This document shows positions 1 through 64,000 of a stretch of 64,000 bases of DNA, piece after piece (position 1 is the first letter of the stretch; each line of letters opens with the position of its first letter). The notes beneath the pieces were generated by a model. That model was given only the letters and a program-made list of their open reading frames with translations, was not told the DNA's origin and did no database searches. The stretch is from Utricularia gibba (taxonomy: Eukaryota; Plantae; Magnoliophyta). The position numbers and the translations under genes were made by a program. The stretch covers positions 248,001-312,000 of the forward strand of contig NEEC01000013.1 of the NCBI GenBank assembly GCA_002189035.1, read 5' to 3'.

Positions 1-479
1 CTAACATGCCTGCCCGCCTGCCTCCGATCAAATTTTCATTTTTTTTTTCCTTCCAATAAAAAAATCAAAATGATTTACCGAGAAATAATTCAACAGAATT
101 TGTCCTTGGCGGCACGACATTATTTAATCAAATTAAGCATACAGTAATCTTAAGAGACAGAGAGTTCGTTAGTTATACAATAAATCTCCATAACAGCATA
201 CGATTCGACGCCCTGGAAGTCATGATTGGAACAACACTTGGCTTCAACGTGGTGTAATGACGGCACCTTCTCTTCGGAGCACGACCCGAAATTACAAAAG
301 GATCTTAAAATAAATGCAGGGAAAACATCAAGAATGAAACTATATTTGTAATTATGCATAGATAGAATAAAAATTCGGTTTCTCAAGAAGAAAAAACCGT
401 CTTGATGTTGCATGCTTTTAGTTAAAAAAAAAATTTAAAGGAAAATTATGCATACATACGGCGCTTTTTGTAATGAAAG

Positions 480-680
480 GGATGGGCACGTGGTGGGATC
501 TCCGTGCGATGCGGTAAAACTCACGTGATCGAGGTGCCTAGCCTACTACCACTACCACCACCACGTTCCCCGAATCACGTGGCCAAACTGATATAATTTC
601 GAGTGGGGACCCACCACGCGGCGCATATCCACTGCTACTCCCATTTTCAATGAGCCCGTGGGGCCGGCCCATGTTCGCCG
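480..680. promoter_or_regulatory. GC-rich cis-element cluster (G-boxes, TCP/site II motifs); target gene probably outside the window
   Basis: CACGTG at 487, 522 and 576; GGACCCAC at 607; GGCCCA at 666, all in an otherwise AT-rich background. Confidence 0.4.
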
Positions 681-1899
681 TTCCCGTTCTTGTTTTCTAG
701 ATTCCCGTGGGCGGGGTACTTTCGTCATTAGTCCAAAATCCATTCTTGGAGTAAATTCATATATTTGTAAAATATAATTGCAAAATTAATATAAATGAAA
801 TATTTGAAAATATGTTTAGTTCATAAAATGAAATTAAGATAGAAAATATTTCGAATAAATTTTTTTTCTAATATTTCTTGAGTTTAATAACACCATCTTA
901 AAACAAATCAAGTGATAGAGGTCGGAAATTGGTAAATGCCATATGAAAAAGGAAGGCTGCATAATTGAGCGGAGAAGAGATCATCAAATCGGTTCTTGCT
1001 AGACGAAATTGATTTTGGATCAGTAAATGAACTCTTACAATCGATAACATAAGCACATGCCTGTGGGAATGGGAGACGGACGATGTAAGGCCTCAGCCAT
1101 TTGAACAGAATTTGAAAAGTAACGATTTGCAGGAATTCAAAACAGACAGTGTTTATATGTTTAATTAGATTATACGTGTGATTGATATACCCACTAGGCA
1201 CATAAAGTAACTAACATCCGCAAAAATCAGTTGACTAAGCTTCTCTTATAAATAAGATAACGTTTGAAAAGAAAAGTATTTTACATTCTACACACTATTT
1301 GTAATTCTTTCTTTTTACTCCTTGCTGGAATCATTTATCTAATTAATCCCTCCAACTTTATAATTTTTTTATTTCGATGATTTTCATGCAAATTTTTTTT
1401 TATTTCTTTTACTACTTTATACCTTAATCGGAAGCGAAACCTAAACCATCAGATCACATATATAGTTCGGATTCATACCCGTACATCAGATCGACCTAGA
1501 ACACTGATTTGCTCCCACAACATCAAGTCTAATTTAAATGATAAAAACAGATGATGTAAATATTAGGTAGACACAATTTACTCTTAGTTAGAATTGCTAA
1601 AAGTTTTTGTATGTTGAATCAAGATTTACTTTCTAAAAAAAATTGATGGACTAATGACAGTGCTAAGTATTTGTTTGTTTACATAGCAAATGCAGAAATT
1701 TGTGATCTTACACTATTAAAAATGACATACATGTCTTTATGCCATTGCCCTCTAAACATCAAATTGAATGAAAATGTTATTACCTTAAAACACTTGAACT
1801 TATACATGAGAGGCTTTGGAATTTAATCATGGAAGTGAAGGAATTGAAATAAAGAGTTAATGACATTTCTATCATCAAATAATGTGCTAGTTATTTTAT

Positions 1900-2700
1900 T
1901 TTATTTTAATTTTAGATTAATTTAGGTTAATTAGTTTGAGTGATTCAAATTTGGTCTTTCAAATTAGGAGCAGGTTATATGTTAGACATTTTTGCTTTAT
2001 GCGAGAAGTTATGAATTTGTTTAGTATGTTTCTATGTTTAAATATGATGCTTCATGTAATGACTAGCTTGCATGAATTTTATGTTAACCTTTTGAATAAC
2101 CTCATGAATATTATCTTGACTTTTAATATTTGTATGAGTGAGCAGACATGTTAGTAATATCTAAGTTGTGCATTATAGATTTTTCTACGTATGTATTTTG
2201 TCTTTTTGAGGATTATTGGCTTATTGAAAAAAAAAAAGAGAGAGAGAGAGAAAAGGAAAAAAAATAAAATAGAGATGAGAACAATAAGGACCAAGAAAAA
2301 CATCATAAAAAAACAATAATATACAAAGTTTGAAAAAATAGCACATAATAAAAGATGATGTGCGGACTTGAAAAACAACAAGCTAATAAAATGGATGAAT
2401 CAATTTGGAGGAAGAGGTGAAAACCCCCATGGAGGAAAGGGGGAGAGTGATGACCCCTACGCATAAGCAAGGAGTTAACATCGTGTCGAAGTTGATTATG
2501 ATAAATTTTACACATCCCATTTTTTGTTTTAAAAAAATGAGAAAAATAATTTATAAATCTTAATCCTCAGAATGTATTTGTTAGGTGACTTAAGATTTTG
2601 ATATATTTTATGGTTTTAGCTTTAGAATATATTTAATATATAAATTTCGATATGTTATATTTTATAATGAGAAGGTATTTAGATTGTAGTTTTAATAATT
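1900..2700 (+). mobile_element. Degenerate Athila-like 3' non-coding region, PPT-like segment and start of a 3' LTR
   Basis: A/AG-rich tract (2225-2270), then 'gcataagcaaggagttaacatcgtgtcgaagttgat', which resembles the Athila pre-LTR/PPT segment, then a TGAT-initiated AT-rich stretch. Heavily decayed. Confidence 0.3.
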
Positions 2701-3043
2701 AGTTTTATATTTATTTATAATTTATAAAGAGATAATGATAATTGAAAATAAATATGTGGTTTAATATAAAATATACTATCCCATCATTTTTCAATAAAAT
2801 TGTATATGTAATTTTAATTTATTTTAAACCAATTTCAAATTAAGCTACTAGTTTAATTTAAAACTTCTTATTAAATACATACTATTAAATAAAACATACT
2901 TTAAAACTATCATTAAACCAACTATCAAACATTATCTAAGTGTTTTCTAAATACATTGATTTAGTATGTTTAATCCAAAAAAAATTTTCAACATGAAACT
3001 AATCATGCATATTAGAGTGATGAAATCACTTATATAGTTACAC

Positions 3044-4977
3044 ATGAGTTGTAACCAGTTTCAAATCATCGGTTTTAGTTTGGAACCGAATGATTTTTTT
3101 GAATCATCAGTTCATAAACTAAGTTCACTATTGACTTTTGTTACGGTTTTCAACCAAATTCAAATTACACACTTTGAATCGAACCAAAACTAGAACGTCG
3201 AACTGAAATTAGAACTTGATGGTTTTTGTAGATTTTAATTTTCAGGCACTCACATGAGCTATTTTGGGTACTTATGAAATGCACCATTTGATGCGTATCG
3301 TTTCTACAATAAATTTTAATATTTTTAAAATTCATAAAACACAAAAGCGTAGTATTGATGTCGAACATAGGGAGTTGTTTTTCAGTGAAATGTGAGATAC
3401 ATAGAATACAACTGTCACGATTTGTAAATGGTTTTGAAAGTAAAAAGTGCGAGAAACGTAGATGATGAAGTTTGAACCTTCAGGAATAAGAGGGTTTTAA
3501 ACAAACAACAGGAATAACGTAAATGATGAACCTTAAACAAAGTGAATGTTTTTGGGTTTGGGATCCTGCCTAACTATGTTCATTACGTCTTCACTCTTCT
3601 CTGCTCTTCTTGTACTCGGTTATAGAAGTAATGAATTTTCCACCCTCCCTTACACTCTCTTGTAAAAAGGCACGGGAATAGTCCGATGTTGCTCTTCCTT
3701 GGATGAACGTGAGAATAAGTGGTCCTGCCAACGTACCCTCACGGCCGAATTGTGCACGTGTGACCGAGTGTTGCCAATGACCCAATCAGTTCAAATACAA
3801 GGTCATTATCTGTCTATTAATCCTAAGGTACGGCCACAGACAAAACGTTGTCTCCCTCCTACAAAAAAGGCATGAATTGGTGTTTTCCACCTTGCTCCTC
3901 TTCAAGACTCAAGGATAATGATCAGCTAACCATAAATCTTAAATAAGGGGACTGTTACAGAAAGACTGTAGCATAGTTGCGTGAAGACATACAGAACCCG
4001 TTCGTATTCAAAGAAGAGATGAAGATAAGCTAATGAAACATAGATTTGAGAGTATCCCAACCTAAAAACGGAAGTTTCTAGCCGTGAACGGCTATTCAAA
4101 CTAAAGGAAATGAAAACAGATTCTAGAGAGAAGCTAAAGTAAAATCCTATTGATAGAGAAACAAAATTATAAACTAAACTGAAAGCTGACTCTCACTCCC
4201 GAACTGAACTAAGCTTAACTATTTTGTCTGATTTTTCGTGTTCCTCTAGGTCTACTGGATTGGAGTGACTTGCAAGAAAACGTCTACTCTAACACTGGTA
4301 CGCTAATGATGTTGCCTGCCAAAGACTCCCGTGTTACGCACGTCAAGGCTCATAATTAGGCGTCATCAGTCCTCCGAAAATCAAAGGGATGTCAGCTTGG
4401 GAAGATCCATTTTGTCGCTATCTACTACCCTCGTTCTCTCACTTTTTGCCACATGTGTGTCTCTAGAAAAACATAAACAAAACTAGCAAAAAAAATAAAT
4501 AAAATACAAGATTTAAGATAATTATTTTAAACTAGATAAAAATTTAAATCTCATGTTATAGACTCCTAATTAGATAATTCTAATCACATATAGACATAAA
4601 AACAACCTAATAAATAGTGAGAAAATGACACTTAACACCTTTTTTCTAAAAAATTTTCTAATCTCTCATAATGATTGTTAAAAGAATCTAGAAATGATGA
4701 TAAAAATAGAAAATATTTTTCAAATACATCATGTTTTAATATTTTTCAAACTCTCATGAGGATGTTAAGAGTACCCGAGATCATTTAAAAATGAAACCAA
4801 TGGTTCATTAGTTTCGAACCTTTAGTTCCATCGATTTCTTATAGATGGAAACCCTAGTTTCCCAGTTCTAAATATTTTGGAATTTTCCAAAATCATACAA
4901 CGGACATTATTTGAATCGAACTGGAATCACGATTTTTATTCAAACCATGGTTCTAATTTGAACTGATTACAACTCTA
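3044..4977. mobile_element. Probable non-autonomous DNA element (hAT/MITE-like) interrupted by a solo LTR
   Basis: Imperfect inverted ends GAGTTGTAACCAGTTTCAAA (3046) and TTTGAACTGATTACAACTC (ending about 4975), with GAACC/GGTTC-rich subterminal motifs. No convincing 8-bp TSD. Confidence 0.4.
3289..4637 (-). mobile_element. Solo LTR, Athila-type subfamily A
   Basis: Reverse complement of the 5' LTR at 29531-30884 (TGTTAAGTG...CATCA). Flanks CCATT / CCTTT give a 4/5 TSD match. Confidence 0.9.
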
Positions 4978-5664
4978 ATAAGCACTGTGTTGGTTGATGC
5001 ATTCAAAATAAAAAATTGGTTATCACATAGGTAGAATTTAAATTATTTTCATTCATATAAATTGACTATTTTATTTTAACTTGTAATTATAAGTATGCTT
5101 TTACCTTTGATTTTCAAAGTTATTTTGTTCAGTTTAACCATAAATGTTGCGTTTACCATTTTGTGAAAAAAAAAATAAAATAAATGATTAATTTATTTTA
5201 GATTCGAATGATAGTGTTTTGTATAATTTTTTATTAATAAAGTATAATAGATGCCATAAGAAAAGAAAAAAAAATATTTAGTTGAGGAAACTTATACTAC
5301 ATGTTAACTAATGAGTTTAAGAATGTAGATTGCCTAAGTGAGTTTTTGATGACTCACATTTTCTTAGCATTTAATACCAAATTATGATATTTTATTGTAG
5401 TTTAGCTTAATTTCGTGTTTATATTAGAAAAGTAGGATTTAGTCCATATTTTGTTACTGATGTTTAATTAAATTTAGTAGGAAGATTAGCAGCGAATCGT
5501 ACTAAAAGATGTATGAAATAAATAGAAAAGGGCACAACATTTGAAACGTGACAAAGAGCACTGTTTTGTCACCCACAGTCTCTAAGTTCAAGCCGAAATA
5601 GTGTTGTTGTCAAGAACAGTGTAGAGGTACGACTGATTCAAGCAAACTATGAGTTTCAAAAGCA

Positions 5665-6320
5665 CGGTTTGTCATGGAACACGGTTTCGGTTTTGGTTCG
5701 GAACCGGATTTCAAACCCTTAAACCGAACCAAAAACTGGAATCGAAACCGTGGTACTGAATCGAAACCAAAACCGATCAATTACTGTTTGAATGTAATTA
5801 TTACTTTCAATTGAGAGACTTATGCTAATTAATTAAGCTCATTTTGAATATAGAAAAAATGGGTTGTAAATTAGCAAACTCATCAGATAATTTTATTTTT
5901 TGAAGGATTTGAAGGTGAATTGTGACCTAATTTAGTGAATAATTGGTTCAATATTTTTTTCGGCACTCAAATTTGCTATTGTGGGTGTCGCAAAGCTGAA
6001 AATCCTTAATGGGTGTTTGGAAACTGCGTTTAGAAAGATTTATTCTAAGCATCCACATTGACTCGTGCAGGTTCTTGGGAAGTGCATATAAGAATTTTTG
6101 AATATTTTAAATTGAACCGTACGATTCACGATTCGGAACCATCGGTTGGGTAATTCCGAACAGGTTGGAACCAACGGTTCCATGATTCAAAATATGTGGA
6201 ACCCAATCAAAATCATATGGTTCTGGAACTGGAACTAGAACCATACAGACGATCATATTTCGAAAACGAATCAGAACTAAAACTGTCAGCATCAGTTTGA
6301 ACTGATCGAACATTTAGAAT
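5665..6320. repeat. AACCG/GAACC-rich non-autonomous DNA-transposon-like repeat
   Basis: Dense clusters of aaaccgaacc / ggttcggaacc motifs at 5680-5780 and 6110-6310 around an AT-rich core. Termini not resolved. Confidence 0.4.
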
Positions 6321-7959
6321 AGTGCATTGAAGTAAAGTAGAAGAGATATTTTTGAAAGAGTGAGAGAATTGAAGAGAGCTTCATCAACGATACACAAGGA
6401 GGAGCTCCAACAACACTTTGCACCAACTTCTTGTGATCGATCTCGAATTTCACTTTACATTTTGTTTTTAATTTGTATTTTTTGAGATTAGTAATTACAA
6501 ATTTATTTAATATCAAAATTTAATTTTATTGCAACGATATTCAAAAATTCTCATTTATCATTTTTTTGAGAGAAATCAATAAGATCAGGTATACCTAATT
6601 TTATTAAATTTGCAACATAATAGATTGACCAAACCTCCTAAAACTCTTAAGACATAACATTTTGTATTTGATAACATTAAAATCAAGAATCTATTGCATT
6701 TTTACATTTAATTTCATATCTTTTTTAAAATTATTGTAAATTTTAGCTAATATTTATTTTTTTATTATGGTAATGAAACTTTCATTAAAAAAAAATAGCA
6801 ACTTCTTGTATTTGACATCGAAACTCTATGCATATCTGGTATTTATTTTTATTTCTTTAAATTAATATTTATAATTTTTATTAGATACGAAAATCTCATT
6901 TTATAATTATTCATAAAATTTTAGTTTATCATTATGAAAAGAAAAAAAATAGAGTTGAAAATATTATGAGAACAAAATTATCATGATATGATATTGGTCA
7001 AAGTAAAATTTTCTCACATTTTTTGACATACTAGAATTCTACTATTGCACCTTACATTGGATTTCTTATAAATTCTTGAATTAAATAACAAAATATGTTT
7101 GTGTTTTACTAGAAAAACATACTAGAAAAACATATTCCATTATTTACTTTGAGGGCTATATCCTTTGATTTTAAGGTAATTTTTATCTTCTGAATTTTCA
7201 AAGCAAACAATGGAATATGTTTTTTTTCATAAATAAAATGATTTAGCTATTATCATTTCAAAACAACATACAAAGGCATGGATATAAATAAAGATGGCAA
7301 GCACAAACTACATATCTTCCAAATTAAGACAGCTATAATTGTGGTGTGGTATCCATTTATATGAAATTATTGAATTAGTATTTTAAATTCTCTCTAATAA
7401 CCCAATTTAGGTATATGATTCTCCCCTTTTGAAATATTCACTTGTAGTAGATTGAGTTTTAGCCCATGGGCCTCGGACCCATTATCAAGTATTTTGTTTG
7501 GTCTAATGTGTATTATATTATCAAGTTTTGATGTTAATTATACAAGTGCATAAAAATCGTCGAAGTAATAAAATAAGATTATATTCACAAGGAAATGTTG
7601 GAATTTTTTTTTCAAACAAAGGTTCAAAGACTAAAAACAAAAGAAAGGCTTAGTTTTAAAAATAATAAGAAAAATAGTTTTGAATTTAGTATACATCTTG
7701 CATAAAACTCGCTCATACTTATGTGTGTTAACTTTGAGGAATAATTTGCTTCTGTAAGTTTTGGGGTATTATTCTAAAATAGTCGACTTGGTTATCGTTA
7801 TAACACCCTCTCTCGTTTTATGATAACCCATGTTTTTACTATGCCCAAATCTAACCTTTACATTTCACATCTCGCAGACAAATTAGACAAAATATTTATA
7901 GGAGAGCAAATTGAAGTCTTCATATTGGACTTGATTGATGAGTTTAATAATATCTTCTA

Positions 7960-8995
7960 TTCAAATCTTTTATTCGAATATTTCGAAATCATTTTCAAAT
8001 CTTTATCTTATCCATGAATTTTGGACCAAATATTCATTGTTTGTCTGACTCTTGAGTTGAGATTCGTGGCCCATCAAATACATAATTTTGTGGGTCTTGA
8101 TTTCTCATTAAATTTATCCAAATGTGCTCTAAAAATACATAAAATACAATTTATCTTCAAAAAGATCAAAGTAATTTGAAAGATACAAAATTAATTGAAA
8201 ATAATAAGAAAGTAGAATATAAAGTAAATAAAAATAATTCTTAAAACTAATGAAATAACATATTTTAGAACGATACAAAATTAATTATCAAGTTCATTTA
8301 GAAAATAATGATTATTCTTACTTTTTTTAAAAAAAATGAAAAAAAATTAAATCAATTTTAAGAGAACGTTTGGTAAAAATTAAAATATTAAATTTGTGTT
8401 AAAATTTAATAAACTATAAGCTTAATGAAAATTCATATTTAATTATAAAATTAAAAATTCATAAAAGAATTTATTATTAAATCATTAAATTTATAAAATA
8501 CAAACCATCTAGATAGATTACAATTTTAACTAACTCATGATTTAAAAAGATACTATATCCCTTTTGCCCTAAAACAATTCCTCCAATTGTAGTATAATTT
8601 AGAAATCTGATCATCATGTGATTGCTATGAGGAAAAAGTAATCTCATTATTATTTTTTTGTTTTATTTTGTAAATGATGCATTGATAATTAATTTTGTAT
8701 ATCAATGTTATAACAATAAATGATTTATTGTTATCTATGATATATTATAATTTCTTATTGTTTTTGATTGATTTTAAATTTTTCAAATTAATTTGATATT
8801 TTTAAAGAAAAAGTATATTTTATAGATTTTAGAACACTTTTAGATTAATTTGAAGAGAAATTAAGATACTCTAATTTATGAGTTCGGGATAATATGAATT
8901 GGAGTTCAAGAATAGGTCAAAGAATAAAGATTTAGTCTAAAATTGATTGATAAGATAAAAATTTGAAAATAATTTTAGAAAATTTAGATATCATC
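7960..8995. repeat. Head-to-head inverted pair of about 330-bp decayed LTR-like 5' ends
   Basis: The reverse complement of about 7960-8290 aligns with 8683-8995. Both begin TGATAATTAATTTTGTAT and share blocks such as TTTCAAATTAcTTTGAT and GATAAGATAAAgATTTGAAAAT. Spacer 8291-8682. Confidence 0.6.
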
Positions 8996-9796
8996 TAAAA
9001 CCATAAAAAAACCCAATGTATTGAAAACAAAATTCCGTAATTTTGAATATATTATAAAATATTATTTATTATATTTTAAATTACATATATTTTTGTATAA
9101 AATGTTATAATAAATATATCATAACTACTTATTTTTTAAATGATACATTATCTAAAGCAAACTCAATTTTTTTCCAAATATCCTATGTTTTGTTTAGTTA
9201 TAGTTATTTTTTAAAGTATTTTTCAATAAAAGTACGAGAATGAAATCATATTTGATTGTTACCATTTTAATTTGTAGAATTAATTCGACCAGAAGTGTCT
9301 TTTTTTAGTAAAAAGAATCCTCCGCTCTCTATTTAGTTTAAACAAAAGTGGCTTTTATGTTTCAACTATTAAGTTACCTTCAATTAAAATTTATGCTAAT
9401 AATTATTTCACCGTCAATGTAATTTCTTGTATTTTCCGTTGGATTATGTGACTAGAGAATTCTGATTGTATCTCATGATCTTTCATTTTTATTTTACATC
9501 ATTGAAAGTCATATAAAGTAGATTTCAACGATGAATTTATTTCAATTGGCAAGATTATTTTGTTAACCGTGTAAAAATCAATTGTCAATAATTAAATTTC
9601 AATATTTATTGTCAAATGAAATTTTATTTTTTCGAATTTTATAAATTTAATTTGATAATAATGAGTTTGAGATATGTCTCTAATAAATTAAAAAGTAAAT
9701 ATCCTTAGTTCTTTTGTTGTACATAAATCATTCATTTTTATTAATAAAATCTTTTTATAATATCTTTCTAAAGTAATAATATGTTTTAAACAGTCA

Positions 9797-10890
9797 TGTT
9801 AAGTGTCATTTTCTAGTTATTTATTATGTATTAATCTAATGTTAATTTGACTAATTTAGAATTTATATTGATAAATATAGTATTTCCTGATAAAAATACT
9901 ATTTTCCTATTTTGTATATATTTTCTGTCTTTTTTCGTGTATTTTGACCGAGACATGTTACGAGACTGTCGTGGAGTGTTGCAGGAGCATTGCAGGAGAC
10001 TCTGACTTTTCATTTGTATGCGACTTGGAACAATTGTGGGTGGAAGACTGACACTGGTCAAGTTCCCTGAGTTACATCATGTTAGAGTCTGCAGAAATAA
10101 TTGGGCGCTAACTTGCACGCAAAGGAAAGTTGCTGCCGCACGCAAGACAAAAGAAATGATGAGAAGGAGACCTAAAGAAGTTAATGCACGTGGGGAGTGA
10201 TATAAAAGCAACTTGAAACACTTAGTTTCGGACTTTTGCCATTTCCTTTCTAGACTAGAACTTTTGAGTTCTTCCTCCCTTCAAGGAGGAAGAACACTTT
10301 GTTTCTAATTTCGTTTCTATTTTCATGGCTCTTTGTGGTTAAATCATTTTAGTTTCTAAGATAAGATGAAGTTTCCTTCCAAGTCTTGAGCAATACACTT
10401 GGTTCTTCGCTAAATTCATTTTGGATTTTGCATACTTCTACACATCTTGTTGCAGTCTTTCTGTAACGACTCCTAGTCAAGGTTAATGAGTAGCAGGCCA
10501 CTCCTCACAGATTTTGGTGAAGATCAAGGTGAAGAGCACCAACTCCAACCCTATTGATTCGAGAGAAGTAGCAGATTGTTTGTGGCCTAGATATCGCGAT
10601 AGTGGACAGGTTGTGACCTCGGACCTGCCATTGGCCATTGGCAACAGCTGGGCATATGTGCGCAATTCGGTTTTGAAGGCAATCGAAGGCAATCTTCTTG
10701 TCTTCCTAATCGTTCAAGGGGGAATCACATGAGGCTATTTCCGTGTATCATTGTCAATCAGAGTGTAAGGGAGAATATGCTATTCTTTGCTCCTATAACC
10801 AACTATTCGGAAGAAATCAGTGAAAATCGAGGCAAGAATGGACAAAGGAAGAAGACGGAATCACATTCCTAGGAACTGCATCCCGTAATC
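9797..10890 (+). mobile_element. 3'-truncated LTR, Athila-type subfamily B
   Basis: Starts TGTTAAGTGTCATTTTCTAG and is collinear with the reverse complement of 62365-63669 up to about 10890. Its GC-rich block (10500-10800) is homologous to subfamily A LTRs. Confidence 0.8.
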
Positions 10891-12420
10891 GATGCACCCA
10901 ATCGAAACATATATGTTTTGGATTGATGAAAACATAGATTCATTATTTGATGCATGCAGTTTTGAAATGACTACAAAATCTCATTATTGATTCTATGGGA
11001 TGAGAAATAGAAAAAAAATTAGTGTTCATTTTGTATGATAATAAAATTTTTATTCACTTTTGTCACATCACGGAATTTTCAAATTAATATACCCAAATAG
11101 AGGAATACCAAATACAAAGGTGCCAGACAATGTGATTCTCAAATGGAGAAACATTTGAGACATGCTCAGGAAAATAATGTTCAAATGGTCAACTCTACAA
11201 AAAGAAACCCTGAGTAAAAAGTATTTGATAAATAAAGCTTCTAAAGAAGAACACCCGATTGGAATAATAATTGGGTATGAATGCTACTGTCCTCAATAAG
11301 AGAATGCCCACAAAGGAGAGCTCGTAAGAACAATGAAAGCTCTAGTGATAGTATTTCACTATTCAAAAAAAAAAAAGAGTTATCTACATAATAAGGTCCA
11401 AAAAAAAGTGCTCAAATAGTAGTACCCAAATATGGCTGCCAATATGATGAAGGGAAAGACAACATCGAGGAAGAGATATAAATAACCAATACCTGAAGAC
11501 AATGTCAACTCCTATCGAGTATTAAAGTATCAAACTTGGAGGTCTCCACCAAAATAACATAACATAGCATGTAACACTCAAATAGTAGTGTTGATAATTT
11601 AAGAGCATCCTTAATGCGGCTAAAAGTGAAGGCCCGGATGATTAGCAATCAAGATAGGAGTACTCAACTCAAAGACATGAGTGCCTATTGCCTAGATAGT
11701 GTACAATAATTAACCACAAGCTCTTGATAACAACAAAAGGTAAGTCTCTAAATAGAAATACCACTCACTATGTAGGTTAACAGGGACCAATGCGTGATTC
11801 GATATCCCAGGAAATCGAAGGGAAGATGCAAAACAACGTTGTCGCAAAAAGGGATAGTATTTCCTAAGGTTACAGAGAGGAGAACGTGGCGACATGGATA
11901 AGCCTCTAATACAGCAGCAAAGAGTCACATCCCATAATTGCATCATAGATAATGAGGAGAGCCCTCCATTATTTATGCATATCAAACATTCATTCTTGAT
12001 TTTGTACAAATCATTATACATCTGAAAATTCAATAGTTATTGATATCATTTTTGTAACTCAATCATTTATAATAGAATTCTATTTTCAGATGTGAACAGC
12101 ATTTTCGATTTTTGAATTTCTAGCAAAAACATAAAACTTTATTTAAAAAACTCAAAATTTTGGATTTTTTTAACAGAATTCTATCTTTGTTTTTCTATCA
12201 CAACACTCATTAATTGAAGATCAAATATAAATTTAAATTATTTTTTTTATCATTTTTTAAACTAAATTTCTAAAACATTGCTTTTAATTGACTGAAATTT
12301 ATTTAAATGTTTTTTTATTTTTAAATAAAAATCAAGTCCGTAAACGAGCGATTGTTTGCTAAGACTCGGGCGGTGATTTGTGATCCATTCCATCTTTTCC
12401 AAGGTTGTTTCAGTTTCTCC

Positions 12421-14949
12421 ATGTCTCCGAATCGTGGCAACTTCATGAGGGTAATCGCAAGGCGGTTCTATTCCACGACTAGGTATGAGAGAGTACCTAT
12501 TTTTTTTCCTCTGTATGTTTGTTATTTTACTGCGAAAAAGCTGATGTTTTTTTTTGAAAAATGGGGGCAGGCTTCATATGAATTGGGTAGACCCAGAGGC
12601 CATTAAAACAGGATTCGACGTAGAGACAAGCCGTTATAATTTCCAATTGAAGAGTTTTCTTCGAAGGAACCAGTTCTATGAGGCACGTCAGTTGTTTGAT
12701 AAAATGCCTAGGAAGAACACATGCTCTGTGAACCTGCTAATGTCATGTTGCATCAAAGGGGGTAATCTTGTTTATGCCCGGGAGTTATTTGATGGTATGG
12801 TCGTCCGGACTACAGTTTCGTGGACAATACTTATTGGGGGTATGCACAGAACAAGCAACCCAGAGAAGCATTTCATCTTTACATAGAAATGGTTAGAGAA
12901 GAGATGAAACCTGATCACATTACAATTGCTACTCTTTTATCCGGTTTCGATGAATCGACTGTTGTGAATGAAGTAGGTGAAGTGCATGCTCATATCACTA
13001 GATTAGGATTTGGTCTTGATCTTGCAGTTTGTAACAGTTTATTGGATTCTTACTGCAAATCTGGAAGTGTTGATTTAGCTTTTCAGCTTTTTCTTGATAT
13101 GACTGAAAGAGATATAATTACTTTTAATACAATGGTAACAGGTTTTTCAAAAGAGTGTTTGAGTGAGCAGGCTATAAGTCTCTTCTCTGAAATGCAACAT
13201 CGGGGTTTCAGACCTTCTGAATTCACTTATGCCGCACTTTTACGTGCCTGTGCTGGGATGGATTGCACTGCTTATGGAGAGCGACTGCACGGTTTGGTGA
13301 CTAAAACCAACTTTGTAAGTGATGTATTCGTTGCAAATGCACTTTTGGATTTTTACTCCAAGCATGATTTTGTGGAGTTCATGAACAGATTGTTTGACGA
13401 CATGCATGTGAAGGACGGTGTTTCTTATAATATTATGATAACTAGTTACCTGTGGAGTGGAAAACAAAAGGAATTTGTCTGTTTATTCTGGGAGTTACAG
13501 TCGACGATGTTTGATAGAAGAAACTTTCCTTTCGCAACGATGTTGAGTGTGGCCTCGAATGCAAAATATTTGGATTTAGGAAGACAAATTCATGCACAGG
13601 CATTTCTGGCAAATGCGTGCGAAGAAATTCAAGTGGGGAATTCCCTTGTAGACATGTATGCCAAATGTGGCAGATTTAGGGAAGCGAATATAATTTTTAG
13701 AAAGTTACCCAGAAAGAGCTCTATTGTTTGGACTGCTATCATATCAGCCTGCGTTCAGCAAGGTCTCAATGATGAAGCCCTTAACCTGTACGGTGAAATG
13801 TGTCGAGATAATGTTTGTGGGGATCAAGCAACTTTCGCAAGTACTCTCAAAGCCACAGCAAACTTAGCTTTGCTTTCTGTGGGCAAGCAACTGCACTCAA
13901 GCATAGTTAGAAGTGGATTCATATCTACTGTTTTTTGTGGTTGCGGACTTCTAGACATGTATGCTAAATGTGGTTCTCTCAGAGATGCAGTTGCAATTTT
14001 CAAAAGTATGCCAGAAAGAAATGCCATCTCTTGGAATGCAATGATCTCAGCATATGCTCAAAATGGAGATGGTGTGGCTGCTCTGTCTTCCTTTGAGGAG
14101 ATGGTTGAGTCAGGTACATGCCCAGATCACGTTAGCTTCCTTGGTGTTCTAACTGCCTGCAGCCATTCGGGGCGTGTGAGTGAGGCTAAACGGTATTTTG
14201 ATTCCATGATCCATACATATCACCTTGCCCCGAAGAAAGAACACTACGCATCTTTGGTAGATGTTCTCTGTAGAAGAGGAAAGTTCGAAGAAGCCGAGGT
14301 GCTGATATCACAAATGCCACAAGAACCAGATGAAATCATGTGGTCATCGATTTTAAACTCATGCCGGATCCATAAGAACAAAGAACTCGCTAAAAGGGCT
14401 GCTGGTGCACTTTTCAACCTGGATATGATCAGAGATGCTGCATCCTATGTCACCATGGCCAACATTTACTCGGAAGCCGGTGATTGGGAAAACATGGTCG
14501 AGGTAAAGAAAGCGATGAGAGAAAGAGGAGTTCGAAAAGTTGCTGCTTTCAGTTGGGTTGAAATTCAACAAAAGGTTCATATATTTTCTGCCAATGACAC
14601 TAGTCATTCACTGAACTATGAGATCAGAAAGAAGGTGAATGATTTGCTTGAGCAGATGGTGGAGAAAGGTTACCAACCTGATCTAAGTTGTGTACTTCAA
14701 AATGTTGATGACACAAGCAAAGCTGAATCACTAAAATACCACAGTGAAAGATTGGCCATTGCATTTGCATTGATGAGTACACCCGAGGGAGCACCCATTC
14801 TTGTTGTGAAAAACTTGAGGGCTTGTGTGGATTGCCATGCTGCCATTAAAGTTATTTCTCTGATTGTTCAAAGGGAGATTACTGTTCGTGATTGCAGTAG
14901 GTTTCATCATTTTAAGCAGGGAGTATGTTCATGTGGAGATTTCTGGTAG
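12421..14949 (+). CDS. PLS-class pentatricopeptide repeat protein with E and DYW domains (At2g01510-like RNA-editing factor), with one apparent -1 frameshift
   Basis: PPR motifs throughout. DYW deaminase motifs HSERLAIAF and CVDCH; C-terminus CSCGDFW*. Predicted exon 1 at 12421/12445-12482, GT-AG intron 12483-12570, exon 2 from 12571. The frame changes at the G5 run 12836-12840 (WTILIGG to YAQNKQPREAF). Confidence 0.93.
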
Positions 14950-16681
14950 CCTGGTGTTCATGTGGGGATTTCTGCTAGTCTGCTTATCTCCTTGTAGGCG
15001 GATTCTAAATTTGGTTTTGGTGGAGATAGTACAGTTCCTTCTTAGAATGTTGTGAAATTGAAAGTAAATGGATATGCACTAGGTCTATCGCTCGTGCATC
15101 CCGATCTCCAGTCTCCGAAATGAATTTGGAGGCTTCGAATCAGACGGCGCTGCAGCGCATCATTCCCTACTCGACCCCGGAGCTCGCATCACAGTGTTGT
15201 GTGGAAACGCCTCTTACCCAGAAAATCCCCGGTAACGAAATGTTAGTTTTTGCATGCAAATTTCGAATCACCTTGTCATATTTTTGGTTTTCTTCGTCGG
15301 TGCATATGATTCGGATCTAACACTGGATTATTCACATATTGTTTGCATGGGTTCGGATACTCAGAAACTGAAAATGAACAAATGGGCCCTTGAACCGCAG
15401 CACGCGCTTCATGTTTCGAGATGGTGAGGTCTGCTCTTCGGGTCAAGTGGGGTTTCTGTTATCTGTGCATCTACGTGAAGCGATCTTGGATTGTTTTTTT
15501 ATCACTAGATCTTGGATTTAGTTGTAATGATTCTGTTTTTTTGCTTGTGATTTTTTGTCTTTCTTGCAAGAGGGTAGTGGAGACGCGGGGCACCGTTGGA
15601 TGGAAATTGTGTATACTATTGGAATGAATGTATTGGATTTTCATGGCAAAGGTGCAAAAGCTGATGTGTGCGGATTCAGTGATGCAACGACTTCCAATTT
15701 TTGTTTTTGTTACTGGCGTCCTGATAAAAGGTGTTCTCTTGTTTTAATTCTTGTTCACTTTTGGGCCTGAGTTATGTTGCTTCATGTTTATACAGGAGAA
15801 TTCTACATGAAATCTACCCTGGTTGAAAAAGAGGGTAGGAAAAGAACGTTGCAGTTCAAAACCTAAGATTGCTCTTCATTCGCCATGGAGCATCTACAAT
15901 CAAGTGAAAGCGTATTTGAATTAAGAAAAACCTACAAGGTCTTGGCGTTGTATGTTCATTTGTGGCTGTGAGCAAGCGAACCACAGTTTTTATTCACTTT
16001 TATGACCTTTGGCTAATTTTGTAGCCTCGTCTCCACCCTTTTTCTCCAGCTCGCCACCAAGCAGGACATCGAACCTGATCGTCCAAGATGGAAATGTTCG
16101 CTGGTGCATCCGAAGAAGCAGCTTCGCCGCCGCATTGAACTATCCTGCTGAACACGAGGCCCTTAACGCTTGTTGCTTTTCGAGAAATAGGAGTTCAGCG
16201 AGAGATGAGAAGCTGAAGCTACACAGCGAGACGCATTTATTTCTTCTTTAGTACAACTAAAAAATTGAGTTGAGCCAGGTTTTGCTGATGAGGAAGCTAG
16301 ACTTTTGGCAAGCATGAATGTGAGCGAGCCAACCTGAAGCTGGGAACGAGTGGCTGTGTAATCGCCGGTTCGTTTGCATTATGCAAACCATGAGGATGAG
16401 GTTGGATGGAAAGAATTCGCCCATCAGGTTCAAAGACATCTACCACTCAGAGTTTAGAAAAAATTGCTTCTTATTTATTTGGTCAAGATTTCGGATTTGA
16501 GATGAGTGCACAATGTTGCATTCGACAGCAAAGGGATCCCAAAAGATTTTGCTGAAGAGGAAGAAAGAATATATGGTTCTTGTTCATTGAACCAAAAGAT
16601 TTGCCATCAAAACCGCCGCAAATTCCTATCTAAAACGTGTCAGCCAACACGCAAGAATAACAGGAATGAATGTTCTATTCA

Positions 16682-17079
16682 TCAGAAGCAACAACTGCAA
16701 TCGAAGGGGCAAAGAGCAGTACCTCCAGCATCGGCCTTACCAAGTCCCAACTCTTCTTCTGTGTAAATCGCAAGCCCCTCTAACGTCTTCTTCCTCGGTC
16801 GAGTCGTGCTCCCACCTGCAAACCCTCTCCTTTGCTCCTACTACTCTCTCCTATCCCCTTCTTGTTACGTGTCTTAGCTGCTGAAATGGAAGCCTTGCTC
16901 TGCTTTCTTCCGGCACCCTTGTTTTCCTCTTCCAGCCGCTTTCTCTTTTTAGATGCTGCAAATATCTCATCAATCTCACTGGAAGCTTTCTTCAGCTTCG
17001 AGGATGCCTTCTCCTGTGTGACCACAGCTTTATCCTCCTCTGCTAGTTTAGGCTTCTTTTTCAAGTTGCCACTAACCAT
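16682..17079 (-). CDS. DUF1764 family small basic protein, with one apparent -1 frameshift
   Basis: N-terminal part MVSGNLKKK...SEIDEIFAASKKRKR. In the adjacent frame, the conserved C-terminus RPRKKTLEGLAIYTEEELGLGKADAGGTALCPFDCSCCF* ends at 16682. Adding one base at 16820-16825 joins the frames. A 5'-UTR intron is likely (about 17088-17320). Confidence 0.88.
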
Positions 17080-17379
17080 ATCTGATCCTGTAATCGTAAC
17101 ATACACTTCAACCGACATGAGAAGCAAGTGAGACATATTTACACTTGCTTGAAAATTATGACGATACACCATATGACAATCTGCTCTTTTGAATAAGATT
17201 AGCAGAGTTGCTCAAAGAAACACTGGTTCAGAAATCAGAACAGGCTATAAACAAAAACTGGGGATAGAACCGACGACTTAAGATAAGAAACAAAAAATAA
17301 GCGAGTTCTTGCCTCCATACCTTCGGTTCAGGCTAGTCGCCACCGCCCAAGTGCCGATTGAAGTTACCGTTCGTGCGCC

Positions 17380-17500
17380 ACCTAGGGCTAGGGTTCTGAT
17401 TACCGGGGCGAGAGCGGTGTGGCCATACCCGTCCCTCATCTCGCGGTTAATCGGGGTTTCGCATCAATTCTGTGGGCCGTGTAATTATTTCAATTGGCCC
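17380..17500 (-). promoter_or_regulatory. Probable housekeeping-type promoter of the DUF1764 gene
   Basis: Telo-box-like AACCCTAG (reverse of ctagggtt, about 17390) and site II-like TGGGCC/GGCCCA motifs (17472-17500), just upstream of the inferred 5'-UTR exon. Confidence 0.4.
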
Positions 17501-18771
17501 AATTACTCCAACGCCTTTTTTCACACCAGAATTGACCACATATACGCAATTGCACCCCAAACACTAATAAATGAGAACATTGTAATAAAAATCCCAACTT
17601 TTAATCCATATAACATAATTTATCATCAAACCTTTACTGTTGATCTTCACTATTTCATGAAAATAGATCCCCCACTATTACAATAGCAGATTCATTCAAT
17701 TGTCAATATTTTTTGTACTTGTAAATTACGAATTGCGACACAACATTACAAAATCTCTTTTGCACGACCAGGATGATGCTGAAGTGCCTGAATATGAGAA
17801 AAGATGGTGAAGTGCTTGAATATGAGAAAAGAGGTTTGGTGTAGAAGCCCATAAGATCGTCTAACATTTATGAAGGGTTTAGGGGATCTCACAAGTTTCT
17901 AGATTAATTTGAGAAATGTTCATTTCTTTTCATTGAAATTTGAGAAATGGCCATCTCCTAAAAATTCTTTGCAAATTGAACCATCTAAAAAATGATCAAT
18001 TAAAAGAAAATTATTATTCACATAAATACGTTGATATGCCAGTATATATAGATGAAATATTGAATTTATTTTAATTGGTTATTTTCAAAGTAAACCTAAT
18101 TTTATTAATTAATGTATTTAATTACACATTCTTGTACATAATAGAATAAAATATGTAATAATAACTAATGAATTCTCAAATAATTTACAAACACAAAAGA
18201 TAATTATGCTCTCTTGTAGTTAATTTATATATAAACATTTGCATAATTAAATTATATAATGCAAACAATCACATAATTAAACTATATAAGTATATGTAAC
18301 TAAGTTACATATCATAGAGTAAATTTATTTTTTATATATAATGAATGGTCCAGAAAAAATTGAGGTGCTTTTCACCAATTTTGTTTTTCGTATTACATGT
18401 ATTCTACACACTTCTAGAAATGTAGTAATTTGGAAGAGTCATATAGTATCTATATAGAAACCAACTTGACAAACTAGAGGTCTGGGTATTATTTATTTCC
18501 CTACGTAGCATCTGAAAAAAAAAATGAATGTCTATTATTATGTCCATTTCTGAATTTTTCAAAAACCACTATAATTTGGAAGAGTGATATAGTTTCAATA
18601 TAAAAAGGAAAACATCATTAACCAAATATTGTTTCGATTACAACCATAGTTAATATAAGAAAATCATGTAAATGTTTGCTTCAAACAAAATCAATGAGTG
18701 CAAATATTACAAACATATAATAGAAGTAGAATAACTATTTCTCCTAATAGAATATCCACAATGAAATAGAT

Positions 18772-21500
18772 TTACGTATATTTGTATTTTAGAGACTCAT
18801 AATTGGATATTGTCCACACCGAAATGTTTCCACATATATAGGCACATCATTTGTTTCATATAATTCTTCCAAAAATAATCTAATATGCCCATCACTTTGT
18901 AGTGCATTATCATCCCTTTGCGTCATCTTATAAGAAAAGGGAAATATTGCATTATTTACCAATTGAATATGATAAAATGAAGTTAATATAGTTGAACTAG
19001 TATTAGTTGTATAAAATGAAAAGCATGTTACCGGATTTAGAAGCGATTCCTCTAGTCGATCAACAATGTATTACTTGTATTGTAACGATAGTTAAATGTT
19101 GTATTGTTAAGTATCATTTTTTCACTATTTCTTAGGTTGTTTTTATGCCTAATTGTAATTAGAAATATCTAAAGAGGAGTCTATAATATGAGATTTAAGT
19201 TTTTATCTAGTTTAAGGTAATTATCTTAAATCTTGTATTTTATCAAATAATATTGGTAGTTTTAATTAAGTTTTTTCTAGAGGCGCACACGTGGCAGGAA
19301 GTGAAAGAACGAGGGCAGCAGATGGCGACAAAATGGATCTTCTCGAGCTGACATCTCCTTGATTTCTAAAAGACTGCAGACGCCTAATCATAAGCCTTGA
19401 CATGCGGAACATGGGAGTTGCTGACAGGCGAAATCATTAACGTACCAAAGTCAGAGCAGGCATTCGCTTGCAAGTCACTCCAGTCTAGCAAAACCAGAGG
19501 AACATAGAAACTCAGACAAAATGGTTTAGCTGAGTTCAGTTCGGATGAGTTTGAATTAGTTTTTAGTTTAGTTTAGACTTTTTTTTTTCTCTCTAGAGGA
19601 TTTTCCTCTAGCTTCTCTCTAGAACCTTGCTCTTGTTTTCTTTAGTTTGTATGCCTGTTCGTGGCTAGAAACTTCCGTTTTTAAGTTGGGATACTCCCAG
19701 ATCAATGTTTTGTTAGTTTTTCTTCTTCTTTTCTTTGATTCCAAATGGGTTCCATATGTCTTCACACAACTATGTTACAGTCTTTCTGTAGCAGTCCTCT
19801 TATTCAAGATTCATAATTAGGTGATCACTATCGGTGAGTCTTGAAGAGGAGTAAGGTGGAAAGCATCAACTCATGCCCTTTTGGTAAGAGGAAGACAACG
19901 TTTTGTCTGTGGCCGTACCTCAGGATCAATGAACATATAGTGACCTCGTATTTAGACTCATTGGGTCATTGGCAATACTCGAGCACACGTGCACAATTCG
20001 GTCATGAGGGTACGCTGACAGGATCTCTTATTCTCACGTTCATCCAAGGAGGAGCAACATCAAGTTATTCCCGTGCCTTCTTGCAAGAGAGTGTAAGGGA
20101 GAGTAGACAATTTCTTACTCCTATAACCGAGTACTCGAGAAGACTAGAGAAGAGTGAAGACGCAACGAACATAGCTGGGCAGGATTCCAAACCCAGGAAT
20201 ATTTGCTTTATTTAAGGTTCATCGCTTACGTTTATTTTAATTATTTGTTTAAAACCCCTCTTATTCCCTTACTTAAACTTCATCATTTATGTTTCTCACA
20301 CCTTTACACTACAAAACCATTTACAAATCGTGACAGTTGTATTTGGTGTAACATCACCTTTCATTGAAAAACAACTCTCTGCGTTTTGCATCCGTACTAC
20401 GCTTTTGTGTTTTACGAATTTTAAAAATATTAAAATTTGTTGTGGAAACGACATACATCATGTATCATCATTCTAAATACGCTGTAGTTTTTAAATTTGA
20501 TGGTGCTGAAGCTCCCGTCAATGCATATCCCATGTCATTACATTGACTTATCCCTAACAAAATATAAGCTTTTGATGACTGCAACTCACAATAATATAGT
20601 CGATTACTTTATGTATAAGTGTACTATAAAGAAACAAAGTGATGAATATTTAAATGTAATAGAAGTAAGAAGCACAAAGTTATGAACGTATCAATTTACT
20701 CTATCCGCAAGGATCAAAATGCAATATCAAATGTTTCCATGCACCAATCTAGAAATTTGATACAATTTAATATGAGATAAACTACAATGAAAAACGAACA
20801 TCATTATTATTCATATGGTTAGAGTGGACTAATGTATTGTGCTACTTACTTGCTCGACGCTCAATGATGCAATCTAGTCTTCCAGTTGCTCATCCTTTGT
20901 CCATAAACATGACATCAACATCTTGAGAAATGAACATCGGATATCTTGTTTCATATTGGTAGATAGTGTCTCTTAGTTGTGCAATTTCATTTCTAGTTGG
21001 TTCAAGCTCCTAACGCATCTGGATATTATCACTGTCATCTATTTGTTGAGGGGCATATAAAGGTATGATGGAAGCCACAAAATCATTTTTGATGTGGCAC
21101 TTGTTCCGAGTTTGAGGTCTAATATTCAAATATGAACTTGTCAAAACAAGTTAAAAATACGAGATGAAGTAAAGAGAGTCTTTGCATTTGTGGAAATGAG
21201 TGTGAATTGGAGGTTTTTGCTTAAGATTAATCAATTTGACCAATATGTTTAAAGACATATTATGGTACTAAAGCTTGGAAGTGGCATATGAAGTTCAAAC
21301 ATCTAAACTTTTGTTGATTTAGCTATGCTTAGTAAGAATACAATGGTCAAAAAATATCAAATATCTCACATCTAAATCAAGTGTGTGAAGGATATTTTCT
21401 TAGAAAACAAATAATATATTATACATTTTGACATTTTCGGACCCATCCAGATATATTAATGATTATGCAATAAGATGTCATGGATTTATCTTATGAAGGA
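18772..21500 (-). pseudogene. Chimeric PF04195-like / FCP1(NIF)-like HAD phosphatase gene, copy 3 (most decayed; interrupted by a solo LTR)
   Basis: Manual translation of the minus strand gives KISFTHLI (21375-21395); NEIAQLRDTIYQYETRYP...GRLDCIIERRA|GT (to 20850); exon 20781-20700 IYLILNCIKFLDWCMETFDIAF*SLR; exon 20623-20461 plus 19099-19032 KLIFC*...KLQRI*NDD...YNTSNTLLID...NP|GT; last exon from 18959 VNNAIFPFSYK...IRLFLEEL...DVPIYVETFRCGQYPI. Every block is collinear with copy 2. Confidence 0.82.
19105..20460 (+). mobile_element. Solo LTR, Athila-type subfamily A
   Basis: TGTTAAGT...CATCA termini; perfect 5-bp TSD TGTAT (19100-19104 / 20461-20465); collinear with 29531-30884. Confidence 0.95.
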
Positions 21501-22082
21501 AACATTATTCAATGACATACCATTTCCTTGCATGATATTATTTAATTTGGACATGTAACCTTCACAATTTTATGTTCTCTCCTTCTGTGGGAAACGCCTA
21601 GGATTCTTACATTCTTCCTTGGACCAGGTCCTTTTGCCAACCTTGGAAATATAGCGTCCTCACTGAAGTTTGTGCCACCATCGATTACAAGCATGGATTT
21701 GACTCTAAAATGTAACTATCTAGCCTCTCCTTGCATGATATTGTTCAATTCACATACTCAACTCTCACGCAACTTTAGAGAAAGCCTCTGTATATAAACT
21801 ATCTCTCTACTCCTTTTGTAAACGATATGGAATTTGCATAAAGTACTTAGACCCATTTTTGGGCAGAGCTTTCCAATGATTCATGCCCAAGGCCCAAAAG
21901 TCATGAATCATGACTGTCGAGTCTCATCCAATATTAGGACTCATAAACATTGTCACATAATTACCCAACATGCGTCAATAGTACAAACATCCTGCATATG
22001 AGAGAAAATTAGTAAAATACATATTTTAGAAAAAGTCATTGACAAAATACCGAAGGTTGGGAAAGTGTTTGCAAAATACATG

Positions 22083-23495
22083 TGATAGCACACAAATTTT
22101 CATGTTTTTAGGATATGAAAATCATGTGTTTTAATTATGTTTAGTTGTTTATTTTATAGTTTTAAGTATTTTTATATATAATTTAGGAAAATGTGATTTT
22201 TGGTGTGTTAGTGGGCTAAATCAAAGGATTTAGCCCACCCATGTTCTAACCCAATTTTGAGACCAGCAGATACCCGAAAATCATGGAAAAGTCAAGGATT
22301 TCGTGTAAGATACCGCACATCAAGAGGCAATGAATACGCTGTCCCGACAGCAGACTGCAAGTCAGGAGCAAGAGCAGCGGAACTGTCAGAGAATGTATCT
22401 GCCTTGGGCAGTGGGAGGCGAGAGAAAATGAGAGGAGAGAGAGTCGCAAGACAACAACTTGTTTTTCAGAATACACACGGGGCAGGGGGGGGGGAATTTT
22501 TCTCTCCAACATTCAGTATCCAGAACCTGCAACGCGAACATGAAGAAACTGAAGGAGAAGGAGGAAGAAAAGAGATTTTTCTGGAGAAGAACCTCCAGCG
22601 TGAGAGAAGAAGATCAAGACCCAGTTAGTGCTATTGTTCCGGTCCAGGAACAGTAGCAGACGGAAATCAGAACACTTACTGTTTTTTTTAGTTTGTTGAT
22701 GTCTTTAGTTTCTGCAATCAACTTCTGCACTATGTTCTTAACATTTTCGTTGTTTTATGTTAATGCAATTACATTTTACTTTCAAAGCATGAGTAGCTAA
22801 ACCCTAGGAGTGCTTTAAGGGGAAGCATGATGGTGTGGGTCTAGGAGTCTTAATAAAATTGACCATTGTTTTTTAGCTCTTGTTTCTATTAAACCATGGG
22901 TAGATCTAAGGAGGGGAACAAGTAGCTTCACAACTTAGATGCTTGATTTAGAGGTAGACCAACAAATCAAGATGGGAGCAGTAGGTGTTGTATGCGAGTA
23001 GACCTAATTCTATATGCTTTGCATGCGAGTAGACCTAATTGCAATGTTGGTGATGATATGTGGGACTAGCTTAGTCGAAAATATGATGAATGACCTGGGT
23101 AGACTTAGGTTATTTGAAGTTGTGAGCATAGGAACATGGTAGATTAAATTAGGAATATTGGCACCACACCACCTGTAGATCCTTAAGGCACGTTAGTATT
23201 ATTCTGAGTTAGAACCAGTACCTGTTACCTTAGCGTTAAGACCTGATATTGTTCACTGATCTTGTATGCCAAACTTGTTTACCACTGTTAGTCCGAGCTT
23301 AGACTAAGACTTACTGTTATCCCAAACGATGCATTTACTAAAACACTTAGCAAGCACAAGCTCTTCGTGATTGACCCTGACATCTACTATACAAGTTTTC
23401 TAAATTTGTATTTTGTGTAGATTAGAGACTATAAATTTATTTGATACGGAAATTTGGTTATTATTGCAATGACATGCTAAAATTTCCGTTTATCA
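22083..23495 (+). mobile_element. Solo LTR, Athila-type subfamily D
   Basis: TGATAGCAC...GTTTATCA termini; perfect TSD ACATG (22078-22082 / 23496-23500); reverse-complement match to 34455-35855. Confidence 0.95.
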
Positions 23496-25222
23496 ACATG
23501 TTTTATACATACATCGATATTATCTATATGACAAACTTGTTAGCGTAACTAAAATATATTTGTGTGTCAAGTCTATTTCACTTGCAAAAATACATTTTTT
23601 GCAATTAACATTTTTTCATATCAAATATTTTTTATATTATCAAATAACATATATAAAACTTAGCATTGTACTATATTGAAATTTAATTGTAACTATAAAT
23701 TTTTTATTATAAACTATACGGGGCGTGGCATTCATCATTGGGTTTTAATTATTTTTAAGATTTTTTTGATTTTATTATCCTATGAAGTGGGGTGTAGCAT
23801 TCATGATTATTGGGTTTAAATTTGTTAAATTTTTTAGTATTGGATTTTATTTATGTTATATTAACATTTTTTTGTTTATAAATCTATATTTTTCATTTTA
23901 TAAATTCTACGAGAGGAGATGTACTATTCAGTATGGAGTTTTAATTATGATATTTTTGTAATTTCGAAATATGAAAAAATATAAAATTTTAAAAAGAATA
24001 GTATTTTGCTAATAATATTATAAAACAGGTATATTACTAACAAATTAAGACGACACACCTATACATACAATAAATGTATCTAGAAACATTTATTTTACTA
24101 ATGCTTTGTTTATTTGAGACATTTTAACAACTCAAATTTTTGGATATGTATTTTGACAACCTAGCTATGTTTATGACATATCTCATAACATAGTTAAAGA
24201 TTCTATAACCATTCAAAATCCTCCCATAACTTGGACATCAATACTCCTACTTTAGTTGATCACCCGACCTTTAACTATTCACTTCTACACTTGGAACAAG
24301 TTTGAAATATGAAGTGATCATATTATTGTAATTTGATAAAACATATACATGTATGAAAAAAATAAAGAGTAGAATAGAATCTCAGGAAGAAACACATAAC
24401 CACATTGTGATTCACATAATTTATCTTTATCCAAATCTCTTAATCATGTAGCTTAAGCATCACCTCTAAGTCCTAGGAAGTGCGTCATGTATTGTTTGAG
24501 ATCATAAGTAGTGATCAGAAGAGCCACCAATCAACCACCACATCTAAACACAGATCATATCATGCATACAATATGCTTGTGGGTCTTTCTTGTTTGGCTT
24601 ACCCCATAAGGATGCCTCATACATGTCTAACAAAATCAGCCTTGATTCTTATGGTTAAAACACGTTGCAAGGACTGTGGATCCACACCACTCAATATTTT
24701 CTAAGGTACATTACATAGCATATAAGCAAGGAACATTGAATGTTTCCTACATTTCTTCTATTAGAATCCCATATTTATCGTGTATATCAAACGGTAAAAG
24801 TCTCTTGGAAAATAACCAACCAGAGGCACTTAACCTTTAAATGAAACTTTTAAAGTTAACTCAAAAAGATTTTAAGGACTCTAAACTGATTTTCAAATAC
24901 CAAATAATAAAAGAAAGGATGATTTCAAAAGAACATGTCTTGTTGGACTTTTCACAATAATGAAGAAAGCTAGGTATACAAAACAAGGAAGAATACTTCC
25001 AAAATAAAAGGAAATCACATAAGCAACTGGTCACATTTGTTATCAAGAAACATGAGAAATATGTTTCTTATATCAAATAATATCATTCATCTCATTTACT
25101 TTATTACTTTATTTCATAGCACCCCTTTCTTATACCTAAAACCATGAACCACCCTTATTTTCCTATGTATTCCCTACATCCCTTCCTTTAAAATTCTGCA
25201 TGTTAAAGTTTCCCAAAGTACC

Positions 25223-26392
25223 TGATAACACATATTTTTGAGTGATGGAGTACATGGAAATTGCTCATATTGTGCTACAAAAATCAAGTTTTATTGCCTA
25301 GTTCTATATTGTTGTGCATAGTACCGTAGTTATGTTATTTTAGTCCTAGTTGGGACTAAATCACAAATTTAGTCCCAATCTTCTAATAGTTTCCTTCGAG
25401 CAATGCAGCACATGTCGACAACACAAATCCTAAGGAGGCGAATATGAACAGTATAATGGCAGATGATGAGGCAGAAGTTTGAAAAGGAGTACACACAAAA
25501 TCCAAGGAGGAGAAAAAGTGGGATTTTGGACAAAAAGGGGGATAAGATGGATAGAGAAAATATCTCCCCTATTAGAGACACACGATATTCTTTCTAGAGA
25601 AGGTTTCTGGAGGGGAAGAAAGAGGAAGACGAATCAAGAACAAAATTGATGTTTCAAGATTATTTTCTGTTTTCCAAAGAATATTACTCTTAACTAAGAG
25701 TAGCTAGCAACATTTCCAGTTTTCTGTTGAACTTTTAAATTCCTTGCTTGTTTATTTTCTAGTAGTCGACTGTGAGAATGAGTGCAATGTGGATGATGTT
25801 TTCTTTTCTATTTTCGTTTATCTTAAGCATGAGTGGCTAATCATTTAGGGGTGCCTTGGGGTGAAAAGGGGAGATTTGTGCTAGTCAATCTTTAGACCTA
25901 ATCAATCATAAGTCACGCCATTTCCTTAACAAATCAGGATAGATCCAGGAGGGGGAAGTAGTGAAACCCATATTTACAACCTTAATTAAAGGTAGACCAA
26001 AGATTAGGGGGAAAACAAGAGTCCGAGTAGACCTAAACCCTGTGTGTTAAGTGTTTAATTTATGGTTTGTGTGAGCATGTTTAATGATAAGCATACATCT
26101 CCAAGGAGTCCCAAGGCATCACCCATTCCGTTGTAGGAACAGCCGAGTTCATAAGCTTGTTACTTTTCTTTACTTTATTTTATCGTAGCTCTGCCTTAGT
26201 CTTAGTTAAAACCAAATTTACCAACGTGACACTGACTCCATGCATTGATAATCACATGACAAGCACCTGCTCTTCGTGTTCAACGCTAATCACTATGCTC
26301 ATAATTGTATTATGTTTTAATGTGTATTAGGTTATAAATTTATTTGATAGGAAAATTGCAATTTAACGGCATTGTAAATTTTTCGTTTATCA
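25223..26392 (+). mobile_element. Solo LTR, Athila-type subfamily C
   Basis: TGATAACAC...GTTTATCA termini; TSD GTACC / ATACC (4/5); shares GTAGACC blocks and a 3' end with subfamily D and internal blocks with 61721-64000. Confidence 0.8.
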
Positions 26393-27034
26393 ATACCCTT
26401 ATCACAAATATTTAAGAAACTACATAAGCCAATATCCCCCGTATTCTAAGGATACCATGTGACATTTCCTCTATATAGCACTTACAATACTACTATTGGT
26501 TGCTTTTAATAACCCTAACGTTGGTGTTGTTTTGTCCTTAGTAACACTTTATCTAAACCATGATCATTTAGAGCAACAATTTGCTTAGTTGTAGATAACA
26601 TATCCCAAACCCTCAATGGGCGAATGGCTTTAGAGATAGCCAACTGTAACATAGTTGAGGTGCAAAGTGGCATGAAACTTAAGGCGCCTAAAGAATGAAC
26701 AAACATTGTGAATTCGCAACAAATAGATATATCAATTGTCACGACCTACCCTCTCCTCGCATGGTATAAATGCGATGGGCGGTTAACAAGCGCCTAGTGC
26801 TATTAATACCCCCCCTGCGCACAATAAAGGCGCTTGACATTGAACACTTTCCAAAACAACTTCATTAATTTCGCTCATCCAACTCCATCCTTTCGGCAAA
26901 CGCGTAGCAGCACCGTGAAAACAGTCTCGTTGACGACCTCTCCAGAATAGCGTCGCGATGGTAGGAACCTTTGCCCTCAGCATTTCAAATTCTTCGTTGC
27001 CATCGTCGAGTAAGATGTCTGTTATTTTCCGTAG

Positions 27035-28168
27035 ATGTTGACGTGTGAGAAACTACGTGCCCGCTTCTCAATTCCAGACGGTTACGCAATGTGGGATAAA
27101 AAACCAGGTGAAACGTCCGACGGCGAACCACCATTCAGAGTTGGAGCATCGGGATTTGCCATCTGCATCGAGCACTTTCAGTGTGGATTGCGACTACCCC
27201 CGCCCCTTTCTTGGTGTAGATACTTGCTGCACTTCAGATCCCACTATCCACCTCACACCACGTTCTGTGGCGCACGTACTTGCATTTCTGCAGATCTGTG
27301 AAGAGGAGGATATACCCCCGGAAATCCGTGTCTTCTTTGTGGTTTCTATTTGTGTGCAACGTAAGGGGAGTCCACACTACTTGCTTCATGGAAAACCTGG
27401 AATGGTTCTGGTTATACACGCGAGAAGTGCATATGATGATTGGTGGACTAGTTTTGTATGAGAATGCCCACCCACGGCTCCAGAATGGCCAAGAACGTTG
27501 ATAGTGTCAGAGAATGTGGGACACCCATTAGGTAATCACAAACAATTACTTTGGATATTCTAACGTCGTCTGCAACAGTACTCATGCTTCTTGCTGTTGT
27601 CGTTGCAGGCATAGAGGTATTGCCAAAACGTGCAGCAAGGAGGTTTGTGAATTTGATCTCTTGCAGAACGAAGTCATTGGAGGACGTCTTGCCCCCCTTT
27701 GTCAACGCCCCTAGGACACAGCATTTGTGGTGTGAAACCCTCGACACCGTAGACAATGTAGGAGTACAAATGAAGATCATGAGGAGGTGACCCATGAAGA
27801 GGATGAAGATGTGCAGCCAGAAGTCAGGGGCAACACGGATGGGCCGACACCGATCTAGACACACGACGATGGGTGCGGTGCTGCCACTACAAAGTATATC
27901 GATGTGGAGAGACTGTACGCAGAGAATCTTGAACTCTGTGGTCGGCTTGCATGGTATGAACAAAGGTGACCATATGATGGAGTGTCGAGTGATAACACAG
28001 GCCCACCATAAAAGTTGTTAATATTTGACGTGAATGGCGTACTTGCGGACATTGTGTATCCTCGCGAAGTTAGGTGGGGAGCGCCGAAGCCGGATGCCGT
28101 CATCTACGGGCGAAGTCAGATAGTGTATCTTCGACTAGGTGCACGTGAGTTGATACAATTTTGCATGG
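27035..28168 (+). pseudogene. Chimeric PF04195-like / FCP1(NIF)-like HAD phosphatase gene, copy 1 (3'-truncated)
   Basis: MLTCEKLRARFSIP...GFAICIEHFQCGLRLP...HLTPRSVAHVLAF...YDDWWTSFV*; phase-1 intron 27532-27608; GIEVLPK...LWC; acidic linker; LYAENLELCGRLAWYEQR*P; KLLIFDVNGVLADIV...IYGRSQIVYLRLGARELIQFCM, then an abrupt switch to Athila env-like sequence at about 28165. Contains frameshifts and stops. Confidence 0.85.
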
Positions 28169-28753
28169 GAAAGACTTTGAGTTTTCTGTTAATGATTTGA
28201 ATGTTGCTCTTGGTTTCGTGTCTCAAACTGAACTTACTTCTGCTCGTTATTTGCAATCTTGCTGTGATTATCCCCCATCATTCGATGTGCATAGTGCTTA
28301 TGGTTCCATGTCTGTGTGCGAACCACTTTTTCTTAGTTCCAAACTCAAGGCCCATCACTTGAGGGCCCTGCGTTGTTAGTTTTGAACATGTATCTTTGAA
28401 ATTGCATGGATCTTGCGTGAACTATGGTATGCTGACTTTGTTAGTTTGTGATCAAACATCGATGGCGGTGGCACTGCATGTTGTAACATCCGGTGCTGTC
28501 ACTGGATTTGAAACCCTGTGTCCGAACGTGGTGCTTCGTAATATGCAACACAAACGAGGTGCTAGTTCGTCACTACTCGATAGCACCACAATGATTGTGG
28601 CAATTTTTGTAGTAGCGCCCTTGCGGAAGAAAGCTTCGCAACGTAGCACCACGCTTGTTCATACGCGGTGCTACCACTAAAGACGTCAGAACACTGTGTA
28701 CCCTATGCAGTACTCGTGCCAGTTACCTGTAGTCATCCTATGCTCACATTTTC
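28165..28753 (+). repeat. Direct repeat of 39342-39959 (Athila env-like fragment joined to an unassigned segment X)
   Basis: About 5 substitutions in the first ~210 bp. The X part is more diverged and has a ~12-bp indel. This copy lacks the 42-bp insert at 39566-39607. Confidence 0.92.
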
Positions 28754-28848
28754 ATGTGGAATACAGTATATTTGCTTGAAGCATTATTAGTAGATGAAAT
28801 ACATCTAACCCATGAGTCCAACATAAGGCCAACCTCCGCACAACAGAT

Positions 28849-29530
28849 TTAAGATCTCCGTTCGGATGCTAAACCACGCACAATCAACTCTCTTTCACAA
28901 TCACTGGAGGCAAGGAAGTAGCGCAACCTCGCAGGGTTGGAACTAATCGTCTCTGCTATGGTAAAACGTTGGATGACAGTTAATTGCAACGGCATACCTC
29001 TAATGATATCCCTTGCCTGACGTTGATTGTCCACCAACTCCCGCATGTGCGCACGTTCAGCTCCTTCATTTCTTTGAGGAACTGCACATCATCGTCGATT
29101 CCCTTGGTCCCCTTCCACTTCGTCCAGTCCGCTGTGACAAGTCGGTGCTATTGTGTGACTCGGAGTTCCTACTAGGCGTGACGTTCACACCCTCCGCAGC
29201 ACAACCAATTGGGTCACAGAGGGCAATTCGTAGATGCTTCTAGATTCTCCTCAACATCTTCCGTGAATTTCCCCTTCCTGGTCGCAGCTACATAGCTCAT
29301 CGTTCTATCTCCTGTAGCCCGATCCTTTCCAAAGATTTCCTGCCACTCCATGTAATATGGCCACGCTTTGTGTCTTAGGAGGCACAGCCTCGGTGCGTGC
29401 TGATATAATAACACGATAAGCACCGGATATAACATCGCGAGAATAGGGCATACATACCTGATCAATTTCCTTCCAAACCTCCTTGTCTGCGTCCACGGTG
29501 TACGTCAACTCACTGAAGCCGGTGCCCGAC
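28849..29530 (-). pseudogene. PIF/Harbinger ORF1 Myb/SANT-like DNA-binding protein, C-terminal portion
   Basis: SGTGFS...VDADKEVWKEIDQ | intron 29457-29400 | HAPRLCLLRHKAWPYYMEWQEIFGKDRATG, matching the Harbinger Myb-protein motif (P-Y-Y-x-x-x-x-x-[IV]-F-G-K-D-R-A-T-G). C-terminal helix ends at 28849. The 5' part is cut by the Athila LTR at 29531. Confidence 0.8.
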
Positions 29531-30884
29531 TGTTAAGTGTCATTTTCTTACTATTTCTTAGGTTGTTTTTATGCTTAATTGTGATAATAAGTGTCTAATT
29601 AGGAGTGTATAATATGGGATTTAGGTTTTTATCTAGTTTAGGGTAATTATCCTAAATCTTGTATTTTATCTATTAATTTTACTAGTTTTAATTGAGTTTT
29701 TCTAGAGGTGCACACATGGCAGGAAGTGAGAGAAAGAGTGCATCAAATGGTGACAAATTGGATCTTCCCGAGCTGACATTCCCTTGATTTACGGAAAACT
29801 GCAGATGCCTAATCATGAGCCTTGACGTGCGGAACACGGGAGTCTCTGATAGGCGACATCATTAGCGTACCAGTGTCAGAGTAGACGTTTGCTTGCAAGT
29901 CATCCCAAGTTTAGCAGAATCATAGGGACACGAAGCTCAAACTCTCATTGAAGTTCACTTCTGTTCAGACAAGCAGAGTTTACTTTCAGTTTTAGTTTTC
30001 CCTTTTGTTTTCTCTCTCTAGAGGATTTTTCTTCTAGCTTCTCTCTAGAACCTTGTTTTGTTTTCTTTAGTTTTTATGGCTGTTCGCGGCTAGAAACTTC
30101 TGTTTCTTGGTTGGAACACCACCAGATCTATGTTTCGTTCGCTTATCTTCACATTTTCTCTGAATCCGAATGGGTTTCGTATGTCTTCGCGCGACTATGT
30201 TGCAGTCTTTCTGTAACAGTCCCCTAATTCAAGATTCATGGTTAGCTGATCACTTCCCGCGAGTTTTGGAGAGGAGCAAGGTGGAGAGCACCAACTCACG
30301 CCCCTTTGGCAGGAGGAAGACTACGTTTTGTCTGTGGCCGTACCTCAGGATAAATGGACAAGTAGTGACCTCGTATCTAGACTCATTGAGTCATTGGCAA
30401 CACTTGGGCACACGCGCACAATTCGGCCGTGAGGGTACGCTGGCAGGACCTCTTATTCTCACGTTCGTCCAAGGCGGAACAACATCGGGCTATTCCCGTG
30501 CCTTCTTGCAAGAGAGTGTAAGGGAGGGTAGGCAATTCCTTACTCCTATAACCGAGTACTCGAGAAGACCAGAGAAGAGTGAAGACGCAACGAACATAAC
30601 TAGACAGGATTCCAAACCCAAGAACATTTACTTTATTTAAGGTTCATCGCTTACGTTTATTTTAGTTGTTTGCTCAAAACCCCTCTTATTCCCTTACTCA
30701 AGCTTCATCATCAACGTTTCTTGCACCTTTTACCTTCAAAACCGTTTACAAATCGTGACAGTTGTATTCGGGGTACCTCACCTTTCACTCAAAAAAAAAT
30801 CCATGTGTTCGACACCCGTACTACGCTTTTGTGTTTTACGAGATTTAAAAGTATTAAAATTTGTTGTGAAAATGACACGCATCA
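29531..30884 (+). repeat. 5' LTR of the Athila element (subfamily A)
   Basis: TGTTAAGTGTC...CGCATCA, followed after 6 nt by the PBS; homologous to the solo LTRs at 3289 and 19105. Confidence 0.95.
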
Positions 30885-30890
30885 AATTTT

Positions 30891-30908
30891 TGGCGCCGTT
30901 GCCGGGGA
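30891..30908 (+). other. Primer-binding site complementary to tRNA-Asp
   Basis: TGGCGCCGTTGCCGGGGA, the standard Athila PBS. Confidence 0.92.
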
Positions 30909-31199
30909 GTTGAATTTTGTTTTGTGTTTGGTGTTGTTTGTGTGAGTTTCGTTTTATTTTTCCCTTTTGTCTTTTTTTCTTTCTATTTTTCTTTCTGTTT
31001 TTCTTTCTTTTCCTTATTGTTTCTTTTCTTGTTTCCGTTTCTGCTCTGTTTTTTTCTTTTTATGCAGCCAGGTCCACCAAGGGCCCATCCAAGCCTGAGA
31101 TCTTACCGAGAAGTTCTATATCCTTTGGACCAAGAGGTGGAACGAAACTTTATTGCCAAAAAGAGAGAACAGACATCCTATTCAACCACTGGAGACATC

Positions 31200-33432
31200 A
31201 TGGCAGCCCATGTACCCGTTGGAGTACTACTAGTGCCTGAGACCCAAGGAGAACATCCTCATGGAAACTTTCCGGTACTACTTCCACTAACCGTGGGCCA
31301 GCACTACGGACCATCAAGGAGGAAATCACTGCAAATCATTCAGACTGTCCCTTATGCATCATCTTTGATGGAGAAGAAGACTATGAGCTACGACCTTACT
31401 TATTCCAGACGCTTCCAAAGTTTGCTGGAAGGGAAAATGATGACCCTAACCGTCATCTACATGAGTTACACACAGCTTGTGCATCCATGCGCCCCAAGGG
31501 AGCCACGGAGAATCAAGTCAAGCTTAGAGTGTTGCCCTTCAGTCTTACCGAACGAGCTTTGGAGTGGCTCTATGGACTTCCACCTTCATTTATCGCCACA
31601 TGGGAGCAGATGGTTCAAAAGTTCTTGGATCTCTATGCACCATTAGGAAGAGCTTCAGCCGGAAGGAGAGCCTTAACAACCATGATGCAGAGTGAAGGAG
31701 AAAACTTGCAGGAGTATTATGATTGTTTCAACCGAATCTTCAACTGCTACCCTCAGCATGGACTCACTGAAGGCCAGATCTTGCAGCACTTCTATGAAGG
31801 ATCGACTCCTATGATCCGAGGACAGATGGATGCCGCTTGTAATGGATCATTATTAGCGAATCGTCACAGTGCTTATGCTCGGAGACTCATTTAACAAATG
31901 GCTGATAATTCCTATTCTACAGCCAATCGTTATGAGAACTCCTTTAGACCACCTGGCATTGGAACAGCGAAAGCGGTCTATGGAGCGGACAACTCAGAAG
32001 TATTGGCTCATCTTGCAGCAATGAGCGATACGTTGAAGTTTGGTCTTCAAGCCTTGCTTCAACAAAGGGAAGGATATCAAGGAACCTCAAGTTCTATGCC
32101 ATCTCACTTTGACTCTGGATTGAGAGTTCTTGAAATGCCAGTGGAAGAAGTCAATGCCTTTTATCAGAACCAAGGAGGGACGTACAACTATGGAAATTAT
32201 CAAATGCCTCGAAGAGACCATCCTGGTTTTCGTTGGAGACAGCCAGCACCCCATGGTCAAGCACCATCATTAGGGAACCCACCTAGTATTCCTTAGAAGA
32301 CTATCATTGGACCACCTCAACCATTGCAAATCACCGGACCTCAAGAATAACACATGGTTCCGTACCAACCGAACCACAGTTTAGAGGCCATGGTCAAATC
32401 TCTTGCTGAAAGCACCTCCAAGATGCATGCTGAGTAGAAGGACATGAAGCACCAAATCACAAGTATTCAAGGCCAGATTACTCAGCTTGCATAAGCAATG
32501 AACCGTTTCGAAACAAAGGGAGGATTGCCATCACAGCTAGTGCAGAATCCAGAGCACATAAATGCCATCTCGCTGAGAAGTGGAACTGACCTACCAGACC
32601 CTTACCATGGTTCACAAACAAGGTAGATAGGTCCGAAGAAAAGGAGCTGGAGGTCATAGAGAGTGATTCTGATGTTGATGAAGAAATCATTGGTGAGGAT
32701 CTAGATGATTCACCAATGCAGAACAATGGTGTTCCGAAGCCACTTGAAGATGTTCAAGCGAAGGAGGCAATTGAAGTTCCTCAGACCAAGCCATTGGTCA
32801 TACCGCCACCCTTCCCGATGAGGCTTCGAAGAAGGAACAAGGACAAAAAAGGACTGAAAACTTTTATGGAAATGATGAAGAAGGTTAATGTTTCTATTCC
32901 TCTTCTTGATATGATTGAACAAGTTCCCAAGTATGCCAAGTTGCTAAAGGACCTATGTGACCCAAAGAAGAAAGCAAAGGTGGAACAAGAAGTGATCCTT
33001 TTGACCGAAAACATTTCAGCCATCATTCAAAGGAGAATGCCACGTAAGTGTAAGGATCCTGGTATGTTTTCAATTTCTGTTACCATTGGAAATACAAAGA
33101 TTTCAGTAGCTATGTGTGATCTTGGTGCCTCGGTTAATGTTATGCCTAGATCTCTTTATTTATCTCTTGCATCTAAGTTAGGCAAACTTGAACCGACGAA
33201 TGTTGTATGCCAATTAGCAGATAGATCACAAGTTACACAAGATGGTAGAATTGAAGATGTTTTTGTTCATGTTAAGGATTTAGTTTTTCCAACTGACTTT
33301 TTGGTTATTCCCATGGAAAGTGATAACCCTAAGGTTTCGGAGTCCATTATTTTGGGACGATCATTCATGGCTGCTGCAGGTACAAAGATTGATGTTCAAG
33401 CAGGCACCATCAGTCTTCAGTTCGACAGATAG
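31200..33432 (+). pseudogene. gag: gag and aspartic protease of the Athila element
   Basis: LPKFAGRENDDPNRHL...KLRVLPFSLTERALEWL (retrotransposon gag); PPPFPMRL; KCKDPGMFSISVTIG...CDLGASVNVMP (protease). In-frame stops at 31892, 32294 and 33430. Confidence 0.9.
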
Positions 33433-36400
33433 GTGCTGGACTTCAGTCTTGACAAAGCCATGAAGCATCCTGATCAGATTAGTGAGATACATGCGATCTC
33501 CACATGTGAAACTGATACTGATCACTATACGATGATCCATGAACAAGGGCCCGAATCTTATTTAGATATGGAGATTTTGCAATCTGAAGACTTTCCTTTT
33601 GCTGAACTTGAAGTCTTCAATCATTCAGATGATCCACCCGACGAACCTCATGTGCAGGATGTTTCTTTTCTTAGCTTGGAAACACCTAGCGAGCCGCTAG
33701 TTCCTTCCGTTATTCGAGCACCATCATTAGAGTTAAAGACTTTGCCCGAACATTTGAAATATTTGTTTCTTGGTGATGATGAGACCCTACCTGTTATTGT
33801 TTCTAGTTCACTAACCTTGGAATAGGAGGAGAAGCTTAAGGCTATGCTTCAGGAGCACAAACAAGCAATTGGTTGGACTTTAGTTGACATCAAGGGAATC
33901 AGCCCTTCTATTTGCACTCATAGGATTTACCTAGAGGATGGGACGAAGCCATTTCGACAGCCACAGAGGAGACTGAACCCCCCGATGGTCGAAGTGGTCA
34001 AGAAGGAGATTTTGAAGCTGTTATCCGCAGGTATCCTATCTCTGACAGTGAGTGGGTTAGCCCTGTGCAGGTTGTCCCAAAGAAGACTGGTATCATAGTG
34101 ATGAACAATGAACAAGGGGAACTTATTCCCATGAGAGTGCAGAATGGTTGGAGGATGTGTGTGGACTATCGCAAGCTTAATTCCGCCACCAGGAAAGACC
34201 ACTATCCCCTTCCTTTTATAGACCAAATGCTTGAACGACTTGCAGGGAAAAGCCACTATTGTTGCTTAGATGGATACTCCAGTTTCCACCAAATTCTCGT
34301 GGCTCTTGAAGATCAATCCAAGGTAGTTTTTGTTTTCCCTTTTGGAACTTTTGGCTATCATAGGATGCCATTTGGACTATGCAATGCACCTGCCACTTTC
34401 CAAAGATGCATGGTGAGTATCTTTTCGGAGTATGTGGAAGAGATTATTGAGGTCTGATAAACGGAAATTCCTAATATCGTTGCAATAAAAATAGAAAATC
34501 CGTTATCAAATAAATTTATAATCCCTAATCTACACAAAATACAAATTTAGAAAACTTGTATAGTGGATATCGGGGTCGATTATGAAGAGCTTGTGCTTGC
34601 TAAGTGTTTTAATAAATGCATGATTTCGGATAACAGTAGGTCTGAGTCTAAGCTCGGACTAACAGTGGTAAACAAGTTCAGTAAACAAGGTAGGTAAGCA
34701 ATATCAGGTTTCAATGCTAAAGTGACAGGTGCTGGTTCTAATTTAGAATAATACGATGATGCCTTAAGGATCTGCAGGTGGTGTGGTGCTAAAATGTCTA
34801 AGTTAAATTACCATGTTCCTACACTCACAACTTCAAATCACCTAGGTCTACCCAGGTTATTTGTCATATTTTCGGCTAAGCTAGTCTCCAATATCATCAC
34901 CAACTTTACAATTAGGTCTACCCGCATGCAAAGTGTATAGAACTAGGTCTCCCCGGTTCTACTGGTTCTACCCCGGACTAACACCTACTGCGCCCGCCTT
35001 GATTTGTTGGTCTACCTCTAAACCAAGCTTCTTAGTTGTGAAGTTACTTGTTCCCCTCCTTAGGTCTACCCATGGAATGATAGAAACAAGAACTAAGAAA
35101 CAATAATGAATTTTACTAAGATTACTAGACCCACATCACCATGCTTCTCCTTAAGACATCCCTAAGGTTTTAGCTACTCATACTTTGAAGGTTAAGCATG
35201 ATAGCATTAACATAAAACAAAAAAATGTCAAGAGCATTGTGAAAGAGTTGCGTGTAGAAACTGAAAACATCAACAAACTAAAGTAAAGCAGTAAGAATTC
35301 AGTTTTCCTTCTGCTATTGTTCCCTGGCCGGAACAATAGCACTGGACTAGGTTTTGATGTTGTTCTTAAGGGTGAAGTCCTTCTTCTCTCATGGTTTGTG
35401 TTCTTCGTGTTGGAGTTGGAGGAGAAGCCCCCTCGGGTGCTCTCCGTGCTCCACCCCCATCTGCCTGCTTGTTCTTTTTGCTCCACTTCCCGCTTTCTCT
35501 TCTTTTCGAAATTAATATCTTCCCTCATTTACTCCCACGCACTGTTCCTGACACCAGCACTGTTCTCGGCCTGAACTTGCAGACTGCAAGCGGCAGAACA
35601 GTGCCCTTTGACTCCTGCAGCTTGGTGACTTGCACGAAATCCAAATTTCTTCCTTGACTTTCGGGTTGCTGCTAGACTCCAAAATCGGGTTAGACATGGG
35701 GTGGGCTAAATCAAAGGATTTAGCCCACTAATACACCAAAAATCATATTTTCCCTAATCAAATAAAAATACTAAAAATTATAAAATTAACGTTTAAACAT
35801 AATTAAAAATTTATGATTTTTCATATCTTAAAACATGAAAATTTGTGTGTTATCAAGGTCTTTATGGATGATTTCACTGTTTATGGCAATAGTTCTAATG
35901 AATGCTTAGGAAACTTATCTTTGATTTTGAAAAGATGTGTTGTGACTAACCTTGTGCTTAACTATGAGAAGTGCCATTTTATGGTTGAGCAAGACATCAT
36001 TTTGGGACATGTAGTTTCCAAGAAAGGGATTGAAGTGGACAAAGCAAAGGTTGAGGTAATCCAAAAGCTACCTTACCCTACTTGTGTTCGAGACATTCGC
36101 TCCTTTCTTGGTCATGCGGGATTCTATAGAAGGTTTATCCAAGATTTTTCAAAAATTGCATCCCCCTTATGTTTCTTGTTACACAAAGATGTTGATTTCA
36201 TTTTTGATGAAAATTTTCGGTTAGCTTTTGACACTTTGAAGGAAAAACTTGTTTCGGCCCCTATCATTCAGGCACCTAACTGGAATTTGCCTTTTGAGCT
36301 AATGTGTGACGCTAGTGATGTAGCATTAGGAGCAGTCCTCGGACAGAAGTTGGAGAAGGCATCACATGTGATCCACTATGCCTCAAAGTGTCTGGATGAT

Positions 36401-37950
36401 GCACAGCGGAATTACACTACAACAGAGAAGGAGCTTTTGGTCATCATTTTTGCATTGGAAAAATTCTGACCCTACTTGCTCGGAGCCAAGATCATTGTTT
36501 ACTCTGATCATGCAGCATTGAGGTATCTCCTCAACAAAAAGGATTCAAAACCTCGTCTTATCAGATGGATCCTATTACTCCAGGAGTTTGACATAGAAAT
36601 CCAAGATAAGAAGGGATGCGAGAATTTGGTAGCAGATCATCTTAGCCGCATCACCTCTGGAGAAGAATCCAGCCCATTGGCGACAACTTCCCTGATGAGC
36701 ACTTATTCATGATCCATGATGGAAGTCCCTTGTACGCAGACAATGTGAATTTTCTTGTAACAGGACATTTTCTAGAGGACTTCCAGCCTCATCAAAAGGA
36801 GAAGTTGCGGAGTGACAATATGCACTACACTTGGGACGACCCATACCTGTGGAAGATTGGGCCTGATCAAATCCTTCGTCGGTGTATCCCTCAAGGTGAA
36901 GTGAATTCAATTCTTACTCATTGCCATGAACTACCTTGTGGGGGTCATTTTGGTCCAAAGGTCACAGTTAATAAGGTATTGGAAGCTGGCTTCTATTGGC
37001 CTACTCTCTTCCGAGACGCATACCTTCATTGCAAGGCATGCCCTAATTGCCAAAGAGGTGGAGGAATAGGTTTCAGGGACCATATGCCACTTCAGCCCAT
37101 CGTGATGTGCGAAATTTTCGATGCTTGGGGTATTGACTTCATGGGACCATTCCCTTCATCAAAGGGAAAGATTTATATCCTTCTTGCTGTTGATTACGTC
37201 TCCAAGTGGGTTGAAGCCATGGCATGTGAGAAAGATGACGCAAGGACTGTAAGCTATTCCTTGACTTCTTACATTTTCCCTAGGTTTGGTTATCCTAAGA
37301 TTCTCATTTCCGATAGAGGTACCCACTTCGTGAACCATGTCATAAGGGCCATGCTAACAAAATTTGGTGTTCATCATCGTCTTTCTACAGCTAGGCATCC
37401 TCAGACTAATGGGTAGGCTGAAAACTCAAATCAAGAGATCAAATGCATCCTAGAACGAACAGTGAATCTGACTAGAAGAGACTGGAGTCTCAGGCTGAAT
37501 GATGCGTTATGGGCCTACCGCATAGCTTACAAAAATCCCATTGGAATGTCTCCCTTTCACATGATCTATGGAAAGTCTTGCCACCTTCCAGTAGAGATTC
37601 ATCACAAAGCGTACTGGGCCATCAAAGCATGCAACATGATTAGTGACCAAGCAGGAGAAAAGAGACTGCTTGATCTGAACGAATTAGAGGAAATCCGCTT
37701 GAATGCCTACTCCAATCACTTGATCTACAAGGAGAAGGTAAAACACTTCCATGACATTAAGTTGCATGAAAAGAAATTTCGAGTTGGTCATAAAGTTCTT
37801 TTATATAATACCACTTTGAAATTTTTCCTGGAAAACAGAGATCTAAATGGCAAGGACCTTATGAAGTTTCACATGTTTTCCCTTATGGTGTTGTTGTTAT
37901 CCGTTCTTATGAGACAGGGAAATGTTTCAAGGTCAATGGCCATAGGTTGA
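33433..37950 (+). pseudogene. pol: pol (RT, RNase H, integrase), split by a solo LTR insertion
   Basis: WRMCVDYRKLN, MPFGLCNAPATFQRCM, IEV / FMDDF on either side of the insertion, MCDASD...YTTTEKELL, H-H-C-C zinc finger, WGIDFMGPFP, ISDRGTHF, HPQTNG. Confidence 0.95.
34455..35855 (-). mobile_element. Solo LTR, Athila-type subfamily D, inserted antisense into RT
   Basis: TGATAAAC...TTATCA termini; perfect TSD AGGTC (34450-34454 / 35856-35860); reverse complement of 22083-23495. Confidence 0.97.
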
Positions 37951-38635
37951 AACCATATTATGAGAACTTCCAGCCGCAAAAAACTTGCTGTTTGCTCTTA
38001 ATCGAGGATCATCAGTAGTGTACCAAGTCGGTCAACGACTTGAAATTGGCGCTGCGCGGGAGGAAACCCGTGAGTTAATTTTCTCTTTCTTCTTTTACTT
38101 TTGTCTGACGTTGAAGGTTCCGCAAGATTCTGTTGGGATTACACAATATCCCACACATCATTACCGAGAGAAATTGAATATTTTGCTTTCCTTTCCCCCC
38201 ATGATTATCCTCCGTGGGACCTTCTCTCACCATAACTACCTATTTCCCCATTCACACCACTACTTCTACCACTTTCCCCACTTTTCCGTAAGACACTTCC
38301 ACCACTTCTACAAATTTCCAGTTTACTTTCTTCCTCACCTTGTGATCCATCGTAACCAACAGCCATGAAGGGAACCCCTCTGCTTCATCCTTCGTACCCC
38401 TATTAGGAAACCCCGCACAGCTAGGCAACGCAAGGCCGTCATTGAAGGTCCATCACAGAGGAACCGACAGCATTCTGCTTCACCCTCACCTAGACCTCAC
38501 AAACGCCAGTCTGTGCCTCCACCAGAAACTTCATCTTGGGAGATTTCTTCACTGTTTTCCCTAGTTCCTTTAGCCGTACTCCCTCCTATTTTGTACCTTC
38601 CATGGAAAGAATAGGATTCTTCGGCAGCCTAGGAA

Positions 38636-39556
38636 ATGCTAGCTGCAACCCCGGAGAAAGAAGACACACCCGAACTTGTTGCAGATGAGACACCGGAGCA
38701 AGACCCAGTTGCAACCCAGGCTCATACCGACATCTCCGACGAAGATTTCCGACTGGACGACTTGGAGGAAGCAGAAAAAGAAATTGAAATGGAAGAGGCA
38801 TCCAGCCCACCTGCTGCTGAACACAGATGTTCATCCCATGAGGAAGGGGAAGGTGAGGATGATAATATTGATTCTGAAGTGGACTTTTGGATTGCAGAAA
38901 TGCAGGGAGCCGCTAACGAAGGACCACCACTAACGTTCCAAGACGGGGAGCAAGCCATCAATGCTGGTCAAACTAGCAGGCAGCGTGGAAAAGGACAACG
39001 CGGACGACAGAAATTCTGGCGAGATCGTTTGTTGGAGTCTCCTGCCTGGACTCAACTCCGGGATGCTGTCAGGTTTCCCAACAAGAAATCTCAGGCCCTT
39101 TTTAATGCTTTAACTAGTCGCCGCATCCTGTTTTCTTTTCGTTTACATGCTCCTACGTTAGCTCATTTGAATTTGATGCAGGATATTAATCGTATGTTTG
39201 AGTTTTCACCTGAATGTCGTCGTTTTTCAGACATTGATCTTCCTGTTTTTCCAAAATTGGTCTTTGAATTTTATGCTACATTTGCTTTTGATGATGTGGA
39301 AGGGAACCCCATTGCAGAACCTCTAATTTCTTTTCGGTTGGATGGGAAAGACTTTGAGTTTTCTGTTAATGATTTTAATGTTGCTCTTGGTTTCGTGTCT
39401 AAAATTGAACTTACTTCTGCTCGTTATTTGCAATCTTGCTGTGATTATCCCCCATCATTCGATGTGCATAGTGCTTATGGTTCCATGTCTGTGTGTGAAC
39501 CACTCTTTCTTAGTTCCAAACTCAAGGCCCATCACTTGAGGGCCCTGCGCTGTTAG
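38636..39556 (+). CDS. Athila env-like/extra ORF, C-terminally truncated
   Basis: Lies 3' of integrase. Acidic N-terminus, then LVFEFYATF...ISFRLDGKDFEFSVNDFNVALG, typical of the Athila extra ORF. Ends at a junction with unrelated sequence at about 39545. Confidence 0.75.
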   Translation: MLAATPEKEDTPELVADETPEQDPVATQAHTDISDEDFRLDDLEEAEKEIEMEEASSPPAAEHRCSSHEEGEGEDDNIDSEVDFWIAEMQGAANEGPPLTFQDGEQAINAGQTSRQRGKGQRGRQKFWRDRLLESPAWTQLRDAVRFPNKKSQALFNALTSRRILFSFRLHAPTLAHLNLMQDINRMFEFSPECRRFSDIDLPVFPKLVFEFYATFAFDDVEGNPIAEPLISFRLDGKDFEFSVNDFNVALGFVSKIELTSARYLQSCCDYPPSFDVHSAYGSMSVCEPLFLSSKLKAHHLRALRC

Positions 39557-39959
39557 TTTTGAACAGGTACCTCGGAGGATGCTATGCTGCGCTGTTAGTT
39601 TTGAACATGTATCTTTGAAATTGCATGGATCTTGCGTGAACTATGGTATGCTGACTTTGTTAGTTTGTGATCAAACATCGATGGCGGTGGCACTGCATGT
39701 TGTAACATCCGGTGCCGTCACTGGATTTAAAACCCTGTGTCCGAATGTGGTGCTTCGTAATATGCAACACAAACGAGGTGCTAGTCCGTCACTACTCGAT
39801 AGCACCGCAATGATTGTGGCGGTTTTTGTAGAACTGCCTTTGCGGAAGAAAGCTCCGCGCTTGTTTATACGTGGTGCTACGACAAACGACGTCAGAACAC
39901 TGTGTACCCTATGCAGTGCTCGTGCCAGTTACCTGTAGTCATCCTACGCCCACATTTTC
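39342..39959 (+). repeat. Direct repeat of 28165-28753
   Basis: Same env-fragment/X junction; contains a 21-bp internal direct repeat CTGCGCTGTTAGTTTTGAACA at 39545-39565 and 39587-39607. Confidence 0.92.
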
Positions 39960-40892
39960 TTTAAAGTAATATTTGTAGCACCATCAACATTTGATGGTGA
40001 TTCTACAAATGAACAAAACCGTTAAAGTAATAAATAAGATCATATCCACATAAAATTGATTCTTTAAATTTTCTTTAAAATAATTATTCAAAAAAAAATA
40101 AAAAACAAAATAATAGACTAGTTTTTTAAAAAATATCTATGGATCTAAGTTTCACTTTGCTAAAACTCATTCATGTGTGTGTGTAAATCATAAAAACTGA
40201 TCTACTTATGTCTTAGTTCGATAGATATTATTCTGAAGTAGTACAACTAAGTAATTATTATAGTACTATCTCTCATTTATTAGAATTATAAAATCAACAA
40301 CGTCATCAGAGTCATTTTATCTTGTATGATTACCCATTTTCTCCTACATTTGATTCTAAGCCCTAAACCTCACACTCTTGCAAACAGATATTAGAGTGAA
40401 TGTATCTAACAAATGATGTTCAATTGAGCACTTCTCTTTAGATGTTTGAGGTCATTTCGAGATTCTATCATAGTTCCTTAAGGTTAAATGGTACTAAAAA
40501 GTATGTTGATAAAGAGAACCGTAAGCAAAATAGAATTAAATATCAAATTCAATATCAAAGAACATGGTAAAATAATCATACATACATAACTTGCACAAGC
40601 AAGATTTCACCATAAATGTTTAACTGCAATGGTCTACACTCATATGCTTGACTCTAATATGAAATTAAACATGAAAATACACATGTAATTCCCTTGTGTA
40701 ACTAAGTTAATATGTTCGTTTTTTCTTTTCCAGGGACTAAACAATCTTCTGGTAAAAACATTCTAAATTTCCAGGCAGTTTGTGTCCGGAAAGAATGATG
40801 ATGCCTGTGCTGGTTTTTCATAGTTTAAGTTTCCAGATTGTTCTTGTTTTTTAGAGACCGGCTCTGTAACATGAGAACTCATAGGTGTGTTG

Positions 40893-41280
40893 TGTTGGAA
40901 TAATGTGTATTGGAGAAGGGAAGCTCTATCCCACATTGCAAGTTGAACATGTGTTCAACTAGTTTATAAGGGATAGCAACCCAATACTTTTGATGGGCTT
41001 GAGAGTAAGCTAGGCCTCGCGCGCATGCAGGGTCTTAATTTGTTAGATCGGGTTGGGCTCCCGGAGGGCCCCGAGACCCAGAAATGGCTACACGCAGGGG
41101 GGTACAAAACTTATATATGCATAACATATCTGGTTGCTGTGCCGCCACTACAAACAAATCTTGTCCATCTGGTCCTCGTCAATTTCTCGATACTACAAAA
41201 ATTGAGCCCTTTGATGGAAAGAATTTTCGGCGCTGGAAAGATCGCATCTTTGAGTTGCTAGATATGCAGAATCAATTACC
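40893..41280 (+). mobile_element. Ty1/copia fragment: short LTR plus the N-terminal piece of gag
   Basis: TGTTGGAA...ATAACA (40893-41126) with cccacattg and TATAA-like motifs typical of copia LTRs, followed by DTTKIEPFDGKNFRRWKDRIFELLDM (copia gag N-terminus). Truncated at about 41275. Confidence 0.7.
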
Positions 41281-42297
41281 CTAAACCCCAAATACGGTCA
41301 CTGTATATTCAATTACGGTGACCATCCGTAAATCTACTATTTTTAGCAGAATCACATCAAATTTTATTTCACGCGCCTTCCACTTATCACATCTACAGTA
41401 TCTTTGACTGAAAAAGTATCATTCGGTTCCCGATAAAACAGACTGACAATTTTACTGAATTTATTAAATTGGGTTTTAAAAAACAAATTAATTACTTTAA
41501 AAATTTAATTACACCATTCTTCTCTTCCTTCTTCAACCACCATATCAATCTTCACATTTCAAAGGTTTTTTCACATAGAACAAGTATGCTTTATGTGTAA
41601 TTTTTGTTTATATTTTTTATATCTTAATGGTCATAGCATTGGGTTCTCTATTTCACGAGGATATGAAAGCATACAATATTTGTTTTATCTGAGCTGCGGA
41701 TGAAAACCGATATATCGGATTTGGTCGATCTGAGGGTCACAGAAGGTATCGGAGACATCGTCCCTTTTCGTGTTTTGTTCGGTTTGGCCGAGTGAAGTTA
41801 AAAATAGACAGGGACTTTTTACGTGGAAACCACCGTAAGGTTGAAAATACCACGGAGCTGTCGGACCTCGCCGAGGAGAATTTCACTAGACGTAGGTGAC
41901 GATGAGAATGATACAAATTGGGGAATTCTCCAGGTCCAAAAAATCCCGCTTTTCTTCAATCTGTCTCCTCTTTGTAGAGGAGACCGGTCTAGCCAAATCC
42001 CCTTTTTCAGGTGTCGGTCGCTTTTCATACTTGTACTATGACCTTACTTTTCTGATGCTCGCCACCCACTCTGCTATGGTTCGGCCGCTTTTAAGATTGC
42101 GGCGTACGGCCGCTGTTGTCAGATCTCTGACATATATCGGCCTGTCGGCAGGCGCTGTTTCCTCATCCGCTAGAAACTGCACATTTTCAGGTACCAGTCC
42201 ACGTTTTCTCCTCCCATCCGCTACCTTTGGGCCTTGTTGGAACCACCGCCCCTTCTTTTTCTTCCTGGTGTTAGACCTTCCCTTCTGATTTCTGACA

Positions 42298-44516
42298 ATG
42301 GTTAGGAGGTCTAGTGAATTGGATATTCCCTCTCTCTGCATTGAGTACTCGATTCCCGAGGAATACATAGTTTGTCACGCTCGGGACACCGAAGTCCCTT
42401 GGGGACTGGTGTGGATCCCCTTCCTCCTTTTAGCTTGCCAATTCCCTAGCCTACTTCGAAAGCGATTTACGATTTCCACTTCATCCTTTGATAGTCCATT
42501 TCCTTCATACCTTCGCGGTACCGCTCTATTGTCTTGCCCCGAATTCTATCTTCTGTTTCGCTACCTTCTTAGTCTACTCGGCTGGCATGGATCTGGCTAT
42601 GTCCTTAGTAGATTTCCTTCACCTTTTTAAAATTGTTGTTCGCAAGGCGAAGACCCCCATGGAAGGTCGATTTCACTTCCAGTTCTACCGATTTGAGGAT
42701 AATCCTCATTTCGTTGTGAAAGCCCCTGATACCCACCATGATTGGTGGTCTTCTTTCGTCTTGGTGGCACCCCTTTGGGTTTTCGGTGGAACTTCCCGAT
42801 TAACCCCCAACTCCCTTCCGAGTGAAGCTTTTTGAGGTATATCGGTCCTCGTCCGAATCTCGCGAAGCCTTATACAAAAAGCTTAGTCAGGGTTCCTTCC
42901 CATTCGAAACTCGTTCCTTGACGTTTTCGGGGGAGTCTCTCAAAAGGTTGGGTCTTATCGGTCGTAGTCGCGATCCCCATTGGCCCGATATTGTACCCTC
43001 TAGGAATACTGTTCTACAGACTCTACCTCCTTCTCCTCCAAATCCCCCCTCCATTCTTATCCGACTCCAATTTCACAATCTTCCCAACCCGTGGCCCCAA
43101 GAAAAAGAAAAGGGTTAAGGCGGTTGTCTATAAACCCTCGAAAAAGCAAAGAGGTAGTTAGGCTCTATTTTCCCGTGTTTCAAACTCGGCACGGGGTCTT
43201 ATATTTTCTCCGTTCTTTGTCTTGCGGCTAAAGATATGGCTCGAAGAAATGCCTTGGAAGACTCGGTGATGGCCTGCTTTTCTGTGGAGATGCATAGGAT
43301 GCAAGAGTCGGAAGCGACTCCTCCTATACAGGTTTATCGGGCATTTATCGGTTGCTATAGGTTTCCGACTCTGACCTTCAATTTTTCTTCCAGGTTAGTC
43401 CTCCTGAAGTCCAACCAAATGTTGCTGACCCCGCTGTTGGGGAGGGTCAAACAACTGAAGTTTCCGAGGTTCGTGATCCAACTCCCCATCTGACAGTCGG
43501 AAAGGGGAAAGAAAAAATCCCGCCTTCGCCCGATCTTAACAAAGCCCCGGCTTGCGGCGCAGGGCTCCTGTCTGCGGGCACTTCCACATCGGCTCCCTGG
43601 ATGAAGCACAAAGAAGCCCCGCTCCGATAGAGGTGGAAGACGATCCAACTCTTCCTCCGTCTTCGGTTCCTACCGAACTAAGGAGGATGCTAGATGAAGT
43701 TGTGCCGAGTCTTTTGGACGTTGAACCGGAAGTTATATTGACAGGATTTAGCAGGTATGATCTTTTGCCTTCTTAGTGTCATTCATAACTCATTTCCAAC
43801 TTAGAAGTTTTTCGTCAGGCCTTGACTTTTGGATGGGGGCTGGCCAAGAAAGTTGGGTCTCAACCCGAGGAGGTTGTTTGGCTTTAGAAGCAGGTGGAAG
43901 CTCAAGATGCCAAGATGAAGTTAATGGCTGAGAAAGGAAGCTCGCTGAGGAGCATTCTCGGTAAGCGCGATCGACGCGAGGAAGAACTGCATAATATAAT
44001 TGAAGAGATGGGAAAAGCGGTTGACAACGTCAAATCGGAGAGAGAGGGCTTTCGAGTAAATTTTGAGGAAACGGAAGCCGAATCAAACGAGACCAAAGAT
44101 CGCATCGTGACTCTAGTGGCCAAATTACTAAATCGAGCGTCTCGGCGAGACCTTTTGGAGAACTTCGTCAACTCAGCATGCTTCTCGGAGTTATCTAATA
44201 TCTATGCAGGGGACCTGATCAGTTTGCTTCTCTATCAGCAAGACGTCAGATCAGCCGAGAATTCGGATTATCCATTATGGATCCACGCTTCGACAAGGTC
44301 AATCCTCTAACAAAGGATGAGAATATGCTCGATGTTATCACGAATGCTCACCCTACAACTGAACTCCGATTCGAGGCTGATCGGGCACACTTGATTACAC
44401 TCATCCGAGCTAGAATCGGGCGAGAGAACGAGGCCAAGCTGCAGGCGAGGCTTCGGGGGCATGTTGGCCCCTCGGTCGGTCCTCGCAGCAATCCCCCTCC
44501 TCCTCTTGAAGTTTAG
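42298..44516 (+). pseudogene. Tat/Retand antisense extra ORF (PF04195 'putative gypsy type transposon'-like domain plus coiled coil), decayed, probably spliced
   Basis: LCIEYSIPEEY..., HFLHTFAVPLYCLAPNSIFCFATFLV..., HHDWWSSFVLVAP; GT-AG intron-like segment at about 43755-43818; coiled-coil E/K/R-rich C-terminal ORF at 43894-44310. Confidence 0.75.
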
Positions 44517-45159
44517 TTTCCTTGTCTCTTCTTTTGCTAAACTAATGTTTTTATCCCCGATTCTGGGGTTTTTAGGAACTTTGAGATCCCGGTTAGGGAT
44601 TCTTCTTTCTGATTTACTTATCTTTGGCTTCTACTGTTTTCGCCTTAACTGATATTTACGAGTTGCACGATTCGCCAATCCCCCGACCGGGCTCTTCGCT
44701 CAAGTACTCTCTCATAATCACCCGAATTCTTTTAAGGACATGCTCGGGAGCCGCCCAGACTTGAGTCATCTCTCTACTTCGAATATGTCTTCACCTGGTC
44801 AGATTCGCGCTTTCAAGGCATGGCCGGATCGGTCTCGGGCATGTCTGCCATTTCAAGATTCGGCAGCATGCTCTTTATTTAGAGCTTTTTCAGTGCTTTA
44901 TTCGAAAAGCATTTAGGGAGGACTGGTACCCAAGTCGTGTTAGGGCTTTGGAGGTCTTATATTTCGAGGAAAGCCCTGATTCGGCTTGTTGTGCCCATGA
45001 CGAGTTTAGACCTGGGGGGCTTACCAGGGCCCGCATGACCCGGAAGTCGTGTATCTTTTGTCATCCATTTAGTGGGATTTTTTATTTGCCATGGTTCTTT
45101 CTTATGCGAGCTGAATTGCTGCGAGGGAAGTAGGTGGGGGATCCCTCTTGGGTTGAATA

Positions 45160-45905
45160 ACTTCCTAAATCCGGGCGGGCCCTCTTCTGGCCGAGATCTC
45201 CTTGTTTTAAACATGGGCGGATCTACTTTGAGCGCTTTCGCCGTCTCGAGATACAGCAATAAGGTTTGAACCTAAAGGCTTTTTTGAGACTGACGCAGAC
45301 GGTTGCAAGAACCGGTGCCCCAGTTGTACTCGGGCTTACCCTTACCGCTGGGGTGTAGACTTTGGAGATCACATGTTTGGGGGGGGGGGGTTCACCTAGG
45401 TTTTTGTGACCCGAGGGGTAAATGTCTTTTTGCAAACCCTTTGGTTGGGCCTTTCAGTTTTGATTTGCCTTAGTACTTCCTTACACGAGCTGAACCGCTG
45501 CTAGGGAAGTAGACCAAGACCCCTCATGGGTTCAGTGACTTCCCCAATCCGGATGGCCCTCTTTTGGCCGAAACCCCAGTGTTTTGAGCATGGGCGGATT
45601 TGCTTTGGGCGCTCTCGCCATCTCGAGATTTCAGCAGTAAGGTTAGTACTTAAGGACTTTTTCGGGGCTTACGTGTATGGTTGCAGGAACCGGGGCCCGG
45701 GTTATACCAGGGCTTATCCTTATTACTGGGGCCTGGGTTTAAGAGGCTATAAGTATATATCGAGGGGATCCCATGTTGATCTGTTGTGCCCAACGGGGTC
45801 GCTGATTTAGAAGGTTTGCCTGGGCTTACTTAACTTGGCCAGGGCTTATGGTTTAGATCTAGAGAGTTTGCCTGGGCTTATGTGGCTCGGCCAGGGCTTG
45901 TGATC
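45160..45905. repeat. Internal tandem repeats of the Tat element
   Basis: Units at about 45160-45350 and 45540-45735 align (period about 375-380 bp). Two ~52-bp units beginning GTTTGCCTGGGCTTA lie at 45813-45905. Confidence 0.75.
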
Positions 45906-46012
45906 CTGCTAACCCATCTCTGCTTTGGGGGAATTTATAACCATTCGGGTGCTTTGGCAAAGAAAATACCGAGTCCAGAAAGAACCTGTGATAGGGATGG
46001 GTATTGAGCCGA

Positions 46013-46351
46013 CTGGGTGCAGAATTTCCTTAAATGTGTTGCGTTCTAGAATCTTAGGAGTCCCATGCCATCGAGCTATTCTAGCCGATACGCTCCTTTT
46101 CCGATTGCCCTTGGAGTCCGATAAGGGCCTTCCCAGTTGCGATCTAACTTTCCCACGTGTCTCTATGGTTGGGTGCTCCGGAGAACCAAGTCTCCTTCCG
46201 AGAATTCCTTTAAGGATATGGACCGATTGTAGCTCCTTTCTGCTCTTCTCTGACAAGCCCCTAGTCGATTATAAATATTTTGTCGTTTTTCTTCCAGCAA
46301 TCCCAACTCCAATTTTCTTAGGTCAGCGTTCTTCCTATTTGTTCCCGATTC
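46013..46351 (-). pseudogene. Integrase C-terminal (GPY module) remnant of the Tat element
   Basis: LRKLELGLLEEKR...RSYNR...FSEGDLVLR...GKLDRNWEGPYR...GAYRLE*LDG...NATHLRKF; fixes the element on the minus strand. Confidence 0.85.
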
Positions 46352-46678
46352 ACAGATGGCTTGGTTACGCCTCTTTTCTTCGCAACATCTCCTCCTCGGT
46401 TTCAGATTCGGTCTCCTTGTCCAGGGATTGCTTTTCCGCTTGTCGTACGATTTTGGGTGTCCCCTCCTGTGCGTTGGAGTTCAGACCGAGGGTGCCCTAA
46501 AGTCGGGGAGAATTTCTGTCAAAAGGGGTCTTTAGCTGCTCCATGCTGTTGACCATAAGGCCGGGGCTTTGCATGCTGGTGCTTCCTTCGTAGACAGAAT
46601 TCGTGGCCGTTTTATTTTTTGCCTTGGTTGATGTTTGGTGAGCAACCTCTATGGATTTCTCGAGTGGGGCCATAGAAA

Positions 46679-46697
46679 AGCCCCACGGTGGGCGCCA
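46679..46697 (-). other. Primer-binding site complementary to tRNA-Lys(CUU)
   Basis: The plus strand reads AGCCCCACGGTGGGCGCCA, matching the 3' end of plant tRNA-Lys(CUU), 7 nt from the LTR at 46705. Confidence 0.88.
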
Positions 46698-47177
46698 AAA
46701 ATGTTGTAGATGAAAACCGGTATACCGGATTTGGCCGATCTGAGGGTCACGGAAGGTATCGGAGACATCGTCCCTTTTCGTGGTTTGTTCGGTTTGGCCG
46801 AGTGAAGTGAAAAATAGACAGGGAATTTTTACGTGGAAACCACCGTAAGATGGAAAATACCACGGAGCTGTTGGAGTTCGCCGGGGAGAATTTCACTAGA
46901 CGGAGGTGTCGATGAGAATGATACAAATTGGGGAATTCTCCAGGTCCAAAAAATCCCGCTTTTCTTCAATTTGTCGCCTCTTTGTAGAGGAGACCGGTCT
47001 AGCCAAATCCCCCCTTTTTAAGGTGTCGGTCACTTTTCGTACTTGTACTGTGACCTTACTTTTCTGATGCTCGCCGTCCACTCTGCTATGGTGTGGCCGC
47101 TTTTAAGACTACACCGTACGGCCGCCGTTGTCATATCTCTAACATATATTGGCCTGTCGGCAGGCGCTGTTTCCTCA

Positions 47178-47199
47178 TAGCCCCCCCCCCCCCCCCCCC
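47178..47199 (-). other. Polypurine tract (G-run plus CTA) abutting the outer side of the right-hand Tat LTR
   Basis: The minus strand reads G(19)CTA|TGAGGAAAC, the usual Tat PPT-LTR junction. Confidence 0.75.
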
Positions 47200-47384
47200 T
47201 TCGGTAGCCTTTTCAGAGGCTTATTATCCTCGACCGATTTATACCCCATCATACAGCCCCTCTGGTTTGCCTGCATTGGCCTTCTCGGGGCAAGTCGGGG
47301 AACCAGAGTCGCAACTATACTGATTTTGAGTTTACCGATTTCCCAGGGGTGAATCTTCAACCCATTTAGTACGACTCCCCAGAG

Positions 47385-49183
47385 ATGAACACATCAGAAA
47401 AGTTGAGACTTCGATTCAATATTCTTGAAGAATATCAATTGTGGGATAAGGAAGAGGATGAAGAGATCGTTGGTGATATTCCAGAACGTGTTGGTCTTAG
47501 GGGTTTTGCTATTAGCACTGAGCACCTTAGATGTGGCTTGCGTGTGCCAGTGGTATCATTTATGTTGCAAGTTTTGACATGCCTTCAAATTTCATTTTCA
47601 CATTTGATTCCTAAGTCAGTGGCATATATATTGGCATGGGTTTACATTGCTTGTGAGGAAAGCATTCCCCTAAAATTACCTATTTTCTTTGATGTCAGCA
47701 TGTGTAGTAGAATAAAAGATTCACCAAATTGTGTGATAAAGGGTAAGTCTACAATTAAATTAGTGAAAGGTCTATGAAGTGGCTATGATAGTTGGTGGAC
47801 AAGTTTTGTATGAGTTTCTCCTCCTGAAGATTTACCAAATGATTTCCCACGCACACCTCCAAATTCTCATCTTATTGGAAAACCACAAGGTATTTTATGT
47901 GTTAAATAATTTTTTATACTATATGCTTTTATGAGAATTGTTCTGATTTTATTGATCTAATTTACTTATGTTTATTGTTAGGTGTTGAGATGTTACCAAG
48001 AGATGTCGTTGATGAATTCCTTGCTTTCTTTAAAGGGCAGACTAGGTCATTGACTACAATCCTACCTCCTATCTTTAGAGTCCAAGGCATGGCCAAGTTT
48101 TGGTGTAGAAATGATGATGATGATGATGTGGATGATCAAAGTAGAAATGAGGCTGATAATTTACACGAAGATGTGGCGGTTGACAATGAAACAAATGATT
48201 TGGCAGCTGAAAATGAGGCGTTGAAGCAACAACTAAAGTGGTATCAATCCAGATGGCCTTCTTTCTGCGAATCAAGTAGTCATATTCCAACGGTGCGAAA
48301 ATTAGAAGTATTGGACGTCAATGGCATTTTTGCTCATATTATTTTTCATTCATCATCAACTATCAAAGGGCGTCCCGATAAGTGGATTTATGGGCGAGCA
48401 GGTATATTTAGTATTTCACACATTTGCAACATTTTGATGTTATATTTTCAGTGTTAATTGCTAATTTATTGACTTGACTTTATTGCATGTGTTATATTTT
48501 CAGTGTTTCTAAAACCAAATGCTAGGGAGCTCATGGAATGGTGTATGCAACATTTTGATGTTGCACTATGATCCTCACGTGGAGGGTAACATACAAAATA
48601 TTATATTATCTTTTATATATATATATGTTTTACATGTTATTCTTTTTGTAACAGTGCACAACTAAACCAAGTCATTAACTGAATGTTTGGCGAGAAGATG
48701 TCAAATTTGGCATTCATATGGGATGGAACGAAATGCACCACCACAAACCTTCGAGTCCTCAAGAAGCCAGCAAGTATTGTTTTGTTGAAAGAGTTGCGAA
48801 AAATATGGGAAGATGATGCTTTTCATGGCCGGTATACGCATGGTAACACCTTGTTGGTAGATAATTCACCATACAAGTTTACAACAAATCCAGTAATAAT
48901 TTTAGTTAAAAATTTCATAAGTTAAATTTCATTTTTTTTAGTTTAAATTATACTCTAATGGTTCTCAAATAAGTTGACAATGTCATATTTCCATACTCCT
49001 ACAAGCACACAGATCATAAAAAAGATTCATCTTTTATGGAAGGGGGTGAGATGAAGATTTTTCTTGAAGGACTTATAGATGCATCTGATGTACCATCCTT
49101 TGTGCATGATTTTTCGTATTGGTCAAGCCCCAATGAATGAAGACCATCCGGACTGGGAGTATTATAAAGCATTAGTAGAGTAA
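47385..49183 (+). pseudogene. Chimeric PF04195-like / FCP1(NIF)-like HAD phosphatase gene, copy 2 (complete architecture)
   Basis: Exons 47385-47889, 47982-48401, 48504-48585, 48655-48892 and about 48973-49183. Motifs: MNTSEKLRLRF, EHLRCGLRVP, ISFSHLIPKS, YDSWWTSFV; acidic run; AENEALKQQLKWYQSRWP; LEVLDVNGIF, VFLKPNARELMEWCMQHFDVAL*SSR, FIWDGTKCT, LLKELRKIW, NTLLVDNSPYK, IFPYSY, GQAPM...DWEYY*. TGA stops at 47775, 47811, 48569 and 48680; a +1 T near 49110; last acceptor degenerate. Confidence 0.9.
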
Positions 49184-49240
49184 TTCTCATTTTCTATTTC
49201 ATTATGCATATTAGGAGCACTTTTGCTTTATTGTTATCTA

Positions 49241-49990
49241 GTAACTGTAACTGATGATTATGGTGATCGGCAGAAATAGGTAATCATCATTTTTCTTGTT
49301 AGAGTACTATAAGTATATTCTCTGGTAATTATAATTGATGATTACGATGATCGGCAGAAATAGATAATCATCGTTTTGCTTAATAGAGTATTATAAACAT
49401 TTTCTCTAGTAACTGTAATTAATGATTACGGTGATCCGTAGAAACAGATTATCATTTCCTTATATTACTTTCAATTCTGGTAACTGTAATCGGTAATTAC
49501 GGTAACCGTAAAATTTAGAGATACAAACTATTACTCGAGTAATTCTTATTTTCTCTTTTATGCTCGTTCGGAACACTTTTGCTTAATAGACTACTATCAC
49601 CATGTTTTCTAGTCACTGTAATTGATGAATTACTTTTATTTGTGGTAACTATAATTGATGATTACAGTGATCGATAGAAATAAACGAGTATGGTTTTTCT
49701 TATATTACTTTTATTTGTGGTAACTATAATTTATGATTACAGTGATAGATAGAAATATGCAATTATTATTTTGTTTATATTAATTTTATTTCTGATAATT
49801 GTAAGTGATGAATTGTAGTGATTGGAAGAAATATGTAATTATCGTTTTCTTTATATTAGTTTCATTTATAATAATTGTAATTGATGAATTATAGTGATCG
49901 ATATAAATATATAATTGATGTTTTCTTTATATTTTTTTTATTCTAATAATTATAATTAATGAATTATTGTGATCAACATAAATAAAAAAT
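49241..49990. repeat. Degenerate tandem array, about 10 units of 70-85 bp
   Basis: Recurrent GTAACTGTAATTGATGATTACGGTGATCG...AGAAAT motif starting at about 49241, 49325, 49409, 49480, 49612, 49645, 49720, 49795, 49871 and 49945, becoming more AT-eroded distally. Confidence 0.85.
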
Positions 49991-50734
49991 ATTAAAATGA
50001 AAAATTTAAATGAAACGATATTTATGGTTTTTAATTTGATTTATTATTTGTAAAAAAAATATAATATAATTTGATTTTTCATTTTGTTTAAATTATTTAT
50101 TTTTCCATTATTTAATTGTATATATTTTTGAATATATAATAATTAAATAAAATATAAATTATGAAAAATTTAATTTGATTTTATTTTTATTTAATATAAT
50201 TTTTGAATTCTAAAAAATATATTTTAATAATATTTATTACAATATTTGTAAAACAAATGTAATATATTTTTATTTTTTTGTAAAAAATATAATAATATTA
50301 AAATATGTTGTCAAAAAGAAATTCAAAAGTGAAAAAGAAAATGGATAGGATAGATGGTTTTGATATACATTAGAAGTGAGATGTACACAATGAATAATTT
50401 TGAAACTGGATTTTTTGCAATGGTTGGATTTGGTAAAGCCCCTCCACACCAACTTCAAGCATAGCTGTGTTGAAGAAAAGGCAATTACCCTCTGCAAAGC
50501 AAGCGTACACTGCAGCAGTGCATTACTGAAACAGTTCGTGTCAGGAAAACCGAAGATACTTCATACGGAACAATGGGTTGGAGAGTGGGGAGACAAATTG
50601 TGGAGATCATGATTTAGATTCTCCTTTTAAAGCATTTTATGTTTTTTTCCTAGAAAAATTCATTTATTTCTTTTGTGTGAGTCAGCAAGTCACAAAATGG
50701 GAAAAACCTGAATTCATTTCTATACCAATCTAAT

Positions 50735-50741
<7 letters not shown>

Positions 50742-50781
<40 letters not shown>
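50742..50781. repeat. (AT)n microsatellite
   Basis: About 20 uninterrupted AT units. Confidence 0.95.
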
Positions 50782-50786
<5 letters not shown>

Positions 50787-51669
50787 AGTTAACAAAAAGC
50801 AACTTTACAAAAGTTATTCATACTTTTGGTTGGTTGCACGTGTCCCCGTTTTTATATTTTGATTGTGAATAAATAATATGTCAAGTGTAAAGAGTTTGCC
50901 AAAGTTTAAAACCGGTTGGAGATATGTTGTAAATGCTTTTAATCAATTCTATTTAGTAGCCAATTTTAAGATCTAGTTTCGTGTATATAAAAATAAATGA
51001 TGATGTAATTATTATTATTATATTTTTGCTTAAATACCATTTTAAGTTAATTATTCAATTATTTTTGTGCTTAATGCGTTTCTTTATTTTTTTTCACTAA
51101 AATTTATCATTGTCATAAGTTAATCCACATTTTTCATATCAATGAATATAATTTTGTAGATAAAAAACTAAAGCATTATACTAAGCACATATAACAAAAG
51201 ATTAAGAATAATATTTGATTTAAACCAAACCCTCACATCCTTATGTATCTTAAATACCAAATAATCTCATAACAAGGGACGCCATTCTACATGTCCTACT
51301 ACACAAGGAACTTTACCAGTGTTGGAGCTAATTGCCCCACGGTGGAGTCTGCTGCCTTCAACACATTCTGATGAATTGTAATCATTGTCATCAAGAGATA
51401 GAGAAAATGATAGAAAGCATATGTCGGATATTACACGAAATGTTGGTCTATTTACATGTTCTAAAAAAATAAGTAGGATTTCTCAATATACAATAACACA
51501 AACGTCTTCCAAGAAAACGAATTGGATTTTTTGTGTTTTTCGGATCATTTCTTATTTTCTTTAATCTCTATTAATTATTAAAATATTAATTATTTGATAC
51601 TGTAAAACAATTCAATTTTTATACCTACAGAAAGATGCATAGAAATTCTAAGTCATGGTCGTAATAAGA

Positions 51670-51670
<1 letters not shown>

Positions 51671-51706
<36 letters not shown>
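51671..51706. repeat. (ATT)n microsatellite
   Basis: 12 ATT units. Confidence 0.95.
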
Positions 51707-51708
<2 letters not shown>

Positions 51709-52121
51709 TTGTATTAAATAATTGATGACTAAGTTTGTGGGATGAAGGAAAAAAAGTTTCTTTAATTTGGATCATTTTTACATATGATTATGTTTATTTT
51801 CTTTTTAATGCATAAGTGAAGTAAAAAAATTAATATTTCAGATACTTAATTTTCACATAGAATTTTAATGACTTTTTTTATATCCATGTCGCCGCCTCTT
51901 CGTCTTCTTCATCAAAGTCAAATATAACCGACACATCACAAAATCATGTTGTTATGAGTTCATGAGTTGTAGTATCTAACCTATCTTCATGGAGGTTTCC
52001 AGTTTCCTCTCATCGTCGCTGTTCGGCGTACCCCTATCCACATGGCAAGTCGGGATGGTTGTTGCATGTTTTCGCTGAACAACATTTGAATTAATCTTCT
52101 GGATTGCTGTATTCACCAAGC

Positions 52122-54508
52122 ATGGCATCTTCTTCAGCAAATTTTTGGGTTGTGTTGGGTCTTGGGATTGCTGGAATCTTGCTTATGACCAATAAGCTCA
52201 AGAAAGCGGTTAAAGTTGACTTCGGAGCATTTATCCAGAGATTGCACCTATTGCCTCCGCCTCAGCCGGCGCCCCCTAAAGCTTCGCATCCACTGACTGG
52301 CCTCTCTTTCGCGGTTTCTGATGTGTAGGAATTTACTTGTCTGCTATTTGCGGATGCTGATTTTCCTAGGCTCCTATCCCTATGACGTGCGTGTATTGAA
52401 TTTTTGTTATCTGTGTTGCATCATGGCGATAATTGTGGTATTTTTCAGCTTTGATATTGAAGGCTTTGTGACTGGGTTTGGCAATCCAGAGTGGTTCAGG
52501 ACTAAGGATCCTTCTGCACGGACATGTCCCATTGTCATTACTCTTGTTGATGGTGGTGCCACTTGTATGGGGAAAACAGTGGTGGATGATATGGCAATGA
52601 GGTATTCTTGCTGGAAAATCATGTGTTTTTTCATAAAGCGTTGAAACTTTCCTTCTTAATTGTTTTCGTTACCCTTTTTCTTTTATCCAGTATTTCTGGA
52701 GAAAACAAACATTATCGAACACGAACTAATTCAGCCTCTCCTTCACGCGTACCAGGGGGACCGTCAAGTGGTGCTGCAGTAGCTGTTGCTGCTAAGCTCG
52801 CGGATTTCTCTTTAGGTAAGTTTCTGCTTCTACTTTTTTTGATTACCGGTTATTGCTGCCTCTCAAATGGAATGAATCAAATCACTACAAAATTACTTCG
52901 ATTCATTGTTGAAAATGGAATGTATACAAGGTCTCTTATAAGTGGAAAATTACTTTGATTCATGTTCATCAATCTTCTCGCTCTCGCTCTCTCTGTAGTC
53001 GGGCTGAATGCTGTTTACTCCACGTTTTCTCAAGGAAAAAAAATATTCTTTTAGGATGCTAGTTTCCTGAAATGTGATATAACAGGATGATGCCATACTT
53101 GCAATCCCTACTTGTGATCCTCCACCAAAGCTTGGTGCGAAAGAAATCCACTCAGAGGAATACCTAATTCAAACTTCTACCTTTTCATGCATAGCTAGTT
53201 TATCTGGCTGTTGTCAGGTTGAGGCTTCTCTTCCTTTTTCATGAGTGTTGCAGCTGTCACATATGCTCAGTTTTTTTGTGTTCGTTGTAGTTTGCAATAC
53301 CAGTTGGTATAAATGATAAACGCCCAGTTTCGTTGTCTCTCCTTGCTAAATATGGTAGTGATAGGTTTCTTCTGGATACTCTGCAAAATCTGTATGCATC
53401 TTTAGCTGAGCAGATGCAAAAGGCTTCAAAGCCCAAAACAATATATGAAAGTGTCTCGCGAGATGAATCAGCTGAGATTGCAAAAGAACAGGTATATCAT
53501 GAAATCAGCATTTTCATTTAATGGGCTAGCTGCAAACTTCCATCTTTTCGTTTAAGCTGTAATCCTGGCATTGTACCCTCAAGCCAACTTTGTGATATAC
53601 GCAAATTTAATGTGAACCCTTTTGAAATGCCAAAATCATACTTTTTAACCAGGTTACATGTTTGTCTGTTAGACATGTAGCTAAATATCTTATGAAATAT
53701 GCTTTCTGAAGGAGTAATGACCTTGCTAATAGGTAATGAGTGGAGCAAAGTGTGGATTTTAGGCGAGAAGATTAATGTGCAAATGTTTTGTTTACTTTTC
53801 AACGTTTCCTTATAACGTAGATTGAGCAGTGCTTATTTTTAGTATTTTAGACATCCTTCTGATGCTTGATGTAAATCGTGGGAAACTAATGTGTTTTGCC
53901 GTCAAAAAAAAAACAGGGCAACCAAGCATTCAAGGATAAGCAATGGCAGAGAGCTATTGGGTTTTACAGTGAAGCTATCAAGCTCAACTACAACAATGCG
54001 ACATTCTACAGCAACCGTGCTGCTGCTTATCTAGAGATAGGAAGGTATATGTACTGGCCATATGTTATTGAATTTAGTTTTCTTGATTGCAGCTATGCCT
54101 CATGACTCATTCATTGTCTCTAGTTATGGCCAAGCTGAAGCAGATTGTACTCAAGCCATTCACCTTGATAAGAAGGTGCTTAGCTCATCTCCTTGGGTTT
54201 CCCATGTTTCTACTAAATTTCTCCTGGAAATTAACAGGGCTTAACATCATTTTCCATGTTGGGGCTTGCAGAGGATAAAGGCATATTTGAGAAGGGCAAC
54301 TGCTCGGGAGATGCTGGGTTACTACAGAGAAGCTATGGAGGGTTCGTGTATTACTATCATTACTTGCATCATTTCTGGTCATTCCTAAACTTATGCTTGA
54401 CACGGCTACCCTTATTCTTTTACAGACTTCAGATACGCACTTGTTCTCGAACCGAATAACAAAAGAGCAGCACAGGCTGTCGATCGTCTCAGGAAGTTGT
54501 TCCAATAG
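52122..54508 (+). pseudogene. TOC64: TOC64-like (chloroplast outer envelope amidase-TPR) gene lacking the central amidase exons
   Basis: Exons 52122-52324, 52449-52601, 52691-52815, 53086-53217, 53291-53491, 53917-54044, 54124-54175, 54272-54341 and 54426-54508. They encode MASSSANFWVVLGLGIAG, LPPPQPAPPKA, GKTVVDD, SGENKHY, DDAILAIP, GCCQ and three TPRs ending DFRYALVLEPNNKRA...LRKLFQ*. The GIDT...SLLK region is absent, and exon 3 (phase 1) does not join the next exon (phase 0) in frame. Confidence 0.85.
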
Positions 54509-57500
54509 ATTTTTCGGAGGATCATTCAGAAGTTTGTCCCCGGAACTCGATGCCATGGAAACAGGTAGAGAGATGCAGCCGCATGTTTGAGTAAGAGCGG
54601 TAAGCAGGAAGGAAGCATGGCGATCCAGATGGCAGTTCTTGTCCAGAACGAAGTTCTTTCGTTGGCAATTGAAGTAAGTGATGAAAATCAGAGCCTTGGT
54701 TAGGTACCCATTCATTAAGTTGTCGCTGCTACTAATGCTGTTGACATTTGTTGAGTTTCATAAATTTTGTGTAAAGGCAAGGCAAAAAAATATAATTTCC
54801 ACTAAAGGAGCGAAATGTGCGTTTACACGAATTATCCTTGTTCACCGCGGTGCCAGTTACACAATACCAGATGAAACCATAGAATCTCTGGCACCGTCTC
54901 AGCAGGGAATAAGTTGACAAAAACAACGCAGTGGAAATGCAGCGGTAATTAGTACTGGACCTGGTGGGTGCACATGGCTCGCCCTGCTGCTTTTTTTACG
55001 CCTTACAGGATCATGGCGTGGCGATCCATCCGGCTGGCACTCTGAGCTCGGAGAAGGGGAGATATTGATGGAAGGATTGAAATTTCCCTTGAACAGAGCC
55101 AAGAGTGAGAGGAGAGAACAAACAGTACAAAAAGTCTTCAAAAACCAGTGCCGAATCCGCTGCCACTGGAATCTCTGGACCGAATGGGTGGTTGCTGTGG
55201 TCAGGGATGGTGAAATTCAAGATCACGTGCACCCCGAGAAATTCACAATCCTCTTGTAGGCCAAAACACAATATTTCATTCCCAATGAAACTGCAAGCAC
55301 ATGACTTTGCAATGAATTGGATCCCACAAACACAAGGCCGGCCGTGGCCGCGAGATTAGGGGGTCTTGAACCTTTTAGGACACCAGGTAAGAATTATGAA
55401 ATTTTAAATTTTTCAAGGATAGTTAAATGATGAAAAAAGTGTCTAACAGGTGCTAAGTGGGAGTGGGTGGTGGTTCGAGAATGTTGAGAGCATCGGTATT
55501 AAAGGTAGGCAAAATGACATTAATATCAATAATCCTCTAGTAATTTAATCTGGACCAATCACTAGAGTAAATACATAAAAACAAAATCAAGAATTTATTG
55601 AGGAAATATAGATCAACCAACAAGATTATGAGTAACTTGACACTAAATTAAATCTTCTCAAATGAACTAGAATAATATAAAGGTGTAATTGATGAAATAT
55701 ATAGCAATGAAAAACAACCGAAGAAGATTTGTTGCCTTATTATACTTAAATGGCTCCTACTTAGCTCATGAACTCTATTAGTATTTTCCTTTGAATATGC
55801 CTCTTGTTTAACTATATAAGGACTCTAGTTTAAATTAGGAATAATAGTTGGCAAAATCTACTTTGAGAGCAATATTCTTTTGCTGAGTTACTGAGAAACT
55901 TTACATTTTCTCAATTTTTGTTTATAATGTCTAGTTTGATTTATCACTTTCATCATTTTTTTATGTATGTGAGTGTGATCTCGTATTATATAGATTGAAT
56001 TGAAAAGATAATGTTTCTTGAAGATCATATTTCTCAGATGAAAGATTGATTCATTGGAATGCCACCATATGAGTAAAGGGTGAAGGCCATGGGATATGCA
56101 GTGAAGTATGGGGCAATAAGTCAGTAAGTGGTAGACGATGGGGTGGCAGGCGGATGGCGGAGTAGAAACATCAGAAAACAAAAAAAAAAAAAAAAGAAAC
56201 ACTAATTTTGGGTTTACACAAACCAGCCTCGGTTTGATGAGAACCTACAAACCAAACATACTATTAGAGGACTGAACTTAGATACCCTGAAACCCAACAT
56301 TGAAAATCTTTCACACACATGATGATTTGAAAAAGAATTGGTTCCCTGTGTTTCTTCATTTGGAGTAACCAAGTTACAACGGAACGCGGTGGGAGCATTG
56401 AAGATAAAAACATGGAATATGCATCAGACTGAAAAAAAGTGTTTGTTATTCCCTTCTTGTGCTTTGTGAGTTGTCTGTGAGAGGGCAAAGGGAGGGAGGG
56501 AGGAGGGATGCATGTGATTTACCATGAATTTCATGTCCTTTGTCTGCCCCATCAACGGAAATTACTATTCATTGCTCTGCACCAACCTTACCATGCGCCT
56601 GTGTGACTTCTGACCAGTGTTTTATTATCATTATTATTTTAATCATTTACCATTTATATTTAATATTTTTTTATTGGCCATTCTAATCATACTTAGATTT
56701 TACGAAAAACCATTGGATGATATCCATTGCGGTGAAATCATACCATTAGTTTGGTTATGTTATTCCTATTTCTTGTAAAAACTTTTATTATATATTATGT
56801 TATGACCAGAAATTTTTTTTTATATAAACAATTAATTATTATTAAATGAGTTTTGGTAGATTTTTCGTAATGTTCTTGATGAAAAAAAACACAAAATTTT
56901 GATGGCTTGAAAAACTAGGAATATTGCTCACTTTAGAGAGTAAAATCCACCATAAATTGATTGAATTGCAAGGTGATTTTTGAATGGAATCATATTGAAG
57001 TTAAAAGATAAGCATCAAGGAAAATTGGATCTCGGGGTGTGTGCTTTCGGATGGGGATTTGTGCAAAGTCAAGAGAAGAATGAATGAATGAATGAAGTGA
57101 GTAGTAATTGAACCTCAATCTCCCTCCCTCTTCTTGGGTTTGAATGGATTCCATCGTAAGTTAAAGCTGTTGTGGTGCGTGCGACAAGATTTCTGTGGTT
57201 GGGTGCTTGGAGTCCTCTTCTTGGGGCTTACAAGATATTCATCCTTGCAGATTAATTAATAGTAATTGTAATTGTAATTGTAATTATGCTCCCTCCCCTC
57301 CTATCTAACCATTCATCAAATACTTCACACCCTTTTTTATAAATGCTCTTCTATCTCAATACTTTCTGCTTAAGCTTGAATTTGGAGTTGAGTTAGATTT
57401 CATCCAAACTTAATCTATAATTTTTTGGATTCAATTCAATAAACTTTATAAAAAATGGAAAAATAATAAAACATAGAAATAATCATTTTATATTTTATTC

Positions 57501-59199
57501 AATCCATTGTAAAAATGGTTAAACTCCAAACCATAAATAAAATGAAAAACGACCATTTTAAAACATTGTTTACAAGGGAATATCTGATTCATGCAAATGG
57601 CTTTTCTATCCAGGTGTGTATGTTTATCATCCAACAACTTCCGGTTCGAGTGATAATAATTTTGTTATGTCACAATATATTAAATAGAGAAATTGCTTTA
57701 ATTACATCTTATCTAATTTTTTTAACATACGTTATATCATATAAACCAAAAGCATATTTACTACACGACACAGCAAATTTTACTTCGCCTATTTTTTTTC
57801 ATGCAATTAAATCAACTTACATTGACAAAAATACTCCATGATTGGTGTGTTATATACCTTTTGAGTATCTAATATTCTGATATATAATACAATACATATT
57901 AAATATATTACATGGCAGTAGCCTAGTTGGCTTACTCAACAACATTAAACTTGAATATATATTACTCCTCAATGTTTTAAAATAATAGAAAAATTTACAA
58001 AATGATTCTAATTATTTATGATATTAATAAAAATGATGTTTAATGTTTTATTAATATCTTCACTATTTAAAAATATGGTATAATTAATCCCAAATATTTC
58101 AAAATAATAACAAAATTGGATCTCACTATTTATACAAATTAATTTATAATAATATAGTATTCGATATTTTAGTATAATTAATCCCTAATATTTTAAATAA
58201 TTGATATTAATAATCTTCAATTGTTTGAAAAAATTAATTTCCACCTAATTGTGTCTGGTTTATTGAATGATGAAACCAATATAAAGATATTCAAATGGTA
58301 AAAGATCACAAACATTTAAAATGTTAATACGTCAAATTTTGGGAATCATTTCTATTCGATATATAAAATATTAAAGATCGTTGTGAGGATGAAATACATA
58401 ATTTATATTAAAAAATAGAAATTAAATTTATCAAAATATTAAATATTGAGTGTTTTAGACAAATTTTTTCAATGTAAAAATATATTTTTGAAAAAAAAAA
58501 GAATAAATAAATTGGTGCATGTTGACTTTTCCCCACTGGATCCTCCGAACATATAATGTGGCATTTAATTGGGCTCTAATAATTGGAAAATTATGAACGC
58601 GAAAATTGAAATATACGCACGAATTTAAATACCCCAACAACAAACTCTAAAATGGCATTCTGAAATAGCTTTTATTTTATGCTCGAAAATAAAAGCTATT
58701 TCCAACATGGTTTTTAGTTTGCTTTGTCATTATTCTTAATAGGTATTAAATAAATTAATGAATGACGACGAAGATAAATATTAAATGAGTATACCAAAAT
58801 ATGGAGAGATTAATAAGTGGTGATACCCAATCAATTAATGCCCTATCATCATCATCTCTCATGTGTTGTCTTATCTTGAACCTCAGCCACCCGCCACTTG
58901 CTTCTATTTTCATTACACAAAAAACTTAACAATTTCTTTGATGTGGAGGTGTTAAAATCATGATTTATGTTGGGCTGATTAACGCTTGCTTATTGATTCT
59001 GGAAAGAATTAATGTATTAAAAGGTGTCTGAAAATGTAACTGCGAAAATGGTGGGGTGAAATTGCAAAAGGCAGTTTTCCTGTTAGCGGGGGACGGGGGG
59101 GCCTTCCAGACAGGCTCCTTATATTTACGGCTTTGATGCTCTCCTTCTCTGCAATTTCATTCCCAGCGGCCCAAACCCGCCGCCCCTGCTGACGTCGCC

Positions 59200-60559
59200 A
59201 TGCTCAATTTCATCCTCCTCATTCTTCTCTTCTCCTCCTCCTACCTTCAGGCGCTTCCCGACCTCGCCGCCGTTCAAACCCAGACACTCCGCCGTCCGCC
59301 TCCGGAGATCACGATCCCTGCCTTCCCGGAACAATCCTATGCCTCCACCTGTCCACTGAACCTTCCCAGCGACCTCTTCCACAGCGTCAAATCAGCCTGC
59401 GTCTCACATTCCTTCTCCTCCGACCACCGCTCCCGCTGCTGCCCTGTGCTCGCTGCCTGGCTCTACTCCGGCTACTCCACCACCGCACTGCGCGTGTCCC
59501 CGGCCGCAGCGAAAACCCATCAACCGGCACCGTACGAAATGCCCGTACTCCCCGATGATTCAGAGACCTGCGTGGATACCCTGGAGAGGGCGTTGGGTAA
59601 CAGGGGATACAGTTGCGGCGGCCGAACTCTACCTGCGACGTCGTTTATTGCTACTGTGGGATCAGACTGCACCCCTTCAGTTGCCCCGAGGCGTTCCGGG
59701 TTGACTCCCATGGGGAATTGGAGCCAGGGGAATCCGTACGAAAGCTGGAAACTGCTTGCTTCGGCAGCGGCGGTGTCTCCGTCTGCTCCAAGTGCCTCCA
59801 CGCCCTGTATTCTGTGAGCAATTGCGCTTTGCCGCTTGTTTTCCCTTTTTATGATTACAACATTCTTTTGCTCATTCCAAGGCAACTCCTTTTCTGCAAA
59901 AGTGGCTGGCCATTTCCACTCCACTCAGCACAGCACACAACTTTCGCTTTTTATTCATCTTCCGCTTACTCACTCCATTAGATTAACCCAATGAATGTTT
60001 GAGTTCAATTCTCACTCTTAAAGAAAATAGGGCAGATTCCATTCTGGTTTCAAAATCGAGAATCTGATTTTGACTCTTAAAATTGAGCGTATAAGATCGA
60101 ATGGATCCTAATCAATCTGGAATCTGGTTAAATTGATTGATTGATGGTTGGTTTGAAAGAGCGAATATGACGGTGTTGTCCACTTGGTTTTTATACTGAG
60201 GGAAAGAGTATTGTGTTGGTGCAGCTGAACGAGGAGAAAAGCAGGAGAAACGACAACAGAACGAGCAAGATACACAACCGGGACTGCGAGCTAATGGGAT
60301 TAACATGGCTCCTGAGCAAGAACAGATCTGCATACATTCACACCGCCACCGCAGTGTTGAGACAGATGATGAACGGCAATGGCACTTCCAAGGGCTGCAG
60401 TTTGAGCAGCGAGGGATGCCCCTCGCCGTCGATTCTTCGGAAATCAGCGGCCAGGCTCGGCCCTCATCCACGCTGCTGCCTTGTTCCGTCTTACGGCTGA
60501 TCTCTCTGTTGTGCTTTTGTTGCATCTTCCTTAGTCACTTGAGCAGTGCAGTGCAGTGA
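59200..60559 (+). CDS. GPI-anchored SPARK-domain protein (At4g28100-like), with two apparent -1 frameshifts
   Basis: Signal peptide; IPAFPEQS, CPLNLP, RSRCCPVLAAWLY, PDDSETCVD, TCDVVYCYCGIRLHP, CSKCL; intron 59814-60224; DCELMGLTWLL, MPLAVDSSEI and a hydrophobic C-terminal tail. Frames shift at G runs 59603-59606 and 60413-60415. Confidence 0.9.
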
Positions 60560-61720
60560 TGATAACCTTGTTTCCCGGGTACAGTTTAATAGCCAGCATT
60601 GACTTCCATTTGAAGTATGATGGTGCAGATTCAACGCTGTTGTGTGTCATCAAGTTGGGGTCTAAGATCAGGTGGGCGTAACCCATGAGTGCTACTTGAC
60701 AAAAACACCCAAGCCGATGTCCTACTATACTATCCCGTCCTATGGGTCCAATTTTATGCTGGTTTAGAAAGGATGAGGGTTTAAAACTTCCAAACCCATG
60801 ATAAGTGATCTAAATCCTTCTACTATTATATATAGAGAACGTAGCAGATTCAGGTATTGTCACAATAAATGATGACAAGATGGAGGAAGCTGTTCGACAT
60901 TACTTTAAGATAATCATATAAAGTTTGGTCACACTTCAAAAGAAAATATTTTTTAAAAAAATATAAAACAATTTGTAATTATTGTTCAAAAAATCATATT
61001 GAAAATTACCAAAAACACAGGCAATCATTAAAGCTTCACCTGGATCACTTCAATTACCACTACATCCAATTCAATACTACTATTCCAAGTTAAAAATAGT
61101 AGCTAACGAAAAACATATTTAAACCCATGATTTTCACGCATTCATTGTTGTTGTTTTATTTTCGGATATGAATGTCTCTATCTTTAGTTTTAGTTTATAA
61201 AGTTGTGATTTCATTTTTCAGTATGGATGAATAAGTTGCAAAAAAATGCCTTATGGTATACTAACATGCTGTGAGATTTTAGTTCTTATATTTTTGTATG
61301 TCTTGTTGTATTGCTATGATTGAGTAGATCTAAAGAAAAAAAATTAACAAACCCTACTTCGAAACTCAATTTAGAAGTAAACTAAAAAATTAGGATAAAT
61401 AAAAACTGATAGAATGGGATAAATCTATTTCTATTAATTTCATAGCATGATAGAACAAAATGCATAATAGTTAGAGAATTTTACTATATAATACCTGAAA
61501 AAACTAAGAAATGATTTGAATATACCTAAGTTATTTCAAGCTACTATTGTAAAAATGTAGATTAAATTTATGAGTTGATTTTATCACATTACTGGAATAT
61601 CCTGAGACACTATTATTTTTCTTTTTATTACACCCAAATTTATGATTTCTTTAGGAAAATTCTACATCGTTACAGATAAGGTAGATGGATGGTTTATATA
61701 AAAATATTCTCTAATCTTAC

Positions 61721-64000
61721 TGATAACATATAATTTTCACTATTTTAAACTTAGAAAAGAAATAGTATTATATTATAGAATTATGATTTTATCAAGTATT
61801 TTTGTATTTTTTTCATTTAATAGTGTCATTTCGCATTTTACTCTATATTGGGAATAAATCCTGGATTTAATCCCAGTCTTTGTTTTAATCATTCTTATTT
61901 AACAATTTAGCATGCTTTTAGCATTCCTAATCCCAAGAAACTGAAAGTGCATAGTGAATATGGAATGAAATGGTAAGAAAAGGGAGGAAATATAAGCACA
62001 AAATCTAAAAAGAGAAAAAAAAAAGATTTTAGATAAGATAGAGAAAAGAGAAAAATATCTCTACTTTGAACAACATGCAAGGGATTGGCAAGAAGTGTTC
62101 TTGAAGAAAAAAAATTGCAGACCACAAAGAAGATAAAAGAGTAAGAATTAAGTTGATCTTTTGAGAACTTATTCTATTCAGGAACACTACTCTTAATTTA
62201 GAGTAGATTGCAAATTTTTTAGGATTTCGCATGAAATTATTTACATTCCTGTTGCTATTTATATTCTTTCTTCAATCAAATTGAGATTAGAACATGTTAT
62301 GGATGATGTTTTATGTACTAATCCTATTTTTCTTTATTATGAGTAACTAAACATCAAGTGGTGCTGTTGCATGTTGTTTTCTCAATAAATTTTAAATATA
62401 TAAAATGTAGAACACAAAAGAGCGTAGTATGAGTATCGATCTCAGAGAGTTGAGTTTTGCGAAAAGTATTTTGTAAAAAACTTTCACAAATTGTCACGGA
62501 TTTGTAAAAGGGGGTTTTTGGAATGTATAAATAAAAGTTACAACCTAAGTGATGAACTTTGACTACGGTACACAGTTTTTGAGAATGAGATTTCGCTTCT
62601 TTTATCTATCCTCACCTCAGTTTTTATTGATTCCTTCTGAATAGCTCGTTATAGAAGCAAGGAATAGCCTACTCTCCCTTACACTCTAATTAATAAGGAG
62701 GCATGGAAATAGCTTCAAGTAATTCTCCCTTGCACGATTAAGAAGACAAGAGGATTGCCGTCGATTGCCATCAAAACCGAATTGTGCACATGTGCCCAGC
62801 TATTGCCAATGACCAGTGGCAAGCACGAGGTCACTATCTATCCATTGTCGCGGTATCTCGACCACAAACAATTCACTACTTCCCTCGATCCAATAGGGTT
62901 GAAGTTGATACTCTTCACCTTGCTCTTCATCAAGACATATGAGGAGTGGCTTGCTACTCATGGACCGTGACTAAGAATCGTTATAGAAAAACTGCAACAA
63001 GATGCATTGAAATATGCAAAATCTGGAGTGAATTCAGCGAAGAACCAAGTTTAGTGCTCAAGACTTGAAAGGAAACTTCACCTACTCGTAGAAACTAAAA
63101 GAGTTTAGCCACAAAGGGCCATGAAAACAGGGACGAAAATGAAGGCTAAGTGTTCTTCCTCTCTTGGAGGAGAGGAAGAACTCAAAAGTTCTAAGTATAA
63201 AGACAAGTGTGAAAATGTTCAAAAGTCCCTAAAATAAGTGATCCAAGTTGATTTTATATTCACTCCCCACATGTATTAACTTCTTTTTGTCCTCTTCCCA
63301 TCATTCTTTCTGTCTTGGGTGCACCACCAGCTTTACTTTACGTGCAAGTTAGTGCCCAATCATTACTGCAGACTCTGACATGCCGTAAATCAAGGGCCTT
63401 GACTAGCGTTGGTCTTTCATTCACAATTGTTCCAAGTCATGTGCAAGCACGAAAAGTGAGAGTCTGATCTCTTGCAATACTCTACGATTGCCTCCTGATA
63501 TATCTTGGTCAAAGTGCATGAAAAAGATAGAGAAAATATATACAAAATAGGAAAATAGAATTTTTCTAAAAAAATCAATTACTTATCAATATAATTCCTA
63601 ATTGGGCAACTTAACACTAGATTAATACATAATAATACTTAATAATAAACTAGAAAATGACATTTAACAGGTGACTTCAAAGAAGATAAGTATGTTTATT
63701 TTTCATTAAAGCATACTTATCATATAATCACACTATTTACTTAACATATAGATCTAAGAGGAGAAGGTAGTGATATTCATCTTTAAAAATCCTAATTATA
63801 GTTAGACCAAAGATTAGGAGAAAACAAGAATTTAGATAAACTTAAACTTTTTTTGTTAGATGAATGATTTTTAGTTGGAATAGGGTAAAAATAGTAATAA
63901 ACATATTGTCCCTAAAAGTTCCAAACCATCATCTTATTTTATTTTAGATAAATATATGATTGTATTCGTTTATTATTTTACTGTATTTTATCATCAAATT
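61721..64000 (+). mobile_element. LTR of Athila-type subfamily C, interrupted by a subfamily B solo LTR and running off the window edge
   Basis: Starts TGATAACAT. Segments 62100-62364 and 63750-63850 align with 25620-25860 and 25940-26040 (e.g. TAGACCAAAGATTAGG.GAAAACAAGA). Confidence 0.7.
62365..63669 (-). mobile_element. Solo LTR, Athila-type subfamily B
   Basis: The minus strand starts TGTTAAATGTCATTTTCTAG and matches 9797-10890. Its 3' end aligns with subfamily A ends. TSD GGTGC / GGTGA (4/5). Confidence 0.85.

Follow-up and report, generated by a model that had tools for sequence, protein, structure and literature searches.

The window analysed here, a stretch of 64,000 nucleotides from Utricularia gibba (contig NEEC01000013.1), is plant nuclear DNA that is A+T-rich and repeat-rich. 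A five-exon pseudogene, termed copy 1, lies on its forward strand between a Retand-like LTR element and a tandem array. Its spliced frame joins a TRP28 domain, known from retrotransposon accessory genes, to a probable phosphatase-like domain of the HAD superfamily. Two relatives, copies 2 and 3, are located in the same window. The features of copy 1 are the following.

47385-49183, plus strand: copy 1, five-exon pseudogene whose four introns are all GT-AG
47385-47889, plus strand: exon 1, TRP28 (Transposase_28) domain followed by a Y-D-S-W-W-T-S-F-V motif (PF04195 match and translation)
47890-47981, plus strand: intron 1, GT-AG, phase 1, splitting a Gly codon; its equivalent in copy 2 is 27532-27608
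47982-48401, plus strand: exon 2, 140 codons without a stop in translation; homologous to 27608-28116 of copy 2
48402-48503, plus strand: intron 2, GT-AG in the sequence
48504-48585, plus strand: exon 3, helix and then HAD motif II (S-S); matches copies 2 and 3
48586-48654, plus strand: intron 3, GT-AG in the sequence
48655-48892, plus strand: exon 4, HAD motif III (LKELRK) and motif IV (LLVDNSP); NIF-like by Pfam (below the cut-off) and by the protein atlas
48893-48973, plus strand: intron 4, GT-AG in the sequence
48974-49183, plus strand: exon 5, translated as NVIFPYSYK... up to the TAA at 49181, with the IFP strand

In exon 2 a TRP28-type tail is followed by an acidic linker rich in D and E, by the short helix AEN..L...WY..RWP and by LDVNG, which is HAD motif I. 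Both halves of the fusion meet within this single exon and the fusion frame is thus independent of splice prediction. The protein of an undamaged gene would be composed, from its amino to its carboxyl terminus, of TRP28 (PF04195) with the WW..SFV motif, the acidic linker, the short helix and a HAD domain of the FCP1/SCP type (NIF). The gene model of a preliminary description of this DNA, a spliced frame at 47385-49183 fusing a TRP28-type domain, an acidic linker, a helix and HAD motifs, is confirmed. Copy 1 is interrupted by in-frame TGA codons at 47775 and 47811 in exon 1, at 48569 in exon 3, ahead of motif II, and at 48680 in exon 4. Its frame is also broken near 48974-48978 and at the T-run at 49111-49115.

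Copies 2 and 3 were found by tblastn with pieces of copy 1; exon 4 of copy 3 was matched after removal of an inserted LTR.

27035-28168, plus strand: copy 2
18789-21048, minus strand: copy 3
19105-20460, plus strand: solo LTR within exon 4 of copy 3, with TG...CA ends and a perfect 5-bp target duplication (TGTAT)

Copy 2 is composed of exon 1 (27035-27531), intron 1 (27532-27608) and contiguous exons 2 and 3 (27609-28168). In tblastn, exon 1 of copy 1 matches it with E = 2.5e-30 and exon 2 with E = 8.5e-12, and homology reaches the start of exon 3, whose counterpart is 28126-28167. The position and phase of intron 1, with its split Gly codon, are common to copies 1 and 2. Intron 2 is absent from copy 2, the sequence being unbroken across 28100-28167. 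What copy 2 retains is TRP28, the linker and the HAD start; most of the HAD domain is absent. Its end at ~28168 coincides with the beginning (28161) of DNA related to the 3' interior of the Ty3/gypsy element of the window; this repeat, 28161-28753, matches 39338-39959 in self-comparison. The lesions of copy 2 are two frameshifts and four stops (TGA 27459, TAG 27856, TGA 27967 and TAA 28009).

In copy 3 only the helix and HAD part is detectable. It includes the C-terminal part of exon 2 (21048-20857), exon 3 (20782 to ~20702), exon 4 in two parts (~20545-20466 and 19104 to ~19040) separated by the LTR, and exon 5 (18962-18789). The tblastn counterparts of copy 1 exons 3 and 5 are 20779-20705 (E = 4.7e-4) and 18953-18822 (E = 2.9e-9), respectively. 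Exon 4 becomes colinear with that of copy 1 once the solo LTR is removed in silico, and introns 2 and 3 are conserved between the two copies. Upstream of copy 3 no TRP28 was detected, the best match covering 8 residues with E = 1.2. The stops of copy 3 include a TGA at 20716 in exon 3. The solo LTR belongs to a 1.36-kb family that self-comparison reveals also at 3286-4637 and 29531-30884. The last of these is the 5' LTR of a Ty3/gypsy element coding for protease, reverse transcriptase, RNase H and integrase, with a primer binding site of the TGGCGCC type.

The preliminary description had the same architecture and intron positions recurring in three copies. This stands in part: copies 1 and 2 share exons 1-2 and intron 1, while copies 1 and 3 share introns 2-3 and exons 3-5. 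The whole architecture is not seen in a second copy because copy 2 lacks most of the HAD domain, as well as intron 2, and copy 3 has no detectable TRP28. The accompanying statement that all three copies are dead holds, with multiple stops in each, frameshifts in copies 1 and 2 and the LTR insertion in copy 3. Every copy has lost the open reading frame expected of a functional gene to several stops and frameshifts and, judged from sequence, nothing of the fusion copies in the window is functional now. In-frame TGA codons shared between copies were considered as a tolerated stop, an idea rejected as unproven (probability of chance overlap ~0.15 given the Trp codons lost by each copy).

The copies are unalignable as DNA except for two blocks of ~40 nt and their synonymous sites are saturated, in agreement with the claim of an old family of highly diverged proteins. 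In the comparison of copies 1 and 2 the TRP28 part (195 codons) displays 45% amino-acid identity with a pN/pS of 0.49 and saturated pS, and the segment formed by linker, helix and HAD start (109 codons) 38% identity with a pN/pS of 0.63 and a pS of 0.71. The HAD part of copies 1 and 3 (90 codons) is 42% identical with a pN/pS of 0.50, pS being again saturated. The bootstrap upper bounds of pN/pS are below 1 in all three comparisons. In the same aligned blocks pN/pS is 0.53 in frame versus 1.05 and 1.26 in controls shifted by 1-2 bases, and identity at codon positions 1, 2 and 3 is 57, 63 and 37%, respectively, the third position being the least conserved. Saturated synonymous sites combined with a pN/pS of ~0.5 imply that the family diverged as working genes before the copies died. 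By these estimates most of the divergence accrued under purifying selection on a frame that spans both halves of the fusion.

The DNA around copy 1 bears on how such a gene was carried. It includes the following features.

41695-47177, minus strand: non-autonomous Retand/Tat-like element of ~5.5 kb, recognised from its LTR pair and primer binding site
42298-42835, plus strand: antisense TRP28 ORF of this element, 132 bp past LTR A (PF04195, 13.3 bits)
43894-44310, antisense to the element: coiled-coil ORF of the same element
47178-47384, plus strand: gap of 207 bp in the sequence, separating LTR B from the ATG at the start of copy 1
49234-49990, no strand assigned: tandem array of 84- and 75-nt units, immediately following copy 1 (self-comparison)

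LTR A (41695-42165) and LTR B (46705-47177) are ~470 bp each and 92.5% alike. The 18-nt primer binding site TGGCGCCCACCGTGGGGC (minus strand) is positioned just inside LTR B, so that the element is minus-oriented and its TRP28 and coiled-coil ORFs are antisense, near the 3' LTR. Neither gag nor pol was found within 41695-47177. Antisense accessory ORFs are a known trait of Retand/Tat Ty3/gypsy elements (Vicient 2025, PMC11963269; Neumann et al. 2019, PMC6317226), and the earlier assignment of PF04195 ORFs to this class agrees with both papers; the label given beforehand to the ORF at 42298-42835 is likewise correct. TRP28 is the hallmark accessory domain of Retand elements and is predicted to bind DNA; in 97% of the Retand clusters with recent activity its ORFs occupy the region from pol to the 3' LTR in antisense orientation, and tandem arrays are common in that same region (PMC11963269).

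Exon 1 of copy 1 matches PF04195 with 33.4 bits and passes the Pfam gathering score of 26.2 bits, the first of two profile checks proposed in the preliminary description. In the protein atlas it falls among PF04195 clusters with a score of 0.97. The broken pieces give values below the cut-off, 18.3 bits for copy 2 and 13.3 bits for ORF 42488-42832. Copy 1 is indeed homologous to the antisense ORF at 42298-42835, as claimed beforehand, though the match is weak (E = 0.004 around HDWWSSFV). When exon 1 was modelled with AlphaFold without an alignment, the mean pLDDT was 38.8.

Read from left to right, LTR B gives way to a G run, copy 1 starts 207 bp after LTR B and the tandem array comes last. 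The gap between LTR B and the gene opens with ~20 C, which form a polypurine-tract-like G run on the sense strand of the element. LTR A is likewise followed, 132 bp on, by the TRP28 ORF, oriented like copy 1 after LTR B. Copy 1 resembles the Retand/Tat accessory ORFs in that its exon 1 codes for PF04195 and then WW..SFV, as in ORF 42298-42835, and in its placement, with an LTR that turns its polypurine side to the gene, a reading direction away from this LTR and a tandem array beyond the gene. Its surroundings are suggestive of the layout of the Retand region between pol and the 3' LTR, and copy 1 could be the leftover of that region. That it is a remnant of a Retand-like element is a tentative proposal, to which we give somewhat less than an even chance. 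The presence of introns is compatible with such an origin, since an antisense gene can keep them through retrotransposition when the sense RNA of the element does not splice them. Copy 1 differs from the Retand/Tat ORFs, which are read as single ORFs (PMC11963269), in its five exons, its HAD carboxyl terminus and the absence of an adjoining pol.

Several observations speak against a Retand remnant. The sequences that flank LTR A and LTR B on their right cannot be aligned with each other. The Retand-like element is bordered by a near target duplication, TGAGC versus TAGC, which fits its plain insertion beside copy 1. Downstream of copy 1 there are host-gene fragments and no pol; no pol or 5' LTR adjoins any of the copies, copy 1 has no gag beside it either, and copies 2 and 3 are without an LTR of their own. 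Terminal inverted repeats were not found around any copy, nor a transposase in the flanking open segments, although decay or truncation could hide them. Of the notion that the family is transposon-borne, the part that stands is the suggestive context of copy 1; no carrier, terminal inverted repeats or transposase was found for any copy.

These observations leave some room for a host TRP28-NIF gene family, possibly domesticated, whose copies would be old local duplicates decayed among repeats, the LTR elements being later insertions. Three copies within 30 kb with no recognisable carrier, the introns, the promoter-like upstream DNA and the near target duplication, as in a simple insertion, would all suit such a family, and past purifying selection suits a host gene equally well as a transposon gene. 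However, synonymous saturation and the absence of flanking similarity between the copies are odd for local duplicates, three of three copies are dead and, outside the fusion, TRP28 is an accessory domain of retrotransposons (PMC11963269). A host family is therefore considered unlikely. The three copies are probably decayed and anciently diverged members of a transposon-associated accessory-gene family coding for a TRP28–linker–helix–NIF HAD protein.

Relatives of the fusion were sought outside the window. Word-indexed homologue searches with exons 1, 2 and 4 found no relative, a result that is uninformative given their length limits and the divergence of the dead copies. An exhaustive search of representative sequences with exon 2 gave one match, a coiled-coil/acidic stretch in an unrelated protein of 2076 amino acids, which was rejected; exon 2 had no usable match in the protein atlas. 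The scan of metagenome contigs for a conserved DNA block gave nothing, and the single match there to the degenerate pattern YDxWWTSF, which is G+C-rich, is attributed to chance. No RNA run covering the stretch was found and four contig sets of the same species gave no match to it, which is no indication of silence. The literature search found no paper that describes the fusion and none that links PF04195 or the "gypsy type transposon" domain with a phosphatase. Phosphatases and introns are not mentioned in the reviews of Retand and other accessory ORFs. The extra domains reported in Retand antisense ORFs include SMC, Mis12 and topoisomerase 2, with no phosphatase among them (PMC11963269).

It might be proposed that a fragment of a Retand TRP28 ORF came to lie beside a captured fragment of a host NIF gene, in the manner of Pack-MULEs, and that the two never formed one protein, as no intact fusion protein was found by the homologue searches. 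Against this, exon 2 is a single open frame of 140 codons that leads from the TRP28-type tail into HAD motif I, and this junction exon and the phase of intron 1 recur in copy 2 despite saturated synonymous sites. Selection on the frame across both halves, shown by the codon-position identities and the shifted-frame controls and extending to the linker and HAD start (pN/pS 0.63), argues further against chance juxtaposition, and such an assembly of unrelated fragments is improbable. The open exon across the junction and the conserved position and phase of intron 1 support a real protein-coding fusion. As far as sequence comparison can tell, the once-selected fusion family looks real and is present here as fossils only.

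The second profile check, against NIF (PF03031), remained below the cut-off of 21.8 bits on every piece of the copies. The best value, 12.5 bits, was obtained with exon 4 only, which in copy 1 scores 12.1-12.5 bits over profile positions 96-125. This test is unfair to a domain that introns and stops split into five pieces. In the protein atlas, 99 of the 100 best matches of copy 1 exon 4 are NIF (PF03031) clusters, with a score of 0.92 that is above the recognition threshold. PDB searches with three single HAD pieces were blank or non-significant, the only match being that of a HAD-family hydrolase to motif I of copy 2 (E = 0.53, non-significant).

The HAD motifs, assigned by eye against the textbook ones, follow each other in copy 1 as DVNG, S-S after the TGA at 48569, the K in LKELRK, LLVDNSP and IFP. 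Copy 3 features S (motif II), K-L-Q-R (motif III) and LLID (motif IV). Motif I reads LDVNG in copy 1, FDVNG in copy 2 and QDVDV in the decayed copy 3. Copies 1 and 2 do not conform to the catalytic DxDx(T/V), the nucleophile Asp being kept while the second Asp is Asn. The domain has the Asp nucleophile as well as Ser, Lys and Asp in motifs II, III and IV, respectively. Of the full FCP1/NIF domain proposed beforehand, the ordered motifs and the atlas neighbours stand, but Pfam recognition does not (12.5 bits versus 21.8 bits). The carboxyl-terminal domain can be assigned as NIF-like with good, though not full, confidence from these motifs and atlas neighbours. A chance resemblance of motifs in a domain that is not NIF/HAD at all would agree with the Pfam scores of just 12.1-12.5 bits on one piece and with the lack of a significant PDB match, but is very improbable in view of the 99 NIF clusters among the 100 nearest to exon 4, above the recognition threshold, and of four HAD motifs in the right order and spacing that are conserved between copies otherwise ~40% identical.

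The small CTD phosphatases of the FCP1/SCP type (NIF, PF03031) include a large plant group termed SSP (PMC8774115). The fusion resembles them in the order of HAD motifs, in LLVDNSP as motif IV, in the small size of the domain and in combining a weak Pfam match with a clear atlas match. It departs from them in motif I, which is DVNG instead of DxDxT in copies 1 and 2, with loss of the acid/base Asp. To our knowledge no CPL or SSP protein with a TRP28 amino terminus has been described, and none appears in the literature searched.

The best functional analogy is offered by the PMD-PP7 fusions, represented by Arabidopsis MAIL3 and grapevine VvMAIL2.2, and by the MAIN/MAIL1-PP7L module (Nicolau et al. 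2020, PMC7156037). The PMD-PP7/PP7L module acts on gene expression and transposon silencing (PMC7156037). In both cases a domain that stems from retrotransposons, and whose biochemistry is unknown, is combined with one resembling a protein phosphatase. The domains themselves are different, TRP28 instead of PMD and HAD instead of a PPP-type metallophosphatase, and the PMD-PP7 genes are single-copy host genes under selection while the fusion copies in the window are dead. Another parallel is found in the accessory and passenger genes of transposons, such as mudrB of MULE, vanB and vanC of VANDAL and the cargo of Pack-MULEs (PMC6446971). Like these, the fusion is an extra gene, probably in part of host origin, that was probably amplified with mobile elements. 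Unlike them, it has no visible carrier DNA transposon in the window and is a selected two-domain fusion rather than a fragment.

FCP1/SCP domains act on phospho-Ser of the RNA polymerase II (Pol II) CTD and similar substrates. By general HAD chemistry, hydrolysis should be slow or blocked when Asn takes the place of the acid/base residue, and the HAD domain of the fusion may consequently trap its substrate rather than turn it over. In working members of the family the TRP28 part might target the protein to element DNA or chromatin, or to a partner, where the HAD part might bind or slowly dephosphorylate a phospho-Ser/Thr protein, for example the Pol II CTD. The fusion protein would thereby tune transcription or silencing of its carrier element. 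The Pol II CTD and silencing factors as its targets, suggested in the preliminary description, are purely conjectural.

A bolder and rather unlikely extension is that the Retand-type accessory gene, and that of other elements, is a spliced gene of which one large lineage encodes TRP28 joined to a HAD domain that resembles CTD phosphatases and has DxN as its natural active site. Its product would trap the Pol II CTD or a silencing factor, or dephosphorylate it slowly, so that the element would steer its own transcription, and the introns would be kept owing to the antisense position of the gene. A spliced TRP28-HAD accessory gene, if true, would give the long-unexplained TRP28 a testable function. 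A selected fusion of TRP28 to a CTD-phosphatase-like domain suggests that the TRP28 pathway involves phospho-protein signalling at transcription or silencing, and would parallel the PMD-PP7 transposon-silencing module of Arabidopsis (PMC7156037). Spliced exons that lie downstream of a transposon accessory ORF can escape surveys limited to ORFs.

The fossil copies are valuable as evidence on the age, architecture and past selection of the family. The contributions of the window are the junction exon, a comparison of introns, the control with shifted frames and, for one copy, a context of retrotransposon type. The window also contains an intact PPR-DYW gene at 12820-14946, together with an amidase fragment and a SPARK-domain fragment.

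Copies 1 (47385-49183, plus strand) and 2 (27035-28168, plus strand) of the decayed TRP28–FCP1/NIF (HAD) fusion genes are very diverged and share a codon position that reads as an in-frame TGA, placed after WW.SFV, the motif following the TRP28 domain in exon 1 (47811-47813 and 27459-27461, respectively). Copies 1 and 3 (the latter at 18789-21048, minus strand), also very diverged, have a same-codon TGA before HAD motif II, the S-S motif of exon 3 (48569-48571; 20716-20714, minus strand). Both common TGA positions fall within the only blocks conserved among the copies at the DNA level. Copy 1 has four stops, every one of them TGA. Parallel TGG-to-TGA decay suffices to account for the common codons because their chance overlap, estimated from the count of Trp codons lost per copy, is ~0.15. 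Alternatively, they may be an ancestral, tolerated stop.

Copy 2 has no intron (28100-28167) at the site of intron 2 of copies 1 and 3. Either copy 2 lost it, perhaps via cDNA, or the other lineage gained it.

A Tat-clade Ty3/gypsy element lies to the right of copy 2:
29531-39959, element with 5' LTR, PBS and domains from protease to integrase
29531-30884, its 5' LTR
28161-29530, 3' interior of a second copy of the element, directly upstream of the 5' LTR

One LTR is thus common to two Ty3/gypsy elements. The PBS of the 29531-39959 element is TGGCGCCGTTGCC. Its right end is truncated at 39959, and it is broken at 34455-35855 by a 1.4-kb insertion that is an inverted copy of 22083-23495. Other sequences that belong to the 1.36-kb LTR family or resemble it in parts are:
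3286-4637, minus strand, solo LTR with a near target duplication (AAAGG vs AATGG)
9792-10890 and 62561-63676, inverted 1.1-kb pair, 79% identical and 52 kb apart, partly similar to the family (10435-10814 vs 19760-20143)

The non-autonomous Retand-like element (41695-47177, minus strand) has a TRP28 plus coiled-coil layout resembling that of the fusion protein over its N-terminal two thirds. Within it and immediately to its left are found:
43894-44310, same strand as the TRP28 ORF, coiled-coil ORF of 138 aa
45079-45731, internal duplication of about 380 bp
41150-41284, plus strand, short piece of a copia-type gag (FDGKNFRRWK...; 11.8 bits to Retrotran_gag_3), the left neighbour

Host sequences comprise one gene and, right of copy 1, two gene fragments:
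12820-14946, plus strand, PPR gene, intact over 709 codons, carrying an E motif and a DYW deaminase domain
52608-52955, plus strand, amidase-domain exon
59200-59814, plus strand, SPARK-domain ORF

Since these fragments are of host origin, the tandem array (49234-49990) downstream of copy 1 does not lead into a retroelement interior. The PPR-DYW gene, an ordinary gene of the host, is the sole clearly intact gene seen within the window.
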